This document shows, one piece after another, positions 1-64,000 of a DNA stretch of 64,000 nucleotides. Position numbers and translations under genes: made by a program. The DNA lies in the IMG/VR virus record IMGVR_UViG_2859564202_000001. One strand, given 5' to 3'. Within the stretch, counting starts at the first letter, position 1, and each line of letters opens with the position of its first letter. The DNA comes from a virus (taxonomy: Duplodnaviria; Caudoviricetes). The notes under the pieces were generated by a model. That model made no database searches. It was not told the DNA's origin and saw only the letters and a list, made by a program, of their open reading frames with translations.

Positions 1-2
1 TT

Positions 3-2105
3 CAACGCCGCTTCAATGACGCTGACCCAGCGGTGACCCATCCGCATCTCACAGTGATCTACCCACCGCTCACCCCTGCATCCGCAGAGAAATTCAACAA
101 GATCACCTCAGTCGCTGCTGTGAGCAAGCGCCCAACCACCCTGCCGTATTTCCGTGCAGATGGTTCACCTACTCGTGGCTTTGCTAACTTCTCCACAGGA
201 GGTATTCACGGTGCGGAATACAACGAAGATCGTTTTGACCATGATCAAGATCTACACACAGTGGCAACCCGTGAATTCTTCGCCATTCTTGATGCGACAT
301 TAGCGGCTCTCTACGCAGCCCACCAAGCCGAACCTGAATCGGCGGACTACCAGATTGCACAAGACGCACTCGCCTGGGCAAAGAATGTACTTAGCGATCA
401 AAAACTCATCGCTAAGTCGCCTCAGTTATACAACCCCGAAACCGGGGTCACCTATGAGTGGGAGTTTGTCGCTCAAGCAGCATGGTGGATTCGCAACAAA
501 CCGGTTGAGGTTATTTTACCAACAGGTGAATCAATGACCGTAAAACACAAATCTGTATTGGCATCTGCGTCCTACCCACTCCGAGACAACGTGGCGTACT
601 GGCGTAGCGAACCCAAAACACCACAGCTGTTTCCCGTAGCAAAATCTGGTGGTTCCTCGCTTGAGAAGAAGTACAACTACACCTCTGTGGGTACTGCTAT
701 TCACGAGGACTTTAGCAGTTACTATCCGCTCTTGCTCACCAATATGGCTGCATTTACCAATGCTGACTTAGGTATTGATGAGAAAACCGGGCGCCCTCGT
801 GACCGCTACCGTGAAATCTACGAACAAAAAGAGATCTATGGCGCACAGCGCAAAGACCCCTCCATTGATGAAGAAACAAAGCAACGTCTAGGGATTTTGC
901 GCGAAGGTACCAAGTTGATTCTTAACTCGGCCACCGGTGCTGCTGATGCTGGTCACGACACCCCGATCCTCATGAACAATCGCGTTATTGCCATGAGGAT
1001 TATTGGGCAGCTATTTTCTTGGAGAATTGGGCAAGCTCAATCACTGGCTGGTGCAACGATTATTTCCACTAACACTGATGGCCTGTATTCCGTACTCGAT
1101 ATGGGGACTAACCAGCGCGTTCTTGATGAACACGCTACAGCCATCGGTGTGCAAATTGAGCCTGAAGAACTGGATATTGTCTCCAAGGATTCCAACTCAC
1201 GTGCCGAATTTCTCGGCAATGGCTACATCAATGCGGCCGGTGACTTGGCGTGTTGGGATGGACCCAACTCTCGGAACTCACTAGATCACCCGGCCTTTGT
1301 TGACCATGTGCTGGTGAAGTATTTCCAGCTCGTCGTCAACAACACTGTGCCAGAGATTCCAGAAACACCTGAGCTTGAGGGTGTACCGCTGGCTCTTGAT
1401 CAACCCATGAACCGCCACGAAGTCTCGAAGATTGTCGCCACTATGCACAAGGAATTCGAGCCGAAAAAGCTGCTGTCGTTTTACCAAAACATTTTGGCCT
1501 CTTCACGCGGTTCTAATACCTTCCTATTCTCTGTCCCCTATATCCCTGCAACAGAAGGAGAAGAAACCCACCCTGCAACAGATACCAGCACTATTGCGAC
1601 ACCAACCTTGAGCTTTGATGCTTATGGTAATAAGGCCGAGGTCATGCCGACTCAATCCACTGTGGATAAGCGCGTGCCCTCTTTGCTGCAGTATTACACG
1701 CGTACATTCCATGTGCGACAAGATACGCAGCAGGCTGTCTTTGATGTTATTGGCGCCAACCCCGTGCTCATCGCCGCAGCAAAAGCTGCATCCATATCAC
1801 CGGCTTCTGCTGATTCACGTAGAAAGAAGGGCCTGGCCTCCACCAACGCTGACCCAGTAGCCAAGCATGTACTAGAAATTGCAGGAGCTGATGTGGAATC
1901 GCTGCGCCATGAAAAGGATCTCAAGGTCACCAAGCACACTGGCCAAGACCCAGCACTGCCTGTCGTGGTCTTTAACCAAACCATTTGGCATAACCCCAAC
2001 GACGATGTGATTAATGCATTACTGGGCGCTATTGACCAGGATGCCTACATTGACATGGCGATCTCGTCCTACAACAAGTCCTGGCACAACATTATCCCGG
2101 CTTAA
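3..2105 (+). CDS. Family-B-like DNA polymerase, C-terminal part (5' end outside window)
   Basis: Motif A HEDFSSYYP (DxxSxYP), motif B KLILNSATG (KxxxNS), motif C STNTDG, upstream TGGIHG. Frame is open to the window edge. Confidence 0.8.
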   Translation, partial: QRRFNDADPAVTHPHLTVIYPPLTPASAEKFNKITSVAAVSKRPTTLPYFRADGSPTRGFANFSTGGIHGAEYNEDRFDHDQDLHTVATREFFAILDATLAALYAAHQAEPESADYQIAQDALAWAKNVLSDQKLIAKSPQLYNPETGVTYEWEFVAQAAWWIRNKPVEVILPTGESMTVKHKSVLASASYPLRDNVAYWRSEPKTPQLFPVAKSGGSSLEKKYNYTSVGTAIHEDFSSYYPLLLTNMAAFTNADLGIDEKTGRPRDRYREIYEQKEIYGAQRKDPSIDEETKQRLGILREGTKLILNSATGAADAGHDTPILMNNRVIAMRIIGQLFSWRIGQAQSLAGATIISTNTDGLYSVLDMGTNQRVLDEHATAIGVQIEPEELDIVSKDSNSRAEFLGNGYINAAGDLACWDGPNSRNSLDHPAFVDHVLVKYFQLVVNNTVPEIPETPELEGVPLALDQPMNRHEVSKIVATMHKEFEPKKLLSFYQNILASSRGSNTFLFSVPYIPATEGEETHPATDTSTIATPTLSFDAYGNKAEVMPTQSTVDKRVPSLLQYYTRTFHVRQDTQQAVFDVIGANPVLIAAAKAASISPASADSRRKKGLASTNADPVAKHVLEIAGADVESLRHEKDLKVTKHTGQDPALPVVVFNQTIWHNPNDDVINALLGAIDQDAYIDMAISSYNKSWHNIIPA

Positions 2106-2199
2106 CTACCGCTGGGTAGACCCCTTGATGACCTAAAAGACCTGGTAAAGCTGGTAAAATTCAGTACTACCAACGCTTTTACATCAAGGGGTTTTTGTC

Positions 2200-2649
2200 A
2201 TGTCTACCACCACGTCCACCACCACAAAACACGCACCTGTTCGACCTTTAGAGACAGTCATCGAACAAGCCTTACAGGATGCTTGTGCAGTACACAACAT
2301 CATGTACTTAAAGTTCACCTCAAGTGTCACCGGCGTGCCTGATCGCATCCTGCAGGGTATTAACGCAGCAGGACAACCATTAACCGTCTATGTGGAACTC
2401 AAGCGTCCAGGAACACACCCGCGTACTCGCCAAAAGGAGGTCATGAACAGACTTATAAATCATGGCGCATTAGTGTTCGTCGTCGATGCGAGAGACATCG
2501 ACGTAACTCATTTCCGACACAACTATCACACTGTGGAATCACTCTTAGAGCTCACGTTTCTCAGCACTAAGATACCTGTTCCCGAGCGCTTTGACCTGTT
2601 TAATTCAAACACAAAAGCGAACACATATAGCGCTGTTCCAGCACTATAA
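2200..2649 (+). CDS. VRR-NUC domain nuclease
   Basis: GVPDRI...VYVELKRPG...RQ PD-(D/E)xK pattern; lies between polymerase and SNF2 helicase as is usual in phages. Confidence 0.8.
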   Translation: MSTTTSTTTKHAPVRPLETVIEQALQDACAVHNIMYLKFTSSVTGVPDRILQGINAAGQPLTVYVELKRPGTHPRTRQKEVMNRLINHGALVFVVDARDIDVTHFRHNYHTVESLLELTFLSTKIPVPERFDLFNSNTKANTYSAVPAL

Positions 2650-2885
2650 ATTGACATTTTTTACACAGATTTTTACATCAACAACCACCTACGAGCAGGT
2701 TTAATAGCCTCTCATGGGTGGTTGTCTTAATTAAGGGTGTTGCGTGAAACACGCAACCGGAGAGGAGGGTGAAGTGTGGGGTTCCTTGCGGGCGTATGTC
2801 CGGGGTGCTTGCTATGCTTCAAACGATTTCATTCAAGAAACTTAATTTATTAACAACTCTTAAAAGAAAAGGAGAGCTGGTCATC

Positions 2886-3305
2886 ATGATCACTCGTCAC
2901 GATGTTCCCTACATCATCGCTCCGCCTGTCTACGCGATCTTTGCGAGCCTGATGACCACGCCACCATGGTTTTATCGAACCACCTACACCATTGACGGTT
3001 TCGATTTTAAGATCAGCTGGGTCTACACCATCACCATCTACATCAGCCTCATGATCCTCATTATCGGGTTCTACCAAGCCAATATGCGCAAAGCGTGCCC
3101 TTATGAGGAAGATCCTTTGGTCGATATTTGGCACAAGGTGTGGAGCACTGCACTCTTTATCCTACCTATCGTTTTATCCATCGCGGTGTACTCACTGATC
3201 ACACAGCGCGGGTTTGACTGGTATGTCATGGTGTTTATTCTCCCTGTAGGCTTGATGATCGCTTATGGATTCTTCAAGCCCTGTGATTGCGACAAACACC
3301 GTTAA
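2886..3305 (+). CDS. Small multi-pass membrane protein
   Basis: About 4 hydrophobic segments; AGGAGAG RBS before ATG 2886. Confidence 0.7.
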   Translation: MITRHDVPYIIAPPVYAIFASLMTTPPWFYRTTYTIDGFDFKISWVYTITIYISLMILIIGFYQANMRKACPYEEDPLVDIWHKVWSTALFILPIVLSIAVYSLITQRGFDWYVMVFILPVGLMIAYGFFKPCDCDKHR

Positions 3306-3376
3306 GGTATACTTGTCCAAGACTTTCCCCACCGGCAGCCCAATAAGGGCTGCGCCTAACTTAAAACACGACACAT

Positions 3377-3417
3377 AGAACCCCTCCCCGGCCACACGCC
3401 CCAGAGGGGTTCTTTTT
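3377..3417 (+). terminator. Rho-independent terminator
   Basis: AGAACCCCTC...GAGGGGTTCT followed by a T run. Confidence 0.65.
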
Positions 3418-3482
3418 CATCCTTTTTAAAATATACTTATATGTATTAATCCCCTCTTTGTGCAGCATAGGAGACTACTGCT

Positions 3483-5324
3483 ATGACCTCAACAACCCAA
3501 CCTGGCACAACACCTGAGCTCAGCGCAGACACTCATTCTGAGCCCTGGGATGTCGTCATCGAAAACACCCTTGAACCTTTTCAAAAAGTCGTTCGTCAAT
3601 TTATTATTGACCGCCCCTATTCCGGCATTTTCCTCACCATGGGTGGCGGCAAAACACTCACTACCCTCTCCGCATTGACCTATATCCAGCCACCTGGACA
3701 CATTCTGGTTGTCGCGCCTCTAAATATCTCTCGACTCACCTGGCCCGAAGAGGTTCGCAAGTGGAATATCCCTGTTAACGCAATCTCGCTGATCACCAAT
3801 GAGCGCGGCACCAAACTCACCCGCGCCAAACGCCTCAAACTCTATGAGGAAACAGCGACCACACCACCAACGCTGTATTACATCACCATTAATCTGCTCG
3901 AAGATATTGTCAATTACTTTGGTGATAGGTGGCCGTTTTGGACAGTCATTATTGATGAGTCACAGACAATCTCTGATATATCCTCCAAGCGCACTAGAGC
4001 GCTCTTTTCTGTGCGACCCTATATCGGCAGACTAATTCTGCTCACCGGAACCCCCAGCGCCAACAAGTTCGACTCCATTTACGCCCAAGTCGCAGTGCTA
4101 GATTATGGTGCCAGCCTGGGTGACAACATCGACGTATTCCGAGCCAGATGGTGTGCGCCCGACATTATTACCGATAAACAAGTGCGTCGCTGGAAGCCGG
4201 CTAACAAGCAGGCTGAAGCAGAGGTGTACCGCACTATTAGCCACCTGGTCATGTCTGCCGTCAACACGGATATTAAGCTGCCACCGCTGCATTTTGTTGA
4301 TCACGAGGTACACATGAGCGACGATGAGCACCGCGACTACGAGCTCTTCAAAAAGGACGCGGTGCTTGCTGCATTGCTCGATATGGCTGAAGAGAATGAG
4401 GGTGGCGAAGGCGCTGATGACACTGACGCTGCTGATTCAGCGACAACGACCCCACCTGCGTCATCACAGCCAACAAACCCTGCCATCCCCGCTGGACTGC
4501 TTCAGGCAATACAACAAACCCAGGACACCAATGGTCGCGCCATCGCGCCTGTGACCACAGCTGAACTTGATCATTTTGATGATCTGCCAGTACAGCGCCA
4601 AGAAGATCTTGGCACCTTAGTTGTTATCTCTGCTGTTCACGCAGCGACTCTGCGCATGAAACTGCTGCAATACGCAGGTGGTGCTGTCTATGTCGATCCA
4701 GAAGATTCTGCGCAGTCCCAAGACCTGGATGCCAGCACTGCACGTGATGTTATCGACGCTACCAACACCGCCATGACCACTATTACCTCTCGCCCCACCA
4801 TGATTGTGCACCTGCACAAGGTGCGAAAAGTCATTGAGATTTTATGCAACCCTGCACTCGGCGGTGAACCTGTCAATATCGACCAGGACGAGACCGGAAA
4901 ACAGGTGTACACACCCACCCCAACGCTTGTCGCCTATCGCTTTATCTCTGACAAAGAAATCCTGCTTCATTACCTGGCGCAGGCGGGTGTGCAGGGTGTG
5001 GAGGTTTTTGACGGGTCGCCTGACATGCTGAGCCGTTGGAATGCGGGACGCATTCCGGTCTTACTTTTGCAGCCTGCGTCTGCTGGTCACGGCTTGAATT
5101 TCCAGCACGGCGGGCATCGCTTGGTGTGGTACAACCTGCCCGATAATAACGAGCATTATATGCAAGCGAATGCTCGTCTACATCGCATTGGTCAAAAGAA
5201 TCCCGTGACCATTCACCGCATTATTACCGCTGATACTTATGATGCGAATATGCCGGCGATTCTGGCCGGTAAAGCAAATAGACAGCAACGTCTCATCGAC
5301 GCCGTGCGCCGTGATCCAGTCTAA
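3483..5324 (+). CDS. SNF2-family helicase
   Basis: TMGGGKT Walker A, IIDESQ, LLTGTP, SAGHGLNFQ, QANARLHRIGQ motifs. Confidence 0.9.
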   Translation: MTSTTQPGTTPELSADTHSEPWDVVIENTLEPFQKVVRQFIIDRPYSGIFLTMGGGKTLTTLSALTYIQPPGHILVVAPLNISRLTWPEEVRKWNIPVNAISLITNERGTKLTRAKRLKLYEETATTPPTLYYITINLLEDIVNYFGDRWPFWTVIIDESQTISDISSKRTRALFSVRPYIGRLILLTGTPSANKFDSIYAQVAVLDYGASLGDNIDVFRARWCAPDIITDKQVRRWKPANKQAEAEVYRTISHLVMSAVNTDIKLPPLHFVDHEVHMSDDEHRDYELFKKDAVLAALLDMAEENEGGEGADDTDAADSATTTPPASSQPTNPAIPAGLLQAIQQTQDTNGRAIAPVTTAELDHFDDLPVQRQEDLGTLVVISAVHAATLRMKLLQYAGGAVYVDPEDSAQSQDLDASTARDVIDATNTAMTTITSRPTMIVHLHKVRKVIEILCNPALGGEPVNIDQDETGKQVYTPTPTLVAYRFISDKEILLHYLAQAGVQGVEVFDGSPDMLSRWNAGRIPVLLLQPASAGHGLNFQHGGHRLVWYNLPDNNEHYMQANARLHRIGQKNPVTIHRIITADTYDANMPAILAGKANRQQRLIDAVRRDPV

Positions 5325-5447
5325 GACCGGCACGATCGCACCGTTATAGCTAATCAGCACCACCTACAACACCACAAACACACCCCAATCAGCATGATCG
5401 TGCCGGTTGGGGTGTGTCTTATCCCCTAAGAAAGTGACACCTTTACC

Positions 5448-5825
5448 ATGTCAGACCACGACGCCCCACAAACACCGATCCCCAAGGGGTTTTGGCAGCA
5501 GATCGACCACCAACTCGATCGCCTCGGCACGCAGCGCCCAGAGACCTTCGCAGCACTGCGTGACATTTTGCTTGATCCTGCCTACACCGCCATTGTTCAT
5601 GACCGTAATCGCTACGGCGTTGTCACCTTTGACACCAACTCAGCCTTCTTCTCAGGCTCTGGCGGAGACAACGGCTTAGCCGACGTACTCATTAACTGTG
5701 ATTGGCGCATGACTGACTACCGCGCCGAGTACTACTACGTCATGACACATAAATACACCAAGGAATCGTTTACCTATATCGAGGGCGACGTGAAACGCGG
5801 CGACCTCATCCCGCCTAATAATTAA
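5448..5825 (+). CDS. Hypothetical protein
   Basis: 125-aa ORF in operon-like context. Confidence 0.65.
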   Translation: MSDHDAPQTPIPKGFWQQIDHQLDRLGTQRPETFAALRDILLDPAYTAIVHDRNRYGVVTFDTNSAFFSGSGGDNGLADVLINCDWRMTDYRAEYYYVMTHKYTKESFTYIEGDVKRGDLIPPNN

Positions 5826-5836
5826 GGACAACCGCC

Positions 5837-6175
5837 ATGACTCAGATCGCCATGTATCTCGCAGGACCCATGACAGGTATCCCTGAATACAACTACCCCA
5901 CCTTCCATGCAGCGGCTAATAAGTTCCGTGCAGCTGGCTACACCGTACTCTCCCCCGCTGAAGACGAATATGAATCCCAGCTCACTGCACCATTGCCTGA
6001 GAACGCTGAGCACAAATACGACCACTACTTGCGTCTCGGTATCGAAAAGCTGCTCAAGGCTGATGCTGTCCACATGCTTCAGGGATGGCAGAGTAGCGCC
6101 GGTGCCACTCTTGAGCACGATATTGCACAGAAATTGAGGCTTGCCATTACCTATGAAGAACCACCAGCATCCTAA
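5837..6175 (+). CDS. DUF4406 / nucleoside 2-deoxyribosyltransferase-like protein
   Basis: YLAGPMTG..YN...F and DAVHMLQGWQSSAGATLE signature; AAGGA RBS. Confidence 0.75.
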   Translation: MTQIAMYLAGPMTGIPEYNYPTFHAAANKFRAAGYTVLSPAEDEYESQLTAPLPENAEHKYDHYLRLGIEKLLKADAVHMLQGWQSSAGATLEHDIAQKLRLAITYEEPPAS

Positions 6176-6294
6176 GGCGCCTCCGGCATAGCGTAAACCC
6201 CCACTGAGCAACAATCTCAGCGGGGGCGATCATGAATTAATGTGCTGTCTCGATATTTACCTCTAGTGCCGTTCAACAATTCTCCACAGGGCTC

Positions 6295-6645
6295 TTATTC
6301 GAAAGGAATGCCTTCTTTTTCGCAGTACTCTTTGTACGCGTCGATGATTTCCTGTGGCACGATACCACGTTGACCAACGGCCATGTCATTGTCAATAGCC
6401 CACAAACGCGCCTTACGGTGCAGCTCTGCATCTACAGATCCACGACGGATCTGGCGTGCAGATTCCTCACGACCAATCTTGATGACTTCTTTGAGCGTGA
6501 TCATATCGAGCTCAGTATCAATGTCGTCACCATTAAGGTCCACTACATACTGTTTACCCTCGTAGACCACGCCTACAGAGACGACATTGGTGATGCGCTC
6601 ATGTGAGACATCAGATGTGTATTCGACCGACTGAATAATGGCCAT
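6295..6645 (-). CDS. cgpS: Lsr2-like xenogeneic silencer CgpS (start may be 6651)
   Basis: Lsr2-type N-terminal YVVDL segment; C-terminal RLWAIDNDMAVGQRGIVPQEIIDAY with the RGI AT-hook-like motif. Confidence 0.9.
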   Translation of the reverse strand: MAIIQSVEYTSDVSHERITNVVSVGVVYEGKQYVVDLNGDDIDTELDMITLKEVIKIGREESARQIRRGSVDAELHRKARLWAIDNDMAVGQRGIVPQEIIDAYKEYCEKEGIPFE

Positions 6646-6659
6646 GTCCATAGTCCTAA

Positions 6660-7279
6660 CCAATCATGTAATAAATGTAATAACTTAGTGTCACATAATA
6701 CTACATAATTTATTGTGTTTAGGTTATGTCAAAGTTATTGACATACTTTCTTAAAGCTCGTGATTGAACATCTAGCTAGATAAAAAACTTCTTTCATCAA
6801 GCCTTTTCTTCACTAGTTGCTCTTATTCTCCATTAAATCACTAAATTACCTAATAATGCAATCTAATCGACTCTTATTGGTCAATTAAGTGTCAATTAAA
6901 GGAATTTTCTTAGGCTTAATGAAAAGTACTGTCGCATATCTACTTTTAACTACGACACCAATACCTACAGCGAAACTGTTTAATAACCTAAATAACGACA
7001 CCACTTCGACAAAAACAATAATAAAGTCATGTCATTTTTTAGTCGCAGCGTGCGCACACCATAGTGGGACCTGGTAGGGCTCCCACGTCTACGCTCAAAC
7101 GCGCGCAAGTACGCTCACGCACACTGTAGCTACACAGACGACCAGTTAAAGCACAGTCAATCCGCGGATACCACCAGCATAGGCACACGCCGGCAGTGAT
7201 GCACCGCACTTGAGAAAAATAAATCATCTCAAGAAACAAACTAATACGTTATTATTGTAATTTAATTAGAGAAAAGAAA
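6660..7279. promoter_or_regulatory. AT-rich divergent promoter region (likely CgpS-bound)
   Basis: Very AT-rich 6660-7040 between divergent genes; TAGTAT -10 on - strand at 6703-6698. Confidence 0.55.
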
Positions 7280-7900
7280 GTGACTTTTAAAGTGCTTATT
7301 CGCATCGCCGAGCATCAAGGCCGGCTCCATGTCCATAGCCCCTACTCAAAGGCTTTTGCCGCCCGCGCTCGAAAGCTCAACGGTCTCTGGTCACCCGAAA
7401 CGAAGACCTGGCATTTCAGCCCCGATAAAGAACAACCGGTGAGACGCGCACTCAAGGATGTCTACGGCTGGGATGAATTCACCACACCCGAGCTATGCAC
7501 GGTGCAGCTCACTGTGACCCCAGAGGCAGTGCTCAACAAACACACACTCACCATCGCTGGTGTTACACTTCTGAGCCGTTTACGCAGAAATTACTCGGTG
7601 TGGTTGGGTGATAATGTCCGCATCATCAGTGGCAATTTCCCAGAAGCAGCAGGATCACCCCAGTACCCCCTCATCATGGGTGTGAAGGCTCAACCCGTTG
7701 TTATCCATGTGCAGGAATTCCCTGTAGATGCTGTTTCGACTATTCCCCCGCGATTTAATCCTATTGTTATCACTGCACCGCCGAGCATTGATATTGCTGC
7801 TCTTCGAGCTGAACGCGAACAGCTCACCCGACGCATCAGCGAAATTGACAAGAAAATCGCACGTGCTGTGCATCCAACCATTCAGACTGAGGCTGCCTAA
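7280..7900 (+). CDS. Hypothetical protein
   Basis: 206-aa ORF, first of a tightly packed operon. Confidence 0.7.
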   Translation: MTFKVLIRIAEHQGRLHVHSPYSKAFAARARKLNGLWSPETKTWHFSPDKEQPVRRALKDVYGWDEFTTPELCTVQLTVTPEAVLNKHTLTIAGVTLLSRLRRNYSVWLGDNVRIISGNFPEAAGSPQYPLIMGVKAQPVVIHVQEFPVDAVSTIPPRFNPIVITAPPSIDIAALRAEREQLTRRISEIDKKIARAVHPTIQTEAA

Positions 7901-7902
7901 TA

Positions 7903-8442
7903 ATGATGCAGACTCTCAAGCGGAAAATTCCGCTCATCTCATGCAATGACCTCAAAGAAGTGCAGTTACTTTTTCTTAAAGGTCAGATGCACACAGTCGG
8001 CTACAAGCTAGATACCGATCTTCGCAAGCTCACTAATACCGATGTGCTTGATCTTATTAACGCGCTCTTCGGCACCACTGTGACCAGCGCAGATGACGAA
8101 GCAGCAGATTTCATTGACTCTGATCCTCAGTTTGCAGTGCTCGTTGAGCTGGCCTACCACGACTGTGCACGCCGCGCTGCCATGGGTCTATCCAGGGTAC
8201 AGCAGCTCATCTATGACAATGCGGCTAAATCAACCTACTACCGCAGCGTCGCAGCTAGACATCGCAAACACATCCGTGAACTCCACGAGCAAACACAGCG
8301 AGATGGTATTCACTTCGACAACCCGTTGTCTCGTGCAGTCATCAACGATCTCAGCATGTCCATGAACCGTGCTCGACTAAACCGCATCGCTTCATGGAAA
8401 TCAGCCGGCGTACAGCGCTATCTCAACCCCACTATCTCTTAG
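7903..8442 (+). CDS. Hypothetical protein
   Basis: Starts 2 nt after the upstream stop. Confidence 0.7.
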   Translation: MMQTLKRKIPLISCNDLKEVQLLFLKGQMHTVGYKLDTDLRKLTNTDVLDLINALFGTTVTSADDEAADFIDSDPQFAVLVELAYHDCARRAAMGLSRVQQLIYDNAAKSTYYRSVAARHRKHIRELHEQTQRDGIHFDNPLSRAVINDLSMSMNRARLNRIASWKSAGVQRYLNPTIS

Positions 8443-8473
8443 AACCACACACAACCAAGAAAGCAGTCACTAC

Positions 8474-9004
8474 ATGACCACCTCATCACCCCTTAAGTCC
8501 AAAAATTCCCTTAACGGCGCGCAGACCACATTTGTCCGCAATTGTGTTGCAGACGGCCCAACCGAGGTAAAAGCCACCATTGATGCACGTGGCGGTATCG
8601 AACAGCTCCGTGACAATGAGATTTCACAGCTCCCCGACAAGCTGTGGTTCAATAGCGCAACCTCCGCATCCAATGACGAGTTCACCACCGATAACATCCG
8701 ACTTGGGTTGCTCTACAACATGGCACTGAATAAGGCATCGGCTCATCGCTATGAGCTTGCTGCCCGCTGGTACGCCATTGTTAGCCCTCAGCCATCGCAA
8801 GAAGCTAGCCACAAGCGCATCGCGTCCTGGCACCTTACCCAGCTGCACGCACTGGTGACCCTATCTCGCACCCTAGGGGTCATCATTCCTGGTGATGAGA
8901 TCGACGCTCTAGCGCAGTCTATGGAGAATGCTCGTCAAGTTGGCACCGAGAATTGGTCCACTGTCACCATGCGCACCTACGTGACCAACCGCAAGGCATC
9001 CTAA
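8474..9004 (+). CDS. Hypothetical protein
   Basis: Stop overlaps the next start (TAATG). Confidence 0.7.
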   Translation: MTTSSPLKSKNSLNGAQTTFVRNCVADGPTEVKATIDARGGIEQLRDNEISQLPDKLWFNSATSASNDEFTTDNIRLGLLYNMALNKASAHRYELAARWYAIVSPQPSQEASHKRIASWHLTQLHALVTLSRTLGVIIPGDEIDALAQSMENARQVGTENWSTVTMRTYVTNRKAS

Positions 9005-9753
9005 TGACTCGCGATATTTTCCACGAGGCTGCAAAACTCATCGCACACCTGGGGTGGAGGGACGCTTTTCCAGCACTACAGCGCACTGACCCAGCGCCAA
9101 CACATGCTGTGCCGATCAGGGCCTTTGATCTCAAGGCGGGCGCCGTCATCACCGATGAAAATCGAAGCAATGCTTATATCTATGACACCCTTGTCATCAC
9201 GCAGCCATATAAGCACGAGTTACCTCATCAAAACACCCACCCTTTTGAGTGGGCCCTGGAACAAATTGCCACGCTTGATCCGGCGTTCTCGATCAAGCTC
9301 GATCGCTCAGTGACCGTCCCTGAAATTGGACTCTACGCCCGCACACTGCATGACCTTAATACTCGGCATCAAGACTTCTTGGCACAGCGCAACGCCATGT
9401 TGCTTGTTGTTGCCCGTCGTGGTGTTGATCCAAAAAATATCGCAGACGTACTTGGTTTAACCACCAATCAGATACATCGGATTCTCAGTGCTACTCCGGC
9501 TGATTCCCCTACTGATTTAGGCGTTAACCCCGCCACAACAATGGGTGATGTAGTGAGGTTTATCAAGAAACGTCGCACCACTATGCAACTACGCGGCACC
9601 GCTGTCCGTGCACTGCTCTATCACGGCCTTACGCCGGCAGTCATCTCCCGACTAAGCGGCATGTCGCGTGCGGGTGTCATCAACGCAGCCAAGGCATTCC
9701 CCACCACCATCAACCACAAGGTCAAGAAAAGAAAGCAGCACTTCCATGTCTAA
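9004..9753 (+). CDS. Protein with two HTH-like repeats
   Basis: RGVDPKNIADVLGLTTNQIHRIL and HGLTPAVISRLSGMSRAGV; ATG coupled at 9004. Confidence 0.65.
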   Translation: MTRDIFHEAAKLIAHLGWRDAFPALQRTDPAPTHAVPIRAFDLKAGAVITDENRSNAYIYDTLVITQPYKHELPHQNTHPFEWALEQIATLDPAFSIKLDRSVTVPEIGLYARTLHDLNTRHQDFLAQRNAMLLVVARRGVDPKNIADVLGLTTNQIHRILSATPADSPTDLGVNPATTMGDVVRFIKKRRTTMQLRGTAVRALLYHGLTPAVISRLSGMSRAGVINAAKAFPTTINHKVKKRKQHFHV

Positions 9754-9934
9754 TCTCGGCACATACTATGCAGCACGACGTGCAGTTATTGGGCAATTGC
9801 TCAATGAAGGTCTTGATGCTGAGCAGATCGCAACACGATTGCAACTCAGCCCGGATCTCATTAACGCAGATTTTGAGGCTCTAGAAAAAGAGAAAGGTGA
9901 GGCCCAGAAAAAGTCTCAACAGCCTGGTTTCTGA
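9746..9934 (+). CDS. Small HTH protein
   Basis: LLNEGLDAEQIATRLQLSPDLI; ATG 9746 overlaps the upstream gene end. Confidence 0.6.
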   Translation: MSNLGTYYAARRAVIGQLLNEGLDAEQIATRLQLSPDLINADFEALEKEKGEAQKKSQQPGF

Positions 9935-10038
9935 TCCCTCTAAACAAAACCACCAATTCGCACGCCACAACAGCCCAGCAGCATCATGTTGCTGGGCTGT
10001 TGTGCATTTCTACACACGCTTTGAAAGGAGAACCAACT

Positions 10039-10374
10039 ATGACCACCCAACCACTTGTCATACTCTTCACCCTCCACGCCAATCCCTCCCATGACCACAA
10101 AGAACGCGCCACCACTATTACTGGCTCGCTGAGCTCCATCCGTCGCTGGTTGGTTTCGCAGGCAGATCTCTACGGCTGGAATCTCGGTAATTTCTCTGCT
10201 TGGAGTCTTGATCGACGCGATCATGACCCTGGTGAAATCATCCCTGAGCTCAATCAAAATACCCTGCTCGCCTGTGCATCCCTGGTCTGGGATATTCCAC
10301 CAGCTCATATTGCACTGCAGGCTGTAATACCCAAGCCAGAAAATATCCCTCTGATGAGAGCAGCGACGCTCTAA
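10039..10374 (+). CDS. Hypothetical protein
   Basis: Strong AAAGGAG RBS before ATG 10039. Confidence 0.65.
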   Translation: MTTQPLVILFTLHANPSHDHKERATTITGSLSSIRRWLVSQADLYGWNLGNFSAWSLDRRDHDPGEIIPELNQNTLLACASLVWDIPPAHIALQAVIPKPENIPLMRAATL

Positions 10375-10378
10375 GCAC

Positions 10379-10418
10379 AAAAAACAGCCATCAACATAAC
10401 GTTAATGGCTGTTTTTTT
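10379..10418. terminator. Bidirectional terminator
   Basis: AAAAAACAGCCAT...ATGGCTGTTTTTTT between convergent genes. Confidence 0.8.
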
Positions 10419-10435
10419 AACCCTCTACCACTACA

Positions 10436-11014
10436 TTACTGTATCGCAGCAGCAAGTTCCTGCTCAGTCGGAATCGCCAATGGCGTGCCTGCATAGATCA
10501 GGTCTGGATCAACAAGCTTGTTGCGATCAATGATCAACCCAACCGGCACACCACTGTCCTGAGAAATAGAGGACAAGGTTTCGCCATTCTCAATGACGTG
10601 CACCGTACCTGGACGGGCAGGTCCTGCGACAGCATCAAGTGCTGATACTGGTGTGTCACCGTTGCCGGTAATGGTCAAGGTGGGGTCGGTCGGAGCCGTT
10701 GGCTCTTGAGCACTGTCGTGCTCACGGGGTTCTTTGTGATCTGAGTCTGCGCCTTCGGCGGTGCCTGTGTTGCTGTCAGCATCACTGGCGTCAGATGAAG
10801 AAGGATCGTGAACCTTCGTGACAATTTCGGTTTCTGTCACGACCTGATTTTTTACCTCGTCCTGTGGCTCGACGACGGCCACTGTATTGACATCACCACC
10901 GCCTTGGGCGAGAAAGGTCACGCCTGATCCACCTGCAATAACGGCAGCAGCAATAAACGCACCTGCTGCCACACCTGGTACTCGATTTTTCGGCATTGCG
11001 CCTTTAATCGCCAT
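10436..11014 (-). CDS. Exported/membrane-anchored LysM-domain protein
   Basis: N-terminal hydrophobic helix, low-complexity linker, C-terminal HVIENGETLSSIS...NKLVDPDLIYAGTPLAIP LysM. Confidence 0.85.
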   Translation of the reverse strand: MAIKGAMPKNRVPGVAAGAFIAAAVIAGGSGVTFLAQGGGDVNTVAVVEPQDEVKNQVVTETEIVTKVHDPSSSDASDADSNTGTAEGADSDHKEPREHDSAQEPTAPTDPTLTITGNGDTPVSALDAVAGPARPGTVHVIENGETLSSISQDSGVPVGLIIDRNKLVDPDLIYAGTPLAIPTEQELAAAIQ

Positions 11015-11184
11015 GTTCGTTTGTCCTTTACCTTTACCCGTTTAATGTTCCCTGGATACTACAAATTAAACTCTAGTATCTTATTAATTTCTGTTACTAT
11101 TAACATATAGGTTTTTTAAAGTTTCGTCTACATAAACCTGCAACAGAAATCACTACACCCAGTTCTCGAAAGGCTTTTTCTCTC

Positions 11185-12408
11185 ATGACCTACCCAGTTA
11201 CCCCTCAACCTGTGCAGCCAGCACCAGTCGCCGAAAAGATCAAGGCATCAAGCCTCAAAGAAGGCACTCAGGTATTTATCAAAGGTCGGGTTAATTACTC
11301 CCGCATCGCAAGCTTTATTACTGGTACCGAGCGCGAAAACCGTAATCGCGACAGGCTTCACCCAATCGAATTCGACTACACCTCCCTGACTTTGAGCCAC
11401 CCTGAAATCATCTACGGCAACCCGCAACAAAAGACCAATGAAGAACTCTTCCTTGAGCAGCGAATCTTTGTCGGCAAGAAGCGTCCTGAAGAGGGTCCAA
11501 AATTCTCCATTGACAACAAGAGCAACCGTCTACCACAGGTTTGGGTGCCATCCACCAATGCTGATGGTACTTATGAGCAGCTTGAAGGTCTCGAAGGTGA
11601 GCTCGACGCAGGGCTCAACGTCATTATTCTCATCGAGTTCTATAAGCCACGTACACAGGTTAATCGCGGCTCCCGCCTCAACGCCGTGTTCCTGCAGGAG
11701 CCCATTCGTTACTACACCCCTGGTTACAATGCAGATAAGCTCGCTGCCCTCGGAATCGTACTTAACGCACCGCCAAAGGACACTATTCAGCTCGTTCCTA
11801 ATGAGGTCGCTGCAGGACAAGACCAGTCCACCACCGATGCATCCGGTCTCCCGCTTCCAGGCCAGGGATATAGCGCACCTGATCAGCCATATCAGGCGCA
11901 GCCTCAGTATCAGCAGGCAACCCCAGCGGCTGCACCTCAGCAGTACCAGGCCCCACAGCCCCAGTACCAGCAGTCAGCTCCACAGGCACAACCTGCACCG
12001 GCACCAGTTGCGCAGTTCCAGCAGGCAGCGCCTCAGGCACCTGCTCAGCCAGCACAGCAGCAGTATCAGGCACCACTTCCTGCCGGTAATCCTCTTGCAG
12101 CAGGTCAGCCAGTTGCACCACAGGCTCCACTCAACCAGCCAACTCCGGCAGTACAGCAGGCAATGCCTACCCAAGCCCCACAAACACCGGCACAACCAGT
12201 TCAGCCACCAGCACCACAAGCCGGTTCTGCATTTACCGATGCTCCGGGTGCTGTGCCACAGGCACCAGCAGTTCAGGCTGCTCCCGCTGTAGCTCAGGCG
12301 CCTGTCGCGCCAGTAGTTGATATGACCGAGCCAGCATCCCCATGGGATCTTCCAGCTGCACCTAGTCAGCCAGCGCAGCCAGCTCAGGGCATCACCTACC
12401 CGGCATAA
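11185..12408 (+). CDS. Protein with ~200-aa globular domain (possibly phage-type SSB) and long Q/P/A-rich tail
   Basis: Low-complexity tail is directly visible. The SSB call is an inference from position next to the primase. Confidence 0.6.
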   Translation: MTYPVTPQPVQPAPVAEKIKASSLKEGTQVFIKGRVNYSRIASFITGTERENRNRDRLHPIEFDYTSLTLSHPEIIYGNPQQKTNEELFLEQRIFVGKKRPEEGPKFSIDNKSNRLPQVWVPSTNADGTYEQLEGLEGELDAGLNVIILIEFYKPRTQVNRGSRLNAVFLQEPIRYYTPGYNADKLAALGIVLNAPPKDTIQLVPNEVAAGQDQSTTDASGLPLPGQGYSAPDQPYQAQPQYQQATPAAAPQQYQAPQPQYQQSAPQAQPAPAPVAQFQQAAPQAPAQPAQQQYQAPLPAGNPLAAGQPVAPQAPLNQPTPAVQQAMPTQAPQTPAQPVQPPAPQAGSAFTDAPGAVPQAPAVQAAPAVAQAPVAPVVDMTEPASPWDLPAAPSQPAQPAQGITYPA

Positions 12409-12425
12409 CAACCAGCACAACCCTT

Positions 12426-12466
12426 AGACCCCAGACTCGCATTTTGCAGGGTTTGGGGTCTTTTTT
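12426..12466 (+). terminator. Rho-independent terminator
   Basis: AGACCCCAGAC...GTTTGGGGTCT followed by a T run. Confidence 0.7.
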
Positions 12467-12560
12467 CACCAGGGTCGAGGCGCGGTCTGTGTGCCCACCT
12501 CGACCCACTTTTCGCCCACCACTTTTCGTCAACCTACCAACAACAAAGCCCAGGTCACTT

Positions 12561-13841
12561 ATGGTCAACCCTTTTCACACGCTTGATAACTCACCGTTTG
12601 ATCCGGTGGCACAGTTTCCTGCGTTTTATCACAACCCGCTTATCAATCACTTGGGCCGCCGTCGCGCCTGGACAATCTCAGACATCAACAAACGCCCCAT
12701 CAATGTCCAACAGATGCTGACCACGGCCACCTACGGTAGCCCCGTTATTCATGGTGCCCGCATTGAAGACGCAGCAACCTCCCTACTTACCCTGGATGAA
12801 CTGCGTACACAGATTCCCACCGCTGCCAACAATGCGTTTTATCTCGATGCTGTCCAAGATGGCTGTCTTATTTTAGATATTGAAAAAACCTGTCCCCCCG
12901 AGGTCGCAGCCACACTACTCACGCTCTCCCCCACCGCCTTTTACACAGAGGTGTCCATGAGTGGTCGTGGCTATCACCTCGTTATGCCGATACCAGAGAA
13001 TTTTGCAGCGTTTCCTGCCGTACACAACAAACCCAGTATCAAACACCCCAAGCGCTGGTTCGAAATTCTTACCTCACAGTGGATCACCTTCACCCGACAA
13101 CCAATCCCAGAGCATGTTCTCCATCACAGTGAATCTGCTAACACAAGTGCTGTGCCATGGTTGAATGATCAACCACTTACATGGGAAAACGTCTTTGCAG
13201 ACTTAGCTAAAACTGTTGCACCCAACTTAAAAACCGGTGCCGGACTTACCATCACACCCAATGCACTGATGCCACCAGATCTCAGCGATGCTGAGCGCAT
13301 TCGCGACGATGAAGTCATCGACTCGACCTGTCGATTATTTGCCGAACATTACTCGAAAACACTTGCGGACTTCTATGATGATGCATCCCGGTTCGAGTTC
13401 AGCCAAATTGGTGTCATTATCAATCTACTGCTCCCCACTATGAGGATGCATCCCACCACGATCAGTCTCGACAAACCCATCAACTCCGATCACATCATCA
13501 GACTTCTGTTCGCTGTCGCTACTCGCGTGATCACTCACCGCAGCAAACATGATGAGGAGCGATCTGGCGTTCCGTATCTGATGTATCAGGTTATTTCCTG
13601 CCTTGACATGCGAGAACACCCCGACAATGGCGACTACCGTGTCGTACCCTCCCGGCATAATAGAGACCAACACAGCAACAACCCCTCAGCTCATGTGGTC
13701 CACCAACAACCACAACCCCAGCCCAGCGCAGCAGATTCGCCACATCACTACCGTGCACTACCCCAAGAAAACACGGTGTCCGAACACAGTTTTAAAATCT
13801 ATAACCCACCAGCCACACCCCCTCTAGGAGGTGAAAATTAG
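12561..13841 (+). CDS. AEP-superfamily primase/polymerase-like protein
   Basis: ILDIE (DxE) and EVSMSGRGYHL (SGxGxH) motifs. Confidence 0.75.
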   Translation: MVNPFHTLDNSPFDPVAQFPAFYHNPLINHLGRRRAWTISDINKRPINVQQMLTTATYGSPVIHGARIEDAATSLLTLDELRTQIPTAANNAFYLDAVQDGCLILDIEKTCPPEVAATLLTLSPTAFYTEVSMSGRGYHLVMPIPENFAAFPAVHNKPSIKHPKRWFEILTSQWITFTRQPIPEHVLHHSESANTSAVPWLNDQPLTWENVFADLAKTVAPNLKTGAGLTITPNALMPPDLSDAERIRDDEVIDSTCRLFAEHYSKTLADFYDDASRFEFSQIGVIINLLLPTMRMHPTTISLDKPINSDHIIRLLFAVATRVITHRSKHDEERSGVPYLMYQVISCLDMREHPDNGDYRVVPSRHNRDQHSNNPSAHVVHQQPQPQPSAADSPHHYRALPQENTVSEHSFKIYNPPATPPLGGEN

Positions 13842-14240
13842 ATTTATTATTAAAACACTTGTTCTAAACATAAGGAACGCGCTACCATTCATAGTTAGTG
13901 GGCATTCCGCCCCATAACAAACAGTAGAAAATTAAGTAGCACAGCATTGTAAATGTCGGGGAAACAAAATTATTCAACACTTTTCCAACTAATTGTTGAT
14001 ATGCACACTTTGTCGAACAATTACAGGAGCTACATGCACTTTTACATTTTCTATCAGCTTGTTATTAGTAATTATTTATCTGATTAAAATATCGGAGTTT
14101 ATTTATGTGATTTGACCGGTAATTGCACAATAAAGTAATAGTTAATTACTAGGTATAGCAACGGATTAAATAATCACTATAATTAATTCTTTCCGTACTC
14201 ATTTTAATCACTACCTATTCACCACTTGAACGGAGCGTTT
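13842..14240. promoter_or_regulatory. AT-rich intergenic island (promoter, CgpS target or origin candidate)
   Basis: About 400 bp, markedly AT-rich and ORF-free, directly after the primase gene. Confidence 0.45.
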
Positions 14241-14246
14241 TTCGCC

Positions 14247-14822
14247 ATGTTGAAATTCCGCATCATCTCCACAGTCACTACTGGATCTCAGCCAACTCCA
14301 CGAAAAAGCTGGAGCCACCCCGACACCACTCTCCTGGTCACCATGGTCACTGCACCATCGCTGTGCTCAGCCATCAACGTGTGGAACGCAACTGAGCGTA
14401 TTCCCGCTCAAAAAATCCTTAATGTCGAAGAAGTACACGTTCTTGGTGAGTGCAGCGACGCCATCATCTCTACGTCACTAACCAAAAAGGACAATCCGCA
14501 CGCACTTGTGCCCGATGATTTCGACCAAATCGGCGATGTGTTTGGCTATGCGCAAGACAATGTAGCTGTTTTTGATGTCATTGTCGCAGCACTGGGCGGT
14601 GCTGGTTATGGCCTGCTACCCGGACTGGTCATGCACCACATTGATGAGCACACCGTTGCACTTGTCTTTGATACTGATTCCCCTACTGGGACGCATATCC
14701 TCGGTGAGCGCTGCGTGTACTCCGACATCATTCACATGACTGACGATAAGTCTGCCCGTGGCTGGGGTGCAGTCATTGCCATAGCACGAGCCATCATCCT
14801 CAAAGTCGAACAGATCATGTAG
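14247..14822 (+). CDS. Hypothetical protein
   Basis: GGAG RBS before ATG 14247. Confidence 0.65.
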   Translation: MLKFRIISTVTTGSQPTPRKSWSHPDTTLLVTMVTAPSLCSAINVWNATERIPAQKILNVEEVHVLGECSDAIISTSLTKKDNPHALVPDDFDQIGDVFGYAQDNVAVFDVIVAALGGAGYGLLPGLVMHHIDEHTVALVFDTDSPTGTHILGERCVYSDIIHMTDDKSARGWGAVIAIARAIILKVEQIM

Positions 14823-15022
14823 TACCCCACCATGACTCACTTGATTCACCACAATCGACCGCCCGTACCAGCATCACTACCTGTGCACGTGCAGAACCAG
14901 ACCTGCTCTCCGCCCATTATGAGCAGGTCTATGTCATATCTACCCACACTATTTTCTTGACCCAACGAAATGTGAATCACATTCTCTTCTCCACACACCT
15001 CGCATAAGAAAGAACACTTATT

Positions 15023-15205
15023 ATGGCTAAAGAATTCGAATTCACCATCCCTGACCAACATAATCGTTTACCGCTTATTTACCTGGTCGCAGCACGCACA
15101 ATCACCAGCGCTCGCACTCAGCTTCGTGCTGAACTCGATCAGGACGACCCCGATTTGCTCTCAAGTATCGACATTGATGCGCTCCCCTACGTCATCGTCG
15201 AGTAA
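15023..15205 (+). CDS. Small hypothetical protein
   Basis: 60-aa ORF with purine-rich leader. Confidence 0.5.
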   Translation: MAKEFEFTIPDQHNRLPLIYLVAARTITSARTQLRAELDQDDPDLLSSIDIDALPYVIVE

Positions 15206-15496
15206 AGGCGTTTCTTTTTCTCCCCCTGTGGTCTGACCTGTCAGGCAGTCAGGTTGGTTGATTTTTTCTGGCGGTGGCTGCATGGTGCAGCGTCAGTGAA
15301 AAGACAACACAGCGAAGCTGTGTTCGGGGGATTATGTGAGATCGCACCGGCACGTGTTGCGGTGCGGATCGCACGTTGTTCTCTTGTGGCCTGGCTCAGA
15401 TAGCCACTACCTACACGCATCTGTTGTGCTGAAACAACAGCGCGACACTCACTCTTCTCATTACTCAACAACTTACTTTTAAGGACTACATAACTT

Positions 15497-16756
15497 ATGT
15501 CTCTCTACCTTGACGACACTTTGTCTCGCATCGTTGAACTTGATCTCAAAGACACCCGCATTGTGCCGTTTCTTGCTGGTGAACCAGGTATCGGTAAAAC
15601 CTCATTCATCTACGGCATCGGCGAACGTGCAGGCTACAAAGTCTTCAGTATCTCGGTTAACACCCTTGCCGATAAGGGTGACCTCACGGGCGCTCGCACC
15701 CTGCAGGACCCTGCCGATGGCAAGTGGAAGCAGATGTTTTTCCCGCACGCGACCTTCGTCGAAGCAAATGACTATGCACTAGCAAACCCAAACGAAACGG
15801 TCGTCATTCTTCTCGATGAGATTAACCGAACTGATTCGGATGTCACCTCTGCCTCGATGACTATCTCTACTGAGCGTCGCGTTGGTACCACCGATCTAGC
15901 ACCCAATGTCCGCCTTGCTGTCACCGGAAACCTCACCGGTAATGTCACCCACCTTGATTCAGCATCTCTGACCAGGTTCTCCCTCTATGAGGTCAAGCCA
16001 TCCGCAGAGACCTTCATGAACATCATGGGCGGCCGCCTCAACAAGTACATCCGTACCGTGCTGACCAAATACCCGGAATACATCTTCATGAAGCCAACTA
16101 CTGCTACTGCTCTTATTACCACTGGCGATGATGATGACGACCATACAACCAATGCGAAGCAAATGATGGACTTCAACGCTGTGCTCGGTTCAGACCAAGA
16201 CATGGTTCAATTTACCGCACCTAGAACTATCGAAGGTTTGTCCGTCTGGCTCAACAACGCCGATGATGACTTTCTTCGTCTACTTCTACAAGAAAAGGTG
16301 GATGGTCTTGCTCGATCCATGAGCTTGCTGCAGGCTACGCTCGAATCTCACACCGGCGATACCGCTTTTACCGCAGAAGTCCTCAGCGAAATGACCAATG
16401 ATCTGCTGAGCTCCGCATCGCAAGCTCCTAGTGGTCCAATCAAACCATTTGTCTACGACCGACTCGCTGCTGCACCAAGCAATACTGTACTGGAACAAGA
16501 GGTTCACACACTCAGTCTCAATGACCGCGCCGATGTCTTGTTGTTTGCCCTCCATGACACTGTAAACAACGCTGCACCAAGCATCATCGCTCACCTTGCA
16601 TCTGAAGGCGTACTTGATGAACTGCCCAAAGACAGAATCAGCAAAATTGTTTCACTCGGTCCTGTACCAACGGCAAACTATCACGCCTTGACCAGACAGG
16701 ATACAACGTTGACTCGAAATCTCGGTCCCGCTGTCTTGGGCTTCTTGGAAAGTTAA
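15497..16756 (+). CDS. MoxR-like AAA+ ATPase
   Basis: GEPGIGKT, LLDEINR, TGN sensor, LDSASLTRF Arg finger; followed by a VWA gene. Confidence 0.85.
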   Translation: MSLYLDDTLSRIVELDLKDTRIVPFLAGEPGIGKTSFIYGIGERAGYKVFSISVNTLADKGDLTGARTLQDPADGKWKQMFFPHATFVEANDYALANPNETVVILLDEINRTDSDVTSASMTISTERRVGTTDLAPNVRLAVTGNLTGNVTHLDSASLTRFSLYEVKPSAETFMNIMGGRLNKYIRTVLTKYPEYIFMKPTTATALITTGDDDDDHTTNAKQMMDFNAVLGSDQDMVQFTAPRTIEGLSVWLNNADDDFLRLLLQEKVDGLARSMSLLQATLESHTGDTAFTAEVLSEMTNDLLSSASQAPSGPIKPFVYDRLAAAPSNTVLEQEVHTLSLNDRADVLLFALHDTVNNAAPSIIAHLASEGVLDELPKDRISKIVSLGPVPTANYHALTRQDTTLTRNLGPAVLGFLES

Positions 16757-16879
16757 AGCAATTTCCTAAGTACCTTTGGCAGCTGAGGTAGTCATCTGTC
16801 TACCTGCGTGGAGTAGACACTAAATCCTGTCCACGCACCCTTACCCTTCTTGACACTAGTAATTGAAAGCGATCCCCTC

Positions 16880-18706
16880 ATGGTTACCTTCAGCGTCGCA
16901 AATCACGCGCCTCATACTTTTAGCCCATTCGATATTGAACCACCACTCACCGGTAACGCCACCACCGACGAACATGGTTACGAACACACCTCAGTGCTAG
17001 AAAAACTAGCCTCCAACCACCTGTTCAATCCAATCAATCCGCAACACCCAGTCACTATCACAGCCACCGAAAACGGATCAACCGTTGATCTTGATGCAGC
17101 AGCACTAGCACAACATCTTGCTCTAGCGATTACCCCAGACTCAATGCTGGCAAATCATCAAGGCTACAACCGTGACATGATGGGTCTACTTTCGCAGCTT
17201 ACTAACCATGTTGGCTTTGATCGCCGATTCATTGTTGACCAACTCTTTATCTCCCAAGTGCTCAAAGCGAATCGTCTACCAGCACCGGCAAACAACGTTA
17301 TTTACACCGTGCCCAATGACGTTATCCCATCTGCTAAAGACATCTTGTCCACCACTGCAAAAATGAACAATCCACTGACAGTTACTGCAAGTGCCCCAAT
17401 TACTGTTGACGACATTCACACAGCCTATGAGGTATTTTTCGCTTCTCTTGCCTCAGTGTTTTTCCCTTATACCTACGGTGCGGTATTCCTTAACAACGCA
17501 GAATTCGTTGAGTTTGTTGATTACCTTATTAACGAAGCAACAACACTGCACTCGGCATCACTCATCTCCAACAACACCTTTAATAGGTTCCAATCAATGC
17601 GTAACATCTCCATTGATAATCTCACCGCCGAGTTTCTCTTACGCAAAAATGAAGCAGAGACAACTGATGATTATTCATTCCCCCGCGTACTTGTTTCCCT
17701 GCTGCATTCTTGGGTGAAACTCAATCACGATGATGCTCGTGCTAACAATGATGCACCCACCTGTGCACTAGCACCGTTTAGTGTGGCTCAATGGATCATG
17801 CCGGAGACCATTGTGTTTATTAATGCTGAAGCTCATGCTCATGCATCCTCCCAGGACATTGAGAAGAAATGGAAGGAAATTAATGCGGCGTTAACAGGGT
17901 CTATTCGTATTATGTCGCCAAATGCAATTTCCAAGCTGCAATCTGCTCAGCATCTCGGGATGCAAGCACAAATGCAGGCCATGCGTGCTCGAAAAGATCA
18001 CCACAACATGCAGAAGCGTTCCTCACAAGAAAACGACTTTTCCAAGGCACTCCCCTCACCACAGACTATCGTGCTTTCTGTCGCAGAGGTTCTGCGCAAA
18101 CTCACTCACGTACGCCAATCGCACAACCCTCAGAAATACCAGAAGAAGTCTCTGACCAGAGCTTCTCGCCGACACCCGGATAACCCTAATGTCCCTGGCA
18201 CCATTAAGAGCAAGCTCTTCTACCCTGACCTGCATGTTTATGTAGATACTTCTGGTTCGATTAGTGAAGAAAGCTACCGCAACTCTGTGGTTCTGCTCAT
18301 GCAGCTTGCCACCAAACTGGACATCAACCTCTATTTCTCCACCTTCTCTCACGTGCTCTCCGAAGAAGTACTATTGCCGACCAAGGGTAAAACACCACAG
18401 CAATTGGCAGCTCTTATTTCGGCCATCCCAAAGGTCTCTGGCGGTACTGACTATCACCAGATTTGGGATTACATCCAGATCAATCCGCAGCGCCAAGAAC
18501 GCATGAATCTTGTGTTAACTGACTTCGGATTCATGCCGAATCGCGGCTTAAACATCGACCACCCAAGTTCTATTTTCTACGTCCCAATCCTGCCTGACTA
18601 CGGCAGCTGGTCAATGGTTCGAAGAGATATGTCTCATTTCGCAAATGAAATGGTTGACTTCGACCCCTATATCCACAGCCGACTACTCGGCGTACACGGA
18701 AAATAG
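16880..18706 (+). CDS. VWA-domain protein (MoxR partner)
   Basis: MIDAS motif VDTSGSIS, then SGGTDY and VLTDF. Confidence 0.8.
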   Translation: MVTFSVANHAPHTFSPFDIEPPLTGNATTDEHGYEHTSVLEKLASNHLFNPINPQHPVTITATENGSTVDLDAAALAQHLALAITPDSMLANHQGYNRDMMGLLSQLTNHVGFDRRFIVDQLFISQVLKANRLPAPANNVIYTVPNDVIPSAKDILSTTAKMNNPLTVTASAPITVDDIHTAYEVFFASLASVFFPYTYGAVFLNNAEFVEFVDYLINEATTLHSASLISNNTFNRFQSMRNISIDNLTAEFLLRKNEAETTDDYSFPRVLVSLLHSWVKLNHDDARANNDAPTCALAPFSVAQWIMPETIVFINAEAHAHASSQDIEKKWKEINAALTGSIRIMSPNAISKLQSAQHLGMQAQMQAMRARKDHHNMQKRSSQENDFSKALPSPQTIVLSVAEVLRKLTHVRQSHNPQKYQKKSLTRASRRHPDNPNVPGTIKSKLFYPDLHVYVDTSGSISEESYRNSVVLLMQLATKLDINLYFSTFSHVLSEEVLLPTKGKTPQQLAALISAIPKVSGGTDYHQIWDYIQINPQRQERMNLVLTDFGFMPNRGLNIDHPSSIFYVPILPDYGSWSMVRRDMSHFANEMVDFDPYIHSRLLGVHGK

Positions 18707-18784
18707 CAGCTGATCCATCTAGGGTCAGTGAACTCTCGCGGATTGCCACACACCACCAACCACTACAAGAAAGAACCCCCTACC

Positions 18785-20695
18785 GTGCCTTTTCACGATT
18801 TCACTGACCCTGATAGCGATCCTAGGCAAAATGCACCAGCTAACCCCACCGCTCAACCGCCATCTGCCCCCACCTCACACTCATCACAGCAGGGTCTCCC
18901 TCCGGGCGCCATTATGATCCCTTTTCCAGGGCAACCGCAGCAGCAAAGCGCACCCAATGACGAGACCCGTTTCATCGACCTTAACGAACGTCATAAAGAT
19001 GATGAACCAGCCCTGTTTCGCGATGATGTTATTGATCAAACTCTCGCTATTTTGATCAGTAAAAATAAGCCCAATGCGCTACTCGTTGGGCCTGCCGGTA
19101 CAGGTAAATCCCGTATCGCAGAAGATATTGCGCGCCGCCTTGCCAATGATGACGTATCTATTCCCGATCAGCTTGTCGGCCACCGTATTCTTGATGTCTC
19201 CATTGCAGAGCTTGTTGCTGGTGCTGGCGTTGTTGGTCAGCTCGAAGAACGCATTCTGGATCTCATCAAGTATGCGACCGACCCGAGTAACAAAGTCATT
19301 ATCTTTATTGACGAGATTCACCAAATTGCTGGTGATCAGTCCAGTCACAGTGGATCGCAAGCCAAAGTTGCTCAGATTCTCAAACCCTATCTTGCCCGTG
19401 GTGACCTTCGTGTTATTGGTGCCACCACCACCCAGGAAGCTCGTGACTTCGATCATGATCCAGCCCTCAAACGCCGTTTTAGCAGAGTAAATGTCGATGA
19501 ATTTGATCGAGATCAAACGCTCACTATTCTTCATGCTGCACGTGATGGTTACCTCAAACATTTCAACAACGCTGTCACGGTATCTGACGACGTACTGGGC
19601 TATGTCTACACCTACTCGCAGCAATTCAACCCAGGCAATACAGCACAACCTGATGCAGCACTGACGCTGTTTGATAAGGCGTTGGCTTCCCTAACTATGG
19701 AGAAACAGCGTCTGATCAACAACCATGTCATTGCGCCGTCGCTCAAGTTCCCTGTGTCAGAAAGGCACATCCATAACACCGCTCGCAAACTTGCCTTTGG
19801 CTCTCAAGTGCCAGCCTCCATCAATACTGATGATGCTCGTGACAAACTCGAAACGTTGTTTGGTCAAGATCATATTATTGAGCCAGTACTCACCGCTATC
19901 AAGCGTGAACAGCTTGGTATTTTCCCTCGCACCAAACCATTGAGCTGGGTGTTTGCTGGTTCATCTGGTGTGGGTAAAACAGAAATGGCGCGTATTCTCT
20001 CTCGCGCCATTAATGGCGGCGATCCCATCATTATCAATGGTCCCGAATACATTAGTCCTGAGTCCATTACTGGCCTTATCGGATCATCCGATGGCTATAT
20101 CGGCTCTAATTCTAAGCGTGCTAAACCACTCGACCCGCTGATTTCTAATCCGCGTCAGGTGATTGTGCTCGATGAATTTGAGAAGTCTCACCCTCATTTC
20201 CAGCAATTGTTCATGGCAGCTCTTGATACAGGCACTATGGCGATGGCTAATGGCACGACATTGAATTTCTCTCAGGCCATTATCATTGCCACCACCAATG
20301 CAGCCCGCGACAAAATCGGTCGTGACAGCTTTGGATTCGATTCAGATAATTCAGGTGTCCTCGGTTCTGCTCAAGCAGCAACTGATCCGCGTGCACAGGA
20401 ACGCCTCAAGTCACTGATGTCCAAGGATTTCCCTGTTGAACTGCTCAACCGTTTCCAGAATATCTTTGCCTTCAACCGCATTGATGCAGGCACCTACCGT
20501 GAGATTCTGGACAATCTCTACCAGCGTCGCCGTGACGCCGTGCTGCTTAGCCACCCGCATTACGCAGCACAGATCCCTGCAGATATTGATTCAGACACTC
20601 TTGATCAGCTGGTGGAAACCACCTTTATCTCAGATTTTGGTGCACGTCCTGCTGCACGCACCATCGAAGACCACATCGCATCCTTGCTGATGTGA
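18785..20695 (+). CDS. Clp/Hsp100-like double AAA+ ATPase without canonical N-domain
   Basis: GPAGTGKS, FIDEIH, DPALKRRF; second module GSSGVGKTE, LDEFEK, FPVELLNRF, FGARP. Confidence 0.9.
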   Translation: MPFHDFTDPDSDPRQNAPANPTAQPPSAPTSHSSQQGLPPGAIMIPFPGQPQQQSAPNDETRFIDLNERHKDDEPALFRDDVIDQTLAILISKNKPNALLVGPAGTGKSRIAEDIARRLANDDVSIPDQLVGHRILDVSIAELVAGAGVVGQLEERILDLIKYATDPSNKVIIFIDEIHQIAGDQSSHSGSQAKVAQILKPYLARGDLRVIGATTTQEARDFDHDPALKRRFSRVNVDEFDRDQTLTILHAARDGYLKHFNNAVTVSDDVLGYVYTYSQQFNPGNTAQPDAALTLFDKALASLTMEKQRLINNHVIAPSLKFPVSERHIHNTARKLAFGSQVPASINTDDARDKLETLFGQDHIIEPVLTAIKREQLGIFPRTKPLSWVFAGSSGVGKTEMARILSRAINGGDPIIINGPEYISPESITGLIGSSDGYIGSNSKRAKPLDPLISNPRQVIVLDEFEKSHPHFQQLFMAALDTGTMAMANGTTLNFSQAIIIATTNAARDKIGRDSFGFDSDNSGVLGSAQAATDPRAQERLKSLMSKDFPVELLNRFQNIFAFNRIDAGTYREILDNLYQRRRDAVLLSHPHYAAQIPADIDSDTLDQLVETTFISDFGARPAARTIEDHIASLLM

Positions 20696-20716
20696 CCAAC
20701 CTTTTAGGAGTACATC

Positions 20717-21193
20717 ATGATTGATACCACTGCTAACAGCACCTCAGGCACCCTACCTACACTCACTGCTGACCAAGCTGCGTTTATCACCGGTTTTTGC
20801 GAGGCTGCTATCTTCACAGCCACCGTCACAATAGATAACGAACCTATATTTCTTGATGAAGCGTTCTTCTTAGGTCAAGAAACCTATACCGACATTCTCA
20901 TGAATCAACTCCGCACCAATGAAGCCATTGTTAAAGACTGTCTCGACTTCTTCCTTGACAACTACACCACAATGAACAAGCTCATTGTTGATGGTCTATG
21001 CCCAGATTGGGAGCACCACGGCCATGATTTCCTACTCACCCGTGACCATCATGGTGCCGGATTCTGGGATCGTGGCTACGACGAATACGGTGCCCAACTC
21101 ACCGACAATGCCGAAAAATATTCAGAAAACTGTCTCAATTTCTGGATTGAGCCTGATAGTGACCCTCTCATTATCAACTTCGAGTACCACTAA
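20717..21193 (+). CDS. Acidic phage-type hypothetical protein
   Basis: GHDFLLTRDHHGAGFWDRG motif; AGGAG RBS. Confidence 0.7.
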   Translation: MIDTTANSTSGTLPTLTADQAAFITGFCEAAIFTATVTIDNEPIFLDEAFFLGQETYTDILMNQLRTNEAIVKDCLDFFLDNYTTMNKLIVDGLCPDWEHHGHDFLLTRDHHGAGFWDRGYDEYGAQLTDNAEKYSENCLNFWIEPDSDPLIINFEYH

Positions 21194-21284
21194 CACCCCT
21201 TGACCTTATTTTTCTTTGGTTAAGGGGTGTTAGCCACCCCACCTACTCACTGTTATTTCCCACGACCAAAGAAAACTCACCCAC

Positions 21285-21443
21285 ATGTACGATTTTCAAA
21301 CTATCCCGCAGCCACCTCGTGACGGCTACGACAACCCCTCACTTGATCCACGCAACCCTGGTTACCGCGAGCAAGAGTACGAGGATTACCTCAACGCCGT
21401 GCTCATGACAGGTAATTCAACGCGTTACCCTGCTGCAGCATAA
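21285..21443 (+). CDS. 52-aa small ORF absent from the ORF track
   Basis: MYDFQTIPQPPRDGYDNPSLDPRNPGYREQEYEDYLNAVLMTGNSTRYPAAA; fills the gap in a co-oriented run. Confidence 0.5.
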   Translation: MYDFQTIPQPPRDGYDNPSLDPRNPGYREQEYEDYLNAVLMTGNSTRYPAAA

Positions 21444-21499
21444 AAGAACCTGCCTCAACACACCTCCACTTTTTCTACTTTTAAGAAAGCCACATTCTC

Positions 21500-24400
21500 A
21501 TGCCAATTATCATTGATAACCTCAATTCTGACGACGACTCCACCATCGGCACTGCCACCGAATACAACCCTGACACTGACGCCGATTTACTTGATGCTAT
21601 TAACGCTGATGCTGACCTTGATGGCGACGCCACCATCAGCACTAACGCGACAGAAGAAGGTGTAGACGCAGCAGCTGAAAAACCTAAGAAAAAGCGTAAA
21701 GCCCCTGCTCTGAAGCCTAAAGGACTCACGGCAAAGTTCTTCCACCGTGATCTTACTGGCGTAGGTGGTAGGACCGGTCGCCTCAACAAGAACGTACACC
21801 CGACCAACCCAGATCTGTCCTACCAGCCAGTCTCTGATGTCTACACCCCACAATCAGCAGATCACAAGGGTATTAAGACCCGCTACATCCTTACCCATCC
21901 AACCCCCGCTGTTGTTCTCAGTGAGTCCATCAGCAACGCGTTTCATGTCTCTACCCTGCGTCGCAACAATAATGTCAACAACTCTGATTCGGAATTGGCT
22001 GCCTGGCCGTACCTCTACCAACTCGATATTCCGCAGCTGGACCAGATGATTAATGTCGCTGACATCTGTGATTACCATTTCCACGGATATAACCTGTGGG
22101 TGGATTTTACCCCGCAGACTATCGCTCTACGATCCGGTAAGACGGTACTCGATGACGGTACCACCGCCTCTGATAACACCACTCATGTCTATTACCGCGT
22201 CACCGTTCACGTTATTGCCGGTCAAGATCATGGATCTACTCTGCTTGATGACCAGGGCAACCAGGTGCTTGATAGGGATGATAATCCTATTTCTACCCCA
22301 AGTATCAAGCGTATTGGCGCTGTCACTGATCTTTTCGATCACAATCCTTTTGGCTTCGCTAGTGTAAACTCTTTCGCATTTGTCGATTTCTCATGGGACC
22401 CAGCCACCACCTTGGTCGATATGCTCAACAACCTTGATTCATATCTCTCTAATCACATCAATATTGCCAGCTCCCCAACCCCCATTGCCCTCGATATGGT
22501 TGTGCTCAATGAATGGTCTGAAAAGTCCTATCAGCTGTGCGAACGCGTTGTTGCACAGGCAAAGCTCATCAACAGCAACAAGATCACCGCACATGTGAGT
22601 GATGTCATCAAGCAAAATGCCCACAATATCTTGTGGTTTACCGAACAGATGAACCCTGGCACCACCAACCTCAGCGAGGTACCTATCTCCAAGAAGTCTA
22701 TGCTGCCGATGTCTCGCCAGCTACGTATTTTGGAGCACTACGATGTACCACTGACCGCGTACTCTGCTCTTTTCTGGACTGTCAGCGCCATTAAGAATGA
22801 ATCTATGGTGCAGTACCTTGTGCGACAGAATATGCAGCTCACCTTGAGCTCAAATCTGGATGCACTCAACTCCATTGTCTCCCAGCTCCCTGTACCAGAT
22901 AAGGACGTTGTGGCTGCTTCTGGCTACCAGATTCAGCCACACTTCTCCACGCAGCAGCGTGAAGCAATCACCACTGATAATCCTCTCGCGATTATTCAGG
23001 CCGGTGCTGGTACCGGTAAATCCACCGTGATTCTGGAACGCATTGAGTACTTGTGCGCTGCAGGCACCAACCCTGAAGAGATTGCTGTGCTGTCTTTTAC
23101 TAATGCTGCCGCCGATAACATCACAGCAAAAAATGACAAGGTGACCTCTATGACCATCTCCAAGATGGTTCATGAGATTTACGCACACAATTTCCCTGAT
23201 CATGAGATCTCCACCATCGACACCATTATCAATACGCTTGATATTGAATACGGCGATCAAATGGTGACCTCCGATTACATGATTCAGCTCCGTGACCTGC
23301 TCTATAAGGTCATGACGCAGGGTGGCAACGCCAACCTGACAGCGTTGAGCATCTTCATGGAATCCCATATCGAGGCGTTCATCTCGGTGTTGGATCAGAT
23401 CAAGCAGACTTCTCTTGAGCTGGAAATCATCATCTGCTACCTGCTCTTGGATAAGCTGATCGAGCCTCATGCATCGCCGAAGTACCTCATTATTGATGAG
23501 GTGCAGGACAACTCGGTCTTCGAGTTCGTCTTTGCACTTCGTTTTGCGGCAAAGCACAATACGAGTCTGTACTTGGTGGGTGACTCGTCACAGACCTTGT
23601 ATGAGTTCCGTTCTGCTAACCCTAAGGCTCTGAACTCCCTGGAAGCATCTGGTGTTTTCGGTACCTACCGTTTGACCACCAATTACCGTTCCAACCAGGA
23701 AATTCTTGACTTCGCTAATATCCACCTCTCGGATATTGAAGCTAACCAGTTCGCAGGTATTCAGCTCTACGCCAACTCTTTTGATGCACCTACTGCGGAC
23801 AGCTTCAAAGAAAAGGTTGAACTGGACATGCACCATGTGTCTAAGCAGTCTGAGTTTACCGACAGCATTCCTTATTTCATGGAGTCCAATAAAGCTCGCT
23901 TTGATGCTGCGATCTTGAACAATGAGCAAACCATTGTGCTTGCTCATTCTGGTCGTGAAATTCGTGCAGCGCAGCAAGCGCTAGCCGAGATGTACCCCAG
24001 CATCACGGTGCGTAACTTGCAGTCCGATAAGGGTTTCAACAACACGGTATTTTCGACCTTTATTAAGGATTTCTGGTTTGAGGTCACCGCTGTAGACCCA
24101 GCTCATGCCGCATTTACCTTTACCAGCCAAGTCACCGCTCATCTAGATAAGTTGGTACGCGGAAAGCGTGAGCAGATGGAGGATCGCGTTATCCGGTCTA
24201 TGGCTGCATGGTGGCGTGAAAATGAGCGTGACATCCAGGGTTGGGTGCAGCAAACTCAGTCCGGTGCGATCACCAACGAAGAGTTCTTCTACCGTCTTCG
24301 TCAGTGCATTCTTGACTATGAAATCAGGAATAACCGAGCACGTCAGTCCATGCTCAATGCGCGCAACAACGCTAACAAGGAGGCTGTCGCACAGGAGAAA

Positions 24401-25267
24401 CCACTGCTCATGGTCTCCACCATTCACAGTGCAAAGGGTCTGGAATTCGATAATGTCATCGTGCTTCAAAAACCAAGCTCCGATGCAGAGATGACCGAAG
24501 AAGGTAAGCGCGCAACCTATGTGGCGCTGACCCGTGCAAAAAAGCGTGAACTCATTATTGCTGGTTCTACTCGCGCATACCCACGCATCGTCACCGATTA
24601 TGAGCAAATCGTTGATCTTCTTGAAAAGCGCGATGAGGAGCGCAAAATTAAGGAGGAAGAGGCTGCAGCACTCGCCACCCTTGAAGCTGAACAGGAGACG
24701 CGCGCCCTTGCTGCTGCTGAGGCGCAGGCTCAGGCGTTGTTGCTTGAGCACAACCCGTGGTTGCGTGATCTCAGCGATGAAGAAGTCACTGCTCTAACTG
24801 AGCAAGAGATCATCAACAATGTTGAGGCAGCCCTACAGATTGAAGAAGAGGAGGAAGAGGCTCGTGCACTCGCTGCAGCAGAGCCAGCAATTCAGCAGTA
24901 CTTGTCTCAGTTTGCTTTCGATGAGTTCCCGGACGACGACAATGTAGCCAACACTGTCGTACATGTAGCACCACAGCCTATTCTCCACCAGGCAGTGCCT
25001 GCAGATGTGACTGTACAATCAAGCACCGCCCCCGTAACACCTGTTGTTGCGGATCTTGAGGTAACCACTGTTGCAGCTGATCCAGTCGAACCGACTATCG
25101 TTGCTGCACAGCCTGAGGTGGACGACAACCTTGTCTACAGCACGTCCACCCCTAATAGTCACAGTGACGTTATTGCAGTGAACTCTGATACCTCAGAAAA
25201 CGCTGCTGTTAATCCAGTTCTGTCCGATATTGAGGCACTCCGAGCAATTTTCAACAACCAGGACTAA
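21500..25267 (+). CDS. UvrD/Rep superfamily-1 helicase with long N- and C-terminal extensions
   Basis: QAGAGTGKS, LSFTNAAA, IDEVQD, VGDSSQTLYEFR, NYRS, TIHSAKGLEFD, YVALTRAK. Confidence 0.92.
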   Translation: MPIIIDNLNSDDDSTIGTATEYNPDTDADLLDAINADADLDGDATISTNATEEGVDAAAEKPKKKRKAPALKPKGLTAKFFHRDLTGVGGRTGRLNKNVHPTNPDLSYQPVSDVYTPQSADHKGIKTRYILTHPTPAVVLSESISNAFHVSTLRRNNNVNNSDSELAAWPYLYQLDIPQLDQMINVADICDYHFHGYNLWVDFTPQTIALRSGKTVLDDGTTASDNTTHVYYRVTVHVIAGQDHGSTLLDDQGNQVLDRDDNPISTPSIKRIGAVTDLFDHNPFGFASVNSFAFVDFSWDPATTLVDMLNNLDSYLSNHINIASSPTPIALDMVVLNEWSEKSYQLCERVVAQAKLINSNKITAHVSDVIKQNAHNILWFTEQMNPGTTNLSEVPISKKSMLPMSRQLRILEHYDVPLTAYSALFWTVSAIKNESMVQYLVRQNMQLTLSSNLDALNSIVSQLPVPDKDVVAASGYQIQPHFSTQQREAITTDNPLAIIQAGAGTGKSTVILERIEYLCAAGTNPEEIAVLSFTNAAADNITAKNDKVTSMTISKMVHEIYAHNFPDHEISTIDTIINTLDIEYGDQMVTSDYMIQLRDLLYKVMTQGGNANLTALSIFMESHIEAFISVLDQIKQTSLELEIIICYLLLDKLIEPHASPKYLIIDEVQDNSVFEFVFALRFAAKHNTSLYLVGDSSQTLYEFRSANPKALNSLEASGVFGTYRLTTNYRSNQEILDFANIHLSDIEANQFAGIQLYANSFDAPTADSFKEKVELDMHHVSKQSEFTDSIPYFMESNKARFDAAILNNEQTIVLAHSGREIRAAQQALAEMYPSITVRNLQSDKGFNNTVFSTFIKDFWFEVTAVDPAHAAFTFTSQVTAHLDKLVRGKREQMEDRVIRSMAAWWRENERDIQGWVQQTQSGAITNEEFFYRLRQCILDYEIRNNRARQSMLNARNNANKEAVAQEKPLLMVSTIHSAKGLEFDNVIVLQKPSSDAEMTEEGKRATYVALTRAKKRELIIAGSTRAYPRIVTDYEQIVDLLEKRDEERKIKEEEAAALATLEAEQETRALAAAEAQAQALLLEHNPWLRDLSDEEVTALTEQEIINNVEAALQIEEEEEEARALAAAEPAIQQYLSQFAFDEFPDDDNVANTVVHVAPQPILHQAVPADVTVQSSTAPVTPVVADLEVTTVAADPVEPTIVAAQPEVDDNLVYSTSTPNSHSDVIAVNSDTSENAAVNPVLSDIEALRAIFNNQD

Positions 25268-25412
25268 AACACCTGCTGCTGTTGAGCGCTTCTCACACAT
25301 CATCCTCACAACCCCGTTGCAGCACCAGCATAAATCTATATTCGCTGTGACGGGGTTGTTGGGGCGCGCCCCACATTCACTCTTTTTCCCGATTGGTTTC
25401 TACTACACACCC

Positions 25413-25790
25413 ATGACCTCTATTACTACTACCGATACCCCGCTATATACAGCACTGCCCCATACCCGTATCTCTGATGCGGAATTGTTGACACCAACAA
25501 CAACTGTGCACGAGATTCTCGTTTACGGACCGGCTGAGTGCCCAGGGTGTACAGCAACGCTTGACTTCTTTGCACGCAAAAACATGCCGGCCACCAAAGT
25601 CACTGTAGCTGCCGGTGATGTAGCACATACCTACATCACCCAAGACTTAGGTTATCTCCAAGCACCGATTGTCACTGTCCGTATCAGTTCCTCTGCTTCT
25701 AACCACGACAACGAACACAACACCCAGATCCTGCACTGGTCCGGCGTTAATCGCTACCTCATGCAGGCACTCTCCCGTACTCATTTCTAG
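25413..25790 (+). CDS. NrdH/glutaredoxin-like protein
   Basis: VYGPAECPGCTAT (CxxC), LGYLQAPIV, HWSG. Confidence 0.8.
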   Translation: MTSITTTDTPLYTALPHTRISDAELLTPTTTVHEILVYGPAECPGCTATLDFFARKNMPATKVTVAAGDVAHTYITQDLGYLQAPIVTVRISSSASNHDNEHNTQILHWSGVNRYLMQALSRTHF

Positions 25791-25806
25791 AAAGGTTTTT
25801 CCCGTC

Positions 25807-26187
25807 ATGTCTGAATCTACTTCTTCTGCTAACTCCACCACCATCCTCAACGACACCTTCAACCCGAAGCCTGGCGTACCTTATGCACGCGTCGATAATC
25901 TCGAATTTGCCACACGTGACGAATTCCGCGCTTGGGCTACCGCAGAGATGGAGGCCGGTAACGTTATCTCTGCAACCATCGCCAATGCCCCACGCGAAGA
26001 CCGCATCAAGTCTTTTGTCATGGATCTTGTTCGAGACGGTATTGACGACGCTGCTGAGGAAATCGTCTCACGCATTGATAGCGGTGACTTCACTATGAAG
26101 GAAGCTCTCACCGCGATCGCGGCATCAATCAACGACCTCGATGCTGACGATGTAGTCAGCGACATCGTTGAAAACCACTTCAACTAG
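25807..26187 (+). CDS. Acidic hypothetical protein
   Basis: GAAAGG RBS before ATG 25807. Confidence 0.65.
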   Translation: MSESTSSANSTTILNDTFNPKPGVPYARVDNLEFATRDEFRAWATAEMEAGNVISATIANAPREDRIKSFVMDLVRDGIDDAAEEIVSRIDSGDFTMKEALTAIAASINDLDADDVVSDIVENHFN

Positions 26188-26207
26188 TCAACACACCAGC
26201 CCTCCAC

Positions 26208-26247
26208 AAGAGCGTCGAAGCAATCTACGCTTCGACGCTCTTTTTTT
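26208..26247 (+). terminator. Rho-independent terminator
   Basis: AAGAGCGTCGAAGC/GCTTCGACGCTCTT followed by a T run. Confidence 0.8.
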
Positions 26248-26292
26248 CACTACCTACTCATCCCCCACATAAGAAAAAAAGACGACACCACC

Positions 26293-26760
26293 ATGATTGA
26301 CCATAAACTGTGGTTTAACACAGTAACCAACAACGCCTCTGTCCGAGAAGCTGCAGGAAAATGCGACATACCCATCAGAACGCTCAACGAGCAGCTTAAC
26401 CGTCGAATACTCCCTGAAAAGACCGTCATCGCTCTAGCACGCGCTTATGATCTCTCACCTGTTGATGCGCTCGTTCGCACCGGACACCTCACCGAAGAAG
26501 AGGCTGGTAGTCGTGAAGAAGATGCCAGCCCAGATTCAGCTGACGACTACCCTACCTGGGCACTGAACTCGCACCTTGACTATGGCATTCTCGGAGCTTT
26601 TGGCGACATCGCTGAAGAAGTAAACAGCGAAAGAGTTAACCGCGACAACGCCATAGAGCAAATTCGCGCATGGCTCGACGAGCTTCCAGGCAGCCTATTC
26701 AACAACCTCCGCAGCACTAAAACAGGCTACATCGAACTATTCGAGACCTATCTCGATTAA
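26293..26760 (+). CDS. XRE-like HTH protein
   Basis: SVREAAGKCDIPIRTLNEQL...VIALARAYDLSPVDALVRTGHL resembles actinophage repressor N-domains. Confidence 0.65.
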   Translation: MIDHKLWFNTVTNNASVREAAGKCDIPIRTLNEQLNRRILPEKTVIALARAYDLSPVDALVRTGHLTEEEAGSREEDASPDSADDYPTWALNSHLDYGILGAFGDIAEEVNSERVNRDNAIEQIRAWLDELPGSLFNNLRSTKTGYIELFETYLD

Positions 26761-26796
26761 ACCCAACCAGCACAACAATAAGGAGAACCCTCACCA

Positions 26797-27063
26797 ATGT
26801 CCTTTAAGCACCTCTACGACAAGACACCAGAAATGATCGTCCATGTGTACTGTTCCGGGCCACTGTGTGATGCAGAATTAGAGCATGACCGTGATGGGTG
26901 GACATGCCCTGAATGTGGCACTTTTTGGGTTGACCCCAGCGGCAAAGGCGAACGCGCCCAGGTTGATACACCCGATGATGAACTAGAGGGGTTACCTGTC
27001 TATAACCTCTCAGGTGAACACCTCTACAACCATCATGAGCATCCAGAAAGCGCGGAAATATAA
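26797..27063 (+). CDS. Small zinc-ribbon protein
   Basis: CSGPLC...CPECG; AAGGAG RBS. Confidence 0.65.
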   Translation: MSFKHLYDKTPEMIVHVYCSGPLCDAELEHDRDGWTCPECGTFWVDPSGKGERAQVDTPDDELEGLPVYNLSGEHLYNHHEHPESAEI

Positions 27064-27842
27064 TGACCACACCTCACTCCCACCGCGCACCACGTCTGGC
27101 ATCCACGGTCATTATTGCCCGCGAGTCTGCTGACTCAGGTACCTTAGAATTCTTTATCCAGCAGCGACAATCCACTATGGCTTATGCAGCAAACGCTGTT
27201 GTTTTCCCAGGCGGCGGTGTTGAGGACAGCGATTATCCCTTTATGCTCCCCCACCGCGATCAGCACATGTCGCCTGAACACATCAAGCATCATGCCAGCC
27301 GACTCCACATGGACTCAGAAACTATGGCAGCTCATATTTCCGCTGCACGCCGGGAAGTATGGGAAGAAACAGGCGTTGATCTCGGTAATTACAACCATGA
27401 ACTCATCCCGATCGACCGCTGGATCACACCTGATATTCCTGCTTTTAGGCGCCGTTACGACACCGCCACCTTTGTACTTATTCTAAGCAAAGACAGCACT
27501 AACGCAGCTCTGCAGCACCAGCATCAAACCACCGAGGCCACCCATTCTTATTGGGCAACTGCAGAAGAACTGCTCACTCAATGGTCAACAGGTCATCTCA
27601 ACCTGTTGTTACCAACGTGGTGGCATATCAACCAGCTCAATCACCTCCACACGCTAAACCAGCTGTATAGCTTTGCCCAGCGTACCCATAATCCGCAGCA
27701 CACTCCACCCACAGTGTTTGCTAACTGGACTGCACCGGCTGATGAGGCCGCCATGCAGCACTATGGGTTCCCTGATCCCGATGCGTACTTTGACCATGCC
27801 ACTATCGCAGGAAAACACCACACACTCATCACAAGAAAGTAG
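27063..27842 (+). CDS. NUDIX hydrolase
   Basis: FPGGGVE...AARREVWEETGV Nudix box with insertion; RWITP...RRYDT. Confidence 0.88.
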   Translation: MTTPHSHRAPRLASTVIIARESADSGTLEFFIQQRQSTMAYAANAVVFPGGGVEDSDYPFMLPHRDQHMSPEHIKHHASRLHMDSETMAAHISAARREVWEETGVDLGNYNHELIPIDRWITPDIPAFRRRYDTATFVLILSKDSTNAALQHQHQTTEATHSYWATAEELLTQWSTGHLNLLLPTWWHINQLNHLHTLNQLYSFAQRTHNPQHTPPTVFANWTAPADEAAMQHYGFPDPDAYFDHATIAGKHHTLITRK

Positions 27843-27850
27843 GTCTCACC

Positions 27851-28555
27851 ATGACTTTTGCAGAACTTAGCTCACCGCGTACCATCATCGCTTTTAATGG
27901 CCGTGCCGAATCTGGCAAAGATACTGCAGCACAGTATCTCACCCATATGCACAGTTTTCACCGCATCGCCTTTGCCGATGGTGTCCGTGACGCACTCTAT
28001 GCGCTTAACCCACTGGTCTGTGTGGAGCAGGCTATCACCACACATGGTGCCATTTATGACCGCGTGGCCACTGTTGTGGACACACTTGGTTGGGATACCG
28101 CAAAGCAAATCCCCGACATCCGCGCACTTATGCAGCGTATTGGTACCGAAGCTGGTTGGCGCATCCACGGCGAGCATCTGTGGGTCAATCTTGCTATCAA
28201 AAAGATCAATGAACTGCCCGCTGACCACGCCATTGTCATCACTGATTTGCGATTCCCCAATGAGATTGAGTGGTTGAACAGCCTCAAAGCCAACCCGATG
28301 AACACCATTCAGACCGTCAAAGTCATCCGACCAGATCATGAATCGACCTTGACTGCAGGATCATTCGGTACTACCTCACATATTTCCGAAAGCTTTAATC
28401 TCACTACCGACACTGTGCTCCGCAACGATGGCACCATTGACGATTTGCACTCAAAGCTGGCTGATTTTTTGAGCACTTCCCCGCAGCCCGTGCTCTCTCG
28501 TAACGCCCCTGTACCAAAACACAACGCACCGGCACCAACCACTGATGCCATGTAA
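27851..28555 (+). CDS. Phage-type deoxynucleoside monophosphate kinase
   Basis: GRAESGKDT P-loop, AFAD, RALMQRIGTE, ITDLRFPNE, NDGT. Confidence 0.85.
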   Translation: MTFAELSSPRTIIAFNGRAESGKDTAAQYLTHMHSFHRIAFADGVRDALYALNPLVCVEQAITTHGAIYDRVATVVDTLGWDTAKQIPDIRALMQRIGTEAGWRIHGEHLWVNLAIKKINELPADHAIVITDLRFPNEIEWLNSLKANPMNTIQTVKVIRPDHESTLTAGSFGTTSHISESFNLTTDTVLRNDGTIDDLHSKLADFLSTSPQPVLSRNAPVPKHNAPAPTTDAM

Positions 28556-28615
28556 ATAACCCCCGTATCAAGATCACTGCCACACAGCAGCTCTTGATAC
28601 GGGGGTTATTTTTTT
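28554..28615. terminator. Bidirectional terminator at the convergence of the two gene blocks
   Basis: AATAACCCCCGTATCAAGA...TCTTGATACGGGGGTTATT followed by a T run. Confidence 0.8.
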
Positions 28616-28632
28616 GCTCAACAGCTCATACC

Positions 28633-28860
28633 TTAACCAAAGCTAAAGCCATCATTTTGCTGCTGAACTTGGGTTTCTTCCTGGATAACAGGTCGCTCTT
28701 CTTGGTTCATTGCCTGATAACGCTGACGCATCCGAAGCTGCTGGTCCACAGAGTTGAGCACACCGTTCGCGTCCATACCACCCTCTCCAAGTCGTACCTG
28801 CGTCTTAGGTACGCCCATAAGCTCTTGGGTGTCGCGGTTTGTCGGATCTGGGGTCGTCAT
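28633..28860 (-). CDS. Small hypothetical protein
   Basis: 75 aa; last gene of the - strand run. Confidence 0.55.
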   Translation of the reverse strand: MTTPDPTNRDTQELMGVPKTQVRLGEGGMDANGVLNSVDQQLRMRQRYQAMNQEERPVIQEETQVQQQNDGFSFG

Positions 28861-28888
28861 AATAAATTCTTCTTTCTATCATTTTCTA

Positions 28889-31057
28889 TTAATAACCGTA
28901 CTGCGGATCATTGGTTTTCGCTTCAGTCTCACGAACATACGCTTCATAAGGATTCGCGGGTCGTTCCTCTGGCAGATTCGATTCACGGAAATCATGAACA
29001 TTCATATCCAGCTGTGCTGCCTGATTGATTTGCGCTGCTTGTACACGACGACGAGCTGCCAGTTCTCGACCTGATCCACGATTTTCTTGAGGTCGAACCA
29101 TAGCATCAGTGTACTCGCTGCTCGTGTCTTTTTCCATAGTTATGGATTTAACAAAAGCGTCCGCATCCTGCCCAAATGTCTGCCCATGTTTGCGCACAAA
29201 CTTATCCAGAATCGCTGGATGATCACGCTGCATCACCTTCTCAGCCTGATCCATCGCCCATACCTGAACCTCCTTGACCTGCTCAGTCGTCATCGCGGTC
29301 TGATTACCATCATCCTGCAACACCTTGATCGCTGCCTGTGTGCGCTGTGCCATAGCAATCTGGCGCACCCGAGAAGCACTGCGACCACGTGTATCAAAGT
29401 CAGGTAACAGTTTCTTCGCAGAGGCGAGGCCACTTTCTGAGACATCAGTCGCTGTCATGAAGCCGGCAACTACATCACGAACGCCATCGGAACCGTACTG
29501 CTCACCAGCTACCCGCATTTCTGTCGCCAAAGTCGCAGCCAGGTTGTCAGCGAAGTTCTGCGCATTACCCATCGGCTCACGAACACTAAACCAGCCGGCG
29601 TTTTTACTCAAACCTGCACCATCAGGGAATTGCCATGTCGGGGTCTTTGAAATCACCATGCCACGTCGTTGTTCACCCAGGCGCACGGTGCCAAAAGCCG
29701 TCTCATTAAACCGGGCAGCATAGCCTGGATCGCGCTCCATGCGACGACCCACAATATCGCGGGCAGCGCCATAAATATCCTTCGACTTCAGGCCATGCTC
29801 TTCACCCTGCTTGACCACCATGTCAATATCTTCTGCCACCTGTGCAGAGACATCCTTCGCATCCACTATCGCTTGACCATCCGTATCTACTTCACGCATC
29901 GCCTCATACGCTTGATCAGACAACCGAACCACGGTCTGCGCGGCAGAAGCAACACTCATGGGGATTCGTTCACGGTTGCTGATGATCGCTGTTTTCTGCT
30001 GCATGAACGCATCAGAGAGCGACTTCGCTTCCTTCTCCGTCTTATCGCGCGTCAGCTTTGACTTCCAAAAATCTTTGGACACATACTTCGACAACTTAGT
30101 GTCTTTAGCCTGTTCCAGATCCTTGTTAAACTTGCGCTTCATATCCACGTTCACACCGGTCATACGTGGGCTCATGCACCACATCACCGCAGCAGTCGTA
30201 CACGCGGCCATCACCGTTTGAGTGTTGACCCCTTTGCGCAGTGGTCCCATCGCAGCCTGTGCCATCTCTTGGGCAAAATTATCATGAGCTGCATTGATCT
30301 TCCGCTTACGAGCAGCTGCATCTTTGGCATCCCGTGCTAGGTACGGATTATCACTTTTTGGTGGCTTGGCATACTTCTTTTCCGCTGCTTTGCGTTCCTT
30401 TTTGGCAACGTCAATAGGGTCAAAACTCTGTGCATGGACTTCACGCATGTGCAGCTGCTCATCCACACCAGAAAGATTAGCCTCATTATCAGCTACATCT
30501 TGTGCGCCACTACGCGGTACACCAGCCTCATCAGCGAGTCGATCATCATCACTACGATCATCTTGTCCAGCACGCACCCAATGACTGGTATCAAATTCTT
30601 CGACATCACTGAGGTCATCAAAATCAGACGGAGCTGATTCACCAAAAATGCTGCGCTGTTCACCATCAGCAACCTCATAACTCGGTGTTATCTCAGATGG
30701 GTGAAGCTTTCGCCGAGGCAACACATCACGCAGTGTTTCTGGTTCCTCAGACTCACCATAAGCAACAGGCTGTTGCTCTACACCAATAATAGAAGCCAAG
30801 TCGCTGCTACTCATGACATTTTTCCTTGGGTCATGCAGCTGCCCCAACGTCTTAGGCTGGGTTAATGACTGGACAGAAGATACCTCGACACTAACCTCTT
30901 CTACCTGTTCATTTACATCAGGCGCCTCTGCTTGTTCACGCACCTGCTCACTTGCTTGTGCAGCAAGACTAATCTCCGCCTCTACGACTGCCTGGGCACG
31001 CCGAGCCACCCGCTCTTCTCGTATCTTATTCTTCTCATTCCCAGCCACTGTCACCAC
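28889..31057 (-). CDS. Large helical hypothetical protein
   Basis: 722-aa ORF; AAGGAG RBS. Confidence 0.8.
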   Translation of the reverse strand: MVTVAGNEKNKIREERVARRAQAVVEAEISLAAQASEQVREQAEAPDVNEQVEEVSVEVSSVQSLTQPKTLGQLHDPRKNVMSSSDLASIIGVEQQPVAYGESEEPETLRDVLPRRKLHPSEITPSYEVADGEQRSIFGESAPSDFDDLSDVEEFDTSHWVRAGQDDRSDDDRLADEAGVPRSGAQDVADNEANLSGVDEQLHMREVHAQSFDPIDVAKKERKAAEKKYAKPPKSDNPYLARDAKDAAARKRKINAAHDNFAQEMAQAAMGPLRKGVNTQTVMAACTTAAVMWCMSPRMTGVNVDMKRKFNKDLEQAKDTKLSKYVSKDFWKSKLTRDKTEKEAKSLSDAFMQQKTAIISNRERIPMSVASAAQTVVRLSDQAYEAMREVDTDGQAIVDAKDVSAQVAEDIDMVVKQGEEHGLKSKDIYGAARDIVGRRMERDPGYAARFNETAFGTVRLGEQRRGMVISKTPTWQFPDGAGLSKNAGWFSVREPMGNAQNFADNLAATLATEMRVAGEQYGSDGVRDVVAGFMTATDVSESGLASAKKLLPDFDTRGRSASRVRQIAMAQRTQAAIKVLQDDGNQTAMTTEQVKEVQVWAMDQAEKVMQRDHPAILDKFVRKHGQTFGQDADAFVKSITMEKDTSSEYTDAMVRPQENRGSGRELAARRRVQAAQINQAAQLDMNVHDFRESNLPEERPANPYEAYVRETEAKTNDPQYGY

Positions 31058-31062
31058 ACTCC

Positions 31063-31338
31063 TTAAAAGTCCATATCGTCAAACTGATTATTCTGAGCTG
31101 CTGCACCTGTGCGTTCAAAACGACGCAACAATTCTGCGGCACCCAACCGTGCTGTTCGCACATGCGCCGGCACAACAGCCGCTAATTCTTTATCTGTTAA
31201 AGGTGACACAGGCTGCGCTGCAACCTCTACCACGGGGTCAGAGGCAACCACCTCACGTGCAACAGATCGACTCTGCTGTCGTGGTGTAGCTCTCATGCTC
31301 TGACCCCGCGTTCCTTTTCTGCTGAAATCTACTGCCAT
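31063..31338 (-). CDS. Hypothetical protein
   Basis: Starts 3 nt after the RNAP stop. Confidence 0.65.
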   Translation of the reverse strand: MAVDFSRKGTRGQSMRATPRQQSRSVAREVVASDPVVEVAAQPVSPLTDKELAAVVPAHVRTARLGAAELLRRFERTGAAAQNNQFDDMDF

Positions 31339-31341
31339 TAT

Positions 31342-34300
31342 TTAGAGCTCAAACCCGCCATCCTGTCGTTGTGGTGGTTCCTGTTGGTTGTAACGGCTTG
31401 TATCAAATCGACCCATAAACTGATTGTTCGCACCACCATGAGTAAACGGGTTTCCTGTACCTGGCTTCGGCACAACCGGAGTAGGCGGAACAGAATTCTG
31501 TGGTACCGGATTATGCACAGGCGGAATATTCTGCTGCTGAGGCACAACTGGCTGTTGCGCCCCCATTGCAGGTCCCTGATGTCCATAATTCCCGATTTTT
31601 CCGCCCTGGTCGAGTGGCTGACCAACGCCCCGGAAGTCCGTCTGAGCAGGCGAAACAGGTTGCTGTGCCGGAGGTGTGACAGGCATAACTGGCGGGGTCG
31701 CAGGCACCTGCTGCTGAACATAATTCCCCTGTACACCTGCATCAGGTAACGGTGCTGGTGCAGCAATCCCTGTACCTACTTCTGCCGGCACACGACGCTC
31801 AATACGGAAACCAGAACGTTGTGGGACTCGCTCAAAGCTCGCCAATGACTGCTGTGCAGAAATCGACTGAATCTCCACATCAGGGATACCAAAACGCGCT
31901 GCATCCTCCATTGCCTTCATATTGGCGCGCACCACACGAGGGGCAAAGTCATAAGCATCACCGTCGTAGATGTTGACCTGCTGCTTTGCCATCTCGCACA
32001 ACAAATCAAAGCGGTTCTTCTTATCGCCATAGGCAAGCTGATCAAGTGCTAGTGGCTTAATCTCAGTGGGTAGCTCATCATGGCTAAGCACACGCATATA
32101 ACCCTGCTCATCAGAGAATTCTTCCGCGATCTTCTCCACCTGGTCAACGCCAACCGAGACACCCATACCCTTGTCATCGGCGTACATCTCCATGTACTGC
32201 TGTACCCATTCATCCTTGGTGGCCTGGATAGGCTGGTGGTTCTCGTCCCTAACGACTTCCCACTCATAGCGACCTTGCTCATTCTCACCACGACGCATCT
32301 TGCGACCTTGGTAGAGATCACCTACTGGTCCCATAAGAGTTTCTGCACGATAGAGCGCGTCAATCGGGTCGTGCTTCGCCTGCAGAATCGACTGCTGTGC
32401 CGGTGCTGATGCAGCCATAGCTTCCTTGGTCAGACCAAGATTGCGGCACAATGCCACCATTTCCTGCTCTTTTTTACCAGCCACACCGGTAAAGAGCACC
32501 TTAATTGCAGTCGCCTTCTGCGAACCCTCATAGTGGCTACGCAGCGCTTCTGGCGTTGGTTGACCTACGTCTTTAAAACCCTGCGCCGGATCAGCGCCGA
32601 TATAGGTGGCATATTCCTTCAGCTTGCCAGGCGAACCTTTCGCACCCGTCTCGAAGCACTGCGCAACAGAAGCCATATGGTTTTCCATACCGTCAAAACG
32701 CAAGGTCACCAAACCATCGCGGTTGGCAAAAGCCTGTGCATAGTGCTCATTGAGATCATCCATGTGTGCACGGTTGACCTCTAGCAATTCTTCGCGGCTA
32801 ATCTCGCCGGCCTCGTATTCACGCTGGTAGCGGTTAAGCTCAGAGACAATAACCTTCATGTTCTCGGCCATTGCCGGATCATGGTGCTGCGCTACCTGTA
32901 CATCGAGGCTGTCATGCAGAGTTAGCCCATAAAACATAGTGCCGTCCTCCATACGCTTACCATCACCAAGATCAAGCATGTTTGCCTCAACTGTGAGCCT
33001 GGACAATGCCTCCTCATGCGCCTTTTTCGGCAGATTGCCGACCAGACCTACAGAGTCACCATCGAAGTCACCGTCAAAGCTCTTCACCGACACAGGGTTG
33101 ACTGCCACACCGTGCAGATCATCATTAATAACCACACGCAAATAGCGCACACCACCATCGCGGATCACCGGATCACGCCACACCATTGCATAACCGTTAT
33201 CGAGAACGCCGAGTTCACGTGCCATCGAAGAGTTCATGGCTACTTCATCAACTGACAGGCGTGGATCACCTGTCCACACAGCAGTAGCGGAGTGTGACTG
33301 TCGCGCCGACATAAAGCCGTCCTTGAACACATTGTTCTTGGTCTCGATCCGGCTGGCGACAATATCATTAGCAATTCCATCAAAGCTTGCCTGCACCTTT
33401 TTCTGTGCTTGATCAACAAACTTCTGTGACTCGCTCAGTCGCTTTTCCGCAGCACGAGGCAACGTGCCGTGCTGCGCTTCCTCCTGGCGCAATGCGTCAA
33501 TCTTGGCTTGCTCTTCTGCCAGCTTGTAGCACGTATCAAAAATAGCCATATACCGCGTGGTGTACTCATGTCGAGAGGTACTACCGTCCGCTAAATCCTC
33601 ATCACTGCGCAAATGCGGGCTCAGTAGTGGCAACTGATACATGTCTGGATTATTAGGTGACTCTTCTAGCTGTGCACCATTGCGCAACTGTAACTGGAAA
33701 GGAATCTCCATAACACCACCAGCGCGACTGATCTGCTCAACAAAAGCTTCGCGCACCTGTGCACGATTAACACGATTATTCAGCTCACCGTTCTCATCGT
33801 AAATGCTTGGCATCTCGATGATATTGCGCTGCTCATTGGACTCGCTGAACCCCTCGCGCAACTCACCATACGGGGTGACATCAAGCCCCGTGACGCGAAG
33901 ATATTCCTGGAAGTTAGCCAATGCAGAGACGTTGTTGCCATAAAAGTGCTCCATAATCTCATGACATTCCTGGGCTTGGAGCACCCACGCCAGCTGAGAA
34001 GACGCTTTACGTCCTTGGCCCTCACGAACAGCTTCTTCATCATAGACATTGGTTTTCGCATCAACAGCCATATGCGTGACGATGAAGTTGAGATCACCAG
34101 AGGCACCTGGTTGAACACGAGTAGAACCATCATTATTCCTGAACACCACATCCTGCGGGTTGTTCATGAGCTCACGTGCCGTGCCACCATTAAAACGAGA
34201 AATGGCAGAAAACGGACTCATGACAACCTCTAGATCAGGGTTGTCTCGGAAAAACGCCACCTCTGATTCCAGCCCTGCTGCACGTGCATCAGCATCACTC

Positions 34301-37300
34301 ATCGCTGGATCAACAACAAGAGCGATCACACCCTTATTACCGTGAAAATCAGACAGCTTATCGCCGGCAACCAAGGGGCGCATCTCATCTTCCGTATCGC
34401 GAATAACATGGGTATTCGCAAAATCGGCAGAGACAATAATGCCATCTTCAAAGTTCCAACCGCCCAGCTGTATCATCGCAGTGCGTGCACCACCAGTCAC
34501 AGCGCTAGCCTGCATGATGTTCGAGAAAGTCATGTTCTGACGGTCATGTGGGTCAAAGCCCATCGCCCATGATTCTGGATGCGCTGCAACAGGTACTCGA
34601 TCAGCCGGATCACCAGGGGTAATCATGCCATCAGCGCCCACCTTCGCAGAAGGCAACAAATAGCGAACAGAACCCTGGTTCGCCGCCATACCAGTCATCA
34701 TGGGATCAAAGAAACCTTTACCCGCATCAACATCAAGTACAGAAATGTTACGCCCACCGGTAAGCACCAGCGCATCACGGGAGTTATCATTACGCGCATC
34801 AAAACCACGCTGCTGTGCTCGAATATCCTCCATCACATTCGCACCATCACGAATAGAGTTGTCGTAGCGCACACGCAAACTCGCAGTCTCAAGCAACGCA
34901 GCACGCCACTCATCGCTCAAACCTTCTTCGGCGCTGCGCTCGAAGAAGTCCACAGGGAAGCGATTGTCATACAGTCGCTTATATGCACTGTTGATGCTGG
35001 TTGTAGCACCCACTCGGGATCGCTCAGTGAACATCAAATCTTCTCGCACACGGTACACCAACGCCTCTGACATCACCTGCTCATAGCCTTTGAGCTTGGT
35101 ACGCTCTTCTAAACTCTTTGTCTCACCAGGCTTTTGTGGTACCACAGACGCGGTGTAGCCAGGGGCAAACATATAGTTCTCGCCACCATTAAATTTGGTG
35201 ACAATTTCACCATGCTCACCGCGAGTAAAAATCTGACCTATCTCACCCTGCACATGACGGGTGCGTTCACCGCGAACCTGCCCCTTACTATCTACTGCAC
35301 GACTATCCTTCGCACCAACACGTCGCTGTGCGGTCCACCGCACCACACCGTTATCGTCAACAGCAATATCGACCACATCAGCACCATTGCGGGAAATAGT
35401 CTCGGCAATGACAGTGCCAAATCGAGCCAACTGCGGGTCAAGATCAGGGTTATTAACCATTTTCTGCGCGGTCTCAGGATTAAATTTGAGCAACTGTTGA
35501 TTAATAACATCGTTATAGAATTCGTCACCGCGCAGTTCATCGCCAGTAATCGAAGTCGCTCGCAACGCGGCAATAATATCGTCATGGTTTGACCACAGGG
35601 ATTTAGCACTCGGCATGTGCTGAGCAACTGTCACCGGATTAAAACGCAAGCCGGTAACAGGATCAGGCTCCACCGTGCCGACATAATCATCAAGAACAAG
35701 GGCCGCGTGCTGACGCACACGATCCTCCACGGTCACAGCATTCATTGCTGAGGTCATCGCAGCAATCTGCTCATGATCACCATCGCGGATAGCAGCCATA
35801 TAATCATCGCGGTTAACCCCAGGGTTAAGCAGATCGGTTTCCTCACCTCGCAGCATCGCCCAATAGTCCTGCTTTATCGCCATGAGCTCATCCTCACCAG
35901 CAAAAGCCGGCATGAAGTCAGGATCATCGGCGTACTGTGCAGAAAGCGCAATCAGTTCTTCAACGCCGAGCTCTTCGGCCACACGCGCACGAGTAAGGGC
36001 GATATTGTTACCAAGCCACTCCGATGCTTTCGCTTCATTATCAAACCACTTTCCAGGACCAGCACTTCGATCACGTGCATCCTGAACGATCGAGAGCCCT
36101 TCACGCACCATGAATGCGGAACGATTCTTAGTGAAATATGCATCCTGTGCCTGCTCTAAAGCACGTGGGTGTCGAGCATTAGGCACACCAACAAGACCTT
36201 TGCCATCCTGTCGCTCAACCTCTCGACCGAGAGCAAATTTCACGAGATCGACAACTTCAGTTGGGCTTGGTTCATAATCAGTAGCCGGTGTCCACGTTCC
36301 ATCACCGTTCTCCATGCGCTCACGAGCTCGTAGACGTTCTTCCGCTGTTTGTTCGGCGGAATACTTAATCACAGTGCCAGAATCATAGACACGACCCACC
36401 CACTGTTCATTGGCGCGAGTATCAGTGAGACGAATATCAATACGGGTGCCCTCAATACGCACTTTAAGCTGTCCCGGCTCACGATCTGGCTCGATCCTAA
36501 AATCCACACCCTCATCCGACAGATACGTCAAAATAGCTTCCGAGCGCGCGATACCCTCATCAGACATGACCTTGTTGGGGTCAATTTTCTGACTCGCAAC
36601 ATCTGCGGTATCAATGAGTCCAGCACGCAGCCATGACGCTGCGGCACGGTATTCTTTAGCCGTCATAAACTGACCAATATTGGGCAGTCGCATCTGGTCA
36701 TTCTCGGTGATAGTGCGCCAGGCAATAGCTTCACCATTGACCCATTGAGTCAACGGTCGCACACCGCCTTTAGTGTCGTCTTCTCGATGAGTGCCCTCGT
36801 AAACATCATTATCTTGTAGGTGGATCGTTGCTAGATCAAGGTCCCTGATCATGCCAACACTCTCTTCGGACAGTGATAGCAGCTTGGTACCGTGCACACG
36901 GACTACTTCGCGGTCTGACCAGCGTGGATCATAAGGCGAAATAGGTAAACGACGACCACCCAGATCAGGTCCCTCAGGCAAACCATTAGGTCCAATTGCA
37001 GTGCCGACCATCTTGTCGAAACGGTGACGCAGCGCCTGGTACCCCTTTGAACCCTCACCCTCGCGAGCAATCGCACTAAACATGGGTGCTGCGTGAGGTG
37101 CCACCTCAGCAAAGGCAGCATTGACAGAGGCGAAGAATGCCTGAGTACTCCCCCGCTGCTCTACTGGTTCATAGGTTGCGAGATGCTCATCAACAAGCGC
37201 TCGGATCGCACGGCCATCAGAGGTGCTAAACTGCGACACACCAGCATCAACGTGCGTACCCCAGGTACCAAACATCTCGACACCTTCATAGAAGGCGTAC

Positions 37301-37851
37301 TCCCGGAAATAGCTCTCCATCGGATCAATGACAGGTAAACCCACACCCTCTGATTGGCGAACGGACTCTTGCGCGAGCGTTTGTTCAGCCTGGAATGTTG
37401 CTTGATCACGTGCCTGGAAAATAGCTGCCTGCTCTTGCTCATAAGCAGCTTGCTGTAGCGCTTGTGCCTGCTGCTGTTGGGCCACGAGATCCTGCTGCAC
37501 CAGCGCGTCATAAGATGACTTAATCGCCGTGTATTGCGGTGAATTAAGAATATTTCGCCTAGTTACCTTCGCGAACTGTGGTCGGTGTACACAGCCATGA
37601 GCTTCGGCATCAGCGGCGAAGGCATCATCGAAAGACGCAAACATGATGGCGCCATAGGTCGCTTCATCATTGAGGTCTAAGCCCTTATTGTTTGCTGCGC
37701 GCTGTTTCATCAAGGCTTCTGCTTGCCTATAGATACGCACAGCATCGTGATCACCCAGTGGAGCTTTGCCCCAGTGATCTTTTTGACCCCACTCTGAGCG
37801 CGCCATCTCAAGCGACCGTTCAAAAGCGTGTCGAAATAAAGTTTTGGACAT
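31342..37851 (-). CDS. Single-polypeptide two-barrel DNA-dependent RNA polymerase (fused beta/beta'-like)
   Basis: Beta-like GWNFEDGII and GDKLSDFHGNKG (34365-34330), then beta'-like WRDP and catalytic DFDGD (33069-33055), later GAKG. Confidence 0.88.
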   Translation of the reverse strand: MSKTLFRHAFERSLEMARSEWGQKDHWGKAPLGDHDAVRIYRQAEALMKQRAANNKGLDLNDEATYGAIMFASFDDAFAADAEAHGCVHRPQFAKVTRRNILNSPQYTAIKSSYDALVQQDLVAQQQQAQALQQAAYEQEQAAIFQARDQATFQAEQTLAQESVRQSEGVGLPVIDPMESYFREYAFYEGVEMFGTWGTHVDAGVSQFSTSDGRAIRALVDEHLATYEPVEQRGSTQAFFASVNAAFAEVAPHAAPMFSAIAREGEGSKGYQALRHRFDKMVGTAIGPNGLPEGPDLGGRRLPISPYDPRWSDREVVRVHGTKLLSLSEESVGMIRDLDLATIHLQDNDVYEGTHREDDTKGGVRPLTQWVNGEAIAWRTITENDQMRLPNIGQFMTAKEYRAAASWLRAGLIDTADVASQKIDPNKVMSDEGIARSEAILTYLSDEGVDFRIEPDREPGQLKVRIEGTRIDIRLTDTRANEQWVGRVYDSGTVIKYSAEQTAEERLRARERMENGDGTWTPATDYEPSPTEVVDLVKFALGREVERQDGKGLVGVPNARHPRALEQAQDAYFTKNRSAFMVREGLSIVQDARDRSAGPGKWFDNEAKASEWLGNNIALTRARVAEELGVEELIALSAQYADDPDFMPAFAGEDELMAIKQDYWAMLRGEETDLLNPGVNRDDYMAAIRDGDHEQIAAMTSAMNAVTVEDRVRQHAALVLDDYVGTVEPDPVTGLRFNPVTVAQHMPSAKSLWSNHDDIIAALRATSITGDELRGDEFYNDVINQQLLKFNPETAQKMVNNPDLDPQLARFGTVIAETISRNGADVVDIAVDDNGVVRWTAQRRVGAKDSRAVDSKGQVRGERTRHVQGEIGQIFTRGEHGEIVTKFNGGENYMFAPGYTASVVPQKPGETKSLEERTKLKGYEQVMSEALVYRVREDLMFTERSRVGATTSINSAYKRLYDNRFPVDFFERSAEEGLSDEWRAALLETASLRVRYDNSIRDGANVMEDIRAQQRGFDARNDNSRDALVLTGGRNISVLDVDAGKGFFDPMMTGMAANQGSVRYLLPSAKVGADGMITPGDPADRVPVAAHPESWAMGFDPHDRQNMTFSNIMQASAVTGGARTAMIQLGGWNFEDGIIVSADFANTHVIRDTEDEMRPLVAGDKLSDFHGNKGVIALVVDPAMSDADARAAGLESEVAFFRDNPDLEVVMSPFSAISRFNGGTARELMNNPQDVVFRNNDGSTRVQPGASGDLNFIVTHMAVDAKTNVYDEEAVREGQGRKASSQLAWVLQAQECHEIMEHFYGNNVSALANFQEYLRVTGLDVTPYGELREGFSESNEQRNIIEMPSIYDENGELNNRVNRAQVREAFVEQISRAGGVMEIPFQLQLRNGAQLEESPNNPDMYQLPLLSPHLRSDEDLADGSTSRHEYTTRYMAIFDTCYKLAEEQAKIDALRQEEAQHGTLPRAAEKRLSESQKFVDQAQKKVQASFDGIANDIVASRIETKNNVFKDGFMSARQSHSATAVWTGDPRLSVDEVAMNSSMARELGVLDNGYAMVWRDPVIRDGGVRYLRVVINDDLHGVAVNPVSVKSFDGDFDGDSVGLVGNLPKKAHEEALSRLTVEANMLDLGDGKRMEDGTMFYGLTLHDSLDVQVAQHHDPAMAENMKVIVSELNRYQREYEAGEISREELLEVNRAHMDDLNEHYAQAFANRDGLVTLRFDGMENHMASVAQCFETGAKGSPGKLKEYATYIGADPAQGFKDVGQPTPEALRSHYEGSQKATAIKVLFTGVAGKKEQEMVALCRNLGLTKEAMAASAPAQQSILQAKHDPIDALYRAETLMGPVGDLYQGRKMRRGENEQGRYEWEVVRDENHQPIQATKDEWVQQYMEMYADDKGMGVSVGVDQVEKIAEEFSDEQGYMRVLSHDELPTEIKPLALDQLAYGDKKNRFDLLCEMAKQQVNIYDGDAYDFAPRVVRANMKAMEDAARFGIPDVEIQSISAQQSLASFERVPQRSGFRIERRVPAEVGTGIAAPAPLPDAGVQGNYVQQQVPATPPVMPVTPPAQQPVSPAQTDFRGVGQPLDQGGKIGNYGHQGPAMGAQQPVVPQQQNIPPVHNPVPQNSVPPTPVVPKPGTGNPFTHGGANNQFMGRFDTSRYNQQEPPQRQDGGFEL

Positions 37852-38276
37852 ACTAAAGTCCTCCCTTTTCTTTATTCTTTTGTCATATCACTAATGGACA
37901 TGCGGATGTGTGTAGTTACATCCATAATCATACTCTAAAACTTAATCGTTTTTAAAGTACTTTTAGAACTAGAAATGAAAGTTAAAAAACTTAGGTCTTT
38001 AGAGCACCGACAACCCCTCATCCGAGCTCAAAAATTTGTACTCGGCTGCCCTTGCGCATTAGGATTCTCTCAACTAAGACATGTTCACCACGGCACCAAA
38101 AAGACACCATTTTATGCCGCACATTTGTTCACTACATTCACTGAAAAATCTTGTTGACCACTGACAACTAGCAAGAAGCGGCAAATATGTGCGGCTTGGC
38201 ATAAACTGTGTCCATCGGTACCTGTGTAATAGACACACGGTAAACACGCACAAGATAAAACATTGCGAGATTTTTC

Positions 38277-39368
38277 ATGAGTACAAAACCCACTATTGTG
38301 TCCACATTTTCTGGTTGCGGTGGCCTCGATCTTGGCCTCCAAGAGGTCGGATTCGACCCCATTTGGGCCAACGACTTCTCAGAAGAAGCAGTCCAAACCT
38401 ATAAGCACAACATCGGTGACCACATTGTTCACGGCGACATCACTGAAATTGATCCGTTTACTGATGACACCATCCCTGACGGCGATCTCGTCACCGGCGG
38501 CTTCCCGTGCCAGGACTTCTCCATGATCTGGAAGCGTCCTGGACTCGACGGCAAGCGTGGCACCCTGTACCAAAACTTCCGTGACTTTGTTGCAGCAAAG
38601 AAGCCTAAAGCCTTTATCGCAGAAAACGTGAAGGGCCTACTCACTGCTAACCAGCACAAGGCTATTAAGACCATCATTGAAGACCTCGAAGCTGTTGAGC
38701 CTGGCTACATCGTCAAGCCTCGCCTGTACAACTTCGCTGAATACGGTGTCCCACAATTCCGCGAACGTGTGCTCATTGTTGGCATTCGCCGTGACACCGG
38801 CTTTGATTTCAAGCACCCAGCTCCTACCCATGGCCCTCGCGGTGACATGCCGTATAAGACTGCCGGCGAAGCGCTCAAAGGCGTGAAGGATGTCCCCACA
38901 AACAACAACCACATGAAGATCATGCCTCGCACCGTTGAAGTGCTTAAGCGCATCCCTGAGGGCGAAAACTTCACCGCGATCCCCAAAGATGACCCCTACT
39001 ACGTCAAGGGCATGATTAGTCACGTTTACCGTCGCTTGCACCGTGATGAGCCATCCAAAACCCTTATCGCCGGTGGCGGCGGGGGTACATGGGGATACCA
39101 TTATGAAGAAAATCGAGCATTGACCAACCGCGAGCGGGCTAGAATTCAATCGTTCCCCGATGACTTTGAGTTTTTGGGATCAAACACCGAAGTCCGCCGC
39201 CAAATCGGTAATGCTGTTCCTCCTGTAGGTATGCACGCTGTGGGTGAGCGACTGATGAACCTGTACACCGGGAATTACACTCCCGTCGATCTAGAGGAAC
39301 AGCACGCGTACCTGCAGACGCTCTCCATTAAGGAACGTCTCGCGCTGGCTGATCAGGAAGCTGATTAA
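38277..39368 (+). CDS. cglIM: C5-cytosine DNA methyltransferase M.CglI
   Basis: FSGCGG, GFPCQ, ENVKG, QFRERV, QIGNAVP motifs. Confidence 0.95.
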   Translation: MSTKPTIVSTFSGCGGLDLGLQEVGFDPIWANDFSEEAVQTYKHNIGDHIVHGDITEIDPFTDDTIPDGDLVTGGFPCQDFSMIWKRPGLDGKRGTLYQNFRDFVAAKKPKAFIAENVKGLLTANQHKAIKTIIEDLEAVEPGYIVKPRLYNFAEYGVPQFRERVLIVGIRRDTGFDFKHPAPTHGPRGDMPYKTAGEALKGVKDVPTNNNHMKIMPRTVEVLKRIPEGENFTAIPKDDPYYVKGMISHVYRRLHRDEPSKTLIAGGGGGTWGYHYEENRALTNRERARIQSFPDDFEFLGSNTEVRRQIGNAVPPVGMHAVGERLMNLYTGNYTPVDLEEQHAYLQTLSIKERLALADQEAD

Positions 39369-39376
39369 GTAGATAT

Positions 39377-40453
39377 ATGAAGCCCACCGTTAATGTTGTG
39401 TTCAATGCGCATCACCCCAAAGATACGCAGCCGTTGGATAAGTTCTTCGATAAAGAACTTAAAGACACACATCATCTCGATATAACGGTGGGTTATATCA
39501 GTGAGAAATCACTACAATATTTGCTTCTTATTGCAGGCACTCACCCCGACCTCACCATCACACTCACCTGTGGAATGCACGCTCGTGAAGGCATGACTGC
39601 TGCCCAACTGCATCATGCGCGAGTGCTCCATGACTACTTAAGCGACCATGATCGAGGCGGGGTGTTCGTTATTCCCCGATTGCGTTATCACGGCAAAATC
39701 TATCTTTTCCACAAGAACCAGCACACAGATCCTATTGCTTATATCGGTAGCGCTAACCTCTCAGCCATCGTTCCTGGGTACACCTCTACATTCGAGACCG
39801 GCGTCATCTTAGACCCCGCACCTGAAGATCTCGTGCTTCATCTCAACCGTGATGTCGTACCCCTATGTGTCCCCATTGACACCGCGCATGTCCCCATCAT
39901 TAAAGATCAAGAATCCCCGATGAAGCACGTCGCTGAAGCAACAGCTGTGTCCACCTCTGATGTTGTTGCCATCATGTCCAGCCCATTTACTTATAGTTTT
40001 GACCTTAAACTCAAAGCCACTGCCAGCAGCAACCTCAATGCTCATAACTCAGGCGGTGGCGCGCGCAAACAGAAAAACGGTAGCTTCCTTGCACGCAATT
40101 GGTATGAGGGCGAAATCATTGTCGGTGTCGAGACAACAAGACTCCCAGGTTACCCACAAAACAAATCCGAATTCACTGCGGTCACTGATGACGGCTGGTC
40201 ATTTGTTTGCAAAATCAGCGGAGGAAACGGAAAGAACCTACGCAGCAAAGGTGACCTGTCCATCCTCGGTACGTGGTTAAAGTCTCGATTCATTGAACAA
40301 GGTGCCCTGGAATACGGCGAGGATGCCACCCAAGAAAACATCGACCGTTTTGGGAGAACACATATGACCATGCGCTATCACCCAGATTTCGATGTGTGGT
40401 CATTCGATCTCAGCCAAACCCCGAAGCCTTCGACACAGATTGGGCAGGATTAA
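39377..40453 (+). CDS. cglIR: PLD-family restriction endonuclease R.CglI (NgoFVII-like)
   Basis: YHGKIY...IGSANLS HKD-type motif; position in operon. Confidence 0.9.
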   Translation: MKPTVNVVFNAHHPKDTQPLDKFFDKELKDTHHLDITVGYISEKSLQYLLLIAGTHPDLTITLTCGMHAREGMTAAQLHHARVLHDYLSDHDRGGVFVIPRLRYHGKIYLFHKNQHTDPIAYIGSANLSAIVPGYTSTFETGVILDPAPEDLVLHLNRDVVPLCVPIDTAHVPIIKDQESPMKHVAEATAVSTSDVVAIMSSPFTYSFDLKLKATASSNLNAHNSGGGARKQKNGSFLARNWYEGEIIVGVETTRLPGYPQNKSEFTAVTDDGWSFVCKISGGNGKNLRSKGDLSILGTWLKSRFIEQGALEYGEDATQENIDRFGRTHMTMRYHPDFDVWSFDLSQTPKPSTQIGQD

Positions 40454-40454
40454 T

Positions 40455-42353
40455 TTGTCACACCACACTCACCTCAATAACTACATCACGAGCTTGAGTG
40501 ATAACGCTGATCTCCGTGAAAAAGTCACCGCAACCGTAGACGCTTTCCGCCATACCGTCATGGATGACTTCGACTACATCAGTGATCAACAAGTCCTGCT
40601 TTATGGCGATGTCCAAAGCGGTAAAACCTCACACATGCTGGGAATTATCGCAGATTGCCTCGACAGTACGTTTCACACCATTGTTATTCTGACCTCGCCT
40701 AACACACGGCTCGTGCAACAAACATACGACCGTGTTGCCCAAGCATTTCCAGATACTTTGGTGTGCGACCGTGACGGATACAATGATTTCCGTGCGAATC
40801 AAAAGAGCCTCACCCCGCGAAAATCTATCGTAGTCGTCGGAAAAATACCTGCAGTTCTTGGTAATTGGTTACGCGTCTTTAACGACAGTGGCGCACTTTC
40901 TGGACACCCTGTACTCATTATTGATGACGAAGCAGATGCGACAAGTCTCAACACCAAAGTAAATCAGTCTGATGTTTCGACCATTAACCACCAGCTCACT
41001 AGCATAAGAGACCTTGCCACAGGATGCATCTACCTTCAGGTCACAGGTACACCTCAAGCGGTGCTTCTTCAAAGCGACGATAGCAACTGGGCAGCGGAAC
41101 ATGTGCTTCACTTCGCACCTGGTGAGAGCTACATCGGTGGTCAACTTTTCTTTTCTGAGCTCAACAACCCTTATCTACGACTTTTCGCTAATACCCAATT
41201 TGACGAGGATTCTCGCTTCAGCGACGCCATTTACACCTATCTCTTAACCGCAGCACTGTTCAAACTTCGCGGTGAAAGCTTGTGTACCATGCTCATTCAC
41301 CCCAGCCACACTGCATCCAGTCATAGAGACTTCGCGCAAGAAGCCCGCCTCCAACTCACTTTCGCCTTCGAGCGATTCTATGAACCAATGATTCAGCACA
41401 ATTTCCAACGTGCTTATGAACAGCTCGCACAAACTGACAGCAACCTGCCACCCTTGAGAAAAATTCTTAACATTCTTGGTGGCATGGAAGATGACTTCTC
41501 CATCCACATCGTCAATAGCGACAACCCGACTGTTGAGGAAGATTGGGCTGATGGTTATAACATTATTGTCGGTGGCAACTCGCTTGGGCGCGGTTTAACA
41601 TTCAACAACTTGCAAACCGTTTTCTACGTGCGCGAATCCAAGCGACCACAAGCAGACACCCTGTGGCAGCACGCCCGCATGTTTGGCTACAAACGCCACA
41701 AAGACACCATGCGTGTGTTCATGCCGGCCACTATTGCTCAAACCTTCCAAGAGGTCTATCTCGGCAACGAAGCTATTAAAAATCAGCTCGATCATGGCAC
41801 GCATATCAACGACATTCGGGTCATTTTAGGTGATGGCGTCGCACCTACTCGTGCCAATGTTCTCGACAAACGCAAAGTTGGAAACCTCAGCGGTGGCGTC
41901 AACTACTTTGCCGCTGATCCTAGAATCAAGAATGTCGAAGCACTCGACAAAAAACTCTTGGCCTACTTAGACAAGCACGGTGAGGACTCCACCATCGGTA
42001 TGCGCGCGATAATCACCATTCTCAACGCCTTTACTGTAGACCCCAACGATCTCGACCTCGCGACCTTCAAGGCTGCGCTCCTTGACTTTGAACGCAACCA
42101 ACCTCATCTCACAGCACGTATGGTGCTGCGAACAAACCGCAAAGTCAATCAGGGTACAGGCGCCCTGCTCTCCCCTACTGATCAAGCTCTCAGCCGTGCA
42201 GAAGTCGCACACCCATTATTGATCCTATACCGCATTGAAGGTGTTAACGATGCTGCTGCGCAACGAGGTGAACCTACGTGGTCAAGCGACCCTATCTGGG
42301 TGCCTAATATTAAACTCCCTGGTCAACGTCAATTCTGGTGCGTAGACGGCTAA
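40455..42353 (+). CDS. cglIIR: SF2 helicase-like/Z1-domain restriction subunit
   Basis: GDVQSGKT, IDDEAD, TGTP, LGRGLT, DTLWQHARMFGY; TTG start 1 nt after the cglIR stop. Confidence 0.9.
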   Translation: MSHHTHLNNYITSLSDNADLREKVTATVDAFRHTVMDDFDYISDQQVLLYGDVQSGKTSHMLGIIADCLDSTFHTIVILTSPNTRLVQQTYDRVAQAFPDTLVCDRDGYNDFRANQKSLTPRKSIVVVGKIPAVLGNWLRVFNDSGALSGHPVLIIDDEADATSLNTKVNQSDVSTINHQLTSIRDLATGCIYLQVTGTPQAVLLQSDDSNWAAEHVLHFAPGESYIGGQLFFSELNNPYLRLFANTQFDEDSRFSDAIYTYLLTAALFKLRGESLCTMLIHPSHTASSHRDFAQEARLQLTFAFERFYEPMIQHNFQRAYEQLAQTDSNLPPLRKILNILGGMEDDFSIHIVNSDNPTVEEDWADGYNIIVGGNSLGRGLTFNNLQTVFYVRESKRPQADTLWQHARMFGYKRHKDTMRVFMPATIAQTFQEVYLGNEAIKNQLDHGTHINDIRVILGDGVAPTRANVLDKRKVGNLSGGVNYFAADPRIKNVEALDKKLLAYLDKHGEDSTIGMRAIITILNAFTVDPNDLDLATFKAALLDFERNQPHLTARMVLRTNRKVNQGTGALLSPTDQALSRAEVAHPLLILYRIEGVNDAAAQRGEPTWSSDPIWVPNIKLPGQRQFWCVDG

Positions 42354-42378
42354 ACCTCGCCACCACCAAAAAACATAC

Positions 42379-42417
42379 AAACACCGCTGTTGATTACGTT
42401 CAACAGCGGTGTTTTTT
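42379..42417. terminator. Bidirectional terminator
   Basis: AAACACCGCTGTTGA/TCAACAGCGGTGTTT between convergent genes. Confidence 0.8.
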
Positions 42418-42431
42418 ATCGCTCACGACAC

Positions 42432-43955
42432 TTAAGCATCTTCAATACGCCTAAAGGCTCGCGCGACTTCTTTATCAAAGTGACCCTGGGCGAGATCACG
42501 CCAATGCGGAAGCTCCACCAGCATGATGCGGAATGCTCGGGTGGTCTTATATTTACCCATAGCAGACAGCGGATCATCCTCTGTGCCAGATAGAGCTTCT
42601 TCACCCTCAGAGTAGACACGCGACTGCTCCACTCCTGCTTGCGCGCGCATAAGTGCAATATCTTCCTGCGACAACGCCTCAATCAACACAGTGCCATCGA
42701 CAGCATTAACCAAGCCGTTGTTAGCAGTCACCCGGAAATTCGGATCTTGAGCAAAAGCGTGCAGGCTCTCATCATAGGCTGCAGTGAGCTCATCTTCGAG
42801 TGAGTCCTGCAGGATGTGGCCGAATTGATCAGCCAGCATATCTCGTGACACCTTGCCTTCGGCATAACGCTTCAACCGCATGTCAGCGAGCTTATGTTCT
42901 GCATTCTCCTGATCGTGAATGAATTCATCATTGACCTCTGCTTCTTCAGACAGAGATTTCTTTTTCACCTTCGTACCAGTAGCCACGGGGAAGCCCTGAG
43001 CACTGTCTTCGAACTCATCATCAAAAACGTCATATTCAGACTCCATGAAATCACGAGCATTCATGACAGACTCATCCCCCTCGTCATAATCCGGCGTGTC
43101 ATCGTACTCATCTTTCGCGATCATCGTGTCCACGATGTCCATGATTTCTGCTGAATACACATCCATATCCAGGCGTGCAATATCAGAGTCATCGAGCCCA
43201 GTCGCCTTTTTATAAATATCGACGGCACGCTGAGTACGAATCGACTGCGCCATGCGCTTTTCCAGCATCGCCATAAAGTCCGGTGCATTTTGATTCACAT
43301 CGAATTCATTAGCGCTCGACAGTGTTGGAATAGTCTGCAACGAGTATTCGCGACCCGGTTGGATAATCTGGTTAGCAAACAACATGAACGACATCGGCCA
43401 AATCGTTTCATTGCGTGACCACACCGGATACTGACCCGCACGGAAGACGATGGCGTTCTGCGATGGCAGAGTATTTAGGTCATTATAAGACACCACCGGC
43501 TCTTTTTCAGTTGCAGACGTGTACGACACTTTACCCTCGGTGCGCATAACTAACTGTGCCAAGTCACGGGTTACGGTCTTTGAATTTCTGCGTACAACAT
43601 GTCGCTCACCTGACCAATCCACCAACGTCTTAATCATTGTTTCGTCTGTGGATTTCAAGAAGATAATGTTGGACGTGTTGTGGGTCGGGATCATATCGTC
43701 AGTGATGTAGAGATGGTCACGGTCGGCAATGCTGATGCATTGCACGGTATCGCGGCGGGAGAATTCTACAGAGACGATTTCATTGTCTGCTGCGGGCACG
43801 TCGAGACGTGCCCGATCTGCTGGATCGAAGTTGTCGAGGATCTCTGGCGCCCGCGCTGCGACACCAGGCAGAAACACCTTATCCCCTCGTGCCAGCATCG
43901 CTTTAAGCTCTGCCGTGGTGACGATTCTGCGCTCGCCAGCAAGTGTTTGCGTCAT
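42432..43955 (-). CDS. virD4: Split-intein C-half (93 aa) fused to the C-terminal 414 aa of a VirD4/TraG coupling protein
   Basis: VQCISIADRDHLYITDDMIPTHN|T intein blocks F/G, then TSNIIFLKSTD...SG; own GAAGGGG RBS. Confidence 0.88.
   Translation of the reverse strand: MTQTLAGERRIVTTAELKAMLARGDKVFLPGVAARAPEILDNFDPADRARLDVPAADNEIVSVEFSRRDTVQCISIADRDHLYITDDMIPTHNTSNIIFLKSTDETMIKTLVDWSGERHVVRRNSKTVTRDLAQLVMRTEGKVSYTSATEKEPVVSYNDLNTLPSQNAIVFRAGQYPVWSRNETIWPMSFMLFANQIIQPGREYSLQTIPTLSSANEFDVNQNAPDFMAMLEKRMAQSIRTQRAVDIYKKATGLDDSDIARLDMDVYSAEIMDIVDTMIAKDEYDDTPDYDEGDESVMNARDFMESEYDVFDDEFEDSAQGFPVATGTKVKKKSLSEEAEVNDEFIHDQENAEHKLADMRLKRYAEGKVSRDMLADQFGHILQDSLEDELTAAYDESLHAFAQDPNFRVTANNGLVNAVDGTVLIEALSQEDIALMRAQAGVEQSRVYSEGEEALSGTEDDPLSAMGKYKTTRAFRIMLVELPHWRDLAQGHFDKEVARAFRRIEDA
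43677..43955 (-). other. IntC: C-terminal half of a class-3 split intein
   Basis: Block F Cys (VQCI), terminal T-H-N, +1 Thr. Confidence 0.88.
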
Positions 43956-44076
43956 ACTATAAACCCCTTCAATTAAATCAAGTAATTAATATACTAACTT
44001 AATTGAGTTTATTTTTACGGTTTAATTTACTCTAAGCGAAGACGCCCGGAATCACCATAAGCACCGTTTCCAGACG

Positions 44077-44114
44077 CAGAAACTAATTGAGCATATTGTA
44101 AAATATAGCTATGC
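44077..44114 (+). repeat. Degenerate direct repeat, copy 1 (copy 2 at 45161-45198)
   Basis: 34/38 identical by eye, with weaker similarity extending about 35 nt upstream. Confidence 0.8.
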
Positions 44115-44181
44115 TGACAATGATTCCGCCACGACCATCTACACAGCTGACAGATAGAAGCGTTGAGAAGTGTTTTAAGTG

Positions 44182-44901
44182 TTAGCGATTAAAGCGCCCA
44201 CAAATATAACCAACAGCAAATCCAGCAAGAGCACTTGTTGTTGCGCTCTCGACAGGACGGGTGGCTATATCCTCGGCAGGACTATCGGGGCTATCAGCAT
44301 TATCTTCGTCATAAAAATCAGTGAGTATGCCATCAATAAAGTCATCCATGATTGATGTGATGAAACTGGCGACTGCAATGAGCAGCAGCGATACGCACAT
44401 AATCCATGCAGGTGCATCACTAAACGTATTAGGTGTGCTTGGGACGATGAATCCAAATGTAACAGAGTAGACAAGTCCGGGAATTAGTAGCGCATAAATA
44501 GCAATTAATACTACATAAGCAATAACAACACTGAACCTAGAAGAAGTCTTGTTGACGTAAAGCGCCATGCGACGTGCGATATGCGCGAACTCATGGCGAC
44601 CGTGCACTACTCTATACATTGTTATCGCCATGTAGATCGCCAGGATTACTACGGATACAATCATTGCAGTCGAAGTTAGCCCTTCGACCAATGGAGTTGG
44701 CGCAATCATCAAAACCAGCAGCAGCGCTCTAATCTTGCGGACGAATAATGTGCGCAACATACTTCCTGCAATTTGCATATTGCTAGGATCGTCTGTGCCC
44801 CTGCCACGTCCGCCCTTGAGGTAGTGGTCTTCAATTCTATTGGTATTAGTCACTGGACTTTTTTCTCCTTGTGTAAATGTTCCTGAAAATAGTAGACTCA
44901 T
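44182..44901 (-). CDS. Membrane protein
   Basis: About 4 hydrophobic segments; start uncertain. Confidence 0.65.
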   Translation of the reverse strand: MSLLFSGTFTQGEKSPVTNTNRIEDHYLKGGRGRGTDDPSNMQIAGSMLRTLFVRKIRALLLVLMIAPTPLVEGLTSTAMIVSVVILAIYMAITMYRVVHGRHEFAHIARRMALYVNKTSSRFSVVIAYVVLIAIYALLIPGLVYSVTFGFIVPSTPNTFSDAPAWIMCVSLLLIAVASFITSIMDDFIDGILTDFYDEDNADSPDSPAEDIATRPVESATTSALAGFAVGYICGRFNR

Positions 44902-45194
44902 TCGACTTTTAGGAATGGCAATTAACTCTGTCGATGAAACTGTGAAGTAAAAGCAGTTTCAGTAAAAGCACATCTATACGTGCTCTCACTATCACTGTGC
45001 GCGCATCATAAAAACGCGCAAGCACTATATAAATATCAACAGTTTCTGCACAATAATCAGAAAACAATAAATAAGCTGGTCACCACAGCAACTCACCCCA
45101 CCCGGTCCCCCTTTTTTCCTCACTGACACCGGAGCCGCCTCAAGCACCACGCTGCAATCACAGAAGCTAGTTGAGCATATTGTAGAATATAACT

Positions 45195-47015
45195 ATGCCA
45201 ACACTGCTTATTGACACCCATCCGCATCTTGCAGCGCAACTTCTTGACCCTGGTTTAGGTGAACTTCTTACAGCCGGTTCCAACAAAAAAGTGCAGTGGC
45301 AGTGCCCTAAGCACTCCAATCACATCTGGACGGCCTCGGTTAATAACCGCACCAATGCAAAGAACCCGCGCTGCCCCTATTGTGCCGGAACACGAGTGTT
45401 GGCAGGTTTTAATGATCTCGCCACCACTCACCCGCATCTTGCTGTACAGCTGGTTGACCAAGATATTGCCGTCACCATTTCCGCTGGTTCTGGCAAAAGA
45501 CAACTGTGGCAGTGTGTAGTAAACCCAAAACACCAGTGGTTGGCTACGCCAAATAATCGCACGAGTACTAAATCTGCGAGTTCTGGTTGCCCCTACTGTG
45601 CCAACCGAGCGGTATTAGTCGGTGACAATGACTTTGCAACAACCTACCCCGAACTTGCAGCGCAATTAGTAGATCAATCTGCAGCGACAACCTTTACAGC
45701 CGGCCACAACAAGCCTGTTGAGTGGATCTGTTGCAAGCATGAACCACCATTTATCTGGAAAACCTCACCAATTTTGCGTGTACGACAGAACACCCAGTGC
45801 CCTGTGTGCTCAGAGCGAACTGTGGCGCCGGCGCTTAATGATCTTGCAACCACTCACCCTAAACTTGCCGAGCAAATTGCAGATCCTCAACCAAGTGGTG
45901 TGAGCGCCGCGGCCATTATCCCCACCATTAGCAGGGGTTCCCATACGCAATTAACATGGCAATGTTCTAAAAATCATGACCACCAATGGGTCGCCACAGT
46001 AAAGGATCGTGTTCGCGGAACAGACTGCCCCACCTGCGCAAATACAGGAACTTCACGCAAAGAGGCTGAACTTATTGAGGTCATCCGTGCATTATTCCCA
46101 AACACTGATGTCCAGCAAGGTGCGCTCATTAATGGACGTACCGGTAATCAAGGTGCATCGCCGTCAACCGATGTACTCATACCGTCCAAAAATCTCGCTA
46201 TCGAGTTCAACGGCCTGTACTGGCACTCTGAGCTTTTCATCAAAGATAAGCATTATCATGCGAACAAATCAGCTCTCGCAGAACAAGCCGGTGTGCAGCT
46301 CATTCATGTGTGGGAGGACGACTGGAATCTTCGCCGCGACATTGTGATCCGCATGATCGCACACAAGCTTCATGCAACCCATAACCTCAGTGCTGTTTTG
46401 CCTACCGAAACTACTGACTCACGTGTGGCAACCACCGCTTTCGCCCGTACACTCACACTGTCGGTGGTCTCTGGTTCACGCGCTGCTGCATTCTTGAACA
46501 GCAACCATATTCAGGGTGCTGTCTCGGCCACTAAGCACTTTGCCCTGTGCGACAACAACGACGATATTCGAGCACTCCTGTCGGTGCGCTCACCAAAAAA
46601 CAATGCCCGCATGTATCGCAAAAAAGGCACATGGGAAATCCAGCGCTATGCGACACTCGGTAACGTCCCTGGCGGTTTTACTAGGCTGCTGAAGTTTGCC
46701 GAGCACACACTCAACGAACACAGCACAGTACTCAAGCAATGGATCTCATTTTCTGCTGCTGATGTCTCTGACGGCAGCCTGTATCGAACTGCCGGTTTTA
46801 CCGCCGAGCAACAGCTTGCACCGGATTATCGCTATGTCGGTGGCGCAACAGGTTGGCGCCGAACACCCAAAGAAAGCTTCCAGCGCAAACGCTTTAGAGA
46901 CGACCCAGCGTTGCTATGGAACGAATCTTGGACAGAGCACGAAGCAGCGCTCAACAACGAGCTCTACAGAATCTACGATGCCGGCAAAACCCGGTGGGTT
47001 AAAAATGTTGCTTGA
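45195..47015 (+). CDS. Free-standing zinc-ribbon-repeat endonuclease (putative homing endonuclease)
   Basis: Four HPxLAxQ...WxC...W...CPxC repeats, then TDVLIPSKNLAIEFNGLYWHS...IHVWEDDW Vsr/PD-(D/E)xK-like domain and an extra C-terminal domain. TAGAAT 6 nt before the ATG suggests a leaderless transcript. Confidence 0.75.
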   Translation: MPTLLIDTHPHLAAQLLDPGLGELLTAGSNKKVQWQCPKHSNHIWTASVNNRTNAKNPRCPYCAGTRVLAGFNDLATTHPHLAVQLVDQDIAVTISAGSGKRQLWQCVVNPKHQWLATPNNRTSTKSASSGCPYCANRAVLVGDNDFATTYPELAAQLVDQSAATTFTAGHNKPVEWICCKHEPPFIWKTSPILRVRQNTQCPVCSERTVAPALNDLATTHPKLAEQIADPQPSGVSAAAIIPTISRGSHTQLTWQCSKNHDHQWVATVKDRVRGTDCPTCANTGTSRKEAELIEVIRALFPNTDVQQGALINGRTGNQGASPSTDVLIPSKNLAIEFNGLYWHSELFIKDKHYHANKSALAEQAGVQLIHVWEDDWNLRRDIVIRMIAHKLHATHNLSAVLPTETTDSRVATTAFARTLTLSVVSGSRAAAFLNSNHIQGAVSATKHFALCDNNDDIRALLSVRSPKNNARMYRKKGTWEIQRYATLGNVPGGFTRLLKFAEHTLNEHSTVLKQWISFSAADVSDGSLYRTAGFTAEQQLAPDYRYVGGATGWRRTPKESFQRKRFRDDPALLWNESWTEHEAALNNELYRIYDAGKTRWVKNVA

Positions 47016-47178
47016 TTCTGCAGATTAGTTACTGAAACTGAATTAATGTAGGCTGCGTATGGCCTATTTTTGCTGGTTGTACAGTGTTTTTCCGCATTCG
47101 TAAGGGATGAGTGACCTGTCAGGTTGCCACTTCTAACCAAATAATAAGTAATCAATTTTAAAGGAAAAGAATTAAAGC

Positions 47179-47558
47179 ATGTCTAAAAATACAAATATTT
47201 CGCCATTGCTCTCCTAGCACCCATCCTCGGCTTAGTCGCTGCAGGTTGCTCCACTACAGCTGAAGAGCCAGCTGCAACTCAGGTAGAAGAAACAACAGTC
47301 GCCCGAGTTGAACACGATACTTACGACACTATTGCTAACCAGCTACAAGATGCCGGTGTCTATGACGATGTGGCCTTTGCCGAAGGCTACTACCAGGAAA
47401 TGGCTGAGGTTGTATGTGAAGCACGCGAAGAGGGTATCACCCACGAGGACACCCTGCATATGCTCAATGACATGATGGCAATGAAACGATCTGGCGAAGT
47501 ACTCAATACGCTCGCTGATGTTCTCTATGCAAATGAATGCCCTGAATATCGAATCTAA
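47179..47558 (+). pseudogene. Lipoprotein gene with a 1-nt frameshift in an A5 run
   Basis: Adding one A at 47185-47189 gives MSKKYKYFAIALLAPILGLVAAG-C (lipobox), in frame with ORF 47370-47558. Confidence 0.7.
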
Positions 47559-47597
47559 ATTGTTGGTTCACTCTGCATAGACACAACACCACACAAC

Positions 47598-47636
47598 AAA
47601 AAACAACCCCCTAAGGATAATCCTCAGGGGGTTGTT
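47598..47636. terminator. Terminator directly after the IntN stop (probably bidirectional)
   Basis: AACAACCCCCT...AGGGGGTTGTT; U tract on the - strand. Confidence 0.8.
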
Positions 47637-47649
47637 CTGTTTCGACTCA

Positions 47650-47969
47650 TTATGCTGCGCTTGCTGCATCCTGCTCGGCAGGAACCACAATCACTTCCCA
47701 CAAATGCTCATCACAAGCCTCTGTGGTTGAGCCATCTTTACGTGTCACAGTAAATACATCTCGCTCACCCTGTGGGAACACACCGTCAATCTCGCTGACT
47801 GTCCCCTTTGGGGTAAGCACCTTCATACCTGCTTCTGCTTCGCCCATCGTGACCCATCCATCAGGTGTTGCGATCTTCGCCGTCAACGGCTGCGCATTAC
47901 CTTGGAGAATCTTGTCTGAGGCTTCGCCATACACCTGAGTCAACTGCTGCAGTGTCTGCAGAATCAATG
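47650..47969 (-). CDS. virD4: VirD4/TraG exon 3 followed by split-intein N-half
   Basis: (T)LILQTLQQLTQVYGEASDKILQGN continues exon 2 in frame after intron removal, then AQPL... intein block A. Confidence 0.88.
47653..47895 (-). other. IntN: 81-aa N-terminal half of a class-3 split intein
   Basis: Block A AQPLTAKIATPDGWVTMG; block B DGSTTEACDEHLW. Confidence 0.88.
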
Positions 47970-50033
47970 ATGTCAATAGGTAACGCTTTGATCTTATCTC
48001 CACGTTTTCCCCTGACCCACACCGTACGTGCGACTTTCACCGCATACGGCGCTCCATCACTAGAGTTCTTATCCCTCCGGTGACTTGTGACCATTACTCC
48101 TGCTCTCATTACAAGAGCTATCAACGCTTCGATCACTACTTTTCAACACTCGTTCGACTGCTTATTATTCTTCGTCAGTCTACGCAAAACCGCTATCCAA
48201 AAACTTCTTCCTGAAACGGACCACTTACTAATAACTCGCCAATTGATTCTGCTGTTCTCGCCGTATATGGGATCTCCAAAAGTGTTAGCTCTCGGACTAC
48301 AGTAAACGCTCGTTTTCGTCTGTCGTGCTCTTGTTGGATCGCGAAACGACTCTCTCCACCGAAATACTCAACTGGTCTAAAATGCTGCTCACCTTGGCAC
48401 TCAATCAACAACCAGGGCTCGGTATCCTTGAAAACCAAAAAATCATAACTCAGTGGTCCTCCACCAACCCCCACCAAACCATCGAAAGTCTTTTGAGATT
48501 CAAACTGAAAATCATTCTTTAAAAGAAAGTCCCTGACATGTGACTCTTGGATTGATCCGTGCAAACAACCACACGATTGGCTAATACCCTGCCTCAACAT
48601 AATCCCAGCAACAGCATTTTCGGAGCCGCACATACATCGGCACAACCACATTTGAGACCGCCCACCACCAGGGTAAAACCTGTCATCCGTACGAGACAGC
48701 ACAGTCCACTGGTTAAATACCTTGCCAGTCAAATCTTCAAAAACAGCAGTTTCTCGTCGCTGTTCTATGCGATAGCACCCGCACGATATTGACCGACCCC
48801 GCAACAAAGACTGTTCCAATACGTCCCTTGTCGCTCCACACTCGCACTCGCAAAACCACGCCTTAGATAAGCGACCCCACTGCAGCACGTCCTCACCACG
48901 TCGAACAACAGACCATCGACCAAATGTGGAACCAACTAAATCCCTATTCTTTGAAAGCGACTCGATTTTTAGACAACCACACGATTTCGAATCACCATTC
49001 TTCAGTGACCCCGCAGCAAGATCTTTCTCAACACCGCAAGTACATCTGCAATGCCACATGGTGGTTTTCCTTCCTGTGGAGGAAACCCTACTTTCCGCTC
49101 GATCTATGACAGTCCATCGCCCAAACACCTGACCTATGAGATCCTGTAAGTTCTTACCCTGCATCCTTTTACGAACAGTCTCATAACGACGACAACCGCA
49201 CGATGCGGTTTCATCAGCGTTCTTAAATCTAGAGGCCGGTGCATCATACTCCCTGCCACAATCACAAAGACATTGATACCGAACCTCAATCTTGCCACTT
49301 TTGTTTACACGATCGTTAGTGCGATAAAGAACTTTTATATGCCCGAAAGTTTTACCGGATAAATCATTAAACTTTCGTCGCCGATGTTGTTGCGGTGCTC
49401 GTATTGTCATCTCAAACTACTTTCAAATATATACCTTTATTTGTATATATTACCCCTTTTAATTAATTAAACAAGCTTTCAGCCTTGATAACAAGTGGTC
49501 CATTTCACTATAAAGTTATTAAATATTGGCAGCTATTTCACGCCGAATATCTTTCCCAGTTCCGTTTCACCTATCCGTTACATGCTGCCCTTAGGTGCTC
49601 ACTCTGACCCTGCTCGCCTCGGATGTGCCTGTAACACATCAGGGAGGTTCATAAATTCAAGTCTTACTTGTCCCCTACGAGCACTAACGCATTTCTACGC
49701 CGAACAATTCAAGAGCCGTACATTCGCAAGTTCGTCAGTTATCTCACTCGATAACATTCTCACCCTAGGCAGTTTCTGGACACCCGGCATATCAGCGGCA
49801 CATCAGATCACTCTGACGCTTTCGTAGCTACTGTGATCAAATCCCAGCACCTTTACGACCGACCTTCTGCCGACTCTAACGGGCTTTATACAGTTCTATT
49901 TTGTTCAAACCGCATACCGTAGCTTGGTGTGCACATTTCAGGGCGTTACTCCGTCATTCTGTGTATCAATGAAACAGTTTCTTGCAACTTTAAGCTGCAA
50001 GAGCGTAGTTTTTCGCTACGCAACTGGTCGCAC
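47970..50033 (-). mobile_element. Group II intron (2064 nt, class-B-like) without reverse transcriptase
   Basis: 5' GTGCG at 50033; domain V GCGCCGTATGCGGTGAAAGTCGCACGTACGGTGT (48052-48019); domain VI with bulged A 47977; 3' AT end. Removal gives in-frame TTT A|CA TTG. Confidence 0.92.
48193..49410 (-). CDS. Group II intron-encoded putative endonuclease
   Basis: Four DLxGxxFGxxxV...CxCxCG...SCGC repeats plus YDFL...LIECQGEQHF...HDRRK...LLEIPY Vsr-like domain; no YADD or other RT motifs. Confidence 0.8.
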   Translation of the reverse strand: MTIRAPQQHRRRKFNDLSGKTFGHIKVLYRTNDRVNKSGKIEVRYQCLCDCGREYDAPASRFKNADETASCGCRRYETVRKRMQGKNLQDLIGQVFGRWTVIDRAESRVSSTGRKTTMWHCRCTCGVEKDLAAGSLKNGDSKSCGCLKIESLSKNRDLVGSTFGRWSVVRRGEDVLQWGRLSKAWFCECECGATRDVLEQSLLRGRSISCGCYRIEQRRETAVFEDLTGKVFNQWTVLSRTDDRFYPGGGRSQMWLCRCMCGSENAVAGIMLRQGISQSCGCLHGSIQESHVRDFLLKNDFQFESQKTFDGLVGVGGGPLSYDFLVFKDTEPWLLIECQGEQHFRPVEYFGGESRFAIQQEHDRRKRAFTVVRELTLLEIPYTARTAESIGELLVSGPFQEEVFG

Positions 50034-51690
50034 TAAATTGTTGTTCTTGTCCCAGACCGATCGAGAGCATGGTTTCAAATCCCGCAATACCATGACCCTC
50101 ACTCTGAAGGTTTCCCAACTCGTCCAACATGAAACGAGTCTTATAATCCGGCTTCTGATTCTCACGCGTCATATACGAGGAATCGAAGTTCAGATCCACA
50201 AGCTGTTTGATGAGAATCAAAATCAACTTCGCATATTTCATAAGATGCGGAGGCGTTACGAAGAACACTGCCTTAGGCTTCTCCGAATACCGCACATTCA
50301 GAGCCGACACCGCATCAACCATCGCATCAACCTGCTTGATCATGTCATGACCCGGCATATTGATCTGTTCCTGCGTGAGTTGGTCAAGATTCAGTTTCTT
50401 CGTCTTAAACTGCACATGACCTGGAACAAAGTCACCAGCATCGTTTTTCACCAGCTCGATCAGCAGACCATTCTTAATGATCTTCTCATCGGTCACCGGA
50501 TCAGTAATAAACGCACGGCCTTTAAGGTTCGTTTGGTAGCCCTTGGTGAACTTGAAGTACAGAGTCTTGATCAACGTGCCAGAAGTACCATTGAGAATCC
50601 GCAAACGCAGGTACGCAGTATTACTCGGGAACGAGTCTTTAATATAGAACCGCGCCCAACCCTCAACCGACAGCGTGTCATCATGAACAAAATTCTTACC
50701 CAACGGCTTGGTGAACTTGGCGTCACTATACGCATCCCATTTCACCTGTGATCCAACCAGGTTGTAGCGCTTCACATAGGGGGCCGCAAAACGAACACCC
50801 ATGCGCCGTGGAAACGACAATCCGGCCAAGTCAACGTTCTGACTTAGTGTGCCTGAGGTTAACGTTGAAATTGTGGGGTCTGTAAAGAAGGACATCGCTG
50901 TAATCGCGATACCGTAGACCGACGCCATCATTTTTTCAGCGCCACCCATTGCTTTCAGGGCCTTATCTGCGTTGCCCACCAGAGTACGAACACTGGACTT
51001 TGGCAGACCGTCTGTGGCACTAAAGAACAAGGTGAGCATGTCTTTTTCTTTCTCACCCTCCCACAGAAACATTTCGTTCTCTTCGGCCTCTGTCACAGCA
51101 TCCTGGAACATCATGGCTGCATTTTCATCAGTCTCTAAGTTACCGAATTCACCGGCACGTGCACGTTCATTGAGTCGCTCAACGGGATTCTTCAGCTTCT
51201 TTGCCGAAAGCTGCACAAAGAGCTGGTAGCAGTTGTAGAGCGTGACCTTACCCCACATCTGATCAATACGTGTATCAAGCACCTTGGCATCCCAATTCTC
51301 AGCTGCAGCCTGCTTGCGCATCTCGCGCTCCTCTTCCAAATAGAAGTCGATAAGACCATAGGCTGCACGCTTGAAGGCATTGTTGGCCGCATTCGGCCAT
51401 ACCGGATCATCGGCACCGTCCACCGGAAAGAACACCTCTGCGATATTTTCCACATAGGTTGCGCACTTCATCCCGTTACCTTCGCGAGCTGCTTCGGCTG
51501 CTAATCCCAACGGGTTATAAATATCAGTTTTCAGGTTGTTAATCAGGTTAAACTGAACAACCTGAAAACCGCGCTTAGACATCCGAACATAATTTTTCTT
51601 CAGCAACTCGCCTTTAGGGTCGTTGATACACATATTGTTCGGTCGAGTTTCCCTCGTCCACATGTCGATCATTGGCTCAATGTAGGTCTG
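50034..51690 (-). CDS. virD4: VirD4/TraG exon 2 (5' boundary 51690 or 51687)
   Basis: QTYIEPMIDMW...INDPKGEL...YNPL...Walker B FMLDELGNL...GLGQEQQF. Confidence 0.9.
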
Positions 51691-61876: not shown

Positions 61877-61966
61877 ATCAATCTTCTCCTACATTGTGCT
61901 GTTCATGATCTGAGACAAACACCCCAACAATCAAAAAGTTTGTTGGGGTGTGGTGTATTGCGCCTT

Positions 61967-62848
61967 TTAAAACGGTGGCTCGTTATCCATCTGAGGTTGT
62001 GCTGCCGGCTGCTGCGTCTGCGGTGCCAGAGCTGCTGCTACTGCTGGCGGCTGCGTCTGCGGTGCCAGAGCTGCTGCTACTGCTGGCGGCTGGTTAAACG
62101 GATTCCCAGCAGGTGCCTGCGGTGCCTGAGCTGCTGCTGCCTGCTGCTGCGCGGTTGCATGAGCTACCGCGTCTGCATAGACAGGGGCTCCTGCATATGC
62201 TGGCTGCTGGCCCTGTGGCACTGGTGCCTGGAATTGCTGATTCTGCATAACTGGCTGCGGTGCCACCTGTGGTGCTTGAGCCTGGGTCGCTTGGGCTTGT
62301 GCAGCCTTCTGCGCTTCTGCTGCTTGGCGATTCATTGCCACAGCCATAAACTGCTGCTGCTGAATATTCATCGCGTCCGAAATAGGAACCCCAGATGGCT
62401 GCAGAGACTTAGTGTTCATGACCGCAGGGAGAGACTTGCCGTCCTTGGTCTTCGGGAACATGACATCAGCCTTGACCAACATGGAGTAACCAACTGTCTC
62501 ACCGTCTTTGCTCAAGAGCGGGGTCATATGGTTGCGCCCCTGTGCTGCCACCGTCTGCATCGCTTGAATCTGCGCATCAGAATACGCAACACCTGTGTTG
62601 CGCTGACCGTCCTTAGTGTCAAGATGCAGATGAGGCATAGTCTGTGGTGCAAGATTCGCATTCGCACGAGTGCCGTCAGCGTCAATCGGAATCTGCGCTA
62701 CCTGAACATCCACAAAGTGGACAGTGTTACCCTTTTCGGTCACATGCTTGGCGCTGTCGTAGACGTTGACAACAAGATCTACACCTTTAGTAGACGCGTT
62801 CGGATTGATGACATTGCCATCTTTATCCTTGCTTCGAAAATTAGCCAT
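61967..62848 (-). CDS. Protein with Q/A/P-rich linker and SSB-type C-terminus DNEPPF
   Basis: Terminal MDNEPPF; GAAAGGG RBS. Confidence 0.75.
   Translation of the reverse strand: MANFRSKDKDGNVINPNASTKGVDLVVNVYDSAKHVTEKGNTVHFVDVQVAQIPIDADGTRANANLAPQTMPHLHLDTKDGQRNTGVAYSDAQIQAMQTVAAQGRNHMTPLLSKDGETVGYSMLVKADVMFPKTKDGKSLPAVMNTKSLQPSGVPISDAMNIQQQQFMAVAMNRQAAEAQKAAQAQATQAQAPQVAPQPVMQNQQFQAPVPQGQQPAYAGAPVYADAVAHATAQQQAAAAQAPQAPAGNPFNQPPAVAAALAPQTQPPAVAAALAPQTQQPAAQPQMDNEPPF
62011..62092. repeat. 39-bp tandem duplication (QPPAVAAALAPQT x2)
   Basis: gctgcgtctgcggtgccagagctgctgctactgctggcg at 62011 and 62050. Confidence 0.9.
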
Positions 62849-63074
62849 GATACAAACCCTTTCACACTAATTTGTTCGGGACTTTTTATATTACTTCCCA
62901 GAACAATTCTTATTAAGTATTAATGTGAAGCATAATCACCTTGTCAAACAAATGCAATACTTTTCTTTAAAACTTATGAGATTCATTTACCATTGCTGAA
63001 ATATACTTTTAAATTAATAAAAGAACACTTCGACTTAATTCATATCAAAGTGTTCTTTTTTTTTAATCAACCGC

Positions 63075-63998
63075 CTACCCCAATCCACCATCACGGGTAC
63101 TCCGCAGCTGTGAATCCAGCACAGCTCGATCCACAGCATCACGAATCAGTGGCTGCACTCGCTTATCTAGCGCAACTGTTCTACCCCGCTTAATCTGCAC
63201 CGACTCCGGTTGTACATGTCGTTGCACCACCTCGAACGCTGGTTGCGTGGTCTCCTGATCAATTTCTTGTTGTCGCTGTGCTACCAACTCACGCTCACGA
63301 CGAGCCTGCTCTTCCGCTGCACGCTGAGCGCGTTGTCGCGCCTGCTCTCTAATTCTGGCAAGCATGGCACTACGCAAAATACCTGTACGGGATACCTCAC
63401 TACTGGTTGCTTCCATGCGAGTTATGTCCGCGCCGGCATGATCAAGCTCTTCTGCCACTGCTTCTGGTTCCTGCTGCGAACTGATCATCCACTCCCGAGC
63501 GCGTTCAAAAGCATAACGTCGCTGGGTGACTAACTCACCGTAACTACGCACAATGGGCTGACTGACCTTCTGATCGCTAAACCAGTCATAGTGAAGATCG
63601 TGCAGGTCAGCGCCACGCACCTGCTCAAAATCATGCTCCGGTCGAAACACGACCTGAAACCTGCCACGCAAGGTGTGCACTGGATCATGAGCGCTCACAT
63701 CACGACTATCACGTAACTCTTCGTCAAGGTATGTGCGCACAGAATCAGATACATCAGCGACCGGCAACTCAATTGTTTGCTGCTGTATCTGGCGTTCATC
63801 TGCACCCTCTCCCCCAGATTCACGTAGATCTGCTGCATCCATCAATACAGCATCACCTTCAACCTCTAAACGTGCACCGAGCTGTGCCCATTCTCGTCGC
63901 AAATCATCAATTTTTTGCTGATAGGTCACCATCATGCGCTCAATTCGGCCATCCAGGACCGCACGCCCAGCTTTACCCTCAGCGCCTGTTCGAGCCAA
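63075..63998 (-). CDS. Coiled-coil hypothetical protein (probably 5'-truncated by window edge)
   Basis: ORF runs to the window end; followed by a hairpin at about 63019-63064. Confidence 0.7.
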   Translation of the reverse strand: MARTGAEGKAGRAVLDGRIERMMVTYQQKIDDLRREWAQLGARLEVEGDAVLMDAADLRESGGEGADERQIQQQTIELPVADVSDSVRTYLDEELRDSRDVSAHDPVHTLRGRFQVVFRPEHDFEQVRGADLHDLHYDWFSDQKVSQPIVRSYGELVTQRRYAFERAREWMISSQQEPEAVAEELDHAGADITRMEATSSEVSRTGILRSAMLARIREQARQRAQRAAEEQARRERELVAQRQQEIDQETTQPAFEVVQRHVQPESVQIKRGRTVALDKRVQPLIRDAVDRAVLDSQLRSTRDGGLG

Positions 63999-64000
63999 TA

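Follow-up and report, generated by a model that had tools for sequence, protein, structure and literature searches.

A predicted single-chain two-barrel RNA polymerase, NCgl1702, encoded within the conserved DNA-transfer block of a Gram-positive conjugative element family

Our results indicate that the gene at 31342..37851, on the minus strand of the window (the whole 64,000-nucleotide stretch analysed here), is NCgl1702 (cg1995) of Corynebacterium glutamicum. It encodes a single-chain β::β′-type RNA polymerase (RNAP). The RNAP prediction is more than 20 years old and already known; what is new here is the genomic context, in which the RNAP gene belongs invariably to a block of DNA-transfer genes that a self-transmissible plasmid also carries. 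We consider it somewhat better than an even chance that NCgl1702 is a competent polymerase and a backbone gene of a conjugative element, making RNA on element DNA for transfer or establishment.

Identity of the gene

The open reading frame (ORF) starts with ATG and its 2169 codons equal the published length of NCgl1702 (2169 aa). A published cg1995 sequence matches exactly at 37240-37265, inside the ORF, and the published cg1996 promoter sequence matches exactly at 38178-38208, just upstream of the RNAP gene. The ORF is NCgl1702/cg1995 itself, the neighbour of cg1996 (cglIM), and for this reason its reading as an RNAP was already in print (2003, 2010, 2021). A fused-subunit RNAP was predicted from sequence by Iyer et al. 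in 2003, as cited in PMC2919709. A 2010 paper stated that 98% of NCgl1702 resembles nothing, related corynebacteria included. The protein is the one described there, but full-length relatives now form about 500 clusters at 50% identity (all of them long, with the core placed alike), conservation extends over residues 170-1990 and the setting among conjugation genes has become clear. An earlier note on this DNA had proposed an 'NCgl1702-like' polymerase, with a β-type followed by a β′-type barrel in one chain, from a family with no known biochemical characterisation; the gene turns out to be NCgl1702 itself, and our literature search likewise found no such characterisation of the family.

Catalytic residues and predicted structure

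The catalytic motifs lie along the chain in the order NFED, GDK..HGNKG, RDP and DFDGD, that is, β-type and then β′-type. GGWNFEDG occupies residues 1130-1137 (NFED, nt 34444-34455), the GDK..HGNKG motif GDKLSDFHGNKG residues 1163-1174 (nt 34330-34365), WRDP residues 1558-1561 and SFDGDFDGD residues 1591-1599 (DFDGD, nt 33055-33069). In an alignment of 24 relatives with 36-46% identity, D1136, G1163-D1164-K1165, N1172-K1173, R1559-D1560-P1561 and D1595-F-D-G-D1599 are invariant, and the same residues are mostly invariant in a 67-sequence alignment, which argues that the motifs are not due to chance. The Asp triad D1595/D1597/D1599, the Lys pair K1165/K1173 and the acidic D1136 are all present and conserved in relatives. 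Pfam matches to Rpb2_6 and Rpb1_2 are sub-threshold and in the correct order, the family profile matches β′/Rpb1 chains in the PDB with E down to 1e-9, and hhalign pairs NCgl1702 with the host RpoC at 92% probability, with about 22% identity over 202 columns. The earlier note had placed these four motifs in one 2169-aa chain, and both their positions and their conservation are confirmed.

The ends of the protein are variable. Residues 1-169 (37345..37851; this and all other parts of the gene lie on the minus strand) form a Q/A-rich N-terminus and residues 1991-2169 (31345..31881) a P/Q-rich low-complexity tail, and neither gave a tblastn match in 73 related loci; conserved columns of the 24-sequence alignment begin only at about residue 180. 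Residues 170-800 (35452..37344) constitute a family-specific region that is conserved in 69/73 loci. The AF2 model covering residues 160-1060 reaches a pLDDT of 88.7 and a pTM of 0.88, and with residues 170-800 we found nothing at E<0.1 in the PDB using Foldseek, nothing at Z>=8 in a VIA-wide structure search, a best TM<=0.26 in the Atlas by shape and nothing in an Atlas feature search. Given that the model is long and its domains were folded jointly, these null searches do not imply a new fold. At about 630 residues, this N-terminal region makes up close to one third of what is conserved, and it could mean that the main role of the protein is a different one.

Residues ~805-1055 (34687..35439) appear weakly similar to the N-terminal lobe and protrusion of β. 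In VIA-wide comparisons, positions 646-896 of the same model align with the AR9 non-virion RNAP (nvRNAP; Z 5.8 over 178 residues), Xanthomonas β (Z 5.4 over 163 residues), plastid β (Z 5.3) and Thermus β1 (Z 5.0); these scores are low, but they come from four independent β chains and the region is in the right order. The earlier note, which had described roughly the first 1000 aa as unknown, is therefore apt for residues ~170-800 and less so for ~805-1055.

The AlphaFold model of the core (residues 1000-1990, 991 residues) has a pLDDT of 93 and a pTM of 0.90, and it matches β at positions 1-341 and then β′ at 327-990, in a single chain. Residues ~1100-1340 (33832..34554), which hold the invariant D1136, K1165 and K1173, correspond to the β-type double-psi barrel and hybrid-binding region, with VIA-wide matches to plastid β (Z 12.7 over 231 residues), phiKZ nvRNAP β (Z 12.5, rmsd 2.8), AR9 (Z 12.2) and Xanthomonas β (Z 11.7 over 257 residues). 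The β′-type module, with a clamp-core-like start, spans residues ~1327-1990 (31882..33873) and carries a switch-2-like N..F....M..R...S.T motif, RDP, DFDGD and GAKGS. It is supported by the profile and hhalign matches as well as by structure, its VIA-wide matches being human RPA1 (Z 14.8 over 535 residues), Rpo1N (Z 14.5), Rpb1 (Z 14.5 over 546 residues) and Mycobacterium tuberculosis β′ (Z 12.0 over 508 residues), and the best Foldseek matches of the core model are bacterial β′ (E 5e-12). Isolated double-psi barrel domains superpose on core-model positions 520-645 (Z 10.6-12.5, rmsd 1.7-2.0) and β barrels on 87-268 (Z 12.2-12.5). Structure prediction had been suggested in the earlier note as a check on the polymerase reading, and both barrels are found in the model.

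A 37-residue helix at core-model positions 768-804 (32443-32553) is bridge-helix-like, and helices at 809-824 and 830-841 (32311-32430) form a trigger-loop-like hairpin, where Q1820, L1823, K1826 and H1827, invariant in the 24 sequences, make up a TQ..L..KH-like motif. The alignments to largest subunits extend into their C-terminal parts, and the long helix and the hairpin stand at the expected places. From these features we infer that NCgl1702 is a catalytically competent, DNA-dependent two-barrel RNAP, in which a shortened β would be fused to a fairly complete β′ and the family-specific region would precede this β::β′ core.

Comparison with known polymerases

NCgl1702 shares with cellular RpoB/RpoC and Rpb2/Rpb1 the two double-psi barrels, the Asp triad, the Lys pair and the ED pair, and, as in cellular multisubunit RNAPs (msRNAPs), there are switch-2-like and GAKGS elements, along with candidate bridge-helix-like and trigger-loop-like ones, and 508-546 residues align to the largest subunits. 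Unlike the cellular enzymes, it is a single chain with a β part reduced to about 540 residues and an additional N-terminal region, and its element encodes no α, ω or σ partner; no sigma70-family gene was found in CGP3, the annotated prophage of C. glutamicum in which the gene lies. The β-like part of the core model is short, about 340 residues, which would suit the report that NCgl1702-like RNAPs have no SBHM 'flap' insert in the β barrel (PMC7824862).

YonO of SPbeta is a single-chain two-barrel RNAP of about 100 kDa that transcribes late genes and shows no trigger-loop homology (PMC5467207). Like NCgl1702, the YonO and QDE-1-type enzymes have both barrels in one polypeptide and are encoded by mobile elements. 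The analogy with YonO drawn in the earlier note is sound in this respect, but NCgl1702, with 240 kDa, keeps much more of the β′ architecture, including most of the scaffold and the trigger-loop-like hairpin and motif. It is not a minimal enzyme and, with its conjugation setting and no match in the phage records searched, is unlikely to be a phage-borne transcriber of late genes. Its two barrels, together with the helix and hairpin that resemble a bridge helix and a trigger loop, make NCgl1702 appear closer to the cellular polymerases than to YonO. The P23-45 gp96 protein aligns to the model with Z 11.2. The phiKZ and AR9 nvRNAPs are, like NCgl1702, divergent msRNAP-type enzymes of mobile genomes and act independently of host σ; their β pieces are among the best matches of NCgl1702, whereas those phage enzymes consist of four or five separate chains and NCgl1702 is fused and plasmid-borne.

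Genomic context

The 73 related loci were gathered with an alignment query, a single-protein query having retrieved none. Three bases past the RNAP stop lies a 91-aa ORF, probably cg1994 (31063..31338, minus strand), which is not detectably conserved in these loci; pGKT2 has a 112-aa ORF at the equivalent position. The next gene encodes a conserved partner of 722 aa, probably cg1993 (28889..31057, minus strand), whose homologue is found downstream and on the same strand in 57/73 loci. A published RNA-seq study places the RNAP gene in an operon cg1992-cg1993-cg1994-cg1995.

Upstream on the minus strand, a VirD4/TraG-type coupling protein (Pfam T4SS-DNA_transf and TraG-D_C) is encoded in three pieces (53350-54645, 49990-51672 and 42432-43955; 42432..54645 overall). 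All three pieces match one gene directly upstream, on the same strand as the RNAP gene, in 68/73 related loci, and in pGKT2 they match one contiguous gene of 1412 aa. In this window a cassette of C5-methylase, NgoFVII-type endonuclease and Z1/helicase genes identified by Pfam (cglIM-cglIR-cglIIR, 38277..42353, plus strand) sits between the coupling-protein and RNAP genes, which one small opposite-strand ORF alone separates in pGKT2. The cassette forms the operon cg1996-cg1997-cg1998 in a published RNA-seq study. Further upstream, at 54701..59123 (minus strand), are an 831-aa protein, recognised by synteny and present upstream on the same strand in 63/73 loci, and a Clp/Hsp100-type double AAA+ ATPase (Pfam AAA_2/AAA) present in 47/73, counts that are limited by flank length. 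The 722-, 831- and 91-aa proteins have no sequence match in Pfam, NCBIfam or the PDB. At 63369..64000 (minus strand) the window breaks off within a MobL-type relaxase gene and includes its 3′ part; the pGKT2 MobL (891-aa ORF) matches genome positions 1,903,404-1,905,884 with 44% identity across 853 aligned aa (E 0).

The plasmid pGKT2 has been reported to transfer between genera (PMC5640721). Of its ORFs with any match in this genome, 57/67 fall in CGP3, and they are collinear. This collinearity and the synteny of the coupling protein bear out the earlier placement of the gene within a transfer module. The same module is found on plasmids of Gordonia, Rhodococcus, Streptomyces, Staphylococcus and Lactococcus. 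NCgl1702 thus appears to be a backbone gene of a Gram-positive conjugative element family with a seemingly fixed gene order (MobL relaxase, Clp-type ATPase, 830-aa protein, coupling protein, RNAP and 720-aa protein), and in C. glutamicum this backbone would be integrated as the central part of the 'prophage' CGP3.

Candidate promoter hairpins

CGP3 contains 14-15 strand-specific GNA-triloop hairpins, located in front of gene blocks and only inside the element. Their motif, AAAAGACAACGA-CAGC-RAA-GCTG-CGTTCGG, is real, with no copies outside the element. No counterpart was found in pGKT2 by nhmmer, triloop-hairpin clustering or self-BLAST, so the hairpin was rejected as a family-wide promoter and dropped as support for the polymerase reading. 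In two RNA-seq runs, transcription was seen in the region of nine copies, and none of the 5′ ends listed coincides with a copy, in data with coarse bins and an uncertain strand convention. Among the entries listed in published transcription start site (TSS) tables there is no promoter or 5′UTR with the motif, CGP3 being mostly silent. K-mer enrichment was of little use for motif discovery, as coding bias swamped the signal. The Staphylococcus aureus plasmid carries five CCACTTAG-TATAAAT repeats around ssb.

Discussion

As a backbone gene, NCgl1702 would most probably be expressed together with the transfer machinery and serve transfer or establishment, its product synthesising RNA on element DNA without the host RNAP and σ factors. 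Transfer-associated primases offer another model. Sog of ColIb-P9 and TraC of RP4 are nucleotide polymerases encoded in conjugative transfer regions, and the NCgl1702 gene lies likewise beside relaxase and coupling-protein genes, a typical site for such primases. Two-barrel RNAPs can also initiate RNA de novo on a single-stranded DNA template. NCgl1702 might then supply RNA primers, either on the single strand that reaches the recipient or for the donor's replacement synthesis, which we regard as unlikely. Sog and TraC have an unrelated Toprim fold, and NCgl1702 contains no Toprim or AEP domain, only RNAP families having been matched in Pfam and NCBIfam; its clamp-, bridge-helix- and trigger-loop-like parts suit processive synthesis, and a separate P4-type primase is encoded in both CGP3 and pGKT2, which argues against a plain primase role. 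It is slightly less likely still that the CGP3 copy is intact but now without a role, as a relic of a decayed and immobile element. CGP3 has been described as cryptic (PMC4446434), its coupling-protein gene is broken into pieces and the RNAP gene has a restriction-modification cassette inserted beside it, so that this copy may no longer work in transfer; moreover, none of 300 other genomes of the family has a relative, and there is no TSS for cg1995 among the entries listed in the published tables. The 6.5-kb frame has nevertheless stayed open with every family-invariant residue kept, the gene is transcribed within its operon, and splicing may rejoin the coupling-protein pieces.

The annotation of CGP3 as a prophage, and the precedent of YonO, would fit a late-gene polymerase, a role that we find highly improbable: the gene has conjugation genes around it, the window ORFs yielded no capsid, portal or terminase family, relatives occur in 13 plasmid records and in none of 50,697 phage records, and the structure is nearer to msRNAPs than to the minimal YonO/QDE-1 type. 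There is equally little reason to expect an RNA-dependent RNA polymerase like QDE-1. This enzyme aligns to the model with Z 13.2 over 418 residues, but msRNAP subunits jointly align with about 790 residues of the 991-residue core, and the family profile matches only DNA-dependent enzymes.

Returning to an RNAP that serves conjugation, a more specific version, which is speculative and distinctly improbable as it stands, is that the polymerase is made in the donor with the coupling protein, enters the recipient with the DNA and starts RNA on the incoming single strand at element-specific signals before host transcription; the signals would be the CGP3 hairpins and the S. aureus plasmid repeats. 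If so, NCgl1702 would do in conjugation what the virion RNAP of phage N4, which is injected and uses hairpin promoters, does in infection. Any function of the enzyme during transfer would add a step absent from current schemes of Gram-positive conjugation. A one-chain polymerase of cellular type on transmissible plasmids of Actinobacteria and Firmicutes would also offer a compact system for studying how msRNAPs evolved and how they work, and the much-studied CGP3 'prophage' of an industrial strain is reframed as largely an integrated conjugative-plasmid backbone. The constant association of the RNAP with a giant coupling protein, a MobL relaxase and Clp-type ATPases is the mark of a conjugation system that in part escapes typing tools; MOB-suite, for instance, classes the module-bearing plasmids of S. 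aureus and Lactococcus as non-mobilizable.

Identity and active-site motifs

The ORF at 31342-37851 (−) is a single open frame of 2169 codons whose translation carries, in order, GGWNFEDG, GDKLSDFHGNKG, WRDP and SFDGDFDGD. These correspond to the active-site motifs of cellular RNA polymerase, those of the beta subunit coming before those of beta'. Across 24 aligned relatives (36-46% identity), D1136, K1165, K1173, R1559-D-P and D1595/D1597/D1599 of this protein (hereafter RNAP) are invariant, and they are mostly kept in a 67-sequence alignment as well. Pfam returned sub-threshold matches to Rpb2_6 at residues 1156-1181 and to Rpb1_2 at 1551-1616, the correct families in the correct order, and PHROGs and NCBIfam agreed weakly with RNA polymerase families. 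The family profile matched beta', Rpb1 and Rpo1N chains in the PDB (best E 1e-9), the match spanning the lid/rudder region through the Asp triad. Using hhalign, host RpoC was aligned with 92% probability over 202 columns (22% identity), while host RpoB matched only around GDK..HGNKG. The invariant residues, the family hits and the alignments to RpoC and RpoB show that the motifs reported in the earlier note are real and lie in one chain, and that the gene did not arise by recent copying of host genes.

Sequences labelled cg1995 and cg1996 in the supplement of PMC3890552 match exactly, the first at 37240-37265 within the RNAP ORF and the second at 38178-38208, a short way upstream of the methylase gene. 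The ORF is therefore cg1995, and what had been called 'NCgl1702-like' is NCgl1702 itself. The RNA polymerase prediction for NCgl1702 has already been published, first in 2003; the domain map, the quantified synteny and the collinearity of the prophage CGP3 with the Gordonia plasmid pGKT2 (NC_018580.1) are new here. A 2010 paper stated that 98% of the NCgl1702 protein was without resemblance to anything, which no longer holds. No published biochemical or genetic test of NCgl1702/cg1995 was found in the literature; in one paper cg1995 serves solely as a neutral site for integration.

Predicted structure

An AlphaFold2 model of residues 1000-1990 (the core model, numbered from protein residue 1000), built on a 67-row alignment, was confidently predicted (pLDDT 93.1, pTM 0.90), and the top Foldseek matches in the PDB were bacterial beta' chains (E 5e-12). 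In an exhaustive VIA-align search the core model splits cleanly, with 1-341 resembling beta subunits and 327-990 resembling largest subunits. The first part matched plastid beta (Z 12.7 over 231 residues), the beta pieces of the phiKZ and AR9 non-virion RNAPs (Z 12.2-12.5) and Xanthomonas beta (Z 11.7 over 257 residues). The second matched human RPA1 (Z 14.8 over 535 residues), Sulfolobus Rpo1N (Z 14.5), Drosophila Rpb1 (Z 14.5 over 546 residues), vaccinia (Z 14.3) and M. tuberculosis beta' (Z 12.0 over 508 residues). QDE-1 (Z 13.2 over 418 residues) and P23-45 gp96 (Z 11.2) were also matched, with much smaller coverage than the cellular subunits. Isolated double-psi barrels superpose on core model 520-645 with an rmsd of 1.7-2.0. 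The structure prediction proposed as a check does contain the expected barrels.

A 37-residue helix in the core model corresponds to protein residues 1767-1803 (family consensus ATA.K..GTGVAG); after it comes a helical hairpin with the invariant Q1820, L1823, K1826 and H1827 at its tip. Cellular enzymes have at the equivalent place a bridge helix and then a trigger loop with a TQ..L...H motif, and the helix and hairpin of the model are likely to be their counterparts. The likeness to YonO proposed in the earlier note holds only loosely, because YonO has no trigger-loop homology (PMC5467207) whereas RNAP has a trigger-loop-like hairpin; the present analysis adds that RNAP is closer to cellular RNA polymerases than to YonO.

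A model of residues 160-1060 was also confident (pLDDT 88.7, pTM 0.88). Residues ~805-1055 resembled, weakly but repeatedly, the N-terminal lobe of beta (four different chains, Z 5.0-5.8), and the modelled beta module thus probably starts near residue 800. Of the roughly 1000 N-terminal residues called unknown in the earlier note, the conserved part left without assignment is residues 170-800, which had no match in the PDB or the ESM Atlas. Residues 170-800 are kept in 69 of 73 related loci; neither residues 1-169 nor the P/Q-rich tail (1991-2169) showed conservation among the relatives.

Family distribution and genomic context

A word-indexed search retrieved 483 related proteins, all of 1.7-2.3 thousand residues. 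Exhaustive scanning with HMMER gave 507 clusters at 50% identity (363 below 1e-30), in which the core always lies ~800-1000 residues from the N-terminus. Hosts include Gordonia, Rhodococcus, Arthrobacter, Microbacterium and Streptomyces, among others, with more distant relatives in Lachnospiraceae MAGs and in Staphylococcus and Lactococcus plasmids. The gene occurs sporadically: no relative turned up in 300 genomes of other species from the same GTDB family. Thirteen records of a plasmid collection carry one, and none was found in the phage collection searched.

On the (−) strand of the window, the order is a MobL-type relaxase, several genes without assignment, a Clp-type double AAA+ ATPase, an 831-aa protein, a VirD4/TraG coupling protein, RNAP, a 91-aa ORF and a 722-aa protein. 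The relaxase (MOBP; 3' part at 63369-64000, continuing past the window end) is 44% identical to MobL of pGKT2 over 853 aa, and the fragment within the window was not recognised by Pfam. The coupling protein is encoded in three separate pieces (42432-54645), each of which matches one contiguous upstream gene in 68 loci. Among the 73 related loci, taken with 10-kb flanks, genes upstream of RNAP on the same strand were the coupling protein (68), the 831-aa protein (63) and the Clp ATPase (47), the 722-aa protein lay downstream on the same strand in 57, and a UvrD-type helicase converged from the opposite strand in 11, the last of these counts being restricted by flank length. The coupling protein gene in 68/73 loci and the collinearity with pGKT2 confirm that RNAP belongs to a transfer module. 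Between the coupling protein and RNAP genes, the window has the cglIM-cglIR-cglIIR methylase-endonuclease (restriction-modification) cassette (38277-42353, +), where pGKT2 has only one small opposite-strand ORF; the cassette appears to have entered the transfer operon later.

CGP3 and conjugative plasmids

The module order of pGKT2, where the RNAP orthologue is KTR9_RS00355, is the same as that of the window, and the S. aureus plasmid NZ_CP150776.1 has MobL, an AAA ATPase, a 727-aa protein, the coupling protein and RNAP. Of 67 pGKT2 ORFs with any match in the C. glutamicum genome, 57 map collinearly into CGP3 (~1.832-1.958 Mb). The shared set includes, at 30-70% identity, MobL, the coupling protein, RNAP, AlpC, topoisomerase, both Clp ATPases, MoxR, VWA, UvrD, Lsr2 (CgpS) and a P4-family primase, and it also has a SNF2 helicase and a DHH protein; the CGP3 literature had noticed only the alpAC pair on pGKT2 (PMC4446434). 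Experimental transfer of the self-transmissible pGKT2 into Gordonia, Rhodococcus and Nocardia recipients has been reported (Jung et al. 2011, as cited in PMC5640721), and no capsid, portal or terminase family was matched among the larger window ORFs scanned. Taken together, the synteny, the collinearity with a transferable plasmid and the lack of matches to these virion families establish that RNAP belongs to the backbone of a family of conjugative elements, of which the central part of the 'prophage' CGP3 is an integrated member. The Lsr2 homologue at 6328-6645 (−), 42% identical to Lsr2 of pGKT2, is by its position presumably the xenogeneic silencer CgpS, which would then be part of the shared plasmid backbone.

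Expression and proposed function

Published RNA-seq groups cg1992-cg1993-cg1994-cg1995 in a single primary operon of the (−) strand and assigns no TSS to cg1995 (PMC3890552). The 91-aa and 722-aa ORFs that follow RNAP (28889-31338, −) belong to one published operon. The supplement of the same study lists a 107-nt antisense transcript in the 5' part of cg1995, the sequence of which maps exactly to 37240-37346 (+). At 76 nt upstream of the RNAP start there is a pair of sigma70-like hexamers, a kind of match that is no commoner here than in shuffled sequence.

The active site is intact, the architecture is of the processivity type and conservation is strict; from this we infer as the best reading that RNAP is an active DNA-dependent RNA polymerase. 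A role purely as a primase is less likely, because CGP3 and pGKT2 each keep a separate P4-type primase. For a transcribing RNAP, promoter choice would be either intrinsic or mediated by an accessory partner, since CGP3 has no sigma70-family gene; the co-transcribed 722-aa and 91-aa proteins, for which no family was identified, are the obvious candidates for such factors. The co-location of RNAP with the relaxase and coupling protein suggests that it may be made in donor cells when transfer takes place, which would fit either action in the donor or delivery of the protein to the recipient.

Dispersed repeats

The strongest dispersed repeat of CGP3 is a motif of 14-15 copies, AAAAGACAACGA-CAGC-RAA-GCTG-CGTTCGG-N10-GA, which forms an 8-bp hairpin with a bulge and a triloop of GAA or AAA. 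All copies are on the (+) strand inside CGP3 (genome 1,789,014-1,977,623), each preceding (+)-strand genes, with none elsewhere in the 3.3-Mb genome; the window copy is at 15303-15326 (+). The motif is reminiscent of the hairpin promoters of phage N4. RNA reads over nine copies, in coarse bins and with an unclear strand convention, had no 5' ends at the motif, and no entry listed in published TSS tables contained it, CGP3 being mostly silent. The hairpin was dropped as support for a family-wide promoter, as pGKT2 has no comparable repeat. In NZ_CP150776.1 (35854-41312), five same-strand, promoter-like copies of CCACTTAG-N-TATAAAT...AAAGGA precede small genes around ssb. Both repeats are leads for private promoters rather than evidence of them. 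The S. aureus plasmid, which carries a distant RNAP relative, is typed as non-mobilizable by MOB-suite, although MobL and a coupling protein are present and its module is arranged in the same order.

What the first reader, a model, noticed from the sequence alone, without database searches (positions are those of the whole stretch)
47970..50033. Bacterial group II intron with no reverse transcriptase and a nuclease ORF in domain II
Seen: GUGCG...AU ends, DV with CGC triad, DVI with bulged A. Candidate EBS2 TTGTTC (49707-49702) and EBS1 TGAATT (49659-49654) match the 5' exon end GAACAA-C-AATTTA. The ORF is enclosed by CACTTGTT (49497-49490)/AACGAGTG (48154-48147), followed by a DIII-like stem (48136-48087) and a 27-nt ORF-less DIV (48083-48057). 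The ORF therefore sits in DII and encodes Cys-repeat plus Vsr-like nuclease domains, not an RT/maturase. Established: bacterial group II introns normally carry RT in DIV; endonuclease-bearing ones are mainly known from fungal mitochondria. Inference: it moves by DNA-break homing and splices without its own maturase.
Basis: partly seen in the sequence, partly recalled or inferred. Interest (0 to 1): 0.88.

Follow-up and report, generated by a model that had tools for sequence, protein, structure and literature searches.

The report
Endonuclease-carrying group II intron, ORF in domain II
A real, actively spliced group II intron interrupts a conjugation/DNA-pump (VirD4/TraG-type) gene of a prophage-like element and carries a DNA-cutting homing endonuclease in RNA domain II instead of the usual reverse transcriptase in domain IV. 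It is a new structural variant of a kind first reported in giant phages in 2025.

Summary
Rfam finds a group II intron on the minus strand at 50033-47970. An intron-less allele (99% identical protein) fixes both boundaries to the base. RNA-seq reads from one run join 50034 to 47969 exactly.

The 405-aa ORF is not an RT. It has four Cys-rich repeats and a C-terminal domain whose predicted fold best matches Vsr (Z 10.4) and the EDxHD homing endonuclease I-Bth0305I (Z 10.0). The complete genome holds no RT or maturase domain and no other group II intron.

The ORF does lie in domain II. J2/3, DIII and a 29-nt DIV follow it and align with those of related introns. Seven related introns at the same coupling-protein codon show a different DII base: P-a and P-b, 91/91 canonical pairs, 8 of 13 compensatory.

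Endonuclease-bearing, RT-less group II introns were published in 2025 (Merk, Jones and Eddy) for phages AR9, PBS1 and MarsHill. There I find the ORF in DIV, so this is a new variant, not a new kind. Homing by DNA break and the way splicing is assisted are inferred. This scan met the same intron before on another genome (e1-2842704).

The parts
50041..50046 (-). IBS2 (GAACAA) in the 5' exon
   Evidence: Perfect 6-bp complement to EBS2. IBS2/EBS2 also track each other in relatives L113 and L127.
50034..50039 (-). IBS1 (AAUUUA), the last 6 nt of the 5' exon. The 5' splice site lies after 50034.
   Evidence: Pairs 6/6 with EBS1, and the pairing covaries in 8 of 8 family members. The intron-less allele L112 and the RNA joint confirm the site.
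47970..50033 (-). Group II intron, 2064 nt, GUGCG...AU
   Evidence: Rfam RF02004 plus RF00029. It is exactly absent from intron-less allele L112. RNA reads skip exactly this stretch.
49773..49982 (-). Domain I core, matching RF02004 over its full length (1-201)
   Evidence: 133.1 bits, E 5e-29.
49702..49707 (-). EBS2 (UUGUUC)
49654..49659 (-). EBS1 (UGAAUU)
   Evidence: It is also a perfect Watson-Crick match to the intron-less allele's AAUUCA.
48145..49551 (-). Domain II. It holds basal helix P-a (49551-49544 / 48152-48145), helix P-b (49543-49535 / 48190-48182), hairpin P-c (48180-48156), and the ORF in the loop closed by P-b.
   Evidence: RNAalifold on 8 introns predicts it. P-a plus P-b give 91/91 canonical cells, and 8 of 13 pairs show compensatory changes. 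Slid controls reach 27-44%, and 0 of 2000 shuffles reach the observed count.
49497..49507 (-). 5' strand of an inner DII helix (UGAAAUGGACC). It pairs with GGUCCGUUUCA at 48222-48212, inside the 3' end of the ORF.
   Evidence: 11 contiguous pairs are seen in the sequence. Equivalent helices with different sequence occur in L113, L116, L123 and L121. This was read by eye, with no statistical control.
48193..49410 (-). Homing endonuclease ORF (405 aa, P0001): four Cys-rich repeats plus a Vsr/EDxHD-like nuclease domain (residues ~283-405)
   Evidence: PHROG matches to phage homing-endonuclease families, with no Pfam RT or other hit. The AF2 model has pLDDT 91. The C-terminal domain model has pLDDT 95.6, with Z 10.4 to Vsr 1cw0 and Z 10.0 to I-Bth0305I 3r3p. 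Invariant residues are D323, E337, Q339, H343, D363 and K366.
48137..48144 (-). J2/3 linker (GAAAAGUA)
   Evidence: Conserved as UGAAAAGU in all 8 family members. It aligns with J2/3 of RT-bearing relatives (LPJP1, Efs 1-1-1), where it sits upstream of the ORF.
48087..48136 (-). Domain III
   Evidence: Homologous in sequence to DIII of the MarsHill, AR9 and c-st introns. Both of its helices show compensatory changes.
48056..48084 (-). Domain IV, a 29-nt hairpin without an ORF
   Evidence: The stem covaries, with 5 pair types at one position. It occupies the place where AR9 and MarsHill carry their ORF-bearing DIV.
48019..48052 (-). Domain V (CGC catalytic triad, GAAA loop)
   Evidence: RF00029 alignment.
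47973..48015 (-). Domain VI, with the bulged branch-point A at 47977
   Evidence: RF00029 alignment. The helix covaries and the A is unpaired in all 8 members.
47896..47969 (-). 3' exon (start of coupling-protein exon 2: T-LILQTLQQLTQVYGEASDKILQGN). The first base, C, is IBS3.
   Evidence: Joining the exons gives the reading ...GLGQEQQF-T-LILQTLQQL..., identical to the uninterrupted protein P0003.

Best explanation
This is a functional group IIB-like self-splicing intron in the VirD4/TraG-type coupling-protein gene of a prophage-like element.

The intron has lost, or never had, an RT/maturase. Its cargo is a homing endonuclease with four Cys-rich (probably zinc-binding) DNA-recognition repeats and a Vsr/EDxHD-type PD-(D/E)xK nuclease domain. 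The gene lies in the terminal loop of an extended domain II. DIII, a tiny DIV, DV and DVI follow it.

The RNA folds into the usual six-domain ribozyme. It recognises the 5' exon through EBS1/EBS2 and is removed from the transcript at 50034/47969, which restores the conserved ...GQEQQF-T-LILQTLQQL... motif.

Shown: the ribozyme, the exact boundaries, the spliced RNA, the DII position, the nuclease fold, and the absence of any RT or maturase gene in the genome.

Inferred: the element spreads at the DNA level. The endonuclease would cut intron-less coupling-protein alleles near the insertion site, and repair from an intron-bearing copy would copy the intron in, as for group I introns. Splicing would be RNA-catalysed without a dedicated maturase, though possibly helped by host factors or the endonuclease.
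For: - **Ribozyme.** Rfam RF02004 at 133 bits and RF00029 at 62 bits.
- **Boundaries.** An intron-less allele with a 99% identical protein aligns without gaps across the junction.
- **Splicing.** RNA-seq raw reads of run X23 show a joint 47969->50034 that skips 2064 nt with GU..AU ends, in 3 reads with 3 starts and no shared letters at the joint.
- **No RT or maturase.** A six-frame search of the complete genome finds no PF00078 or PF08388. It finds only this one RF00029/RF02004 hit, and the control genomes respond.
- **Same intron elsewhere.** Seven other elements, including Virgibacillus sp. AGTR, carry a 40-62% identical endonuclease in the same intron at the same codon. Four of these loci were checked with Rfam and confirmed. 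The other three were placed by motif, alignment and EBS-IBS pairing.
- **Exon recognition.** EBS1-IBS1 pairs 6/6 in all 8 copies, with perfect covariation at one position.
- **DII position.** P-a and P-b give 91/91 canonical cells and 8 of 13 compensatory pairs, and 0 of 2000 shuffles reach this. J2/3, DIII, DIV, DV and DVI are all conserved and covarying downstream of the ORF.
- **Nuclease fold.** The C-terminal domain model has pLDDT 95.6, with Z 10.4 to Vsr and Z 10.0 to I-Bth0305I. Thirteen of 24 homologues hit DUF2726, a PD-(D/E)xK family by my recollection of Pfam clans.
- **Conservation.** The candidate catalytic residues (D323, E337, Q339, H343, D363, K366) are invariant in 42 homologues.
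- **Precedent.** HEG-based homing of RT-less group II introns has been proposed for AR9, PBS1 and MarsHill (PMC12350094).
Against: - The spliced junction rests on only 3 reads from one run. Coverage there is low and similar in both mate orientations, so splicing efficiency is unknown.
- No lariat or branch evidence is available.
- Endonuclease activity, its target site and homing are untested.
- The identity profile between the intron-plus and intron-less alleles (exon 1 97.4%, exon 2 93%) shows no clear co-conversion tract.
- The start codon in this copy lacks a strong Shine-Dalgarno, and the promoter scan found no internal promoter on the minus strand.
- DII structure comes from 8 related sequences aligned by me. 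One of them (L118) had to be paired by eye for P-a.
Confidence: 0.85

Rival explanations
1. The ORF lies in domain IV as in canonical bacterial group II introns. The stems after it would then be only the 3' part of DIV.
For: The distance from the RF02004 match to the ORF start (363 nt) resembles that in relatives with a DIV ORF: AR9 329 nt, LPJP1 369 nt. An earlier first-stage note on an identical intron in another genome read it as a DIV ORF.
Against: The J2/3 linker (UGAAAAGU) and a DIII homologous in sequence to the DIII of MarsHill, AR9 and c-st lie after the ORF here. In those relatives both lie before it. Between the end of DI and the ORF there is only the 5' half of a helix whose covarying partners lie after the ORF. 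A separate 29-nt covarying DIV hairpin sits between DIII and DV.
Confidence: 0.04
2. The intron is a decaying relic. The coupling-protein gene is a pseudogene, and the 'spliced' reads come from contaminating intron-less DNA or from library artefacts.
For: The same gene is also interrupted by a putative group I intron and a putative split intein (first-stage notes; Hint-like matches). The prophage region is poorly expressed, at a depth of about 4-20. Only 3 junction reads were seen.
Against: The only intron-less allele found differs at 15 of 120 positions around the junction, so its reads would fail the 95% identity filter used. The joint shows no microhomology ('both' = 0), unlike template switching. 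All catalytic RNA elements and EBS-IBS pairings are intact and covary across 8 copies. The exon reading frames are open and 99% conserved. The endonuclease's invariant residues are intact.
Confidence: 0.05
3. The endonuclease is more than a passenger. It also acts as the splicing cofactor (maturase) of this RT-less intron, as some LAGLIDADG proteins do for group I introns.
For: The intron splices in a genome with no RT or maturase. The ORF-ribozyme association is old and conserved in 8 elements across two phyla. The ORF's 3' end is woven into DII helices, and in L118 into J2/3 and DIII.
Against: There is no direct evidence. ORF-less relatives of the same ribozyme class exist, such as phage c-st. 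Overlap of coding and structural RNA is expected from compaction alone.
Confidence: 0.12

Closest known systems
HEG-bearing group IIB introns of jumbo phages AR9/PBS1 and MarsHill (Merk, Jones and Eddy, NAR 2025, PMC12350094)
   Same: The ribozyme class is the same: RF02004 plus RF00029, with DV/DVI 83-85% identical. Neither has an RT. The ORF combines several Zn-type repeats with a C-terminal Vsr/EDxHD-like nuclease, and the AR9 nuclease domain is 28% identical over 137 aa. In both cases the host gene also carries a group I intron with a related HEG.
   Different: In AR9 and MarsHill, DII, J2/3 and DIII precede the ORF, and the ORF is enclosed by the DIV stem. Here the ORF is in DII and DIV is a 29-nt hairpin. 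The DNA-binding repeats differ: here they follow a CxCxCG...SCGC pattern with no Pfam match, whereas the phage ones are CapR/DUF4379-like. The host here is a coupling-protein gene of an integrated element in a bacterial chromosome, not a virion RNA polymerase gene of a lytic phage.
LAGLIDADG-encoding group II introns (fungal/algal mitochondria, Thiotrichaceae 16S rRNA; PMC13190283)
   Same: Both are group II ribozymes that carry a DNA homing endonuclease instead of an RT. In both, the ORF can sit outside DIV.
   Different: The nuclease family differs (LAGLIDADG against Vsr/EDxHD-like). Reported ORF positions there are DIV, DIII and DIB, not DII. Most hosts there are organellar rRNA or cox1 genes.
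Canonical mobile bacterial group II introns (e.g. Ll.LtrB in a relaxase gene)
   Same: The six-domain ribozyme, EBS/IBS exon recognition and bulged branch A are shared. Both reside in a conjugation-related gene of a mobile element.
   Different: There is no RT/maturase ORF in DIV here, and none anywhere in the genome. Mobility is inferred to be by DNA break and repair rather than retrohoming.
EDxHD homing endonucleases of 'fractured genes' and I-Bth0305I (Dassa et al. 2009, PMC2677866; PDB 3R3P)
   Same: The nuclease domain has the same predicted fold (Z 10.0, 97 of 98 residues aligned). It is associated with self-splicing elements and split inteins, and a related HEG lies beside the putative split intein 1 kb downstream in this same gene.
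   Different: Sequence similarity is undetectable by HMMER against the PDB. The conserved motif here is D...ExQGxxH...D..K. The N-terminal repeat array is different.

Membership tests
Group II intron (Rfam RF02004 + RF00029; IIB-like) | Covariance-model match to the domain I core and to DV/DVI above the curated thresholds | tested here: met
   133.1 bits against a gathering score of 34.5, and 62 bits against 40.
Group II intron (Rfam RF02004 + RF00029; IIB-like) | 5' GUGYG and 3' AY ends, a DV catalytic triad, and a bulged A in DVI 7-8 nt from the 3' end | tested here: met
   GUGCG...AU, a CGC triad, and a bulged A at 47977, 8 nt from the end.
Group II intron (Rfam RF02004 + RF00029; IIB-like) | EBS1-IBS1 and EBS2-IBS2 pairing with the 5' exon | tested here: met
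   6/6 pairs for each. EBS1-IBS1 covaries in 8 of 8 related introns.
Group II intron (Rfam RF02004 + RF00029; IIB-like) | Excision from RNA at the predicted junction | tested here: met
   RNA-seq joint 47969->50034, 3 reads, one run. The junction equals the intron-less allele.
Group II intron (Rfam RF02004 + RF00029; IIB-like) | Branching (lariat formation) at the DVI adenosine | not testable with these tools
   No branch-spanning reads were listed. Lariat RT-PCR is needed.
Canonical mobile bacterial group II intron (retroelement) | An intron-encoded RT with maturase (X) domain in DIV | tested here: not met
   The ORF has no RT match. DIV is a 29-nt hairpin. The whole genome has no PF00078 or PF08388.
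RT-less, HEG-bearing phage group II introns (Merk et al. 2025) | A group II ribozyme whose only ORF is a multi-repeat protein with a C-terminal EDxHD/Vsr-like nuclease | tested here: met
RT-less, HEG-bearing phage group II introns (Merk et al. 2025) | N-terminal repeats related to the CapR / DUF4379 / DUF723 families | tested here: not met
   No Pfam match to P0001 or to single repeats even at E <= 10. The neighbouring HEG at 45195-47015 does match DUF4379.
RT-less, HEG-bearing phage group II introns (Merk et al. 2025) | ORF position in the ribozyme (DIV in AR9 and MarsHill by my reading; the authors do not state it in the main text) | tested here: not met
   Here the ORF is in DII. In AR9 and MarsHill it is in DIV.
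Vsr / EDxHD-type PD-(D/E)xK nuclease domain | The restriction-endonuclease-like fold shared with Vsr and I-Bth0305I | tested here: met
   The AF2 domain model has pLDDT 95.6. VIA-align gives Z 10.4 (rmsd 2.8, 106 aligned) to 1cw0 and Z 10.0 (97 aligned) to 3r3p.
Vsr / EDxHD-type PD-(D/E)xK nuclease domain | The catalytic E-D-x-H-D signature in register with I-Bth0305I | tested here: inconclusive
   Invariant D323, E337, Q339, H343, D363 and K366 were found. No residue-by-residue superposition was obtained, and HMMER finds no PDB relative.
LAGLIDADG-encoding group II introns | A LAGLIDADG endonuclease ORF | tested here: not met
   No LAGLIDADG family match in Pfam or PHROGs.

The most novel reading that the evidence does not exclude
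This could be a conserved lineage of RT-free bacterial group II introns that has turned domain II into a dedicated cargo bay for a homing-endonuclease gene. The endonuclease, or translation through the ORF-embedded DII/DIII helices, would take part in or gate splicing. That would make it a protein-assisted or translation-coupled splicing switch, evolved independently of the RT/maturase solution.
Probability: 0.12. Interest if true: 0.78.

Novelty: new variant of a known kind. Interest (0 to 1): 0.58.

Why it matters
Group II introns are usually treated as retroelements whose ribozyme and RT/maturase co-evolve, with the ORF in DIV. This family shows that the same ribozyme class can live as a pure DNA-homing element, like a group I intron. 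It has taken up the endonuclease gene at least twice, in different domains: DIV in the jumbo phages, DII here.

It also splices in a cell that has no RT or maturase gene at all. If the host is C. glutamicum, as the evidence suggests, it is a genetically tractable, non-pathogenic organism. Maturase-independent in vivo splicing, homing by DNA break, and the tolerance of DII to a 1.3-kb insert could then all be tested directly.

The family's strict target, one codon of a conserved coupling-protein motif in elements of Actinomycetota and Bacillota, also gives a natural set of target-site and EBS variants.

Tried and rejected
1. **Unconstrained two-fragment folding** of the ORF flanks mispaired DII with DIII and was discarded. 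The constrained fold first suggested P-a and P-b. A duplex-energy shuffle test was uninformative (168 of 500 shuffles reached the observed energy).
A third option, UUCGGC/GUCGAA, had zero pairing probability.
3. **A DIII DNA pattern in IMG/VR** gave one chance hit in coding DNA with no Rfam match.
4. **A search of 400 genomes of the same family** with the intron DNA found only short DV matches, so no close copy was found in those searched.
5. **Loci of distant endonuclease relatives** from IMG/VR and GTDB (L003-L090) hold no DV motif, and 7 of them gave no Rfam hit. Most relatives are therefore not in group II introns.
6. **The exon-1 protein in IMG/VR** matched no pattern.
7. **Runs X21, X22 and X24** laid no reads and so give no test. 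No joint was listed for the upstream putative group I intron.
8. **Sequence searches of the nuclease domain against the PDB** (phmmer and profile) gave only chance hits. Foldseek gave only weak rows for the whole model and for the domain.
9. **The promoter scan** found no sigma-70-like site on the minus strand upstream of the ORF in this copy.
10. **Three 'Bacteriophage sp.' scaffolds** with similar DV are ordinary. L132 and L133 have RT ORFs in DIV, and L134 is ORF-less.
11. **Literature searches** found no paper on a group II intron in CGP3 and no report of a homing-endonuclease ORF in DII. The held library is incomplete.
Full report

On the minus strand, Rfam finds a full-length match to group-II-D1D4-5 (RF02004, 133.1 bits) at 49982-49773. 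It also finds a full-length match to the DV/DVI model (RF00029, 62 bits) at 48054-47970. The sequence starts GUGCG at 50033 and ends AU at 47970.

The flanking frames belong to one VirD4/TraG-type coupling protein (PF02534). A search with the exon-1 protein found a 641-aa protein, P0003, that is 99% identical and reads straight through the junction as ...GLGQEQQF-T-LILQTLQQLTQVYG.... Its contig, L112, aligns with the window on both sides, and exactly 50033-47970 is missing. The base-by-base comparison has no gap and no ambiguity.

Raw RNA-seq reads of one public run (X23) contain a joint from 47969 to 50034. It skips 2064 nt, has ends AT..AC on the plus strand (GU..AU on the RNA strand), and is seen in 3 reads with 3 different starts. 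It has 64 nt on the shorter side and no shared letters at the joint.

The intron-less allele differs at 15 of 120 positions around the junction. Its reads would therefore fail the 95% identity filter, so the joint comes from this allele's own RNA. The three other runs laid nothing and are no test.

**2. What is the ORF?**

The 405-aa ORF (49410-48193, P0001) has no Pfam hit and no RT similarity. It matches phage homing-endonuclease families in PHROGs: phrog_374, phrog_559, phrog_9084 and phrog_7140 'intron encoded nuclease'.

An alignment of 42 homologues shows four repeats with invariant CxCxCG...SCGC cysteines. It also shows a C-terminal block with invariant D323, E337, Q339, G340, H343, D363 and K366.

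AlphaFold2 gives a confident model, with pLDDT 91 for the whole protein and 95.6 for residues 283-405. An exhaustive structural comparison of the C-terminal domain ranks Vsr endonuclease first (1cw0, Z 10.4, rmsd 2.8, 106 residues). The catalytic domain of the EDxHD homing endonuclease I-Bth0305I comes second (3r3p, Z 10.0, 97 of 98 residues).

Thirteen of 24 homologues weakly match DUF2726. A few match TnsA_N, HSDR_N and DUF559. By my recollection of Pfam clans, all of these are PD-(D/E)xK families.

The nuclease domain is 28% identical to that of the AR9 group II intron endonuclease. The repeats have no Pfam relative even at E 10. They therefore differ from the DUF4379/CapR-like repeats of the phage proteins and of the neighbouring endonuclease at 45195-47015.

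**3. Where does the ORF sit in the ribozyme?**

I compared the intron with relatives of the same Rfam class. These were the ORF-less intron of phage c-st, the RT-bearing introns of phage LPJP1 and of 'Efs 1-1-1', and the endonuclease-bearing introns of AR9 and MarsHill.

In all of these relatives the order after domain I is:
- a DII hairpin
- a J2/3 linker (GAAAGU or GAAGUCAGCA)
- DIII
- AGU
- a DIV stem that encloses the ORF, or is a small hairpin in c-st
- AUGGA
- DV

In AR9 (L002), DII is 2929-2967 and DIII is 2977-3023. The DIV stem 3029-3037/3994-4002 encloses ORF 3095-4003. In MarsHill (L091), DII is 2906-2927 and DIII is 2937-2983, and DIV 2989-2995/3999-4005 encloses the start of ORF 3066-4046.

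In the window the order is different. The linker GAAAAGUA (48144-48137), a DIII clearly homologous to the MarsHill DIII (48136-48087), and a 29-nt DIV hairpin (48084-48056) all lie after the ORF. The ORF therefore sits between DI and J2/3, which is domain II.

**4. A family, and the real DII helices.**

The endonuclease has more than 900 database relatives. I fetched the DNA around eight of the closest, at 37-62% identity. Seven of them lie in the same arrangement, between two halves of a coupling-protein gene: L113, L116 (Virgibacillus sp. AGTR), L118, L121, L123, L125 and L127. The eighth (P0129, loci L129/L130) has no group II features.

Rfam confirms RF02004 plus RF00029 in the four loci I scanned: L113, L116, L117 (a second contig for the L116 protein) and L118. 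The other three were placed by motif, alignment and EBS-IBS pairing. All eight introns, counting the window's, are inserted after the same codon position (GGNCARGANCARCARUUYA|C).

In every copy EBS1 pairs 6/6 with its own IBS1, with perfect covariation at the A/G position. In most copies the 5-6 best-pairing positions for EBS2 also track IBS2; L121 and L125 reach only 4 of 6.

I joined the 5' and 3' flanks of the ORF for the eight introns, aligned them, and ran RNAalifold. It predicts:
- **P-a**, a basal DII helix: intron 483-490/1882-1889, window 49551-49544/48152-48145. It starts right after DI and ends right before J2/3.
- **P-b**, a second helix: 491-499/1844-1852, window 49543-49535/48190-48182. 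It closes the ORF-bearing loop two nucleotides after the stop codon.
- **P-c**, a conserved 3' hairpin: window 48180-48156.

P-a and P-b together have 91 of 91 canonical cells, and 8 of 13 pairs show compensatory double changes. Partners slid by 1-3 columns reach only 27-44%, and none of 2000 column shuffles reaches the observed count. DIII, DIV and DVI also covary.

It is fully complementary only in this copy and is not conserved elsewhere, so it is a chance match.

Further in, UGAAAUGGACC (49507-49497) pairs with GGUCCGUUUCA inside the last codons of the ORF (48222-48212). Equivalent helices with other sequences occur in the relatives (read by eye). In L118 the ORF even runs through J2/3 and DIII.

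**5. How it most likely works.**

Shown:
- The ribozyme is intact.
- Its exon-binding sites fit the exon.
- The RNA is spliced at the predicted junction.
- The complete single-contig genome has no RT (PF00078) or maturase (PF08388) domain in any frame.
- The genome has no second group II intron.

Splicing therefore does not depend on a group II maturase. Whether it is unaided or helped by host proteins or by the endonuclease is open.

Inferred: mobility works by cleavage of the intron-less allele followed by recombinational repair, as proposed for the phage cases. The support is the endonuclease family, its conserved catalytic residues, the strict conservation of the insertion site, and the existence of natural intron-less alleles. 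No cleavage, cut site or co-conversion tract has been shown.

In four relatives a TGGTATAAT-like extended -10 element precedes the ORF inside the DII loop (by eye). This suggests that the endonuclease can be transcribed on its own. In this copy the promoter scan found nothing on that strand.

**6. Comparison with what is known.**

Merk, Jones and Eddy (NAR 2025, PMC12350094) reported group II introns in phages. Four of them carry endonucleases made of CapR/DUF4379-like repeats plus an EDxHD/Vsr-like domain instead of an RT. So the central idea of the finding is already published.

What differs here:
- The ORF is in DII, whereas I find it in DIV in AR9 and MarsHill.
- The repeat type is different.
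- The host is a coupling-protein gene of an integrated element, and the family spans at least Actinomycetota and Bacillota.
- There is direct RNA evidence of splicing in an RT-free genome.

For LAGLIDADG-bearing group II introns the reported ORF positions are DIV, DIII and DIB (PMC13190283). I found no report of a homing-endonuclease ORF in DII and no paper on a group II intron in this prophage. The library searched is incomplete.

The same scan met an identical intron on another genome (e1-2842704). There it was read as a DIV ORF, and the follow-up filed it as a HEG-bearing group II intron of a C. glutamicum prophage. I agree with that filing, but not with the DIV placement.

**7. Verdict.**

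The intron is real, active and well defined. I rate it a new structural variant of a recently described kind, with moderate to good interest because it appears to sit in a tractable organism.

The identification of the genome as C. glutamicum ATCC 13032 and of the region as CGP3 is my inference. It rests on three things:
- The assembly is 3,309,401 bp in a single contig.
- The Rfam control genome of that species rings for RF02004 and RF00029.

Noticed in passing
window 47895-47650 and 45195-47015 (+), continuing to ~43677: Right after exon 2's ...ILQGN the frame continues as AQPLTAKIATPDGW...DEHLW. This matches the intein-containing regions of phage proteins and then runs into stops. A 606-aa DUF4379 + nuclease homing endonuclease lies on the opposite strand, and the C-terminal coupling-protein part resumes near 43955. 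It looks like a split intein with a free-standing HEG (a 'fractured gene' arrangement), as another first-stage note says.
   Followed up: partly
window 53062-51797 (HEG ORF 53002-51794, minus strand): The third endonuclease (402 aa, DUF7487) lies in the gap between coupling-protein pieces that another note reads as a group I intron. Contig L112 lacks exactly this ~1.27-kb ORF segment but keeps the ~0.4-kb remainder. It is thus a natural ORF-less version of that intervening sequence. No RNA joint for it was listed.
   Followed up: partly
L116:1-1718 (Virgibacillus sp. AGTR, GCA_016919725.2): The same coupling-protein gene carries a second group II intron further upstream, this one with a classical RT ORF (RVT_1) and its own DV/DVI (RF00029 at 1616-1718). 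An RT-bearing and an HEG-bearing group II intron therefore coexist in one gene.
   Followed up: no
L118:4640-4720: In this family member the endonuclease ORF reads through J2/3 and the whole of DIII, with the stop codon in J3/4. The same nucleotides therefore encode protein and catalytic-core RNA structure.
   Followed up: partly
L109 (IMGVR_UViG_3300012940_000057), reverse strand ~1990-2300: A DV identical to the window's is preceded within ~30 nt by sequence resembling the end of domain I (..GCACCUAAG..). There seems to be no room for DII-DIV, so this may be a drastically reduced group II intron.
   Followed up: no
L121, L123, L125, L127: ~40-70 nt upstream of the endonuclease start codons: TGGTATAAT- or TGTATAAT-like extended -10 elements sit inside the DII loop upstream of the ORF, followed by good Shine-Dalgarno sequences. 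The window's copy has only GGGTAATAT and a weak ribosome-binding site (by eye).
   Followed up: partly
window 48964: RNA reads of run X23 show G>A (plus strand) in 4 of 32 reads inside the endonuclease ORF. This may be a strain difference or heterogeneity.
   Followed up: no
window 49375-48635 versus 49622-49376: In run X23 the read depth over the 5' two-thirds of the endonuclease ORF (up to ~38 summed) is several times that over the ribozyme just upstream (~6). Read starts also pile up at 49395. This is compatible with a separate transcript for the ORF, but depth is low and similar in both mate orientations.
   Followed up: no
L134 (MT839876.1) ~1700-2010: An ORF-less group II intron of the same DV type interrupts what looks like another coupling-protein gene at a different site, after ...QAQSQLKALYKDNPVR.
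   Followed up: no

Follow-up and report, generated by a model that had tools for sequence, protein, structure and literature searches.

The 5' end of a group II intron that interrupts a VirD4/TraG-like coupling-protein gene encodes, in frame with the upstream exon, a short peptide tail that ends in YALAA, the pentapeptide with which the tmRNA tag of the host also ends. The intron was identified in a 64,000-nucleotide stretch of DNA (the window), which lies within a large prophage-like element in a Corynebacterium glutamicum-type chromosome. A ribosome that arrived at the 5' splice site before splicing would read 14 intron codons and stop at the UAA that the second intron hairpin carries in its loop, and the truncated VirD4/TraG-like protein released there would end in YALAA-COOH, the same five residues that end the host tmRNA addition. 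What is established about ClpX recognition predicts that ClpXP1P2 would engage and degrade such a product, leaving little stable truncated ATPase from the unspliced gene. On balance we lean slightly towards the view that the intron codes for an ssrA-like tail through which the unspliced ATPase product is destroyed via ClpXP1P2, and that selection on the peptide shaped this tail. The ssrA-degron interpretation as a whole is partly supported.

The intron occupies positions 47970..50033 on the minus strand, as delimited with Rfam and with the exon join of an intron-less homolog, P0001, which is 98% identical to the window over the searched part of exon 2. In P0001, exons 2 and 3 are joined as QQF|TLILQTLQQL. 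Since this join fixes the exon 2/exon 3 boundary, the intron runs from 50033 to 47970 (2064 nt), and its removal restores the conserved frame. Rfam recognised group II domains at 49982-49773 (RF02004, 133 bits) and 48054-47970 (RF00029, 62 bits). The intron begins with the group II 5' splice-site consensus GUGCG (intron nt 1-5; 50029..50033, minus strand) and ends ...GACAU at 47970, in agreement with the GUGYG 5' end, AY 3' end and domain V/VI that define this class. Its internal ORF (49410..48193, minus strand, 405 aa) has no Pfam match and is not a reverse transcriptase; the lack of a reverse transcriptase/maturase is atypical for a group II intron, but does not disqualify the ribozyme. We found no other copies of the intron in the host genome, in 400 genomes of the host family or among INPHARED phages, and a plasmid search gave matches to distant domain V/VI regions only. 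The window's intron 1, a putative group I intron, was not recognised by Rfam even at E = 0.1.

Exon 2 of the coupling-protein gene is open from its first ATG (50034..51672, minus strand; PF02534, E = 3.5e-8), and its true 5' end lies approximately 18 nt further upstream of 51672, near 51690. On the other side of the intron, exon 3 (47650..47969, minus strand), which starts with TLILQTLQQL, continues into a split-intein IntN half and ends ...DAASAA-stop. The first-pass annotation had taken this AASAA end as a weaker hint of the same degradation logic, a suggestion that did not hold, as the end is not conserved in 22 homologous IntN fragments, which finish in VPA, VPE, SRR, VEN, IKH and similar residues. 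We also rejected the reading of AASAA as a degron on the grounds that the IntN fragment is a needed splicing substrate and not an aberrant product.

On unspliced RNA, the minus-strand ORF 51672..49990 (560 aa) ends ...GLGQEQQF-SATSCVAKNYALAA-stop. The read-through tail (49990..50034, minus strand) comprises 14 codons (S-A-T-S-C-V-A-K-N-Y-A-L-A-A) and TAA; its first base is the last base of exon 2, 50034, which places the intron in phase 1. The sequence AAC TAC GCT CTT GCA GCT TAA at 50010-49990 does read NYALAA-stop in frame with unspliced exon 2, as had first been noticed. Within it, TAC GCT CTT GCA GCT (49993..50007, minus strand) spells YALAA, and the TAA (49990..49992, minus strand) comes directly after the last Ala, such that the motif forms the extreme C-terminus with a free alpha-carboxylate.

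The earlier description of YALAA as a tmRNA-tag ending is true of the host itself, whose tag, AEKSQRDYALAA, is identical to the tail over the last five residues. Among 167,233 stop-to-stop frames of at least 6 codons in the 3.3-Mb host genome, just two end in YALAA, namely the tmRNA tag frame and the intron tail, with 0.60% of these frames ending in AA and 0.037% in LAA. The YALAA tail is thus more than chance would give. The host also possesses the corresponding protease components, with ClpX identified at 641.8 bits and ClpP1/P2 encoded by two adjacent ClpP genes. In E. coli, YALAA alone is a sufficient ClpXP degron, as GFP-YALAA is robustly degraded and GFP-LAA is not (PMC7652416). In the related actinobacterium Mycobacterium tuberculosis, LacZ is lowered by an LAA tag and not by a GGG ending (PMC3613350), and in C. 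glutamicum SsrA-tag variants serve to destabilise proteins (PMC4650169).

The tail is also part of a structured region of the ribozyme. Hairpin 1 (intron nt 13-31; 50003..50021, minus strand) has the stem GCGUAG/CUACGC and the loop CGAAAAA, and codes for C-V-A-K-N-Y plus the GC that opens the first Ala codon. Hairpin 2 (intron nt 32-54; 49980..50002, minus strand), with the sequence UCUUGCAGC-UUAAA-GUUGCAAGA, codes for L-A-A-stop and is variable among relatives. Both are enclosed by a basal stem in which nt 8-12 (CAGUU) pair with nt 55-59 (AACUG) (49975..50026, minus strand). The two small hairpins proposed from the first inspection to follow GUGCG were confirmed by the fold of the hairpins and basal stem (MFE -22.8 kcal/mol, z = -3.4) and by covariation in hairpin 1, where 99.2% of cells are paired across 56 related introns and 6 of 7 pairs show compensatory changes. 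Because the tail lies within two covarying hairpins, the RNA constrains its sequence; the G-C of the first Ala codon, for example, contributes the closing pairs of hairpin 1, and AT-rich relatives have Thr at this place.

We compared the observed endings with shuffles that preserve RNA structure. When each hairpin of the window kept its structure and its own composition, AA-stop arose in 0.4% of the trials and LAA-stop in none (0 of 4000). When hairpin 2 was shuffled in 24 introns with its structure kept, 0.04 AA ends were expected and 9 were observed; for L[AV]A ends the figures were 0.01 expected and 4 observed. Overall, these nulls give an AA-stop rate of 0.1-0.5% per intron.

The first-pass annotation had asked whether homologous introns keep an in-frame xLAA-stop, and here the outcome was divided. 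LAA ends are not kept, being found in 2 of 24 distinct tails from introns at the same site; a weaker xAA end is seen in 13 of the 24. These 13 tails use the Ala codons GCU, GCC, GCA and GCG and all three stop codons, and the remaining 11 end in SATC, HYA, KHIH, KDMD, TNL, TKL, HELS, YTM, ILL, CTT and AAW. Across 52 distinct introns of the family, the true reading phase gave 12 AA, 17 xA and 5 L[AV]A ends, compared with 0, 3 and 0 among 104 wrong-phase readings of the same introns, a comparison that ignores kinship among them. Ala-ended tails are therefore specific to the true reading phase. They are not universal, however: approximately half of the same-site relatives lack one, as does a large sub-family whose tails stop after 5 residues (xATRS), and 9 of 20 introns at other sites stop after 3-6 residues with polar ends.

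Several observations bear on how often such ends arose. On the intron tree the AA state is dispersed, with 8 changes on the tree as drawn and at least 3 forced by well-supported branches. Ala-ended tails occur at differing structural places (5' arm/loop, 3' arm/junction), and two independent LAA ends are written with other codons (UUG GCG GCU UAA in L148, CUG GCC GCG UAA in L233). From the ...YAA-stop background of the family, one in-frame Ala-Leu insertion is all that separates a relative from YALAA. In addition, in a 467-kb phage, an FtsK-like gene is interrupted in phase 2 by an intron whose tail ends NYALVA, encoded by different bases and 5 nt further along the structure than the window's NYALAA. 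A single ancestral state may nevertheless lie behind the AA form seen most often (GCN GCN URR at intron nt 30-38), so the counts are not independent and p-values overstate the case. When IMG/VR was scanned for GUGCGAC with YALAA-stop 15-45 nt behind it, phage tmRNA genes were the only matches, with no other intron among them, and an IMG/VR pattern with the window's own GAAAAA loop returned no real introns. Among the matches listed from a scan of genome contigs with the junction pattern, most were false positives; the real loci were L027 and L107 (from a Lachnospiraceae MAG). Two further interruptions, L156 (LAA-stop) and L157 (CVAA-stop), are non-homologous and were not counted as evidence because Rfam gave them no type.

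These data have to be weighed against the view that the tail is a by-product of RNA structure and chance, in which the 5' hairpins spell whatever they happen to spell in phase 1 and the peptide was never selected. G-C clamps would be read as Ala, A/U-rich loops would supply stops, YALAA would result from the family's usual ...YAA-stop by a neutral 6-nt stem extension, and the tail, though unselected, may incidentally be degraded. This explanation gains from the containment of the whole tail in hairpins 1 and 2 within the basal stem, from the strong covariation of hairpin 1, from the way the first Ala alternates with Thr as the closing pair changes between G-C and A-U, and from the relatives, including the xATRS sub-family, that do without such an end; a shared ancestral GCN GCN URR among the AA-enders and the absence of exact YALAA from any other IMG/VR intron point the same way. 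It sits poorly with 9 AA ends in 24 introns where structural nulls give at most 0.5% per intron, with 12 AA and 5 L[AV]A ends among 52 introns in the true phase only (0/104 in the wrong phases), with the placement of these endings at different structural positions with differing codons and stops, and with the return of NYAL[AV]A in another phase from non-homologous positions. We therefore consider a pure by-product rather unlikely. Peptide selection, acting within the freedom left by the variable hairpin, probably shaped the tail, given that Ala ends in the true phase are far above both the RNA-only nulls and the wrong-phase readings. We would extend this only tentatively to the proposal that this phage-borne group II intron family has repeatedly evolved in-phase ssrA mimics (YALAA, YALVA, MLAA, LLAA, xAA) by which proteins made from unspliced RNA destroy themselves.

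Selection could instead have acted on an early stop and clean termination, releasing the ribosome before it unfolds domain I, with Ala-Ala-stop favoured or tolerated as an efficiently terminating end and the likeness to ssrA a side effect. In E. coli, termination efficiency and tmRNA tagging are influenced by C-terminal residues, which fits this idea, as do the seven relatives that retain a URR stop at intron nt 36-38, be it in a loop or in a stem, and the many family members that stop even earlier, in hairpin 1. The Leu and Tyr, the five-residue identity to the host tag and the LVA and LAA ends of other members are left unexplained by it, however, and the very short polar tails such as xATRS evidently terminate well enough; we regard it as improbable. 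The tail might also be irrelevant in vivo, either because the gene is silent in a cryptic prophage or because splicing outruns translation and little tailed product is made. The element that contains the window is one that we take to be the silenced cryptic prophage CGP3, and if so a present-day function of the tail in this host is doubtful. CGP3 is silenced by CgpS (PMC5137423). Three raw-read RNA runs had 0 reads on the stretch, and one contig from an RNA library represents the unspliced form, although it may derive from DNA. The gene family nevertheless keeps intact exons, the split intein and splice sites, and so appears to be selected for expression. Moreover, translation in bacteria normally starts on nascent RNA, so a ribosome would get to the splice site while the 2-kb intron was still being transcribed. 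Irrelevance of the tail is accordingly, in our estimation, very improbable.

Compared with the tmRNA (SsrA) tag, the proposed degron shares the C-terminal YALAA-COOH of the host's own tag, the marking of an incomplete protein for disposal and, presumably, the ClpXP receptor. Unlike that tag, it is cis-encoded and produced by normal translation to a normal stop, without trans-translation on a stalled ribosome; only its last 5 residues match (6 for the E. coli tag), and the upstream SATSCVAK follows from the GUGCG region and hairpin 1. Because its codons belong to the 5' end of the intron and continue the frame of exon 2, the tail is a mimic and not a tmRNA tag. Self-splicing introns of bacteria and phages usually carry a stop only a few codons past the 5' splice site, and the xATRS-stop of many members of this intron's family is of this kind; our claim differs in that it concerns the residues spelled before the stop and not the stop itself.

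Other systems offer partial parallels. Engineered and natural ssrA-like degrons, including LAA, LVA, ASV and AAV reporter tags and ClpX C-motif-1 substrates, likewise have an encoded xAA or LVA end at the C-terminus, which confers ClpXP-dependent instability (PMC7652416, PMC3613350, PMC4650169). The putative intron degron differs in being conditional, present on the unspliced product only, and splicing takes it out of the message. RqcH/RqcP alanine tailing in Bacillus also marks aborted products with C-terminal Ala (PMC8373112), and the xAA ends of the relatives resemble a two-residue Ala tail, but those tails are untemplated and added on split 50S subunits, whereas the intron tails are encoded. 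In eukaryotic mitigation of noncoding translation, introns and other noncoding sequence, when read, give peptides that serve as C-terminal degrons and make the products of mis-processed messages unstable; BAG6 captures the hydrophobic C-terminal tails that introns and UTRs encode (Kesner et al., bioRxiv 10.1101/2022.07.20.500724). Generic nucleotide bias and hydrophobicity are the cause proposed there, in contrast to what would here be a specific mimic of a bacterial tag, set in a structured ribozyme domain and addressed to a different protease system.

The persistence of self-splicing introns in bacteria and phages is put down to how little harm they do to the gene that they interrupt, and ribosomes that arrive before splicing have been discussed mostly in terms of early stop codons. 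If our reading is correct, a degron in the 5' hairpins of the ribozyme would add a second layer of damage control, with one sequence serving both as RNA structure and as peptide signal, and this intron-encoded fail-safe would lower the cost of carrying the intron. It would constitute a bacterial counterpart of the eukaryotic mitigation of noncoding translation and a natural splice-dependent degradation switch for synthetic biology, and the read-through tails of all mobile introns and inteins would then be worth a look.

The window corresponds to G000:C1:1840036-1904035 of a single-contig genome (3,309,401 bp, 53.8% G+C); we take the element to be the cryptic prophage CGP3 of C. glutamicum ATCC 13032. 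Silencing of CGP3 has been described (PMC5137423). On the minus strand, a VirD4/TraG-like coupling-protein gene lies in pieces, with PF02534 matched on exon 2 (E = 3.5e-8). The N-terminal ORF (54645..53350, -) ends in AMTRAGKGN-stop, and the interruption 3' of it (51687-53356, -), which contains a DUF7487 ORF, splits the Walker A motif after AMTRAGKG. This putative group I intron had no Rfam match even at E = 0.1; read-through from exon 1 gives Asn and then TAA, leaving an unspliced product that ends in GKGN, without a degron-like end. Exon 2, open to 49990 (-), precedes a group II intron of 2064 nt (50033..47970, -) that carries the Rfam domains RF02004 (49982-49773, -; 133 bits) and RF00029 (48054-47970, -; 62 bits). 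Its bounds and codon phase 1 follow from homolog P0001, which lacks the intron, has 98% identity to exon 2 in the portion searched, and reads GLGQEQQF/TLILQTLQQL across the join.

The 405-aa ORF of the group II intron (48193-49410, -) has repeated Cys-rich motifs; it matched nothing in Pfam and does not encode a reverse transcriptase. Homologous introns at the same site bear other ORFs, encoding for example a LAGLIDADG_3 protein at locus L151 and unannotated 385-400-aa proteins at L149, L152 and L155. Exon 3, 3' of the intron, continues into the N-half of a split intein (IntN), and the last gene piece, comprising the intein C-half and C-extein, lies ~3.7 kb beyond it (halves at 47650-47895 and 43677-43955, -); a DUF4379 zinc-finger ORF (45195-47015, +) and a membrane ORF are found in between. 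A search of RNA reads yielded none that support splicing or translation here. One RNA-seq library (run X8) did give a 14.8-kb contig, at a depth of ~75, that spans the whole of 47600-54700 unspliced and could represent DNA carry-over or an unspliced transcript.

Without splicing, exon 2 continues as AGT GCG ACC AGT TGC GTA GCG AAA AAC TAC GCT CTT GCA GCT TAA, yielding SATSCVAKNYALAA-stop with the stop codon at 49992-49990 (-). The first-pass annotation had proposed that this tail is an ssrA-like degron hard-coded within two hairpins; re-deriving the in-frame read-through into NYALAA-stop from the window sequence returned exactly the same coordinates and sequence, and folding recovered both hairpins. 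The tail-coding stretch (MFE -22.8 kcal/mol, z = -3.4) forms a basal stem, pairing nt 8-12 with nt 55-59, around hairpin 1 (50021-50003) and the adjacent hairpin 2 (50002-49980). Every relative has the same architecture, GUGCGAC-NN-GUU, hairpin 1 (7 bp, loop GAAAA), a variable hairpin 2 (3-10 bp) and AACUG. Across 56 related introns, 99.2% of cells keep hairpin 1 paired, and 6 of its 7 pairs show compensatory changes. The conserved GAAAA loop supplies the Lys of the tail; Leu-Ala-Ala-stop is encoded by hairpin 2, the variable one, in its 5' arm and loop.

The read-through YALAA tail is statistically unusual. ARAGORN gives the host tmRNA tag as AEKSQRDYALAA, so the tail and the tag of this host are identical over their last five residues. 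Of the 167,233 stop-to-stop frames with 6 or more codons in all six frames of the genome, 0.60% ended in AA and 0.037% in LAA, and exactly two had the end YALAA, namely the intron tail and the frame of the tmRNA tag. When the window's hairpin 2 was shuffled with its fold, base-pair content and loop content held constant, 0.4% of trials produced AA-stop, and LAA-stop came up in 0 of 4000.

Members of the coupling-protein family abound in metagenomes and in viral contigs of 100-470 kb, with an insertion hot spot around the intron-site motif, and in many homologs a homologous intron occupies the identical site and phase. In homologs P0001-P0120 the hot spot covers the 35 codons around ...SIGLGQEQQFTLILQTLQQLRDVYGDSVDKIVQGN, with at least a dozen distinct interruption sites and tail types, and additionally includes a split-intein site after QGN; one widespread type of interruption, located after VYG, shows a conserved tail, VMILSTNRVAAYL, whose end is not AA. 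Pooling protein hits and DNA loci gave 24 distinct same-site tails. Strict conservation of an in-frame xLAA-stop did not hold, as this end occurs in only 2 of the 24, the window and L148; the weaker xAA end is kept in about half (13/24: KRYAA, KSYAA, KSCAA, KSRAA, KRRAA, KRCAA, KSMAMAA, SLLAA and NYALAA, with multiple variants of several of them). The other 11 end in SATC, CAMHYA, KHIH, KDMD, YTNL, YTKL, HELS, YTM, TTTILL, CTT or CAAW.

When hairpin 2 was shuffled using pooled pair and loop frequencies, AA ends were observed in 9 of 24 introns (0.04 expected), xA ends in 13 (1.07 expected) and L[AV]A ends in 4 (0.01 expected), although this and the other hairpin 2 nulls treat relatives as independent and take no account of tertiary constraints on the hairpin. 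An IMG/VR motif scan identified ~50 more distinct introns with the same 5' architecture in other genes. Many of these stop after 5 residues (xATRS), without a degron-like end; among 11 with long tails, two end in AA (0.004 expected) and four in A (0.23 expected), including KSYSIAA and KSADMLAA, the latter end spelled CUG GCC GCG UAA in a GUAA loop. When the 52 distinct introns with DNA were taken together, the true phase gave AA ends in 12/52 against 0/104 in the wrong phases (Fisher p = 7e-7), xA ends in 17/52 against 3/104 (p = 5e-7) and L[AV]A ends in 5/52 against 0/104 (p = 4e-3), all p values ignoring relatedness. Of 32 introns of this architecture with a clear phase, 27 are in phase 1, an excess that may stem from homing-site preference or from selection on the read-through frame.

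An FtsK-like gene in a 467-kb phage contains two phase-2 introns 24 nt apart with tail ends EKLVA and EKINYALVA. NYALVA is encoded there at intron nt 29-49, as opposed to nt 24-44 for NYALAA in the window, and the bases differ; judged from these sequences, the resemblance is one of peptide-level convergence, with nucleotides not shared. At L187/L191 (~150.2-150.8 kb of the 467-kb viral contig IMGVR_UViG_3300021431_002946), two group II introns of the family flank a 24-nt micro-exon (RNDASVIPG) in an FtsK-like ATPase gene; in a related contig of 394 kb (L185), the second intron occurs alone.

Whether selection acted on the peptide has to be weighed against RNA structure and ancestry. Base composition and RNA structure clearly contribute to the tail ends: in AT-rich relatives the first Ala becomes Thr because the closing pair of hairpin 1 is A-U and not G-C. 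The commonest AA form has its codons at intron nt 30-38 and may go back to one ancestral state that its descendants retained. In favour of a role for the peptide, the AA state is scattered on an intron tree built from nt 76-420 with the trait columns left out, with 8 changes on the drawn tree and at least 3 forced by well-supported branches; the window's closest relative, L147, ends in MAMAA. Codon use points the same way: AA-stop is spelled GCU GCU UAA, GCU GCC UAA, GCC GCC UGA, GCC GCG UGA, GCC GCA UAG, GCA GCA UAA, GCG GCU UAA or GCA GCU UAA, and its stop codon falls in the loop in some relatives and within the stem in others.

YALAA itself could have arisen from the family-background YAA-stop through one in-frame Ala-Leu insertion in a stem free to vary, which is not wildly improbable given a few dozen lineages and one such case. 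An IMG/VR scan for GUGCGAC followed by YALAA-stop within 15-45 nt returned phage-borne tmRNA genes only, so the exact motif is not recurrent in IMG/VR introns. The YALAA scan also picked up viral contigs (L326-L331, L333, L334) with tmRNA-like tag frames ending in NTAYEGYALAA, TAYEDYALAA or VVIEAYALAA, apparently phage-borne tmRNA genes. Selection is supported by enrichment specific to the true phase and by convergence of peptides within the intron family; against it stand the incomplete conservation and the artefacts that RNA or ancestry may have introduced. We place the chance that selection shaped the tail slightly below even.

The AASAA end of IntN had been offered as a second hint of the same logic. 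The exon 3/IntN fragment does end in DAASAA, but 22 homologous IntN fragments end in VPA, VPE, SRR, VEN, IKH, VGQ and similar, and the closest homolog ends in VIVVPA, lacking the window's extra EQDAASAA. We therefore rejected a degron at this end, as it is not kept in the homologs and protein trans-splicing requires the fragment as its substrate.

The host genome contains ClpX (641.8 bits, over the curated cut-off) and a pair of neighbouring ClpP genes. For E. coli ClpXP, YALAA is sufficient when accessible, since GFP-YALAA is robustly degraded but GFP-LAA is not (PMC7652416). In M. tuberculosis, LacZ falls when tagged with an LAA end, and recognition is lost with a GGG end (PMC3613350), and in C. 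glutamicum the native-tag variants AAEKSQRDYA-ASV and -AAV serve to destabilise proteins (PMC4650169). Our literature search found no description of an intron-encoded degron, nor of a group II intron in CGP3. We consider it probable that the tail would destabilise a reporter in this host. ClpXP would then clear the protein made from unspliced RNA, a putative activity that is well grounded biochemically, and we would class the tail as a mimic of the ssrA tag that is written into the genome and set in a new context, one conditional on splicing.
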